A DNA stretch of 55,005 bases, filler included, from Bipalium vagum (lineage: Eukaryota), in assembly GCA_037834085.1 (NCBI GenBank). It is 3 parts of 3 records of this genome, joined end to end, with 100 filler letters (N's around TTAATTAATTAA, not from the genome) between each part and the next. Parts side by side here need not be neighbours in the genome. Positions count along the whole stretch, not along the records: positions 19,265 to 39,143 come from JBBMKC010265870.1; 2 more parts are not named here. The stretch is one strand, 5' to 3'. The notes below the pieces were generated by a model. That model saw only the letters and a program-made list of their open reading frames with translations, was not told where the DNA came from and searched no databases. Position numbers and translations under genes: made by a program. Below are positions 1 through 55,005 of this stretch, piece after piece (position 1 is the first letter of the stretch; each line of letters begins with the position of its first letter).

Positions 1-289
1 ACATATTAATATTCACTCATATTAATGTATTTATAGAAAGTTTTTATTCTTTACCTGGTGATTATTCACCTTAATATTTTTATTAATTTTGTGGGCTTAG
101 TCTTAAATAACTTCAACCCACAATTTATATTATTATTATTATTATATTTATTTATTTTACTTTTAAAAAATTTATAATTTAAATATTATTATTTTTATAA
201 AATATATAATGACATATAGAGTCATAATATAAAAAGAAAGTAAGCCTAACAAGGCTTTTTCATGCAAATTTCACAATTAAAAATATTAG

Positions 290-487
290 TTATGTGTTTA
301 TTATGAGCTTTGGAGAATCATCCTCCATAAGCTCTTGCTCTGATTGTAGCGGTTCCGGCTCCTTTGTGGCCTTTGAGTTTGATTTAATGGGTGCTGGGAC
401 CTCATTCTCATCATCACTCTCATCTTTCTCATTCTCATCAACATTCTCATCATAAATAAATTCATGTTTTTCTAGGTCATTTTTTGA
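290..487 (-). other. Acidic low-complexity reading frame cut by the Chapaev3-like terminus; probable remnant of an older element or gene
   Basis: Open frame (DENVDENEKDESDDENE...) ends in TAA at 290-292. No ATG, and it abuts the CAGTG transposon end. Confidence 0.25.
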
Positions 488-1340
488 CACTGATTAAAGA
501 AATGCTATCAAGCTTTGCTTTAGCACATGGGAATTCTAAATTATGACTTATTTAAAATTTGAATTGTATTCTAATGGAAATAAGCATTTCGCGTGACTGT
601 TTTATCTAAAAAATGTTTGCAAAACATTAAATTCTCACTAAAGGTGTACTCATAATTCACCATTAGAAGTGGCGTAAGACTTTCTTCTATATTTTCTGTT
701 CAGATAATTTCTGAATTACTTCCACTAGAGGTCTGGTAGCATGCTTTCATTCTAAAAACCTTAATAACAATGTTCCATACACTATATGTGTTGGTAAAAC
801 CGTTTATTTTTGTTCATCACTTACTATTCTTAAATTTTCATGAAAAATTGCAAATGTTAGTCAAGGAAATGTAGGTTTAACGACATACTGGAAACCATTG
901 ACTGATATGCCTTTAACACATTTTTAACTTCTTCTATGTACATAAGCGACTTGTGGTTTCCAAGAAAATGTTCACATACTTTTTGAAATGTCAAATGTGC
1001 TTCAAGTTCAAGATTACTTAATAATTAATGAAATTTGTCATTATATAGGACTTCTCTGATTTGTGGTCCTACAAAATTTCTATTATGAATTTAAATTTAA
1101 ACATTTAGAATTTATCTTGACCATGGTTTTCATAACTTTTTCATTAATCTGAATTTAATCTGAAGTGGTGGCATAAATATTTTATTTGGATCAATCAAAG
1201 GAAGAAACTGAACTGGTCATATATGTTACTTGACTACCAGTATGGTGTGACATGATGATCATCCGTAGCTCAACTATCCCAGAGACATAAGAATCAGAAC
1301 TATATTTAAAAATTTCCTTGCATATCCATCATCACACCAT
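488..1340 (-). mobile_element. Decayed Chapaev3-like (CMC superfamily) DNA transposon, 3' half
   Basis: Minus-strand translation across stops and frameshifts gives FLCLWDS, PLIDPNKIFMPPLQIKF.LMK, FVGPQIREVL, HFLGNHKS, MSLNLHFLD.HL, VSDEQ..RFYQ and KYRRKS. This is the motif order I recall for this transposase family (FLCLWDSR, PPLHIKLG, FVGPQIR, MSLKxHFLxSH, SDExGERFHQ). A terminal CAGTG (CACTG on +) lies at 488-492. The family assignment is from memory, not a search. Confidence 0.7.
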
Positions 1341-1379
1341 TGGCACAGTAAATGGTATAGATTTTTTCCTTTTGTTTAT

Positions 1380-1830
1380 CCAGTCAAGCAAACCATTGGA
1401 TCATGTTTAACAGGTGGAATGATGTGCAATGATTTGTACAGCTACATAAAAACTACATTGTTCCCAAAAGAAAATTTTTGCATTGCCAAGAACAGTTGGT
1501 AATCAGAAGGTGCAATGTCTGAACTGTAAGAAGGATGAGATAAAAGTTCCCAATCAAAGATGTTAATCTTCTGAACTGTCTTCTTTGCGTTATGCAGTGG
1601 TGTATTATCATGATAATTTATAATTCCATTTCTGTTTGCCAAAGCTGGTCAATTTTTTTCAATTACATCTTTCATTCCTCGAATCCTGATCATAATAGAT
1701 ATTCCCGATTATTGTTTCACCAGGTTGTAGAAGCTCAAAATGCATAATAACCCTAGTGTACAACCAGTAATTAATATTATTTTTTTCCTTGAATATTTGG
1801 TTTTCCATTCATTATAAATCTTTGGCAATG
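1380..1830 (-). mobile_element. Mariner transposase remnant (C-terminal DD34D region)
   Basis: YHDNTPLH and WELLSHPSYSSDIAPSDYQLF in ORF 1442-1642. Upstream HFELLQPGETI also present. Boundaries are approximate. Confidence 0.85.
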
Positions 1831-1991
1831 TAAAAGACATTGATTTTTACAAATAGAGTTGTCATATATAACCTATTTCGTGTTACCAGTTACCATCAGA
1901 AAGTCTCATTTTTTGTTTGGAAATAATGATTTTGCAGTGCATAAGGATTATGTTCAGAACGCAAGGATTAAATATTTTTCTCTATATTTAG

Positions 1992-4900
1992 AAATCAATC
2001 AATTGAACTTGCTTCTCAGTCTGGCCATTCTTGGATTGGTCAAAGCCATAATGAATCTGATCTTAGTTTCACAGAAATTTTAAGTCTTCATGCCGGCCTA
2101 ACTTCAAACGTTAAATATCCTTTATTCTATTTCCGAGTATCAGGAAGTTCTGTACTTTCAAATGAAGAGGAAACCGATTGTGAATTTATTCAAAGTCACA
2201 GAAACAGAATGGAAATCCTAAAACAAAAGCTGATCAGAAATAGTTTGCCAATTAAATTCTATGGGTCAGATACAGAATTCCAGGAGGCTATTGAGGAAGA
2301 TTTGAATAAAATTTTCACTAAATTCCCAGATAAAATTTCAAATCAAGGTATTTTAAATGTGGCTACATTTCGAAATTAAAGCGAGATTTACTTTAATTTA
2401 TTGTCCTAATTTTGATAATAATTTCTAAAATTCTGGAGGATATAACACAAGGCAATTGTATAATATTTATTACTTTTTACAGAAACCTTTTAAGTTCCAT
2501 GAATATATTTTTATTTTTAAATATTTTTAGATTTTATATGAAATTAGTATATTAGCTATAATTGTTAAACCACTCTTTAGAAAAATTGAACCAAAATGAT
2601 TTACTTTTTAAATATATTTTAATGTTCTAAAAATATCAATATTTTCATAAAATTGATTTTATTTTATCTTAAATTAAAAAACATCTCGTTAATCAATAAT
2701 TAAATATTAGAGTAAGACGAAAGACTAAATATATTTTGTTTCTCGTCAACGAAAATATTTTACTGGTCGAAGTATGGCTTGATTTTCAATTCAGACCTAT
2801 CATTGTCCATTGTATGAATTATAGTCAACAAAGTCAAAATCACAAAAATATGTAGCTCTTTAGTATGGTATACAATTTGATGAATGCATAATAATGAAGC
2901 AACAAAAAATCAAACACAAATATTCATCAATACCCTTTAGACCTTTAATTAATTTATCTTTTGAAAATGTATTGATAAGTGTAAGTATTAGCACTTGGTT
3001 ATCAAATAATTAATCTTCATTTTAATGGTCTATGCAAATGATGTCAATCAAATTATTTTAGAACAATAATTAACTAGTAATAGTTTTTGTAATTTAATTT
3101 TTTTAATATTTAATAAATATAATTAAAATAACAATCTGGATGTAATTAAAAATAAGTAATTATGTTGAATTTGTAAAAGTTAATGAATAGAAATATTCAT
3201 AATTATATATTGTGGATTTAAGGAATTTTAACAATAGAAAAATGATTTCTTTTCACTCTTACCAGTATTAGGCTTTATAAAGTTCCCTGATAAGAGTAAA
3301 TTATTATCAGGTAACGAACTGTTTTTTCGTTTTTTCAGTTTTCAATTTTTTAGCCTCTGGGATTCTCATTTATCTACTGATTTAAATTGTCTTTGTTTTA
3401 GTTTGCTGCTTAAACATGCGAGTTTCAAATTTACTGTATAATTAATGTTATTAACCATTTTTCTCTGGAATAGGTGCTCCAAAAGTTCGCTGAACTAATC
3501 ATAAAGGAACAGTGCAAAATTGGTTCAAAAAATTCAATCATTGGGATTTTTCATTGGAAGACAAAGAGAGGTTTGGAAGGCCGAAAGACTTAGAGGATTA
3601 TCACATTATGGACTTTCTTGAACAAAACAGATCAATTAGCGCTAAACAAATCGCTTCTGAGTTAAATATGAGTGATAAAACCATAAGAAACCGACTGAAA
3701 ACGTTAGGATTCACTTGTAAACTCGACAAATGAGTTTCTCACCAGCTAGTTGAAAAAAACAAGTTGGATCGCATTGAAATTTGTTCAAAACTTCTCGAAA
3801 GAAATCGAAATTATTCTTTTCTCGACCGGATAGTCACTTACGATGAAAGGTGGATCTATCATGACAACATAACCAGATGAAGATCGTGGTCGAAAGGAGA
3901 GCCTCCGCAAAAAATTGAAAAACGCAAACTTACGCAAAACAAGGTTTTTTATGCATTTGGTGGGATTCTTGTGGAATTACTTATCAGGAGTTTCTCAAAT
4001 CCGGGGAAACCATTAATTCTGATGTCTATTGTGACATGCTAAGAAGAGTTCATGTTATAAAGGAAAACCGGAGCAGTTTGATAAACCGAAAACAAGTGAT
4101 TTTCCTCAAAAAAAATTCCAAGCCTCACAAATCAATGAAGACATTGAAGGTTATTCAGGAATTGAACGGGACTCTAATGGAACATCCGCCATATAGTCCC
4201 GATATTGCCCCATCCGATTTTTATTTGTTCCGGGTATTACAGAATCACTTGATGGGTAAAAATTTTAAGAGCTTCGAAGGTATAAAGAATGAAGTACTTT
4301 CTTTCTTTCATTCAAAAGATCTAGATTTATTTAATACTGGGATCAATAAACTTCTAAATATATGGGAGGTAGTAATAGAAAAAGATGGGGAATATCTGGA
4401 TGATTATTTGTTTAATAATGTTTTTTGATTAATAAATTAATTTTAACTTCAGTCTTAGTTTAGTTTTTAATTAAAAAAACGAAAAACTTAGTTCGTTACC
4501 TGAGTTAGATCCTAAATGGGTGACCGAAGGACCCGAGGAGGTTGAATCGAAATTGAGACATTGTAACTGTTATGATATTGTCATAAGATTTAAAATAAGT
4601 TTTGGACTTACTTGTTAAAAATATTTGAACAGTGAAGTATTTTAAGAACTCTTGCGCTTTATTAATTTACTAGATACGTTTACCATGAAGCTAATAATGA
4701 CATACCAATTTCGAATGTACAAATTTTAGAAAAATGAATCTAATTTTTAATGGTTTCTTTAAAAATTTAATATGAAATACTGTCTTCTTAATCCGATTTC
4801 TATTAAAATTATTAATTTAACCAGTGTTTGGAGTCTTAAGTAATTAGCTTTGAGAATTAAATAATTATAAACTAAATTTAAGTGCTTTATAAATAAGTTA

Positions 4901-7900
4901 TCTCTAACACTTTTAATGAAGATATTTAAAGTATAATAATACAGGAAAAAATTAAAATCAAAAATACCAGAGAAAAATAGTCGCACAGTTATAAAAATAT
5001 GACAACTGTAAAACAAGACAAAAATACAAAGCAAAAATAATATTTTTAAGCTGCTTTTTGAAGAATATAATAAACCGGAAAATACATAAAAACAAGACTT
5101 GGTAAAGGAATCTGCAGTAGATTTAAGCTTAATTTTATGTACTATTTTCCTACCAGAAATTAATTCATTGTTTCCAAGAGAAAAAATGGAGAGAATATCT
5201 AAGTAGGTAGTGGTAATAATTTTCATTTTTTTAATATCAATATATAATATTAAAATTTTAATTTCATTTTTTATCTACTAGTGTTTAGGATTATTTGATT
5301 TTAATTATTTTAGAATTCAGCGTGGATGATTTTCAATATGTTTATGAAATTTCTCTAAATTATGTTAATCCTGAGATTTTCATTATTTAGTTTTATTGAT
5401 TTTATGTACTTAGTAATATAAAATTTAAAATTAGAAAAAGAAAATTTTTTTCCGTGAATTTTCAAAAAGTTCAATGATCACTGTCAATTTATTTTTTGAG
5501 CTTACAACTATAATTTTATATTTTATCGATGTTTGTGATTGCTGGGTCTTCACTGATTTGATTATCAATTAAACTCATTGAAAATATAACAATAAATAAT
5601 ATGACATCACGAAAAAAACATTTAATATTTTTTCTTTCTTTTTTCTTATTATCTAAAAAAATATTTTATTTTATCCTTAACCTTAGTTTTTAATTAAAAT
5701 TCAAAATTTTAAAATAAGCTATAAACATCAAAATTTATTCATAAAAATTTATTGAACTTTAAAAAAATTTAATAATTCAAATGTTAAAAAATCTTTAAAA
5801 TAGAGAAAAGGCTTTTACTAAAATTTATCTTTATTTCAACCAATATAATGTTTGTTGAAAAATTTCAGGATTTTTGATATATTCTAAAAGCAATCACTTC
5901 AAATAATTCTTATAAATAATCTTTAGAATTCTTACCGATAAACAAAAGAAATTTTATGATGTTGTCTGGAAGTTAGATACAAATTGAAAAAATCAGTTAC
6001 GTTTCTTAAAAATCCAATAATTATGGAAAAATATTTATTCATGATTTTTAAATATTTTCATTTTCTATGCAAAGCCAAATTTTCAAATTATTTTTTTGAG
6101 AATTTAAAATTTTTTTAATATGAAATATTTTTTGTCTCATTGGAAACCAAATCTTTACAATCTAGACATTCTATTTATTGATCAACATTGCTTCGAGAAT
6201 GAATATAGGAAAATTTTCGTAATAAACGATAACATAAAGAGAATATTCCAGCAGCTGGACTGGTTTTGCAGTTCTCTTAAACAATCAGCAGATGATAATG
6301 ACAATTATATTCATAATGGGAGAATCGATGAATTGCTCGAAAAGTTTTATCGTAACGAGTTCAGCGATCGGTTGAGAAACACATATAACAAAATAAAGTA
6401 ATTTTAGAAATTTACTCAATTTTACAAATGATATACATTTGATTTTTTCATGATAGACTATTTATATTTTATATTTATATTTAAATACTTTTCTTTCTCT
6501 CTTTCGCATCTAAAAATTTTCTCATTAAAAAAATCTGATAATGTCTCACTTTCAAACAATGCAGGTCTATGATTTCATTATACAATAATAATGGTTTAAA
6601 TTTTGAAATGACCTAAGAGAACTTCTAATTAAGATTTTGTTGAATTAGAATCACATTAAATATAATAAATTAATTAATATTGAATTGTTTTGTTAAAATG
6701 CATCAACGACTATATTGAGTATAAAAATGTTACTCAATGAAAAGTCCTATATTTTTAACGATGATGTCCTAAAATGAGCTGCTGTAAATTTAATAATAAT
6801 AATAGTAATAATAACAATAAAAATAATTATAATATTAATAATAAAAGTTTTAATAATAATAATAAAATGAAATAGAATAAGGTATAAGAATAAATATGAA
6901 ATAATTTTCTTAATCTTAATCATAAGGTAATTGTTTTATACATTGTTAATTGGTATATTCTAAATTTAAAAATAGAAATTATTATTTTGAAAAGATTTTC
7001 ATATATTTTATTGTTTAGAAGAATTTTTAAGTGTCAGAGGTTATTTTCTTTGTTAAAAATATTTTTTAATCAATACAGTTTTATTAAAATAAATAAGATC
7101 TTATTTTTCGAATTTTTGCATAACTGTATTACATTTTTATTTATTAATAATCATTATAATATATATATTTTTATACATTTTATTTAATATTTAGTTTTCA
7201 TAATTAATTTTTTCATATATAAATAAGATTTCTTAGATGATTTTCAATCTTATGGTTTCTAAATAAAAATATTTAAAATTAATATGAATTTTTTATTATC
7301 GTATTTCCGAAGTATTAATTTATTTTAAAATTAAAACAAATTAAATTTGTTTCTTTTATTTTTCATAATTTGTTAATATATGGAAAATATTAATCAAAAT
7401 GTTTGTTCCACCTGACTTCGAAATCTAATGGTTGGGTACTCTTTTGTCTTTAAAGTAGCCCGGGTCTAATATAGTTCTTGTCGACCAATCATGATCTAAG
7501 GACCATTATCAAAGCCATCTAGCCTCTTTCTAATTGATAACTAATTAATTTAATTATTTTTAAAGATATTCGAAACACATTCAAAGAATTGAAATTTATG
7601 ATACTGACGACTCAATTTATTTAATCGTAACAGCTGCAATTTCAATCAGTTTAATATAGTAGAACTCAAAAATTTAAAAACTTCAGAATTAAAATTTGTC
7701 TAAATTAATTCAATTTACTTTCTCAAAGTTCATTATATCACTAGTTATTAAAAAATATCAGTTTGGTGGATCAATTCAATAGATCGAAATTAAATTAAAC
7801 AAAATTATTAATTAAAATTTCACCAACCTTAAAATTATTAAATCGAAATCAAAATTTCTTTGTCACTTAAAACTCTTTAAAGGTAATATTAAACCTTTGA

Positions 7901-10900
7901 TAGACCGAGTATTATGTATCTTTGTGAAAAAAGGAAATCTAATCCTTTAAAAAAATCATTAGCCTAATAAAGCAAAAATATATTTTATTTTATTTATTTT
8001 CTTTTTATTATTTTTATCAATAAAAACTATTATTATTACTATAATTACTAATACCATTATTATTATTTTATTCTCAAACATTCTGAGCAAATCTTAAAAG
8101 TATTTCTATACAATTTTATAATTAAATTTTTAATATAGAAGTTTGGTTGTGACTTATAAATATGTTATAATTCTAATTTTATATTATTTGTCTTAGTCTT
8201 AGGCTCTCTGGACAAAATTATTATTGTAAGGATCATCGGATCTTGATACTTACCGGTCCTCGAGGAGCCGGGAAGTCAGCTATATTAACAAACTGGTTAG
8301 CAGGAAAAGGAAAAGGTAAGTGTATTTCACCTTTTATTAAAGATTGATTGAGGCCATTAAAAAAGTTACTAATTGATTCTATCATTCTTTCGAAAATTGT
8401 TTTCGCATGTTTTTTTGCATTATTAGCGATCACATATCATATTTAAATCATATTTCAAAATATTACGTACACATTCTTCCGAGATCAGAATTGTTTGAGC
8501 TACTTCACGAGTAGTTATACTTTGTTTTTCACCTAAAATAACGTGGATTTCCTCAACAATTTTTGATGTTGATCACTACGATGATCATATTTAATCGATG
8601 TACCGACCAGATTTAAATGGGATGACCCAATCTTTCACTGTCGCATAGGAAGGAACACTTTTGCCCAACACATCAACCATATCTGTCTAAATTTCTTACT
8701 TAGACAATCGTTTTTTAAATAAATATTCAATCACAACACAATTTTTCAAGTTTTTCATTCTAAAAGTAAACAACTTTATACACATTTAAAGAAAGAATCA
8801 ATTAATAGATTTATTTGAAATTTTACATAGATACTTTTGATAAACATAGTTATAATCCAAAATTAGTGCCAGTTATGTGAAAGGCCAAAGATTTTTCACG
8901 CAACCTACATGTACATTTATATAGTAAAAAAATAAAATATGAAGTTACAAGAAAATATTGTTAATATTCAAATAAATATTAATCTAACTAAATTTTATCC
9001 TGACTTCAAACTGCAAAATAATGGTCAGTTCGAATAAAGAATATCGTAATAGAAATCAATTTATCCACAACAAAAATCAGCCCAAACGCGTTCGCCAGAG
9101 CTGAATAATTAAATGGATTAGGTTTCCTAAATAAAATCATCAATGAAAATAATTATTTAATTTTTAATATGGAAAAGTGATAATTATAATTTATCATTTA
9201 TTGTAATTTTATTATTATTATCATATTATATTAACACAAAATGAGAATCTCATTAAAAAAATTAACTAAAATTATTATATAATAAAATATCGTTATTATA
9301 AAATAAAAAATAAAATAAAATTATCAATAAGAATTATGAAGTCGTTTAAACATTAGAAATTAACATAATTGTTATTAATAAATTCAACCTTGTTCTTGAA
9401 ATAAATAATTATTTATATATTATAATACATTAATCAAATCTTACATCTCTTTATTATTTTTAAAACAAATAAAAAATAAGAATAATTAATGTGACTTTTC
9501 AGGTGATAATACGTTATATATTTCTCATTATTGTGAATCATCAATTCCAAGTTCTGGACTTCGATTAATGCTTAGACGAATAATTAAACAAATTAGAACC
9601 TTTTTTGGATTCAGTATGGTTCAAGGTATTTTGTAACGATCCCGGAACCGTATCTTAAAGAAATTGTGACATCGATTTTAGATAACGACGAAATTCATTC
9701 ATTGGAAGACGAATTTATTGTATTAAGTCAGGAATTCTTAAGTACAATGCTTCTGGCGAAATATTTTGGATATTTCTTGGTAATTGTTATAGACGGGCTG
9801 GATCATGTCGGGAATAAGTGTGCAACATCTGCTAAGCAGGTTTTTTTGAAGTTATTTTATTATAATATTGAATATATACGATGTAAAAGTTAAATTAAAT
9901 ATTATTTATTCGTTACTAATGTTAGATTAAAAATAAAATATTGGTTTTTTAAAACCAATATTATAGACTAAAAAAGTACTAAAGATAATTTTATTTTATT
10001 AATTCAATATTTATTACAACAATCGACATTTCTATTTTGACTTATGCTAATTTCTTATCATATCAAATTATTTTTAAATGTGAAATTGATTTTTAGACAT
10101 ATATTACTATTGAATATATTATTAGCATAAAAATTCCACAAAACAAGAAAGTCATTGACAACCAAAAATTATAAACCCTTTATACAAAAGAATATTTTTA
10201 GATATTATAATTAAATTATAATATTATAATTATCAACAGATTCTCAATAATATTAACAAAATAGACTAACAATAAAAAAATCATTTTTGAGTAATATTGA
10301 GTTGTGTCTACTAAAATTTAAAGAATCAAAGTCATCTAAATTATGCTCCAAATTGTTGTAGGTATTAATTAATATTTTTCTGAAATTTATTTAAGATATG
10401 ATTGAAAATGTTTATTTCTGGTGATTACAATGGTATTAGGAAAACATTTATGTAATTTATCCTCTATAAGTATGTATATAATTTGGAATATTCTAGATTA
10501 AAACAATGGTCTGGATTCCTGAAGTAATTCCTGACAATGTGAGAATCATAATGAGTTGTGTAGATTCAGATTCTTCTTTGATTAAATTAAAAGAAAAACG
10601 AATGGATCTCGAAATTATAGAGATTTTCTCAGAATCTGAAGACCTTCAAAGATCATATATTGATTCCGGTATTTCTGGGTTGCAAAGTTTAATTAAAACA
10701 TTCAATCAAACTTGTCCAGAAAAGTTTATTCAAAGCTTGAGCGATTGGCCTTTAATTAAAATTCCTTTAAGTCAGGTATTCGAATTTAATGACTGAATAA
10801 TAATAATTTATTATTATTTTAAAAAAGAGTTAATACAAATTAATATTATATTTAATTAGATTTAACTTTATAAAATTTATTAATCGAGTTACTTGTACAG

Positions 10901-13900
10901 AAAATTTTGGCTCGTCTTTATCATACTTTTGGCACAACTTTGGATTGGCATCACTTTATCGAAACAATTTCAGAATGTCAGACCTTAATAGAATTAATAA
11001 AAAGAGTGCTCAAATTAATTGTACATTATTTGAATTGGGAAGTGAGTATAAGTTCAGAAAAACTTCTTAAAAAGAAATTTATACCAAAGAAAGATGAAGA
11101 ATTGGAAAAACATACAAGTATTGGAATTTTTTAAAAAGAAATTTATATTTTCCCTCTCCCACTGATTCAGTTCAAGGATGGATTCCAGATTGTTTGAGTT
11201 TGTTGTCTTTATCTAGAAGAGGATTGGAAATTGATTCCTTAGTGTCATCATTAGAATTATTGGGTTACGTAAAGGATTATCAAGTTTTTGAATCAGATAT
11301 TTGGAGCCTTTTTCATTTCACCAGAGATTACATGTTTCGATATCATGACAATAAATTGGTTTTCAGCAATTCCATATGTCGGGAAATAGTGCAACACATA
11401 TTTCTTGGTAGATAAGTTTTCCTACTTATTTTTTTATTCTCTTGTCATTTTTCTCAAACTTTATTAGTTTTTTTTAAGCAATCGCAACCTGTAGCTCAGT
11501 AGAACCGAGAACTCGAGAATGTAACGATTTTGTATACGTTGACAGAAGGTGCAAATTACATATTCTTCTGGCATACATTTCTTGGAACAATCGTCATAGA
11601 AATGAAAGCAGTGCTTTAGAATGCATTCATCATCTGGATAAAGCTTCGGATACTGAATCGATAGCAAAGATTATGTTCATTCCATGGTTGATGTTTTTTA
11701 TCTTTAATATTATCTAATTTCCTGGTTTAATATTGAGCTATCAATTTTATTGGTAAAATAATAATGATTATAATCATTATTATTTTTTAAATGACTATTT
11801 ATTATTAAGAGCAATTTTAATTTTTAAAAAATAATATTTTTAATTTTTTGATAAAATTACAAAGATAAAATTGAAGTCTTGACTAAATGTGTAACCATTA
11901 TACAAACTGAACAAACTAATTTTAATGTTGCATGGAGTTGTATTCTTCATCGATTTAAAAGTTATTTTACGAAACCCATAAATTTGATAAGTTTTTTATA
12001 TTTAATCACGTTACTCTCCCTTTCCTATCCTTTTCAATATATAACTTATTTATGTCTTTAAGTGTTCTATTACAACTGTTTAATATGAATGTCGAAAGCC
12101 TAAATCATTGGCAAGGTCAAGTTGAAAGTTCCTTTCAATTCCAATATTACTGGCGTCTGATAAATCTTGAAGACTCAGATATCACTACACAAATCAAATT
12201 GTTCTTGATGCGGTTTTACGACCTGAATTTAAATATAGAAACTGATGAAACTAAACGAAATGAGGCCACAATTATTCAATCAAGTAATCAACAAAAAGTA
12301 ATTGATTTCTTCGTGTTAGCCTTATTGTCATAGACAATTTTAATCGGATTTTTTGACTGAATGAAAATTTTTCTTTTCTAATCTGAAATAAAAATTCCAA
12401 TGCCATTTTCAATTAATTTTTTAATTGATAATTTTTTTATTTTAACAAAAATGATCTAAAACTTTTTTGATTATTTTCTGGTTTCTTTTTGTTAGTTTCA
12501 AATAATAGATTTTTAGGTTTTGATTGTTTCAATCTATATTGTAATAATTTAAAATAAATGAATTCATATTATTAATTTTATCATTTAATTAATAGTTTAA
12601 TAATCAAAAACTATTGGAACTATCAAAAATCATTATTTTTTTTATTATTAATGATTGAATCTGACAAGATTTATAGAATTTTTATTCTCGTTTTATCAAA
12701 CATGTTTGAAAATTTATCAAATAAATTTTTCGATGTTTTGTAAAGTATTTCATAACTTCCAAATTCCAAAATTTAGCTCTTATTATTTTTAATCTTTTCA
12801 GATTATCTATTATCATAAAACTTATAAAATTGAAATTTAGAAATCGCTGACATCTGATTTTTCCCAAAGTTTAGCTATCCAAGTAAATCTGGTTGATGAG
12901 AAAAGTAAAGTTTAAAGTTCAATGTTTTAAAAGTTTATTGTAATTTAAAGAATTTGTTTTTGGATTGTCCGATAACCAGAATTGTAGATTGCTTTTATTA
13001 CTGGCTCAAATATGTGTTTTGATGGATCGGAAAATAATTTCCAGAAAAATATATAGTCATATTGTACAAGTATGTCAACTCTAATAAATTGGAAAGAAAA
13101 TATTATTGAAAAATATTATTGAAAGATTTGTCGTGATAACGTTTTCATTTGCAATGTTCTTTGGTTGGATATCAAACTTGATTCATCTTATCACCGTGTA
13201 GAAACAAACAACGATTATATTGCCACAGTTTTAAAGAAATTCAATAGAATGACAAAAGATCTGTTAGATAACAATTTGATTGACGATCCCAATTTGTTAG
13301 ATCAAATTAAATATTTACGATGTAAGCTATTAACTGTCATATTGATATTCTCACAGTTCTTTTAATGATTCCTTTTTATTTTTAGTTTTTATAACAAATA
13401 TTTACCAAATGTCTTTAAAAATTAATTTTTATATCTTTTCATTTATTAATTTTTATTTTTCATTGATTTTATGTCATTGTAATTACCAATTAGAAAAATG
13501 TACACTAGAAATTTTTTTAATAATTATCAGAAATAATTAAGAGGTTTGCTTAATATGACTACCTCCTAATTGAATCATTTTATATATGTTTTAATCTAGT
13601 GAACAGCAATTTTTTTATTTTATTTAAAAAGCGTTTACTTGAAAGAAAATATATCTGTGTTCATTTTAAATAATTAAATTAATTAATTAACAGAATTAAT
13701 TAATTTTAACTTTTAGAATTGATATTATATATATATTAATCCAGGAGGAAGATAAATTATTAAAATGGTAAACAAAAGAAACGTGTTCATTGGCCTTTTC
13801 CTACTTATAAAATTAAAATCAATAATTTTTTGGAAATGTTAAATTATAAAAATTTGAATGGATAATTGCAAAATATATAAATAAACCAATTTCAATTTTC

Positions 13901-16900
13901 CATTAGAAAAATTTTCCACTGACATATATGAAAATCAACAAGGTTTGAAACCTTATTTTAAATTGAATTCTTTACAGCCCTCAAATAAATTTTTAAAAAT
14001 TTGAATAAATATACAATAGAATTAGAAAATTGAAAAATTTTAACTAGAAATAACTGAAATATTTTATATAAGAATTAAAGTAATATACTATTTTAAATTG
14101 TTGATTATTTTTATTATTTCTATTGTTTTAATAAATCAAAAATAATTAAATATTAAGTGATAATAATATTGTGAGTATATTATAAAATTTTGTAGAAATT
14201 TGAAGTACAATTGATAACAGTTAAATATAAAGTTTTCTTAAGTTCTCAAATTTGACTAAAATTTTTTATTTAAATTGACAGCAGTTTTCAGAAAAATAGC
14301 TTGAGAAATTTTGAAAAAGAAAATCAATTTTTGAAATCTTTGCTTTGCTATGCTTACTTTTTAAAATTTTCATCATGTTAAAAACCTTTATAAGTTTCAG
14401 CTTATTATCTGAAAATTGTGATAGTTGAAATTTTGAATATTTCAAAACTTTCAAAGATGAAAAAAATTTCTTTCTTCCATTCACAAAAATTTGAAAAAGA
14501 CAAAACATTTAATAATTCCCTTCAATCTATTCAAATTTTCATAATAATTTTTGAACAATATATCTATATATAAACTGAATATGGTACATTAAATAAATAA
14601 TAATTAATAATAATAATAATATTAATTATTATTATTATTATTATTGCTATTGCTATTATTATCACTATTTTTTCATGTAATCGGAAGTTTTTTTAAAATG
14701 TTATGCTTTCGGTCTGTCATTTATAATTAGAATTATTGAAGTTTTATATTTATCCCTGTTAATGAAAATTAATCTCACAATGCCTTTAATTGGAAAGTGC
14801 TATTTTTATAATTTCTTAACGTTTCTGGTGATAATGAAGGGCCGTTAATTTTCTATAATGATTTTGAGTTACTTGGTTATAATTTTCCTTTTTTATTTGA
14901 AAACAGCCTAATGCAGAAAATTACAGAATTTATTTTAGGCCTCGGTTTAGTTTTAAAAAATTCTATTCGTCTACCATTTTCAAGAGAATATCGGTTTTCT
15001 CTCGATTATCTTCAAATCAAGTCATATGTTGATGATTTGAAATCTGTTAAACTGAGTTGCATTGTCAAAGAATTAGAATATGAATCGAAGAAGTCCAAGT
15101 TGATTTTGGCATTTTAAATTATTCTTTACATCAATATTTATATAGTGATAATATTCAAGTTGTTCAAGAAAAAATATCTTTGATATCCGATCTGATCATA
15201 ATGCACGAGACATGGACCGGAACTGTACACCGACACTTGGCCAAGTTGGTGCTTAATCTTGCAAAATTATTGAAATGCGGAAATTGTCAGTCAAAGTAAA
15301 TAATTTTTCCTCTATTTCTCTGAATGATTGTATCAATCCATCGATTGCTAAATTAAATCATAATCGAAATTTGTTTACAAAACAAATAATTTTATATAAA
15401 AAATTCAAAAATCAGTCGATTTTTTATGGAACCTCTTTGAAGAAGTAATTTTTCATGATATTTTTTTCACATTATAGCGCCTTTCTTTCTTATAAAGACT
15501 TTCTAAAGTATAAAGAACATTAGAATCTATTCGAAACACTTAAAATCATTTCTTTCGATTAACAATTTTGAATTGTATAAATATATATCGATTACCATTT
15601 TGATCGGCGTCTTGATTTGCATTAGTGAAGAAAAGTAAACTAAATATTTGACATTCTTAAATTTATTTCTTTAAAAATGATAATGACAGTTTCGATTTTA
15701 ATTTATGGATAGTTATTCGTAACCAGATATTTTAACGATTTTTTCTGTTTTCTTTATTATTGGTGATTAGGGACTTTTTAATTTTTAACTTATTCTTTCT
15801 TTTTGTCAGTGGATTATAATTTTTATAATAATTTAATAAAAAGTTCTAATTTTAAATTTTCGATTTGTAACAGAAAATGAAGTGCAAATTTTATTTTAAT
15901 GAGTATAAAAATTAGATAATAAACATTCAATTATTTTTTTGAGAATATTTTATAAAAACTTTAGTGGATGAAGAAATACATCTCACTCATTCAGCTTTGA
16001 ATTACTATGTAGGATTTTTCCAAGCTCGAGTTTTTGGAAATATGACTTTTAGAGAAGCTTTTTGGTTTTTTTTCTTTAATATTCAAAATTTTATCAATTA
16101 AAATAAACTGATGACGCTAACGCTAAGTGTTACAAGAAATCGTCAATTTAAAATAAACCAAAATGACCTATACTACTATTACTACTACTAATAATAATAA
16201 TAAATAATCAATGAAAAAATTTTTATATTCTAGGTCTCGATTTTTAATTTTATATTTAGCTCAAAAGGTAAAATTCAGGAAGGGTTCAAAATTAATTTTA
16301 GAATTATTTGAAAGTTGAGAATAAATAGTTGTTCTTTTTTTAAAGATTTAAGTCTGAAGCTTGTTGTCGTAAAGCGTTATGGATTTGGGAAAATCTTCGA
16401 CCCGAAAAGGAGTGTCAGTATAATGAAAAAGAAAATGAATGCAGGGAAATACTTTTTAATTTACTCTTGGAAGATCCCTGTTACTCTTCTCTGCTCGAAG
16501 CAAAAGATCTAATATACAAAACATTCGACAGTCGCATGAAATTTCTGGGTAAGGTGTTTCCTCCAATTACATAGTGAATATATTGTTATAGGATGTTATG
16601 ATCCACTCACCATTCAATTAGTACCAGTTATTAAGTTGGTTAATTCAATGGATTTCCAATTATCTTCTAAGAATCGGAAAGAAAAGGAAATTCTTTCTTT
16701 TAGAAGCTCTATGAAAACCAGTAGAAGATATAAATCACTTTCTGAAAATCTAATCACGCCCAACATTCATTTTGAGAATCGATTTTTGTCAAACTCGAAT
16801 ATTGGTAAAGACAGTAAACCATCCACCACATCCAGTTTACAATTCATTAATCGATATTCTAGTAGTACTGATTATTTTAGTGAAGATATCGATTGGAATA

Positions 16901-17594
16901 TTATTTCCAACAGTGCCACCAATTCGAGGTCCAGTAAAATGTCAGGTTTGATTTAATTGTGATATTTCCAACAAGTTTGAAAAATTTTAGTTGATAATAA
17001 TTTTTTTAGGAAATTTTCACGTGTTATTTGAAAATCATTAATGCAATTATGTATCGAACAGAATTCCGTATTAAAAAATATAGGCTTATGTCAATGTTCT
17101 TACAATTTTTAACAATTTCAAAGCGAATTCAAATCTTTTAGATCACTCAACTTTATCTTTATCCTCAAATTGGCCTCCAAAATCTTTTGAACTAAAAAAA
17201 TAATTTCAACTTAAAATCATCGTTTTTAGTTTAAAGATCTCTCATCTTTTTAACACGAGCAATATTCTTGCAACTGATTTCGCTTTTAGTCCTGCCACAA
17301 ATTTTGGAAATATGAAACAACTTATTAGCAATATGGAAACTCTGGTATAGATTCTCAATATCTATAATAAAATCTTTCTCCTAACAATGACTTAATAAAT
17401 ATTTCTTAATCAACCTTTAGTTTTGATATGGAATCTCATGATCACATAATGTTGTTTTTGATAACGAAAATTTATTCTTTACCTTCTTCTTCGATGTATA
17501 CTGCTTAACATTTAAAGGAAAAAAATCCTTTTTAATTAAGATAACATAATTTTAATTTAAAAATATCAGTAAATATTTCGACTTAAAAATATGA

Positions 17595-17659
<65 letters not shown>

Positions 17660-18037
17660 TATTCTATTTTTAATAATAAGGATCTCGATTGACAAGTGCT
17701 AACAGTAAAACATATTCTATAAATTATTTGAATAATAATATTAATAATGGTACTCCCAAACGATGTCAATCGATGTTCATGGAACATGAAATGCCAAAGT
17801 ATATTTACTTAGGAGATATGTCATCATTAGCTAGTATCTCAGTACCTAAAAGATATAGAGAGAAGAAATATTCATCAAATTCTGAAAAACAAGTTTGTGT
17901 CAATGAGAAATTTTATTTGTTGACTTTGTTGTTAGGTTCGGTTCAATACCATGGATAAAACAATAAAGAATCATTCCAATCACGAAGAAATGACTCGAAT
18001 TATTCAGAGAAAAATACAAAAAATGAATTTAATTTAA
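1992..18037 (+). CDS. Multi-exon STAND-type NTPase: DUF4062-like N-terminus, NACHT-like P-loop, TPR-like repeats and Ser-rich tail (TTC41/NPHP3/TEP1-like); 5' end not found, probably upstream of the window
   Basis: Phase-consistent GT-AG exons: 1992-2347 (SWIG..LSFTEILSLHAGL..PLFYFR..MEILKQKL), 6166-6370, 8203-8315 (Walker A GPRGAGKS), 9503-9613, 9661-9839 (Walker B LVIVIDGLD), 10497-10775 (WIPEVIPDNVRIIMS), 10901-11117, 11171-11407 (LSLSRRGL), 11479-11686, 12063-12297, 12841-12904, 12951-13069, 13126-13321, 14907-15098, 15146-15285 (GTVHRHLAKLVLNLAKL), an exon starting 15965, 16346-16548 (EACCRKALWIWE), 16592-16945, 17681-17892, 17936-18037 (TAA). Junctions between 13321-14907 and 15965-16346 are unresolved. 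The delimited exons sum to about 3.7 kb. Confidence 0.8.
3305..4505 (+). mobile_element. Near full-length but inactive mariner with both TIRs, in an intron of the NACHT-TPR gene
   Basis: TIRs TCAGGTAACGAACT-GTTTTTTCGTTTTTT (~3307-3335) and its reverse complement (~4473-4503). Motifs VQNWFKKF, VTYDERWIYHDN, HPPYSPDIAPSDFYLF. Contains in-frame stops and frameshifts. Confidence 0.95.
8435..8912 (-). mobile_element. Mariner 5' fragment (irritans-like N-terminus), intronic
   Basis: MKNLKNCVVIEYLF...DMVDVLGKSVPSYATVKDWV..FKSGR on the minus strand. TIR-like GTAGGTTGCGTGAAAAATCTTTGGCC at ~8883-8908. Confidence 0.7.
17599..17659. repeat. (ATT)n microsatellite just upstream of an exon acceptor
   Basis: About 20 perfect trinucleotide units are directly visible. 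Confidence 0.97.
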
Positions 18038-19164
18038 TCTATTATCAACAAACATGTTAAACTTCAATTATGTTCTGTCGTATTCAAAAAGAAGAATTTT
18101 TAATAACAATAGGAATCATTTTTGATGTTTAAAGAAAATAGCAATTGATTTTTAACTGTCTTTTAAAAACTTGATTCTGCGAAATAAGGAAATTATTTGG
18201 CTTTTTTATATCCAAGTGTGAAAACTGTTTCCAGACTCGAACTCAGCCTTAATGAAGAAATGTAGAAATAATATATTGGTTTTAGGGTTTGCCCAGAAAT
18301 TTTTTTATGCAATTAATATTAAATTTTTTTATAATAAACATTTAAAAATATTTTAAAGAATATATGAAAAACTGATTTGAACAAAATAAAATGACTAATA
18401 ATTAAGATACTTTTTGAAAAGAATGTCAATAATATCCATCGCAACATATGAAAACAATAAGATGTGTGCCTTTACATATTTTTAGCTTCATTGAGGTTGA
18501 GTTTGTATTTTTCTATGATGATACTATAGATCTATGATTAGTTCAATTTAGCCATCTGTTATAGTTCATCGTTAATGCAACTATAAATTCCTAATGTCAA
18601 GAAGACAACTAAAATAAGTGAAATTTTCATAACAATAATAATAAGAAATAAGATAATTTTCTTTCATTCAACCTAATATCAGGGTCAATAAACGCTTCAT
18701 GATTTGATTGTAAAGTCTTTTCAGTTACCAACTTTTGATTTAATTAATAGATCTGGTAATTTCACCCATTTTACGGTTCATTCCTGCATAATTTAAGTAT
18801 AAAACTGTTATGTAATAGGATTTATATTTTATTACAAAAAGGAAGGATTGATTAAAAACCTTTAATTTAATGAAATTGAAAGAATTTCAAAAAGAAAAGC
18901 TTATATAAAACAAATTACAAAATAAAATTGCAGGAAAGGTAACATTCTTTTTGAGATGATATTGTGAAGATCCTAAGTTGATGGACAAAAAGATGTTAAA
19001 GGTTGGAGCGTAAACGTGTCTCAGGTCTCAACGGTTGAAGGTTGCTTAAGGTTGTGTTCGAACGAGTTAAATAAACTGAGAAAACACTTTTCTGTTTAAT
19101 ACTTTTATTTGAAATTAATATCAAAATTATTACAATGAGTGATAACAATTCTGACCGACAAAAA

Positions 19165-19264
19165 NNNNNNNNNNNNNNNNNNNNNNNNNNNNNNNNNNNN
19201 NNNNNNNNTTAATTAATTAANNNNNNNNNNNNNNNNNNNNNNNNNNNNNNNNNNNNNNNNNNNN
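19165..19264. other. Assembly join: 44 N + TTAATTAATTAA + 44 N (artificial six-frame-stop linker)
   Basis: Exactly 100 nt; identical structure recurs at 39144-39243. Confidence 0.95.
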
Positions 19265-19340
19265 TTATTAATTTTATTATTAATTTTATTATTAATTTTA
19301 TTATTAATTTTATTATTAATTTTATTATTAATTTTATTAT
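19265..19340. repeat. (TTATTAATT)n 9-bp tandem repeat at contig edge
   Basis: About 8 copies directly after the gap. Confidence 0.9.
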
Positions 19341-21479
19341 TTTTTATATTATTATTATGGCTTTTTATTTAATTTATTATTTATTTAATGAATTTTACTC
19401 ATAGGAATTTTAACACTATTATTAAATTATTATTATTTTAAAATTATTATACAAAATTAATTATTTAATTCAATATTAGGTAACAAATTTACCAAAGGCC
19501 TTCATTAATCCCTACATATTTAACTAATCAAATGTTTGAAATAATGATTTTAATTTTGAAGAAAATCTATTTTTATAAAAAAAAACGTTTGTTGAAAAAC
19601 ATAACAGATATTCTGATATTTATTAAACCGAACTCTTTAAAAGATTTCATTATATGTTTAGTATAATGTTACCAGACATTGAGCAGCAATCAAATTATAT
19701 TGTAATATTTTTCTAAGTACATTTTTCTCACTTTGATGTTCAGTTGATATTTTAACTTTTGTACTGCTTATTAAGAGGTAAGTTCTCTCTCATTATTAGG
19801 TTCTCTCTTCTTATTAACGTTTTATGATTATTATATTACTCCCCATATTTTTCCATTTATTTCAAAAATATTTAGAAGATTATATGAATATGTCATTAAG
19901 AATATTATACAGTCGTAGCTCCTTCAATGAAATCCAGAGGGTTTTATCAGCCTTGTAGACCCTTCTTCAGTTTGATCAATTCTATTCTTTTGGTGGTCTA
20001 TTGATATTCATGATACCATTGTAATAAATTGAATTATGACATATTTTATAAATCGGGAATAAATAAAAATTTTTTTTTAATTTGGGTACAACTTTTAACC
20101 ATTCTAAGGTACCAAAATATAATGAAGAAAATATTAGAGAAAAAGTACAATACAAAAAGGACATCTATTCTTTAAAAAGTCATTAATGAGATGATTATTT
20201 ATAATTTCCATCACCAGGCAAAAATTAAAATCGCAAAAGAATAGTAAATTAAATAGTAAATTCTTACTTTATTTCCATATTATTTTGCTTTACTTTTGTA
20301 CCATTTCCGACTCAGTTCCTCTTTGAGTATCATTGGAGTTATAATGACCTGTGCTGTCCTATTTGTACAATTTTATTATCTTACACATTTCTGCATATCT
20401 GAAAAAATCTCTCCTTTTCGGATCTTGAATCTTTTATCAAATTTGAATATTGGTCCTTATATTTAAAAACCCATTGATTTTTGCTAGAGGATGGAGATTA
20501 CACTAAAATTATTCCCCTGTTTTTTCAAAATTATTTTGTACGGTTCATTCATATCTGCTTTTAATCATTTCGAAGGCATTGTTTTTCCACTTTAATACAT
20601 TACGGCTATGTACAGATAAATATGATTCTGATCTGCGAACATTTACGATCAACTCCTATCAATGAATAAAAAGACGTTTAGTTATTCTTAATACACTTTT
20701 TACGAAATGTTTTTCAATTAAAACAATAAATTAATTTTTTTAATAAATTAATTCGTGGATCTTTCATATTGTTTGTGGTCAAGCAGAAATAATACATGTA
20801 CTTAAATCTTTTAGGTTAATCTTTATTTATATTTTCCATATGATGAGACAGTGAGCAGGTTTTTTTCATTTTTAAAAAGGCCCTTTCAAAAGTAAAATCA
20901 AACTTTTCTCTATGCGGTAATAATTAATATAACATAGTTAGAGAATAACTTTTTAAGTCCTCAATTTTTTTTACTTCTTTACTTCAATTTCTGTAAAGAA
21001 TAACTTTCCCATTCACACATTGATTTTCTTTGTTAGACCCCTCACATTGAATGAACATGTTTAACTCATCATTTGATGTTATTTTTAAGGAATAGCAGTC
21101 AGCATCAATTCTAAATTCATTCTCCTTTTATAACATTCACATCTTCTTTCAATATTAATATAGAGATCTGAATTAAGACCGATATTGTGCAGGTGCTGAT
21201 TTCTGAATTGTACCTTGTACCAAACTGGTGATTCTTAAGTTTATAGAGATGGATTAATAATAAGTGGGTTGTTAATAATGATTTATAATAATTCCATAAT
21301 GTAAATAATGTTCTAAGTTTTGAAGTTTTATCACCACTGAGTTTAAAGGTGTACTAAAACGGTCGGTTATTTGTATTAATAAGTAAATTAAGTTGAAAAA
21401 ATCAGATTGTCATTTTGCTTCAAATTTATTTTAGTTGCAAAACCTTTTGTTGATACGGTCATCCAAATCCCTCTAAAAT

Positions 21480-22250
21480 TTTCTATTTAATATGTTATCA
21501 TTTTGTGACATTGGTCACTGTTTTGATTGTTAAAAAATTCTTCGTTTTCGCAGTTACAGATATTACTTTTAGGCCTTCGTCATTTATTGTCTGTAATATT
21601 TTACTTTTAAAGATCTTGAATCCCTCTGAATAAGGAATTTTAATAATTTTTTTATATTCATTATTTTCTTTTTCTTTCTTCACATTACATTCTTGATTGT
21701 TCATAAATTTATTCACGGTATCTTCAATCATCGTTTCAATTTTCCAATGTGGATAAGCATTATTTTGTAATCTTCTTTTCAGTTCATTCAATTCTATATC
21801 AATCTGCTTATAATCTGATGTTAAAGACCAAACTCGGTGTATTCATCCTTTCATTAGGTCATTTTTATACTTTTCCTCACAGTAGCTGTTATTTGATGCG
21901 TGTAAGACGGTATCTTTTCTTTTTCTATATAATGATTTTTTCAATGTATTACTTGGTTTTTCTTTTATTACTAATGGTAATTTGTTTTCACTTTCCTTTT
22001 TAATATTGAACTTTATATTAGGATGGAGATTATTTATGTATTCTACGAATGGTTCAATTTCTTTTTCCTTTTTGAATGCATCATCAGCATACCGTTTATA
22101 CACTAGTGGTCTATTCTTATTAGAATCGTTTATTTTCTTTTCCAAGCTATCCATAAATAAAAAAGCCAATGTTGGTTCTAAAGGTGATCCCATAGCAACT
22201 CCATCTCTTTGCGTGTACTATTCGCTAATGAACAAAAAAGAAATTTATAT
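21480..22250 (-). mobile_element. Penelope-like retroelement reverse transcriptase fragment
   Basis: YTQRDGVAMGSPL.PTLA.LFM..LE, YKRYADD, INNLHPNIKF..KKE, YRK and LQNNAYP are the RT core and thumb motifs of PLEs. Frameshifted; no GIY-YIG domain recognised. Confidence 0.85.
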
Positions 22251-22879
22251 ATTGATAAAATATATTTATTTCTGAGTTCCAAAACCGGTTACTTTATACA
22301 AACCTTTTGTAATGGTTTACAATGCTTACAAGAGATTTATCTGGAAATGGGATTTCCTAAGGGGACCCGTGAGCTTTCAGCCTCACATGGCCTTACTACT
22401 TTAGATTTGTAAAGTATGATTATATTAAAAATTCCTTATGTGCATCAGATTTTTCTCTATAAGACAAAATAATTGATAGATTTATTAAATTGTCATCTGA
22501 CTTCTCTAAAAAATTATTTTTCGGTATATGTTAGAGTCATGCTTTGTAATAGAGCTAAATGTTATCATTCTAAAAAAATATTTATTTATTTTCTTTTAGA
22601 AAAAAATAAATTATATCAAAGCTTTCTGTCTTTTATTCGTAGATAAAGTTTCAGAAACAAGTAATAACTTTAATAACAAAATTTTTTTTGAAAATTAAAT
22701 TTTTTCAAGTAGACTTGAGATAAGGGAATTTGCTTCCATCGTTTTCTTATAGATTAATTATTATTATAAATATTGTGTATTTGTCATTGAGAATAAAACT
22801 AAAAGCCAATATTGAAATATATCTATAAAATATCAATATTTAGTATTTGTTTTAACTGATTAAATAGTTAATTTGTTTT

Positions 22880-23620
22880 AGCAAAAATGCAAAATCATAG
22901 ACCAAGAATTGCGAGAGTCATTATTATTTTGCTACAATTTTAAGAATTCAACAGTCCGAACCAAAATGCCGAGAATGGTATCGACAATTTAAGACAGATG
23001 ACTTTAGCATTGAAGACAAAGAACATTTAGGACAACCAAAGAAATTCCAAGATAATGATTTAAGAGAAATTATCAAAGAAGACCCATGCCAAATGCTTGA
23101 AGAAATAGCGAAAACATCGAATATTGACAGGTCAACTGCTGGTAAACGGATGCATGCATTGAGAATAGTTCAAAAGTATTGAAAATGAAAACCATATGGT
23201 TTAACCGAAAGGCAACAAGAAAATCGCAAAACTGTTTTCGAAATATTACTTACAACGCGCTCATTTTTGCATCGAATTATAACTGATGACGAAATATGGG
23301 TGTGGTATAAAAATCTCAAACGCAGAAAATCATGGACAATCCCTAAAGAATTATCAACATCGACAGTACAAAGATGGGAGAACAGAAGTAAAGTAATGCT
23401 ATGTATTTGGTGGGACCAAACAGGAGTACTGTATCATGAACTTCTCAAACCATATGAAACTGTAACTAGGGATTGATATCAGCAGTAATTACTCAATTTA
23501 AGATGAGCAATAAGTACCAAGAGACTACAATACCGCCTAAGACATGATCAGATCATTTTGCAACACAATAATTTGTAAAATCAGTTAAGGAAAAATTGAA
23601 AAGACTTGGCTGGGAGATAT
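22880..23620 (+). mobile_element. Mariner transposase remnant
   Basis: WYRQFK.DDFSIEDKEH.GQPKKF, RIITDDEIWV, KVMLCIWWDQTGVLYHELLKPYETVT, RLGWE; truncated before YSPD. Confidence 0.9.
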
Positions 23621-26154
23621 AATAATTAATTTCTATGATTTTCAATATATTATCCTCAAGAAATCCTATTTATCCATTCTTGCTATGCAATATCAATACT
23701 TGCAAAAAAATTTTATTTTCTTATGACCTATTATCATTTCTCTTACCTTTTCATGTAATCATTTTATTTTTATATTTCTTTAAAAAACTCTTCGATAAAA
23801 CAATATTAATATTCTTTATTTTTGTTTTAACAAAGTTAAATATAAAAATAAACATATTATATAATCGAATCTATATAATATTAATAAAAATAAATTATCT
23901 TATAATTATATATTATTATATAAGATTGGCTTAATTAATATCAATGTTTGTTAATTTAGTTTTTTTTTAATTATTCCTTTAAAACGACCATTCTTTTAAA
24001 TTTATTGATTATTTAACACTCAGATAAAATCTGATCTCAGTCTTTTATATAGATTATATTGACTTCATTTTTATAACTTATTAATTATTATCATTATACT
24101 TTTAAACTTTTATACTTTTTATCATTATAAATTTTTTTTAATTTATCGCTGCCAGAAGGACAACTTTTTTTTCAAAAGAACGCACAATAATGATTGAAAT
24201 TATTATAATTACTATTTAATTTCATTATTGTTTTTTTAAAATTGTGTATTTATATTAAATTAATTAGGCGTTGACGATTTGTACATTAGTTAATTTTTTT
24301 TTCAATTAAAGTCTTTCTAATTTATAGAAATGATAAAATGTTTAGAAATATTTATTTCCGCCTAAATTAGTGACTTAAAATAATTATTATTGCAATGACA
24401 AAGAGTAAAAGTATTCAAGAAATTCGCTTGTTTCTTTGTGTCGATGAATATCATTAGAAACGATTTAATTAAATGATTGAGGAAACATAGACTATAAATA
24501 AGCTAATTTACTTTGTCTAAAATATTATTAATTTTCTATAAGAACAATAAAAGTTTGTGTTTTCGCATTTAAACAAGTGTTTATTTTAGTTTAATGTTTA
24601 TATGTAAACAGAGAATTGATTAAATACGGAAAATTTCATAATTAGAAAATATTTTTTATTTATATTTCTTTATAAATTTATAATTATTTATATATTTGTA
24701 CTTTAATTCATATTTAATTCAATAATTTAGCGAAAAAATAATAATAATAATTCGAGAGACAATTAAAATTTCTTTTATCAAATGTTATTTTAATTCTATA
24801 ATTTAACTAAAATAAAAACAAATTAAAACAAATCGTGATTTTTAATATCAAAGTATTTTATAATTAATCATAATTCTCTGTAACTAGACAAGAATAAATA
24901 TCAAATCAATGAATATTCTTCAAATAAAGGTGTTATATGTGAAGAATCTAATTGTTCTACTTTTCTTTAATTAAATAATAATTAAATCATTCTTTATTAT
25001 TCTGTTTACTGACTAATTAAGTAGATAGCAAAATCTTATTAAATAAAAGTATCTATTTTAGCTTGTTCAGTGTTCGAAATTAATATTTGTGTAATTAAAA
25101 AAATAAGATAAATATATTATTGAATTGTGCTAAATGTATACAATGTTAATCAATTGCAATATTTCCCTATTTTTGACAGGTTTTCTTTATAGAATTTGGA
25201 ACTCGTTTATTATATATTTTTGTTTAAACTAATAATAAAGTAGAACCTTAATTTACTATTTCAGCCTAATTCTTACTTCTGGATAAAAAATCAAAAACTA
25301 CATTTATTTATACTTCCTCTTAACTACTTCTCATTTCTCTAATTATGACGGTACTTGACTATATTACTAATACCTGAGTATACACTTTTGCAATAAATTC
25401 CGAAGAAATGTGATCCAGAAGTAGTTTATCTAACAAAACGTTCTTCAATTTATCGAAATACATTTTATCTAAGACTTTTTACATTTATGTGTACAAATAG
25501 GTTCTAGTTTTTACAAAGGCAACTTTAAAAATTCGATTTCCATATTTTGTGCATTCTTTGAATCAAATATTGTATACCAAGTAATAAGACAAATCATTAT
25601 CTACAGTCTTTAGGTATACCATGTCTTTTTATCATGTATTTTGCTTGTAGCCAACATTGAGAATTAATAGATTATTATAATTAGGAAATTAGGAAAAGTC
25701 TGTGGAAGAAAATAGGCGTTTTAGTTATTTATTGTAGAAGTTATATTGATTTAAAATTTTTAAAAGGTATCATTTAACACCTTTAGGCAGTTAAGTATTA
25801 ATTAATTTGTTGCTTTTTACGTAATGTATCAATCAAAGTTATCAACATAGAAATTATCTACTGCAAACTGGCTAATGTCATTCAGCATTGCAAGAACATT
25901 TTTGAAAGTGAGATTCTTAGTGCTAATATTTGGCATCAAAAACAATATTTCTCCAAAAACATAATTGCTTCGACAATCTCTGGTAGGTTTAGTTCCTTAT
26001 ATTTTTTGTGCAACTTTTTAATTTCAGATTAAAATGATCACAACTTTAAGATATTTAAACAAAATGTGTTATTTCACGTTTGAGTCATTGCATAATTATC
26101 TTTTATGGTCAATTTAGTCAAATGAAATTTTATTAATCAAAATATTCATTGTCA

Positions 26155-26196
26155 ATGGTCACAATGAGCAGGTTGTCACATTGACAGGTTTTACTG
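26155..26196. mobile_element. Isolated pogo/Tigger-like terminal repeat
   Basis: Reverse complement reads TA-CAGTAAAACCTGTCAATGTGACAACCTG; no partner end found. Confidence 0.4.
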
Positions 26197-26475
26197 TATA
26201 AGAAACTAACATTTGCAGGAAGTCTTTTGCATTATTATATTTCCAAGAAAAACTGTCAGATTATCTTTAATTATGACATAAAAATATTAGTTTTTCCAAT
26301 TTAGAAATTTTAAGAACAAAGATAAATTTGAAGGTAACGAACTAGAAATGTTACTGGATTAAGAGCCATGTTAAACACAATTTTAACTCGTTGACGTATC
26401 TTTACTTCAATGTAAAGCACTTCATGTCATAATTTTTGACATGCATTTCTTCTTTAAGAGTCATCTACATTTATA

Positions 26476-27832
26476 CATGGTCTTCCTAAAGAAGCTTTAC
26501 TACTTTAAGTCGCTATTTCTCCGTACATAAAAATTAAAAAGCTAAGTAATTTTATTTATACCTTTATTTAAACACAGATATTACAAAAATTTATATTTTA
26601 AATATGATATCATTAAAATGACCGCCTCTGGCAGTCTTACAAGTTTAGGCTATTTTTACGGAATTTTGCATAACTTTTTGGCATAAGTCAATTGAGATCA
26701 TAGCGATTTGTTCCAAAATGTTGTCTAATAGTTTTTGGTTGATTAAAAAATTTATATAATTTATATAAATTTTATAATTATATATTTATATAGTAAAAGA
26801 TTAATAATAAACTTTATCTTTTAGATATCCCCATAAGAAATAGTCTGGAGCCGTCAAATCGGGAATTTTTGGGAAGCCAATCAACATCACCTAAGCGTGA
26901 GACCACGACAGATGGGAATGTTTCGTGTAATAATGCAATTGTTTTCCTATTTGTATGGGATGTGGCACCCTCATGCTGAAAGTAAATATTCTCCACATTA
27001 AAATCATTCAGATAAGGCTTAAGGAATGTTTCTATCATGTGTCGATATCTTTCTCCCGTTACCGGAACCTTTTTTACCTGCAGAATTTTCGAAAAAGTAT
27101 GGACCAATTACACCTCTTGCCCATATTCCACACCATACAGTAACTTTTGGTGAATCTAATGCTTCTTTCTTCAAAACATAGGGTTGCTTTGTTGCCCAAA
27201 TTCCACAATTTTGTTTTTTAAAAACACCTTCACTGAAGTGAAAATGACTTTCATCAGTCAATGATTTTTTTTCCAAAAATGAAGATCCGCAGTTGATCTT
27301 TCTAACAACCAATTCAGGTGACTTTGATAGTCTGATTCTTTAAGCTTCTGAACTACGGTAAGCTTATAGGCTTTCATATGCAAATCTTCATGCATTATCC
27401 GCGACAAACTGGATTTTGAGATGTTTAATTCCTGTGCTCTATGACTGATTGAGGTGCGTTTATTGTCTTCAATGCTTTCTCGTGTATTTGCAATATTTTC
27501 AGGTATGCGAGCAGATCGATGTTGTCCAGATTTTGGTCTCTCTGCTACCAAGTCAAATGCTTCAAAAGCTTTAACCAGACTGTAAATTGTTGGTTTTCAT
27601 GGACATTTGTTTTTTCCCAAATTTTGCATTTAATTTTTTAACGGTTACTGAAATTGAACTATCGCTTTGATAAAATATTCTGGCAATCTCTGCCAGTTGT
27701 TGTATATTATAACGATCCATATTTAATTTTCAAATGTTTAACTAGAATAATGTTAAATATTAATTTATTTAAACAAAAACTACTTAGCATTTAACATGTT
27801 AAAAGTAGTAAAGCTTCTTTTGGAAGACCCTG
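26476..27832 (-). mobile_element. Full-length inactive rosa-like (DD41D-type, DUF4817 N-terminus) Tc1/mariner-superfamily element
   Basis: TA-flanked ~32-bp TIRs: CATGGTCTTCCTAAAGAAGCTTTACTACTTT at left, CAGGGTCTTCCAAAAGAAGCTTTACTACTTT as reverse complement at right. ATG at 27720 (MDRYNIQQLAEIARIFYQ), then LTDESHF, KVTVWCGI..GVIGPYFF, FQHEGATSHT, PDLTAPDYFLWGYLK. Frameshifted, with an AT-rich insertion at ~26745-26805. Confidence 0.9.
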
Positions 27833-28138
27833 TATATTCTTATGTTGTTATATCGTTTCAGGTAGTCCATGAGATAAATAATTTTATATCTGTATAAGAA
27901 CTTCATTTATTGCACATGTAATCCCATGTTATTTATTTATCCCATTAATCGAGACTTGAGAAAAGATAGAAACTTTGCTTAAGACTGATGTAATAGTTAG
28001 AGTTGAAAATAATCATATTCTACATAACAATAAATAAGAATACTTAGAAATATCAAATAGCCAACCTTTAGAAATGTCAAATAAATCAATAATGTTAATT
28101 TAAAATCGAACATCCAGATTTTATACAATATTAATACC

Positions 28139-29046
28139 ATGACCAAAGTAGAGCCAGTAAGGGGTTATCCATATACTAAGCCCAGAATGCCAATTGGGGC
28201 TCAGTTTGCAAACCCAGGTCCTATATATGGAGCGCCTACATTAGTAGGAGAAAGAGGTCATGACACAAGAAGCATACATCGTAAAGCCCCGGCATATTCA
28301 TTTGGGCTGAAACCTGATATTTTAACAGAAACACGTAGTCCTGGTCCGGCAGCTTATGGACCAGATACAAAAATTACTCGTCATGGATATGATGGTGTTC
28401 CAAAGTACTCAATCGGCCAATTACTAAATCCATATAAAAAAGAAGTAACACCAGGTCCTAGTGATTATCAAATTATCAAGGCAAAAAATATTGTGTGGCC
28501 AAAAGCACCAGAACATGTTATTGGGAAATACTTAAAAAGTTCAAGTTCTCATACTACCCCTGGTTGGCTTCTTAATTTATTTTATTATTATGAAATAATG
28601 TAAATAACCAGGTCCAAACGAATATAAATTACCTCCTCCCGATCAAACAAGTAACAAACCAAGTGCACCTAAATATTCAATGGGACATTACTTGCATTAT
28701 GACAAAGCCAAAGAAGTTTGAAAAAATTTTCTATGAGAACATAAATAATTTTACTATTTGCAGGGACCTGGACCTTCTGATTATAAAGTTGGTTCTCCAG
28801 ATGTATATCTGACTGCATCACCAAAATTTTCAATGTCAACAGGAGCTCAAATGCCTGACTCTAAATTTTTAACACCCGGCCCAGCTCATTATAAATCAGA
28901 ATTGGTACTTGATATAATCCTTTTCAAATTTTATGCATCTACTTTAGGTAACTTCTCATTTACGACAAAGCCCATCCTTTACTATGGGTATTATTCATAG
29001 TCCATATAAAGGAGAATTGCTTACACAACTTCCTACAGAAGAATAA
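28139..29046 (+). CDS. ODF3: Outer dense fiber protein 3-like (SHIPPO/PGP-repeat ciliary microtubule protein), 255 aa
   Basis: Exons 28139-28562, 28612-28715, 28764-28904, 28948-29046 splice in frame (introns 49, 48, 43 nt). N-terminal KPRMPIGAQFANPGPIY, repeated (S/T)PGP..Y and AP.(Y/F)S.G motifs, C-terminal PSFTMGIIHSPY. AATAAA follows the stop. Confidence 0.93.
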
Positions 29047-30456
29047 ATAATATTTTCATATAAAGAACATTACATTTTTAAAGATCAATAAACTTTACAT
29101 TCCATACACATTTTTCATATTTTTTTTAATTATAAATATTATTTTTAAATTTTTGAAAGATAATTCAGTTGCATAAATTTCTCATAATGATTTCTCATTC
29201 CTAAGAGTTTATTAGCAACAATTATTTCTAAATATTTTTTTCTAATGCATTACACTATAGAGTAAAAATAAAAGTATATGCTTTTAAAAATAAAATAATA
29301 AAAATAAATAATAAATAATTTCTATATTTTTCAAAAACGGATTTAATAAAACTAAACTTTTAATATATTATATATATTAAGATTAAGTAGTGACTATATT
29401 TAGCTAAAATTGAAATTGTTACAACATCACATCCATTAAAAATGTTTTTAACTGTTTCTAATGTCCCATTTTATTTTTATCTTGGATTATTTTGTCTTCA
29501 AGAATTGTTCTATATTTCTTATCTTTTCCCCTATCACCTAAGCCACCTAACATTATATTATATATTCAACACAGAAATTGACTGTCTGTTATTAAGCATT
29601 ACTACAATTCTTGTGTAAACTGTTTTTATAATAGGAATCAATTTCAATAACAGAATATTATTGAGAAACAACAATTTTAACAATACTCAATTTTATTATA
29701 AAGTCATTTAAAAAATCTCTTCAATAATCTATCATTTAAACAAATTAATACTAAATGATCTTTCAATTTTCATTATGAACAATTAATTTCCGTTACTTAG
29801 ACAATAATTTGTTTCTTGAAATAGTTATGTTTTAATAATAGACTACATATTTTACTTAGCTAAACATATTTTCTCAACGACTTCATAAACCAAAGAGCTA
29901 AATCGTTATAACTTTTGAAAACTAATGTGTTATTTAATGAATTTACTAGCTATTTTGCATTTAATTTTATTTATTTATTTATTTATATTTATAATAAGTA
30001 AGTGAAAATGAGTATTATAACTTAGAATTGAAATTTAATTTTAATATTTTTACTTTAATTAACTGTACTTTATTCAGCCAGACTCCAAGTTATCTTTCAT
30101 ACAATCAATATTCTCAATTATACTTCCTGTTACATTGAACAAAATAAGTATTAATATTTATAATAACCAAAACGATATATTTGATTCTTTCTCGGATTTT
30201 TGTTGGGTTCAGCAGTGAACTTCTTGATAATAACTCACGCAATAAGACAATAAATTCCTTAACACAAAATAAAAAAAGTCAACTATCTCACTGTGATAAT
30301 ATAACCATTGACTCCAAGCTGGCTACTGAAGATAGGAATCGCAGAGCTCCTTTTCAAAGTATGTGGTCGCTTTGGGACTGCGATCCAATTCAAGATATAC
30401 CCGTGTGAGTGAGAGTTTCGTCGGTATTGTCGTGCTAGTTAACCATCGCATTAATT

Positions 30457-31550
30457 TCGTGTGTCATTAATTATGAAATGTCGAATTTACAAAATCCAAA
30501 ATTTGACACTTGATATTTTACACAATTTAACTCGAAAGTTGTTTTTTTATGCGTAAATAGGTAATTAATTTGCATAGCGCATATGTAAATATCTGACTAT
30601 ATTAAAAATTGGTATTCTTAAAACAGTTCTTCAATGAATGAATATTGATGGTTTTAGAGATTTCGTGCAAGAGATTTCTGTCTTTAAAATATGTCACATG
30701 GTCATCTGAGACGAAGGTGAATTCAACTGGCCTGAAAGCTGTAGTGAAGAAGAGTCCATCTCAAAGTACTCAAGAATTAGATTTAAAATTCAATGTCTCT
30801 ATCTTTACAATAATTGACTGTTTGAAACTAATTAACAAGGTTAAAAAGCTTGATCTATTGGTACTTCACGAATTATGTCAATATTAGAAAACAAATCGTC
30901 TTCAAGTTTGTCTTTCTTTCTTGTTACGACAGAGATGCTAACCATTTCTTCAACGTATCGTGATGTGTGATGAAAAATGGATTATATTCGCAGGCGATCA
31001 TCTCAATTGTTGGATAAAAATGAAACGCCCAGAACCTATCCAAAACCGGATGTTCACCAAAAGGAAAATCATGGTATTATCCCCTACACCTTTTCAGAAC
31101 CAGGAAAATCTATTACAGCAGAAACATACCGTACTCAATTAAAATATTTGGTGTATATGTTCGCTACTAAGCAACCGAGATTGATCAATCCAGACAAATT
31201 AATTCTCTTGCCATACAACGGTCCACCAATATGTTGCCAAAGCAACGCTGCTCCAATTGCAGGAGTTGAAACAAGAAACTCTCTGTCACCAATGACTATT
31301 ATTTCTTCTGAGCTTTGGATCATTTCTTGGTTGAAAAAATATTCAATACAGAAGCAGCTGCAAGAAAGCCTTCATTGCCATTCTTTCACCAGCCTTCTTC
31401 GCTGCTGGAAAAAAATTACCATTAAGATGACAGAATTGTGTTGATGGTTTTGGTAATTATTTTGAATAAATACATCGTTTATTTTTCTTCATATATTGTA
31501 AATCAAAATACTGGTTTAAAATTCGAAATTTCATACTTAATGACCTAATA
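30457..31550 (+). mobile_element. Decayed mariner with both TIRs
   Basis: GTCATTAATTATGAAATGTCGAATTT (~30463-30488) matches the reverse complement of ~31519-31545. Motifs KVKKLDLLVLHEL, RIVMCDEKWI, PGKSITAETY. Confidence 0.9.
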
Positions 31551-32500
31551 ATTAATTATATCTTTATTTGTTATGTTTACTATGAAAAGTGTAATTGATA
31601 AGTAATATATTAATTCCTATTTATACTTGAAAGTATTCGAAAATAAACAAACTTATTTGAAACATCTTAAAAATATATCTATATTATATTTTATAACATT
31701 TTGGTAAACATTTTGTTTTTTTCTCTGGCTTTTTCGTGATCCAATGATAATGTTCACCAGAGTTCCCTTCACCATTTCGTTCAATCGAAGTTGCCTAATC
31801 ATGACTGAGTGGGAAAGTAATTTTCTTATACATTTTAACACATATATAATGATATAATACAGTTTTGATAAATACATTTATAATTAATTACTATGATGAT
31901 GCAGAAGTTAGTGCTCAAAAAATCTTATAAAGAAATTTTACATTCCATACTAATATACATGCATACATACATAGTAACATAAAATTCTGATAGTATTTTG
32001 GTTCATAAACTTCTATATAGATTCTTTGATTTTTTCTAAGCTTTTTGGATATTTTCTTTTAACTTTATTTCCATTTATTTTTTCAGTGTTCACAATTTTG
32101 GTAATTAAGAATTTTTTTTTAATTTATATACATAAATTCTACATTATAAATATAAACATTATAATATTAATAATGCATTGAGACTTTTTGTATAATCCCA
32201 TCATTTATTTAGAACTGTTCTCTTGATTTCATATATTTTTATAAAATACTAAACTTTCTTTCCTCTTAATTTTTAAATTCTTTTCTTACACCATGTTCTT
32301 TAATTAAAATGTATTAACTAGTCATAATATATCATAATATATCATCATAACAAAATTAAAATAAATGTTTTAAATCTAAATTTTTGAGCATACTAATAGC
32401 TGATATTGATTTATTTTTTCCTATATATATTTTCTAATAAAATTTAACTTGTTTAAATAATTTATTTTTAACTAAACAATATTGGTCTATATTAAAGTTT

Positions 32501-35064
32501 ATGGAATTGCTTAAGGCCATTAACTTTGCTGCTATCAAACATTCAAGGCAAAGAAGAAAAGATTCAGAAGCTACCCCTTACATTAATCACCCTATAGGTT
32601 TATAAATAATTTTGGTACTTCTTATAAAATTTTACTTAGGTGTTGCTTATATCTTAACCAGTGAAGGTGATATTTCAGATAATAATGTTTTGATTGTTAG
32701 TTTTAATCTTTATAATTCTAATTTGAAAATATGTAGGCTGCTATACTTCATGATACTGTTGAAGATACAGATACAACTTTTCAAGAATTAGAAAACTTGT
32801 TTGGTAAAATAGTCTCAGGTAATATTTGTATTCGTATCAGATATTTACACATTCATCTGGTTCACATTGTAGTCAACAAGCATGTGACATAATTAATGAC
32901 TACATGTCATAAAGTTTTTAACGCTTTTTTACTTTGGAAAGGACTTTAAACCTTTTCTAAATTCTGTATATAAAAATTGTCATTAGAATTTTTATCTGAA
33001 TATTCTGAAACCTTTTTTAGAAAATCAGTCTATTGAAATTAAATGAAATATACCATTTATATTCTTTTATATAAGGTCTACAAAACATGGATTTGACGCA
33101 GATTTTGGTTTATCAAAATTACCGTTATAACAGTCTGAAGAAATTAATTTTTGATAAATTAATAATCAATTAAATTATGAGATTAATAAATATTTTATTA
33201 TTTAAATTTAAATAATATTCTTTATAATTATAAAATTTAATTTGCCTGTAGACTTAGTTTTTAATTATGAATATAGTGAGTACTAAATAATATATAATCA
33301 ATTTCCAATTAATTGATTTTTTTCCTTTGAGAATTTTTATCTTTATTAAGAAATTTTTTCAAACATTTAATTATCAATTATCTGGCAATAAACATTGAAT
33401 GTTTTCCTTTAATATCCTTCTAAATATTCAGCTAAAAGTCACCCTTCCAATATACCTAAATAGTAATTATAAAATCTGATAAGAAATAGATTAATTATGT
33501 TATTGATTTTTAATTTTTATTAACTTAAAATAATTCTAATTCATTAAACTTTTTTTTCATTCATGTGGGTGACATTACAAATTTGATAAAATTATATAAA
33601 AAGTAAAATATGTATTATAAATAGTTAAAGTATTTAAAATATTTAACGTGGAAATGAATATCAAGCCAATTGAGAATAGGGTTTCTTTGAAGGTAATCTT
33701 GAGAAAATAACATGAATTGCAAACATTAACAGATATTTACATTATTTTGATACCTTCTATAATTGAATCATTGATTTCCAATAAAACAATTACGAAATTC
33801 ATTTTCTGGAAATGGTATAGGAGCTGCATCTAGTCATTATCATAGCTGATTTTTGAGGGTGCTTTTCTTAGTCATAAATATGCGTAAAATAAAATCTCCG
33901 AGTATGTGATGTTATTTCCTTCTAAGAATGATTTTTTCTGATAAAAACAGTTTTCCTACAAGTTTCGGATATCACATCACCACTGACTTTGGTTTTTTCT
34001 AAATTAATTTGCTTTTTCTAAATATTTTAGTATTTCTTTGAGTTCTGATATACAGTAAAGGCGGAATTAATCGGGACACCATAATTTTTGTATCACACAT
34101 GTACAAATAACAAGCAGATAAATGTGTATTAATGTTTTAATAATGTTAGTAACACTTATGTTGACCCTTAGGATTCATTAAAGCTATGATTCGTCGAGAC
34201 ATACTATCGATCAACTTTTTACAAAAATCACCGATTTCAGAATCTACCAAACTTTGATGACAAATTATTAATTCGTTTTTTGTTGTAGGATTGAGATTAT
34301 GGGCCTTTAGAATGTGCCACATATTCTCGATAGAATTCATGTCAGGTGATGATCCAATCCAAGGTAAAAGAGTATTTTTATTAAGACGTGTCATTGTGAT
34401 TTTTTCAGTATGACAAGGTCCGATATTTTGTTGATAGAGCCCATCACTATACCAAACTTTAGCTTGATCAACTAACTGACAGTTTATTATATTTTCGAAA
34501 TACTGAGCTGCATTAATTGAAATATTGAAATACCTATTAAAGAAATAATAAAACTAATTTAATTATAGCGTCTCGATTATTTCCACATCTACTGTATAGT
34601 GTTGGAATCATCTAATTATATATTACATTATATTACATAACTACAATATTTCTTTTATATACATTTTATCCATATTTTTTAATTCGTTAAAAGTTTAGAA
34701 ATGCCTTTGGTTTTTCTATTTCTAGGCAGCTTCTTTTTTATTATTTTTCATTGAGCTTAGTGGAAAAGTTCCATTTTCAGATATTGTCAAAGAAGTGACC
34801 GATGATAAATCTTTGCCTTCAATAGAACGGAAATTGGCTCAAATTCGTGCTGCACCTCTTGCAAGCTATCAAGCGAAGTTGGTAAAGTTGGCTGATAAAA
34901 TTTACAATTTGAGAGATTTGAACAGATCCACTCCGGTGGGTTGGGATGAAGATAGGGTGACGAACTATTTCAAGTGGGCCAAAGAAGTAACAAATGGATT
35001 GCGTGGAACTAATGAGAAGCTTGAAAAGATTGTTGAAGACTTATTTAAGCAGCGAAATATATAA
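32501..35064 (+). CDS. HDDC3: MESH1-type HD-domain (p)ppGpp hydrolase / NADPH phosphatase, 172 aa
   Basis: Exons 32501-32597, 32640-32695, 32737-32818, 34781-35064 splice in frame (introns 42, 41, 1962 nt). Motifs [57 protein letters not shown]. Confidence 0.96.
34053..34594 (-). mobile_element. Internally deleted Tc1-like element inside HDDC3 intron 3
   Basis: TA-flanked imperfect TIRs CAGTAAAGGCGGAATTAATCGGGACACCATAATT and CAGTAGATGTGGAAATAATCGAGACGCTATAATT. Retains YQQNIGPCH and [15 protein letters not shown] (DD34E C-terminus). Confidence 0.88.
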
Positions 35065-35589
35065 TTTAATTTTTGGTTTTTAATTTCCCGTTAAATGCAG
35101 GGGGTTCCGATTGAACTGTAAATATCGTGTGATTTTAACCTCTTACTTTTTTTCTATTAGTTAAGGATTCTGTTATTGATAATTTGAGAAAAGAAAGTTT
35201 TGTTTATTTTCGTTTTTATTGCCTCGAGTTTGGAGAAAAGATAAGTTTAGGGTTTTGGTAATCTAATATTTTCTGTGCAATTTGATTTATTCATAAAATC
35301 AAATATAATGGTAAAAAATGTTTAGGTGCAAAGTTATAATTAATTATATTCCTTGGAGAATCAAATCTCCATCAGCTTTGTCCTCATGTGAAGTGAAGCA
35401 GAAGTATGTTACACTGATATATATAACTGGTGGTTTGAAATTTTTTTTTAATGTGGTATATAAATAATTATTGCACTAATATTATTTTCAAAAAATTAAT
35501 TGAAATAGGTTATAATGTAATTAATTGAATTATGTACACATTAGTAAAGAAAAGGTACAAGTTTGATTTTTAAGTATACCATTTAAACA

Positions 35590-36110
35590 AAAAATATTTT
35601 GAAAACAAATGCAAGCTTGTCTAAAAGAATCTGGCTCCATTCCATGTTTTTGGAAAGAATTTTTTAATATAACGGAGGATCAGTGGTTATTGAATTTATG
35701 TTCCAATCTCAAGTGTGAATTGCCAATTGGTTATCCTGGCGTAAAGCCACCAAAATGCTTCGTTCAAAGTCAAATTTCTCATGCCTGTGTTTTGGGATTC
35801 AAGTTGTGTGATTAAGGACAACTCTAATCAGGAAACTGCGCACTTCTTAGTGCTATGAAAAAGTTACAACCGAACATAAAGAGTCAAGAGCTGTGTTTTA
35901 CATGACAATGTTCCAGTTCACATAAGTCAACGACCTATGAATGTAACCGTTTGGTCTTCGTTTCAAATCTACCATACAACCCTGATTTGTCTCCAACTGC
36001 TTGATTAATCATTTGAAAAACCATTTATAAGTTCAAAAAATAGAGTTTAATGAGGATCTCTGAAGACTAGCAAAATATTTTTTTAATAAAAAAATATTTG
36101 CCTGTCTATG
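35590..36110 (+). mobile_element. Highly decayed mariner remnant between HDDC3 and METTL15
   Basis: CLHDNVPVH, LPYNPDLSP and V(L/F)WD-like motif. Confidence 0.7.
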
Positions 36111-36936
36111 AAAATAGTCTCTTCATTTATAAATGACACCTATATATAAAATTAATCTGTTTATCTATACGAGTCTTATCAATACCACAATAAAAAATAT
36201 ATTTATGTCACTCATTCATTTTCATAAGAGCAATAGCCTAAGCAAATTAAATTCATATTGAATAAATATTTGAAGTTTTTAGGAATTTGAATGGAAAAAA
36301 ACTGTAATGTAGAGCTTCAAGTTACTATTTGAAAGATTTATATTACCTTTTTCATATAATTGAGCGATTAATTAATGAAATATTTCTGATTTCGATAACA
36401 TCTTACTGTTTTCTGGCAATCTTTTTTTTAATAAAAATTTTAGAGTTAAAGATTTCTAAATAATAAGACAATTTTGTAAAAGATAAAAGATGTACGTGAT
36501 TGTATTTCAACGTCCAATTTTTTAAATAAAATTAATGTAGGTTGTACATACTTGTTATTAGAGAAGGTTCAATACCAAAAAATCATGATTGCTCAAATAT
36601 TAAGTTTAGGTAATGAGTTTGAGTACTAAAACTGTAATATTGGATTGATAGTAACCTATCATACAGAAATAATGGTATCTTTTTAGACATTAAAGATTCT
36701 GTAGTTTGAGAGCGGAATTATTTTGGATGATAACGCAAGCAACCTCGAGAAAGTGATTATGCGACATCATGTCTGCACGGTTGGTAAAATAATTGTCAAA
36801 AAATTGCTTAGTATTCATAATTTCAAAAAATTTTTATATATTATTAAGAGAAAATGATTTTTTTTTACTTTGTTCAGAATTCTGAACATTTAAAGACCAA
36901 GATACACATATATTTCAAGGAATGCAGACTTTATCT

Positions 36937-38192
36937 TCACTTGTCTTTTTTCTGTAGAACTGCTCCAATTCGCATTCTAGCACTGCGTGCTCTGGGGTTC
37001 AAATCAATTTCTTCACGAGACGGTCTAATGAAATCCCCAATCTGATGTAAAGAAAATTAACGAAAATAAAAACAGGTCAATATCTTACATACTTGAGTCC
37101 ATTCAAAATCATCAAGGTCTTCGTCACCGAGAGTATTCGATGTTATTCGAGATATCTTGTTTTCGATTCCATTATGGTCTCGTTCATGAAATGCATATTT
37201 GACTAGTCGATCTTCCAACGAATGGAAACTAATGACAACACATCGACCGGTAAAAGGTTTCAAATATCGTTTAACAATTGTCAGAGCGGACCACAACTCA
37301 TTCAGTTCATCATTGACAAAAATTCTTAAAGCCTGAAAAACTTGAGTGGCTGGATGTGCTTTCCTTTTCAAAGCATCGTGATTCATTCCCCTTTTTTTAT
37401 ATTCATTTAACTCAATAATCAAAACTTATTACCATCCAATACATTTACTGATTAAATCAGCAAGCTGACATGTCGTCAAAATACGACCGGCTGTAGTGCG
37501 ATATTCAACAATCATTTTGGCGATTTTCTTACTGTGGCGTTCTTCCCCGTATTTACTGAATATATCTGACAGCGCATTTGCATCAAGAATATTAATCACG
37601 TCACATGCACTGATTTCACTTAAATTTGAAGTTTAATTATTAAATTAATTTTTTAGATACACTTTGAATTTTGGTTCATTCGCATGTCCAGTCTTGCGTT
37701 TTTATTGAACGAAAAACCTCTGGCACCGTCATCCATTTGCATTGAGCTAGCTCCCAAATCCATAAGAATAAAATCCACTGATTTTTCTAAAATTTTGTTC
37801 GTTTTACATATTTGATCCAAATTACTGAATTTATCCTTGACTGGAAACAAATGACTGAATTTACATAATTGAAATTTTTAAATAGACCAAAATAATTTTT
37901 ACGAGTATGATTTACTAAGGACTAGAGCATTTTGATAAGCCACGTTATCTTGATCTATACATAAATGAAGTTCGCTTTTTCCACAATTCAATAAGCCTCT
38001 TGAATGACCTCCAAATCCAAATGTTAAATCAAAAACAATCTGAGCCATAAATGAAAATAATGAAAATTTTCATACTTTGTAATTTCCTGATTTATAAACA
38101 TCTATCACTTCGTTAAGTAGAACTGGTTGATGAGTAAAATTACTGTGAATCAAACATTCATTCGCAATGGTTTTATAAAAGGCTTTCCTGAT
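36937..38192 (-). CDS. METTL15: Mitochondrial 12S rRNA m4C methyltransferase (RsmH/MraW family); no ATG start found
   Basis: Exons 38192-38076, 38039-37903, 37854-37663, 37618-37433, 37390-37093, 37041-36937 splice in frame (introns 36, 48, 44, 42, 51 nt). Motifs [85 protein letters not shown]. Confidence 0.95.
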
Positions 38193-38479
38193 CTGAAGAT
38201 GATATATTTTTGTAAAAAAAGAAGAATGAGGTAATTTATATATAATTATAAATAAATTTTAAAATATTATTAAAACTAAAATTTCATTTCTAAATATTTA
38301 AATAAAGAAAATCAAAGAAATATTAAAACAATTAATTACACATTTTCGAATATTTGACTTATTCATTTAGCTTGAAATAAATCTTAATTTTTATGTTTAA
38401 TTATCATGAAATGAAAATTATGAGAAAACTCGTTATATATTGTATAAACTGTTCATTATATAAGTTTTTTCAAAAAAGT

Positions 38480-38735
38480 CATTTTCAAGAGATTGGAGGT
38501 GTTTTGTGATCTCTTTTTTAAAATGGACATTGGTTTCGTATTTAAATTCTTCTATTATACTGGATAGTTTTTCAAACATTACCATGATTCATGTATCCAT
38601 TTTATTCTCCAGTTTTGCAGTTTGGCTATGAATGCTCTAAGATTGTCTTGAAATTCAATAATAGTTAGATCTCTTCCTTGTAATGTAAGATTCAAGATAT
38701 TTTGTTATTCTAATATATCTGTGTTAAGTTTTATG
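38480..38735 (-). mobile_element. hAT (Buster/Charlie-type) transposase fragment
   Basis: TDILE*QNILNLTLQGRDLTIIEFQDNLRAFIAKLQNW resembles the Buster-family motif DIF..LN.LNL.LQG......D.I.AF..KL..W. Confidence 0.75.
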
Positions 38736-39143
38736 ACCTAAAAAGATAATTTATTATGAAAATGAAAATGATTGTTAATATTTAATCGAGTTAAGAATAT
38801 CGATAGTGGACTTTTTAAGAACTTAACATAAAATATGTGCAAATTCAGAAGGATTTAGTGCGCGTACGTTCGAAGTTAAAATGTGAGGGATAATAATAAA
38901 TTGATTACTAAAAGTGAACTTCTCAAATTTATTAACAGATACTGATTTCAAAACCTTTTAAATCGATAAACGATAAACTTTCAATTGATTAACTGAGATA
39001 ACAAGTTGCTTTTTATAAAATATATTTTTTATATAAATCTAACAACTTTATTTTTTTTAATACAAATTTACTTTTAAGTTAAAACCCGAGATAAAGAGTT
39101 AATAGAAAAGTCAGATCACCCTTCGGTATCTTACTCTCAAGGG

Positions 39144-39243
39144 NNNNNNNNNNNNNNNNNNNNNNNNNNNNNNNNNNNNNNNNNNNNTTAATTAATTAAN
39201 NNNNNNNNNNNNNNNNNNNNNNNNNNNNNNNNNNNNNNNNNNN
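39144..39243. other. Assembly join: 44 N + TTAATTAATTAA + 44 N
   Basis: Same 100-nt construct as 19165-19264. Confidence 0.95.
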
Positions 39244-39449
39244 AAATAAATAAAATTACACAAATTATATATTATTTTTTATACAACAACTGAATCACTA
39301 AATGATCACCAAAATGTTTAAAATCACTAATGTTAATGTTTTGAGGATTTGGATTGTTTTGGAATCGAATTTGTTGGGGGATTTGATTGAATTTGTTTTG
39401 GAATCGAAGGTAGGAGTCTCCACAATTAAATAAAAAAAATTTTCATATA

Positions 39450-40489
39450 CAAAAAGATAAACAATATTGGAAACACGTAATTTTTTTATGTATCACTATT
39501 TATACACAATTCTCATAAAAAAACGAATTTTACTTGACTTGGAATAGATTCGTACATTTGTTAAATGGTGTTAAGGGGAATGTTTCGACATTCTTCACGT
39601 ATAAAAGCCGAGCCGATAGTTGCTCATGAAAAGAGGGAGGAGAATCTTTTTCTGATTCCAGTTTCCACAACGGACGAAAATGGAAATAATACAATCCAGA
39701 TTGATGATTTTCAAAACAATGTGTGAAAGGGAAAATTCTCATCTTGAAATATTTTCACTGGTAGGAAATAAATCCTTTTTCATAGAAAGAAAATAAAATG
39801 TCAAAAGAATATCTCTGCAATAATATAACCTACCAGGAAAAGCTTGGTTCCAGCAAAATTATTGCCGTCCTGACCATCACAAGTCCTTATTCACACTTGT
39901 TAGTTGGAAAGGCAAAATCAAAACAGTAAGTTTCATGTGACTTCTTAAAACTTAAAATCCCCCTATAGTATGAAATAAAGTGAAGAGGATTTATCTGATC
40001 CTATCTTCGTCTTCTTCGTATTCAGAAAGTAGTGATTTACGTGTAACCACGAGACTGTAGCTGTTTAACTTGTGAAACTCTTGTTTAACTGCTTTTGAAA
40101 TAAGGAGAATATTTAAATAGACATTGAGTTCTGTTCCAACAATCTTCTTCAAAGTTCGTTGATTTTTTCCTTTAGTATACAGTTACGACCACGGTTTGAC
40201 TTAGCCAATGATGTCTTCCTTAACGTTATGTATGTGACAATAATCTTTGATAATTCAACTTTCTACACACATAACATATTAGACATCCCAGAAAAAAAAC
40301 CTTTTATTTAAAAATCTCAAAGCAAAAAAATCGAAAATTATGTTCAAATACATTATTATACATCTGCAATATAGTCAGATAAAATAAAATTCAATTAACC
40401 AATATTCATCAATATATTGTACATGAATGCAGAAAATTAAAATGCCATTAATATTATTATTGAGTGTTTTCATTATTTTGTCCTCGCGG
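39450..40489 (-). mobile_element. Decayed Tc1-like element
   Basis: TSLAKSNRGR, RTLKKIV, IFQDENFPFHT, EECRNIPLNTI.QMYESIP. Degenerate TA-flanked TIRs sharing ACAA.AT..T(G)GAAACAC-like sequence at ~39450-39476 and ~40463-40489. Confidence 0.8.
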
Positions 40490-40935
40490 TATATATATAA
40501 TTTGATCTCTTACAACTAAAATTGTTTTAATATTCAAAAGATCTGTCACAATTAAAATACAAAATCATTTTTAAAAAAACATTTATTTATATTTAAATAA
40601 ATTAAACATTAAATTTTTTAATATTAAATTCATTAAAAATTTGTTTTAAAACTAAAATAACAATTTTTTTCCTACACTATATATTATAAAAATAATCAAC
40701 ACTGGTAGCTTTTCTTGAAAAATTTTTGATCTCCTAAAAAAACTTTTATTTACTTAATAAATTAAAATCTAAATTATTTTTCTTTTTGATCAAACGATTA
40801 ATGGAACATTTAATAAACTTTAAGTTCATTCACAAACCTTCACAATCATTTCTTCATTTAAAATCGACTTGGTAATTAGACGAATAATAATCCGTAGAAT
40901 CATTTTATTTATATTATATAAACATTTAATGTGAA

Positions 40936-41293
40936 TAAACCATCTTTGGAACGTTTTTCTTTAAATAGTTAAATTTGATGCAATTTAAAATTTAGATTCT
41001 TTAAAAATATATTACTCGTACGAAAATGTTCGTAAATATACAAAATTTATGAAAATAAATTCNNNNNNNNNNNNNNNNNNNNNNNNNNNNNNNNNNNNNN
41101 NNNNNNNNNNNNNNNNNNNNNNNNNNNNNNNNNNNNNNNNNNNNNNNNNNNNNNNNNNNNNNNNNNNNNNNNNNNNNNNNNNNNNNNNNNNNNNNNAAAA
41201 TTTATAAAAATAAATTCATGAAGTTAAAAAAGTTGAATTAAAAAATTTATCAAATTAAAATATTTAAACAAAACCGTTCCAAAGATGGTTTTA
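40936..41293. mobile_element. Foldback/MITE-like element whose centre is the N gap (41063-41196)
   Basis: AAACCATCTTTGGAACG..TTT.TTTAAATA.TT.AATTTGAT on the left is inverted at ~41245-41292. AAAATTTAT(G/A)AAAATAAATTC occurs on both sides of the gap. Confidence 0.7.
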
Positions 41294-42539
41294 AACGACA
41301 TTTAAAGAATGCATGAGAAACGTAATACCGAAAAATGAACAACAGTTTTAATCAGTATTGAAAAAAAAAGTTTTTTTTTGTTTTAATAATGACTCCAGTC
41401 CAAATCACAATGAAATTCAACATCGCCATCGCGTTAATGAGTCGCATTTAATAGAGAAATATGTCAATAAATTAAACAAAAAACCAAATGTTAATAAAAT
41501 AATAAAATACATCTTTTTTCTAATTAGTTAATTGCAACTTAAACATTGGCGAACAATTTAGAAAAATGAAGAAAGTGTTCGTTCGATTGTCGATAATAAT
41601 TATTAAATGGATCGATATTTATGTGAAAATAATGATAATTATTCCCATAAATATCACTTAATTGAAACAAATAAACCCGAATAAATTTTGCAATTTATTC
41701 CAAGAATCTATTTTCTGCATCTCTGCTGTATTTTAATTATATATTTAATGGAATTTCCACAGAGGCTTCTTGGACCGTTTATTTGACGAGAGAAATCTTT
41801 TCCAGCGAAGGTTTGGTAGGAAAATATCGCAATAATCACATTTGACCACTGATAACAAAAATCAATTTAATTAATCGTAATTTATTTTTGTTTATATTTA
41901 CGAAGAAATTACCCGGAATATGGATATATACGGGTCTGGTGAATTTGAAATAATATTAAAAAATATTTTAAAAAATATTAAAAATAACGGGAATAATGTT
42001 GGAGAACCGAAGGGAGGAAACGTTTGGATTGAATAATTTTTCCGCACTGATATTGATCATTGAAAGTAGTTAATTTCATCAAAGTTCCAAGTAGTAGATC
42101 CGACTGTCTAGTAGAGCAAAACCTTTGAAGATGTTTTGTATCGTTTTCTTTTTAAGGAATTGTCGTGCACGTGTCAAAATATTTATTAAGGTTGAAATTG
42201 GTGGGTGAAAAGTTCGATGGTTATGTTACATGGTTCATTAGTTTAAAACCATTATCCAATTTTGTCCAGTTGATCCTTGCAGCGAGAGGTAGAACGTTGT
42301 TGTTAAAGAAAGTTCAAGGCCCACGATGAAATGTTTATATAAATCGGTACAAATGTTATGTTGCTAATAAAAAATCATGATTAAATCACTGTTTTAAGCG
42401 AAAATAACAAAACCAATACAATGTCTAAAGATATTTGATTCCATCATTTAGTAAAGGAACATTAGTATTCGTGATAAGCTTACATTTATAAATTAATTTA
42501 AATCAATGCTAACATAATATATTATTAAAATTATTATTA

Positions 42540-43372
42540 TTATCAATCCTCTTAAATAACACGCCTCGCCTTTTGAACCGAAAAAATTATTGAAATGCAT
42601 TTTCAACATTCTCCAATACCGGGTATGATTTTTAAACATATTAAAATAATGTTTATTCAAGGTCTGTGTTTTCATAATATCAACGATATCTATTCATTGA
42701 TTTTCACCCGAAATTCTGATGGAGCAATATCAAGACTAGACGGTGGATGTAACAGAACTTTCCAGCCAAGTTTCTCGAATTTTCATTGCGACAACAAGTG
42801 ACACGTTATAATGTTGTAGAATTGTATCTTTCCTGAACTTGCATTTATGATATCTTTTTTTGAACAGGTGAATTGCACAAAAGATATATTTGCGATACAG
42901 TTTTCACTTTTAGGACCTCTTTTCACGGATATATATGCACAACATGTACATTTTCACATTGATATTGAACACCCCATTACAATAGTCGATGATATTTCAT
43001 CATATAAACATTAACCTCGGGCAGCACTATTGCACGTAATCTATTTCTCATCACAAGTTATCAGCTGATCGATAAAATTTCATGTTAGGTCTTATGAAAT
43101 GGACGAAATAAATATCGAGACGATTCGAACAAATACAACATTCAGAGGAATCAATAAAACGAATTTGTTAATTTATTTTAGGCTTGGTGTGATTTTCGAT
43201 TGTTATGTGAGATAATCAACATTTTCTGCTGCAGTCGCCAACGAATTTTGTGTCAGCGCTGTCTGCAAAACATTTTCTTCAAAACATTTCAAACACTCAG
43301 AATGTGACGTCTTTCGATATCAGATATTCATTTTGAAAACGAATAAAGCAACGGTGAACTTTACGAACCTAA
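42540..43372 (-). mobile_element. Decayed, rearranged mariner
   Basis: KLGWKVLLHPPSSLDIAPSEF, QLITCDEK, NNFFGSKGEACYLRG; TIR-like TTAGGTTCGTAAAGTT near 43372. Confidence 0.8.
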
Positions 43373-44169
43373 CTTTTGTCATATATTTTACTTATATAAA
43401 ATAATAAAAATAGGATACAATAAACGTGAAATGTGTAATTATTTAAATTCTGTTTGGCCCCGTTTTGCCTAAATATACTGTGTAGAATTTTAAGGTCATG
43501 AATATAAATTCGTTAATTTTCAGAAATTAAATATATTTTAATCTCACAAAAATTGTAAAAACCTATTCCTTTGGTCCCTTGCTAATAAATTGTTTAAATA
43601 AAAATTAAAACTTAATATCATAATATAAAAAATTAATTTTATTTCACCTTTAAAATAATTATAATTAGTCCGTTAAAACAAAACCGGATCAAGATGAATT
43701 TAATTCTTTGGTAATTTAAGTGACGTGCTATTTACGTGATTTATATAAGCATCGAATTTTTTATTAATATTATTGTGAAGATTAAAAATTATTCAACTTC
43801 TAATTGGTTACTTGGCAATAATAAATATATTTAACATCTTTATTTTTAAAATATCAACAAATGAAATTAATAAAATAAAAATAATTGATAGCCTTTTATC
43901 ATATACCATTTTAATAAAACATTATTGTTGTCTATCAATTATTTACATCTGCTGATGATTCTGTTACAATTTATCAAATATAATTAATTTTTTATTCATA
44001 AATTGAAGGAGTATTGTGGAAGCCCTTAATCGACAGAATCAAAGGGAATATCATCTAATAAATTGTGTTCTGAAAAACAGAATATTTCCCAGATGTTCAT
44101 AAAATTATATGAAACAAGTCACTTCTGAAAAACGTTTTTTATTACAGTTATTAATATTAATATAATAGT

Positions 44170-44245
44170 AAAATATTAATATTTATAAAATATTTTATAA
44201 AATATTAATATTTATAAAATATTTTATAAAATATTAATATTTATA
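44170..44245. repeat. AT-only tandem repeat (~29-bp unit)
   Basis: AAATATTAATATTTATAAAATATTTTATA repeated about 2.5 times. Confidence 0.75.
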
Positions 44246-44999
44246 AAATATTTTATAAAATATCAATTTTAACACGTATTAATTTTTCTAATTAAAAATT
44301 TTTTACTACTACTACTAATATTATTATTATTATTTTATAATATAAATAAAAAAAATATAAAATATCCACAATGCTTCTCACTAAAAATCTCTGATGCAGT
44401 AAACAAAAGAATGATTTGGCAAATTATATTATTAAATATCAAATGGTTTCAATTTTCTTTTTTTATTTATAAGTATTGAAAAGACCTTGACTGTTTTTCT
44501 AAACGAAATAGTTTTCATCTTTATAATATTAAAAAAACAATAATAATAAACATAATGATAAAACAAGTTTAATAATATTAATAATAATAATAATAGAAAT
44601 AATAAAAATATTGATTGAAAGAATAGCGTAATAAATATTTTGGTTGAAAATTTCACGCCAGCGCGAGCTATTGGAAATGTTATAACATGATTTCAAAGGT
44701 ACGCTTATTGTTGTTTCTCAAGGATACCCAGCTTCCGTAGAGCTCGATCAATCACAAATGTGGAATTAATTATTTAATTGATTTTCTCTTTGGTAATATT
44801 GATTAATATTTTAAAAAATTCATTTTTTCATTTTTAATACCGTTTATTCGCTTTCTTTATTATTAGGAATTAATATATTGGTTATATTTTTCAATGATAT
44901 TGTTACGATCACTACTAACATTATCATGTTAATATTTTATTTGAACAGTTTCATATTTTGAATGGTACGGGTTTTCGTACTGTACACTATATCTTGATA

Positions 45000-46226
45000 T
45001 TGGATTGGATACTAAGTTCTGTCCACAAAACATTTATTAGATAAAATATTATACAATATCAGAAAACTTTCAGTAACATAGATAATGTTACAAGTGGTTA
45101 CATAAGTCATAGTAGGGATGCTTCTCTAAAAAATCTCCATCACGTTAACACATTGGTGTCATCTAGATGGTAATAGTCAAAAGCTGCTTGAAAGAATTTT
45201 TATCTTTTGAATTTATCCATTGCATGGCATTCAACTTTATCTTTAAAATAATTTTAAACTTTATATCTCAGAGAATTTGTTAGTGGGGAGAACAAATAAA
45301 AATCAGATGTTGATAGGTCTGATGGGTAATTGAGGACGAGGAATTGCAGTTAAGCAAGCTGCTAAAATTCTTAAGAGAGACATTTGGGCTACCTGTGACT
45401 TCGCATTATTTTGCCAAAAGTAAAGATGTCGGTTGTTACCAAATAATCTTCTTTTCCTTGTTTGAATATCCTATCTAAGTTGTTCTAGCTGTTCACAGAA
45501 AGCATCAGATTTTAAGGTTTGGTTGGGTGGTAGAACTTGTGTACAAATTACATCTTTTGAATTCAAAAAGCGCTTAAAAGTTTCTTTCTGGATGTCCATC
45601 TTTGCAATAAACAAACAAGAGTAGAATCTCTTCTTTCCCCCCAGCTTCTATTTTGATAAGATTTCTTAGCTTCCCAGTATAATCATGTTTATCGACAGTA
45701 ATTAATATTAGAGAACAATTATTTTCTTCAAAGATGTTTAACAGATCACCACATGTCCTTTCTCTGACAACCTTGTGTTCATTGGTAAGTTCGTGAGAAA
45801 CCCGCGCGTTTTTCATGCTATCATTCCAATCAATTGATGGACGTCCTTCACGAGGTTTACCTTAAACTGAATAAGTGTAAATCTTACTACCAATCTTCTG
45901 CGTGTTCTTTCATTAACCATTTCACATTCAAGAAGTGATAAACCCAAAAGAATTCATATTGTCTTTCCGATAAAAATTAATCAAGTTTCGTAAATATTCT
46001 TTGGTAAATTCCATTACTGCAATAAAAATATTATAAATTTCAACAATAAAAATCAAGGCAAAATAATTGATTTCAAATTTAGTAATCAATTCAATTACTG
46101 GATAATGAAATTATACTCATTTCCAGGCAGAACTTGTAACATCCTTTATCTGGCATTAAGTTTTCTGATGTGTATAATATTTTATCTAATAAATGTTTTG
46201 CCGACAGAACTGAATTTCCAATCCTA
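45000..46226 (-). mobile_element. Decayed mariner with unusually long (~68 bp) TIRs
   Basis: GGATTGGA.A.T.AGTTCTGTC..CAAAACATTTATTAGATAAAATATTATACA..ATCAGAAAACTT at 45002-45069 is inverted at 46158-46224. Motifs ARVSHELT, LITVDK, QNNAK and a YSPD-like SDFYLF region. Confidence 0.88.
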
Positions 46227-46479
46227 GATCTATAATTTAATAAAAATATTTATATTTAAACTATCTTTAGATTTCCTTATAAGGAAAAGCCTTTCTATCA
46301 AGATTTTTTCCTAACAAAGCATTTTTATAGAACCGTTGGAATGCTTGTAAAAGATAATAAAAAGAATTTTATCTCTAAATAAATAAGAGAAGCAGACTAT
46401 TCAGTAAATTTCTAAAAAAGAATTAATAATAATTAATATTTAACCATTTAAGTTCGTTATGAACTGTTGTTATATAAGA

Positions 46480-47050
46480 TATTCACTGAAACATTATCCC
46501 AGGCCGTGTCAGGTGAAATGAAAATATCTGTGATTAAAGCAACTAATCTCCTGACGCCCTAATTATGGTAAAATCCCCTTTTTCTCATAAACTCTTGAGA
46601 AAATTCTGTTAATGTCTCTATTCTCAGCATTTCGCAGACTGAATAAACTTTTAAAGGCACTGGTACAGTCAACTGGCGTAAAAATGATAATTGCTTCATC
46701 CCTCAGAGCTCAAATTTCGATTTCTTCATCGTTCCGATATTATAAAGAAATAATTCTGATCAGAAAATAAATGATGATCAAAATAATGATTCGTTAGCAT
46801 TTGGTCAGAATTTTTTGAAAGAAAAACATCTGTCCGTCATTATTTATGTAAATAGCTAACCGACCAGGGGTAAGAAATAATGGAAATCTGTTTGATTTCA
46901 GAATTCCACTGACTTAACTTAAGGGTTTGGAATAAGCCATATTCTGAAATTCCAGTTACAACTTGATTTTATCAGACTTATCCTTTCGTACCATTTGGGA
47001 TTCTTCGCGAATTCCACCCCTGTACCATTCTTGTAATAACAAACTATCAA
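46480..47050 (-). mobile_element. Possible MULE (Mutator-like) transposase remnant
   Basis: YRNDEEIEI*ALRDEAIIIFTPVDCTSAFKSL...EISCFN weakly resembles the MULE C-terminal Y..DE.F...L.AL.F.P...V..AF motif; multiple stops. Confidence 0.4.
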
Positions 47051-47484
47051 AACATACAATGTGAAAATTATTTTTTTAGTGAAAAATAATATAATAATAA
47101 TATTTTTAAGGGAATTTGATTGAATATTTGGGGAATAAAGTCTTAAAATACTCATTAAGTCTTTACATACTCATTTATTAATTGAATACCGTAAAATTTG
47201 AATCCAGACTCGTCCAAATTGAACCATTTTACTTGTAAAAACTGTTACACAGAAAAAAAAGAACAGACGTTTTTTCTTTGCTGCAATTTCCGGACTATAT
47301 TATAACTAAATTTTAAACACCAGCGTTTTATTTAAAAATGTTTTAAGGAATTTTTTCAATTTTCAGAAATATTTCAAATGCGCTGTTTTAGAAAAAACCT
47401 ATACAAAATAGATTTTATTTAATTGCGTTTTATAATCCGTAGCGCCTTATGTATTAACTTATTTTACCTGAAATATTGCACTTA

Positions 47485-47735
47485 CAGTACCTGGCCATTG
47501 AAATGGACTCAAACAAAAAATATCGTTTTTTCAATTTAAATTCAATATAAAATGGTTTTTTCACGTAATTCATTTTTGATTAGAAGAATAATGATTTATT
47601 TAACCGAAAACACTAAAAAAATATTATACAGATCTATTGGACAAATATAATAGGTGGAATCACAATCAAATTAGTTCATTGAGATACCATTGTTTGTAAA
47701 ATAATATTTGAGTCTATTTCAATGGCCAGGTACTA
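47485..47735. mobile_element. 251-bp Tc1/mariner-type MITE
   Basis: 29-bp TIRs CAGTACCTGGCCATTGAAATGGACTCAAA and TAGTACCTGGCCATTGAAATAGACTCAAA (2 mismatches), TA on both flanks, non-coding interior. Confidence 0.9.
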
Positions 47736-47869
47736 TAAACCCGTGCACACAAAGGAACCAATGGCAGTGAAAATTGAATTGAGACTGTGTAACGATTTCT
47801 ATTCAGTAAATTCGTGTTTATTCAATGTTTAATTTTGCAATTAAAATAATTAAATTTTTCGAATATAAA

Positions 47870-48010
47870 CTGAATGAACAGACTTCCAGAACATTGAAAT
47901 AACCTTCCAGTTTTTCGAAATGCCAAAGATTTTACGAGATGGAAATATGAAACTAACTGAGAGATGGCAGACGACCATTGAAAACAATAATCAATTCATA
48001 AAATATAAAC
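47870..48010 (+). mobile_element. Mariner 3'-end fragment
   Basis: LRDGNMKLTERWQTTIENNNQFI matches the mariner C-terminus (FY..GI.KL.ERWQ..I...G.Y). Confidence 0.7.
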
Positions 48011-48407
48011 ATATTGATTTTATAATATTAAGAAATGATTTTTTTATTTGCAGATCGATAAAGATAATTTTTAATCAGTAAATTATTATTTTATACTATA
48101 GTACTTTCACCACCTTGATTTTTTCAGCAAAATTAAATAATAGATATAGTGAACCCTCTTTTTTCCGTACTTCCATAATCCAAAAACGTTACAGATTGAA
48201 ATTTTTTAACTCTAAAAAGTTTCCCGTGAAACTTGGTTCAATAATTCGAAAATTCCGTAACCACTTTATTATTTTATATTTTATAAATTGATAAAACATG
48301 TCAAAAAATATTTTACCAAATAATAATTTGTAGAACTAAACGATATGTTTTAAAATGAACTTGGAGTTTTATTTATTATATTAAAACGAATCCAAGGGTA
48401 AACGTAC

Positions 48408-49469
48408 CTGAGTGTAAGTAATAATCTTCAAAACGACGATTGGACAGGTCGTAATGAGAAAACAGACGGAAATGGACACTAACATCAAAGTCAGTTGAAA
48501 AGTCTGTCTTGAACCTAATGTAGAGTTTACCTTTGACTGCAAATTGCGCACTGATGTCTTCTTTTTGGTAACATTAGACGATGGACATCTCGAGGCCAAG
48601 ATGTTCCTGTTGGTTTTAGCCTTTCTCACATGAGTGACAATAAGACCATTTAAACAAAGTATAAGAAAAAACGGCAAATAGCTATACAACAAGGCATCTA
48701 TCCAATGCCAGGCTTTAGAAAATTTTTGCAGCTCCTTTGGGAATCGGCACTGAGAATAGTTTTGAATTTTTTCACTACCATCTACCGTGAAACGTTTCTC
48801 TTGTCCTGATTCTATGCGCACAGACAGCAGAAAATGTGAAGAGACAAATATACATGTCAAAGCAATAATTAGCACAACAATGATTTCTCGGAACCGGGAA
48901 TATAGTCGTATTGACGAAAAGGGAAACATAATAACAATGGCTCGCTCTGCCGTTACAGCGACAATGATCCACGCTGAAAGGTAGGACAGTGAGCATCCGA
49001 CCAGCTGCGTAAGCACGCACACCCAATGATAGGAATCTTCAATTTGATATCCTAATATCCTGTCCACCCAGTGACGCATAAGACCTGTTATCAAGATACC
49101 TTGGTCAGTGACTGCCAGAGCACTCAGATAGACATAAGAAGGCAATCCTTTTTTCGATAGAATTGCAAAAGAAATACAATTTCCAATGGAACCAAACACC
49201 AGTAGTGTTATTGGTATCAATATCCAAAGAGTTTTTTCAACTCGACATTGAACAAATTCTGATCCCGGGCTGGCATCAAGAATGGCAGCGTGAACTCGAG
49301 ACCGATAGATATTGATGATATCTTTCCAGCTGACTGTCAGATTACCCAGAACACCTTTACTCTTCAAATACAAAGTACTAATGGTCTCGTTGTTGCTTGA
49401 AAGGATGTCCAGTTGTTGTCGTAGGTAGCTGGCAGAAACCTCTTCTACTATATCGCAAACCCCTACCAT
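48408..49469 (-). CDS. Rhodopsin-class peptide GPCR (FMRFamide/sex-peptide-receptor-like), exon encoding N-terminus to TM6
   Basis: TM1 GSIGN, TM2 YLSALAVTD, TM3 C...SAWIIVAVTAERA..I.FP, ECL2 Cys, TM5 YSYLPF.LIL.LN, TM6 FLITTCP. Donor CAG|GTACGT at 48407 directly after TM6. Acceptor TTAG lies 10 nt upstream of the ATG. Confidence 0.92.
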
Positions 49470-50425
49470 TGAAAAAGAGCTAACAAGAAGAAAAGTCCGA
49501 ATTGAAAATCGACTGATACCACAGAATTTTAATTCTGAAATAATTTCCCAATCAACAGATGGAATGAAAGCTGAATACGATTCGTTGAGAGCAAAAAAAA
49601 TTTGCCTCTATAAAACAAATGAAATGAAATGAACAACAACAAAAAATATATATGATTTCAATACAGTTTTTCATCTTTCGCACTTTTTCAGTTTCACTAT
49701 TCAATAAATTAAAATCATTAAAAAAATCATTGGTTTTTTGTTTAAATAATTGATTAAAAAATAAATTCATTACAAAAATAATTTCAAAAAAATTAGAAAA
49801 ATAATTAATATTAACTTTAATAAAACGGCAATTTTGTTTCATAAAATACTTTAACTCTGTGAAAAGGTTACAAGACGAACAATTATTTTCACAACTCACG
49901 AATATTAAAACAAAAAGAACTCACTTTTCTTTATAAAAAAAAAGAAACGATTATTAATTGATTCATAAGAGGGACTCGTCATTGTTTCAGTTATTTTTGA
50001 TTTTGAAAGAAGAGCAAATGAAAAGAAACAATTTTATTAATAAGGGACAGTTTATTTTTGAAATTATTTTCTGAAACAGAAATTTTTATGTTAATCATTA
50101 AAACAAAAACTAATTTTTTGAAATAAATATGAAGTAAATGATAATTATGAAAATGAAAAGTGGAGAAAATTTTCATGGGGGATTTTATGAAAGACGAAAT
50201 TTACTTTTGGTTGATCGAAAAATAATATCCGACTTTGATATTCAACTTTAAACTCAAACAAATTAAGTCCAAAAGAGTAATTGCATTAATTAATGTAATC
50301 TGCATAACACTGTGATCATTGACAATTTGAACGCAAATGGTGGCTATGGGTTTACTTGTCGCCACATCTGTCTGTGAGTCGGAATTAAAATTATCATTAC
50401 GCTCAATAGTAATGTTTTGAAAGGT

Positions 50426-50594
50426 ATTTCAATAAAAGTGTAACATTTATTTAAAAAGTAGCAGTCGTTTCGATCCATCTTTGATTAATCTCTCTATCAA
50501 ATCTGTTGCAAACACGGAACGCTGTTACACTTGACAGGAAACACGAAATCGCGACGGCTCTGTCAGCCCTGTTAGTTCACACTTTTATTGAAAT
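50426..50594. repeat. ~170-bp inverted-repeat (MITE-like) element upstream of the GPCR
   Basis: ATTTCAATAAAAGTGT at 50426 is inverted as ACACTTTTATTGAAAT ending 50594; inner GTCGTTTCG / CGAAATCGCGAC are partly complementary. Confidence 0.55.
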
Positions 50595-51289
50595 TTACAC
50601 GAGATTATGCAATTTTTTGACATTTAGGTCTAAAAAGTTTTAATTAAGTATTCCTTTTTCCCAAAAAAGTAACACGGCAATTAAAATGGTTATTATCACT
50701 GAAATTCACTAAAATTTTATTAGCTCTCGGTCATTAATAAAAGTGGTAAATTTATTATTTTATATTATATTTAATCGATTTTTTTCGATAAATGATTGTA
50801 GAAATGTCAATAAATCAACATAATTTTTGGAAATTTAAAAATAAACAGGGACGTTTTTTCAAGCTTATTTTTCTTTATCGAACGTAATTGTATTGAAATA
50901 ATCAATATAATATCCTGAAGACTTTCAATATCTGTTGGTTTGTTGTTTAAGGATTAAAGATCAGAATACTAGAACGTATTCAGTGACCGTCCAGATTAAG
51001 GCAAGAGTGGTGAAGCTTCCATAATTCAACGACTTCGTACTTTATTATTCAGTTCGTGAATTTTGATACGAAAACGATTCTTTTCTTTATCAGAGTAATT
51101 CTTATCATAATTTGTGAGAACCAAATTCAATTTGCAAGTTTTTAAAGGAAAACGTTCAGATGAGATCGATTTGTCAAAAGGTTTAAGTTTGGATGAGTAG
51201 AGTAAGAGAAAACTGATTCTTATGTGAAGTAACAGTTGTGAAATTGGAACTTTTCAATTTTATAAGGTTGATCAAAAGGATTCCCATTG

Positions 51290-51900
51290 TTGTTAATATC
51301 TCAAGCATGAAACGAAAAAACCAATTTTTCACTATTCTGACCAGAATTGATTCATTTATTTCACGGTAGGCATCCACAATTCTTTTTCTTTAATTATAAC
51401 GAAGTGGATTGAGATCTGGACTGTGACGTGTCCAACAAATTCAATTTTCACAACCAATAAACCTTTGAGAAACTTATGACAGCTATATTCTTATGAGCAG
51501 ATTCACAGTCTAGTTGCATTACAATTTTTTCAAAGTTCTGTCTTTTAATAATTAGGCACAAAACAATTTTTATCATCAATCAGTAACCTTCTGATTTCAG
51601 AGTGTCCTAATCAAAAAAGTTTGGTCCTATTAATTTTTAAGAACACACTGGTTATTCGAATTTTGCATTTCCTGCTTTTACTGAAATGAAAGATGACCGC
51701 TTTTTCTGATAATCAAAATGAATTCTGCTTTCAAAATTTTTGATAGACACCACTGATGGTTTTGTATATGGACAGTATTGTATTTCTTTTTTCATTCTTC
51801 CATTTTTCGGTGTACCAACGTCACATAATGAGTAGTATGATATTGTAAACAAAAAATTGTTTCTTCAGTTGTCAACATTCTGAATTAGTAAATGATGTAA
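51290..51900 (-). mobile_element. Decayed Tc1/mariner-superfamily (rosa/maT-like) remnant
   Basis: WTRHSPDLNPLRY (WPPxSPDLNPLDY type) at ~51395-51437; MLTTEETIFCLQY N-terminus near 51878. Confidence 0.6.

Positions 51901-55005: not shown

Follow-up and report, generated by a model that had tools for sequence, protein, structure and literature searches.

A METTL15 gene lacking a genomic start codon: a candidate for initiation at a spliced-leader AUG in a flatworm

Where does translation begin in a conserved gene whose first coding exon is open, is preceded by a splice acceptor and offers no start codon? The question is raised by a METTL15/RsmH gene, intact and of six exons, that occupies 38192 to 36937 on the minus strand of the window, the whole 55,005-nucleotide stretch of DNA that was analysed. 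The coding length is 1035 nt and the introns measure 36, 48, 44, 42 and 51 nt, with GTA or GTG donors (the actual donors include GTAATA, GTATGA and GTAAAA) and AG acceptors. Exon borders (Table 1) were set by eye and by anchoring, and the searches were done exon by exon. Against the Pfam Methyltransf_5 profile (PF01795), exons 3, 4 and 5 scored 50-81 bits, the cut-off being 27, and exons 2 and 6 were found in the right order in the profile with scores under the 27-bit cut-off. Exons 2 to 6 cover positions 22-305 of the 309 in this profile.

The motifs HxPVL, FGxGGH, DLGxSS, FHSLEDR and NPRxRSA were all found in the gene, the last of them reading NPRARSA, and in a stop-to-stop translation HQPVLL lies in exon 1 and FGFGGHS in exon 2. 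When the exon was aligned with its flatworm orthologues, the H, P and V of HxPV were observed to be invariant, and the tblastn alignments of METTL15 orthologues run from 38186-38192 downstream. Judged by these profile and motif matches, which are those of METTL15 and of bacterial RsmH (MraW), the locus is METTL15, the mitochondrial 12S rRNA m4C methyltransferase of the RsmH family, and the gene here is intact and probably functional. It differs from the family in having no genomic start codon and in its introns of 36-51 nt. A bacterial contaminant is argued against by the five spliceosomal introns, by nearest relatives that are animal METTL15 proteins and by a position of intron 1 that is common to three flatworms.

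Table 1. Coordinates of the METTL15 gene and of the features upstream of it, counted along the window (a slash marks a splice junction)
Feature	Position	Strand	Remarks
METTL15 exon 1	38076..38192	-	First coding exon; 39 codons, IRKAFYK...HQPVLLNEV...SGNYK; donor AAA/GTATGA at 38075
METTL15 intron 1	38075-38040	-	36 nt
METTL15 exon 2	37903..38039	-	SAM-binding motif; Pfam Methyltransf_5
METTL15 exon 3	37663..37854	-	Pfam Methyltransf_5
METTL15 exon 4	37433..37618	-	Pfam Methyltransf_5
METTL15 exon 5	37093..37390	-	Pfam Methyltransf_5
METTL15 exon 6	36937..37041	-	Includes TGA stop; Pfam Methyltransf_5
CAG 3' splice acceptor, candidate trans- or cis-splice site	38193..38195	-	Phase 0 with exon 1
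AG-free zone	38196..38275	-	Upstream of acceptor; such length or more at 2.7% of AG sites in the piece
Polypyrimidine tract CCTCATTCTTCTTTTTTT	38214..38231	-	Upstream of CAG acceptor
In-frame TAA	38259..38261	-	Upstream end of METTL15 exon 1 frame
Candidate cis-spliced mini-exon, MNKSNIRKC	38340..38366	-	ATG..TGT; donor GTAATT at 38339-38334; phase 0; 147-nt intron
Second candidate ATG	38583..38585	-	Abuts donor GTAATG (38582); 390-nt intron; inside repeated element, depth ~1500 vs 23
Repeated DNA upstream of METTL15	38475..39143		Defined by unitig depth

The minus-strand frame that includes HQPVLLNEV is open from 38258 to 38073 and contains no in-frame ATG. An earlier note on this DNA had described the frame as open to a TAA near 38260 and free of ATG, and our stop-to-stop frames agree, with the TAA at 38261-38259. 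All ATGs upstream of 38076 were listed together with their possible donor GTs. Three of them, at 38161, 38157 and 38101, are not in frame and run for 3, 5 and 8 codons respectively before a stop, the first two being the nearby pair that had been reported as out of frame and closed within 3-5 codons. Further upstream, the sole usable GT for the ATG at 38287 is located at 38276 in phase 2, and its joining to 38192 gives an immediate TAA, just as had been claimed for an ATG-plus-GT at about this position.

An absent ATG could reflect the assembly rather than the genome. The sole public run containing this DNA, possibly taken from the same sample as the assembly, gives a unitig with 0 differences over 36900-38511 at a depth of 23, the single-copy level, and the absent ATG is therefore no local assembly error. 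The run is represented by genomic unitigs only, and since 91% of the words of the stretch, introns and flank included, are present in it, we take it to be DNA. With no ATG in the exon 1 frame, an initiator AUG must therefore arrive with RNA that is spliced to 38192.

The site at which such an RNA would be joined had been described as a pyrimidine-rich tract and a CTTCAG before ATC AGG AAA in phase 0, and the sequence bears this out. CTTCAG occupies 38198-38193, so that exon 1 starts at 38192; it opens with ATC AGG AAA in phase 0 and has no stop through HQPVLL. This acceptor is also the strongest-looking one in the piece of the window at 19265-39143 (19.9 kb), where it was compared with all 1801 AG dinucleotides of both strands. 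Among them, only the CAG at 38195-38193 has at once no AG over at least 82 nt, 13 or more pyrimidines in a run and a pyrimidine fraction of 0.68 or higher; a run of 13 occurs at 0.3% of the AG sites and a fraction of 0.68 at 6% of them. The internal METTL15 introns have far weaker acceptors, whose pyrimidine runs measure 4-8. The acceptor at 38193 has the look of a genuine 3' splice site that is of another kind than the internal ones, as would be expected of a long first intron or an outron. The next AG upstream (38277-38276) runs directly into a TAA and there is no other between 38276 and 38195, which makes 38193 the sole acceptor able to open the frame.

It is very improbable that the exon model is wrong in this region, with the first exon starting from another acceptor (ttcacag/T near 38141) or extending upstream of 38193. 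The TTCACAG within the exon is acceptor-like, but a leader AUG joined at this inner site would read AUG UAA at once. As for an extension, MAFFT can align the presequences of orthologues to the frame upstream of the acceptor; however, the peptide encoded there is translated pyrimidine tract, and this frame meets the TAA at 38261 before any ATG or AG is reached.

The METTL15 loci of Taenia crassiceps (L002), Trichobilharzia szidati (L003) and Opisthorchis viverrini (L007) were compared with the one here, a check on the 5' ends of orthologues that had been proposed in the earlier note. In all three a single exon encodes the Met, the presequence and HxPV, and intron 1 is placed as it is here, just ahead of (x)(F/L)(V/L)D(L/M)TFG. 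On this comparison, exon 1 here is the orthologue of the start-codon exon of other flatworms, and a coding mini-exon upstream of it would therefore be a lineage-specific novelty. Each of the three has its own ATG in the first exon whereas none is present here. The conserved His is residue 23 in two cestodes and residue 29-35 in trematodes.

In Trichobilharzia the ATG abuts a good acceptor, the sequence being ctcttttaattag/ATG ATT AGA ATA, where the locus here reads catcttcag/ATC AGG AAA. Exon 1 may thus begin like the Trichobilharzia exon minus its ATG, with Ile-Arg in both, or the ATC may be a mutated ATG. The likeness to the MIR of Trichobilharzia is slight at three residues only, and the presequence alignment is ambiguous and does not fix the ancestral start. 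In Taenia the nearest AG is located 14 nt upstream of the ATG, and an acceptor-like ttttggcag is present 24 nt upstream, in frame and stop-free. Opisthorchis has an acceptor-like AG 7 nt upstream of its ATG and out of frame. These architectures fit a history in which a leader was joined closely upstream of the start, its AUG fell in frame of itself and the genomic ATG became dispensable, without proving it.

A further reading is that the start codon was simply lost, for example by a change of an ancestral ag/ATG to ag/ATC. The gene would then be a young pseudogene or null allele, or would be translated by weak near-cognate initiation on the unspliced transcript, for which the ATC at 38192 could serve, or an ATA or ATT of the frame between 38258 and 38193. 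The ATC at 38192 differs from ATG by a single base and stands at the place of the Trichobilharzia ATG, and no in-frame AUG is on offer. Nevertheless, the gene retains its catalytic motifs, canonical splice sites and an open frame in all six exons, so any decay would have to be very recent, and METTL15 was observed to be retained in the other flatworms examined. Near-cognate initiation is further argued against by the out-of-frame ATG upstream at 38287, and AUA, AUU and AUC are poor initiators. We consider loss of the start codon to be an unlikely explanation.

METTL15 is directly preceded on its strand by a gene for ribosomal protein S6e in Taenia crassiceps and Opisthorchis viverrini, 438 nt away in the former (L002:1148-2063 and 2501-8214) and ~2.1 kb away in the latter (L007:1-383 and 2501-11039). 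Opisthorchis and Trichobilharzia both have an MRP-L46 gene downstream of METTL15, on the opposite strand. This RPS6e/METTL15/MRP-L46 microsynteny could be the trace of an old polycistron. The piece here ends ~950 nt upstream of METTL15.

The AUG may also be carried by a short upstream exon that is cis-spliced to 38192, either from the ATG at 38366 with its donor at 38339, which is the best candidate, from the ATG at 38585 with its donor at 38582, or from an exon past the end of the piece. We regard this as a possible but somewhat doubtful source. The earlier note had set aside the nearest upstream ATG-plus-GT and saw AT-rich DNA, a hAT relic and a gap further upstream; here it needs correction, as both joins within the piece are in frame and stop-free. 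In-frame cis candidates exist, and the argument by exclusion that had been made for a leader therefore fails. The candidate donors GTAATT and GTAATG are like the gene's own GTAATA, GTATGA and GTAAAA, and the candidate at 38366 lies in single-copy DNA adjoining the gene. Its joining would give MNKSNIRKC followed by IRKAFYK..., which places the conserved His at residue 30, within the range of 29-35 seen in the trematode orthologues. A strong acceptor with a long AG-free zone would also suit a first intron that exceeds the internal ones (36-51 nt) in length.

Against these points, shuffling with dinucleotides preserved produced an ATG...GT(A/G) model in phase 0 by chance in 23% of cases when the 316-nt single-copy flank was used, and in 80% when the whole 948 nt were. 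At a chance rate of 23%, the presence of the 38366 model is therefore weak evidence for cis-splicing, and it neither refutes nor supports the proposal of a leader. The ATG at 38366 has a T at -3, a poor context, and the candidate at 38585 is located in a repeated element. Furthermore, none of the three flatworm METTL15 orthologues has an intron between the ATG and HxPV. The two modes of splicing may also be combined: on average 66% of leader acceptor sites are also cis-spliced (PMC12582326), and since flatworm acceptors are often shared in this way, both forms of METTL15 could coexist, both of them in frame.

The repeated DNA that contains the second candidate reaches to the end of the piece. 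The unitig depth was observed to be about 1200-1500 over 38475-38700, or ~50-65x the single-copy depth of 23, and 20,000-160,000 over 38700-39143, or ~1,000 to 7,000x single copy. The latter indicates an extremely abundant short repeat that is present in thousands of copies. A hAT relic had been placed upstream of the gene in the earlier note; Pfam gave nothing for it and the Atlas gave weak DDE_3 leads, and what was found there is the repeat of ~50-65x depth.

The reading we prefer, to which we give a probability of about 0.45, is that the AUG of a spliced leader joined at 38192 initiates METTL15, for which the locus is a plausible candidate. It is backed circumstantially by the affinity to flatworms, by the outstanding acceptor in phase with the frame, by the ATG that orthologous exons carry and by the ATG that abuts an acceptor in Trichobilharzia. 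The product would begin Met-Ile-Arg-Lys-Ala-Phe-Tyr-Lys... and the conserved His would be residue 22. We infer trans-splicing at this acceptor, an AUG-ending leader in this organism and initiation at the AUG of that leader. In its full form, held just as tentatively, the reading states that the genomic start codon of METTL15 has been discarded and that the AUG would be supplied every time by the trans-spliced leader, which would make synthesis of this mitoribosome-assembly enzyme and its import into mitochondria wholly dependent on trans-splicing. The ancestral acceptor is likely to have abutted the gene's own ATG, as it does in Trichobilharzia (ag/ATG ATT AGA). A leader AUG, always in frame at an ATG-abutting acceptor, would have made the genomic ATG dispensable, and the loss of that ATG would have given ag/ATC AGG; the Trichobilharzia locus would represent an intermediate with both AUGs.

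The general statement in the earlier note that flatworm leaders end in an AUG usable as initiator is in agreement with the literature (PMC12582326, PMC7346339 and PMC9851317). Each flatworm spliced leader reported so far terminates in AUG, with a GU donor next to it (PMC12582326), the ATG of the leader is conserved across all Platyhelminthes studied (PMC7346339), and trans-splicing also occurs in planarians (PMC10899757 and its preprint). In parasitic flatworms trans-splicing affects fewer than 31% of mRNAs, of which only a minority need the AUG of the leader (PMC12582326, PMC9851317). In Schistosoma mansoni, according to PMC9851317 (citing Cheng et al. 2006), the AUG of the leader stands in frame in 28% of the mRNAs that are trans-spliced, and over 40 cDNAs depend on it to be initiated correctly. 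The names METTL15, MraW and RPS6 were absent from the supplements of PMC12582326 and PMC5832876.

The locus here can be compared with these S. mansoni mRNAs (Cheng, Cohen, Ndegwa, Davis 2006), as they are described in PMC9851317, PMC12582326 and PMC5832876. An in-phase acceptor is present in both, no genomic AUG lies upstream of the conserved protein, and the leader AUG would be codon 1. The cases differ in that trans-splicing is proposed here from sequence alone and in that the organism is apparently outside cestodes and trematodes. The leader-AUG mechanism has been published since 2006, so no new principle is involved and the question is whether METTL15 here makes use of it.

An N-terminus set by the leader would have to serve in mitochondrial targeting. 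The 20 residues from the acceptor to the His were observed to contain 3 basic and 1 acidic residue, and they have a helical amphipathic moment of 0.44 vs 0.57-0.79 in flatworm orthologues, as measured on the exon part alone with simple composition measures. The N-terminal stretch of exon 1 is thereby weakly compatible with a mitochondrial presequence and is non-diagnostic of one. In the thioredoxin glutathione reductase of Echinococcus granulosus, alternative trans-splicing was reportedly found by Agorio et al. in 2003 to give mitochondrial and cytosolic variants. In that case as in this one, flatworm trans-splicing would set the N-terminus and hence the mitochondrial targeting, but the E. granulosus case is one of alternative isoforms, whereas a single leader-dependent N-terminus is proposed for METTL15 here.

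Neither an Rfam scan nor a tRNA scan detected an RNA gene near the locus, whether for a leader or of another kind, and no leader gene was found in the 19.9 kb piece. The ATG/GTAATG at 38585 was considered as a leader RNA gene and rejected, as it has no Rfam match, is located inside an ORF of the repeated element and has no Sm-site-like motif.

If the leader reading is confirmed, a conserved housekeeping gene would be untranslatable without a leader AUG in a lineage that is apparently outside cestodes and trematodes, and the way in which a genomic start codon turns dispensable would be seen from a comparative series. It would also be a warning for annotation, as a gene finder that insists on a genomic ATG will cut short or overlook such genes, and the model of the nearest relative described below (P0001) does start inside exon 3.

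The exon 5 search gave one relative, P0001, which is 66% identical on exon 5 and is known from UniParc UPI00060E618E only (224 aa). It was followed by a model from the tapeworm Spirometra and then by bacterial and animal RsmH/METTL15 proteins. A word search of the protein collections found no close kin of P0001, and the search with exon-sized fragments returned bacterial or distant pieces only; neither yielded a transcript-derived protein of this species or of a near relative. In a quick maximum-likelihood tree of 38 proteins, in which P0001 took the place of the window's own protein, P0001 was sister to cestodes plus trematodes and the flatworm clade had an SH-aLRT of 98. By this placement, the organism is apparently a flatworm outside Cestoda and Trematoda, and would be a monogenean or a free-living form.

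The P0001 model starts at the Met of MDLGFSS... and does not include coding exons 1 and 2. Such a shortened model may be what is expected if the first exon of that species is also without an ATG; equally, it may come from a fragmentary assembly. A second protein, P0002 (Spirometra erinaceieuropaei VZI52004.1), has the C-terminal half of METTL15 twice in tandem with the N-terminal half absent, a structure that is probably an artefact of assembly or annotation. Among the Logan contigs of METTL15 transcripts, L004, L005 and L006 have no recognisable leader at their 5' ends, and in the tree they group with spiders, trematodes and insects respectively. In L006 an upstream ORF (297-554) ends ~10 nt before the METTL15 ATG (566-1645) on the same strand, and this contig is possibly a bicistronic transcript.

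The remainder of the piece at 19265-39143 is AT-rich, with 20-35% G+C. A SHIPPO-repeat gene (ODF3/CIMAP1-like) with its own ATG at 28139 was found at 28139-29100 on the plus strand, its only relatives found being the UniParc protein P0269 and the Logan contig L001 (SRR33002330), at 71-75% identity. Exons of an HD-domain (p)ppGpp hydrolase-like gene of the HDDC3/MESH1 type, with an HDTVED motif, were recognised by eye at 32502-35061 on the plus strand, and searched as single exons they gave no Pfam match at E<=0.01. Between two of these exons, a transposase relic is located on the other strand at 34149-34553. In addition, mariner-type transposase pieces are present on the plus strand at 23189-23473 and 30974-31441 (Pfam Transposase_1, E=1e-13 and 1e-7 respectively), transposase-like frames with no Pfam match on the minus strand at 26817-27729, and a weak reverse-transcriptase match, below the cut-off (RVT_1, E=0.0012), on the minus strand at 21846-22217. 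The mobile elements in these last four intervals are decayed.
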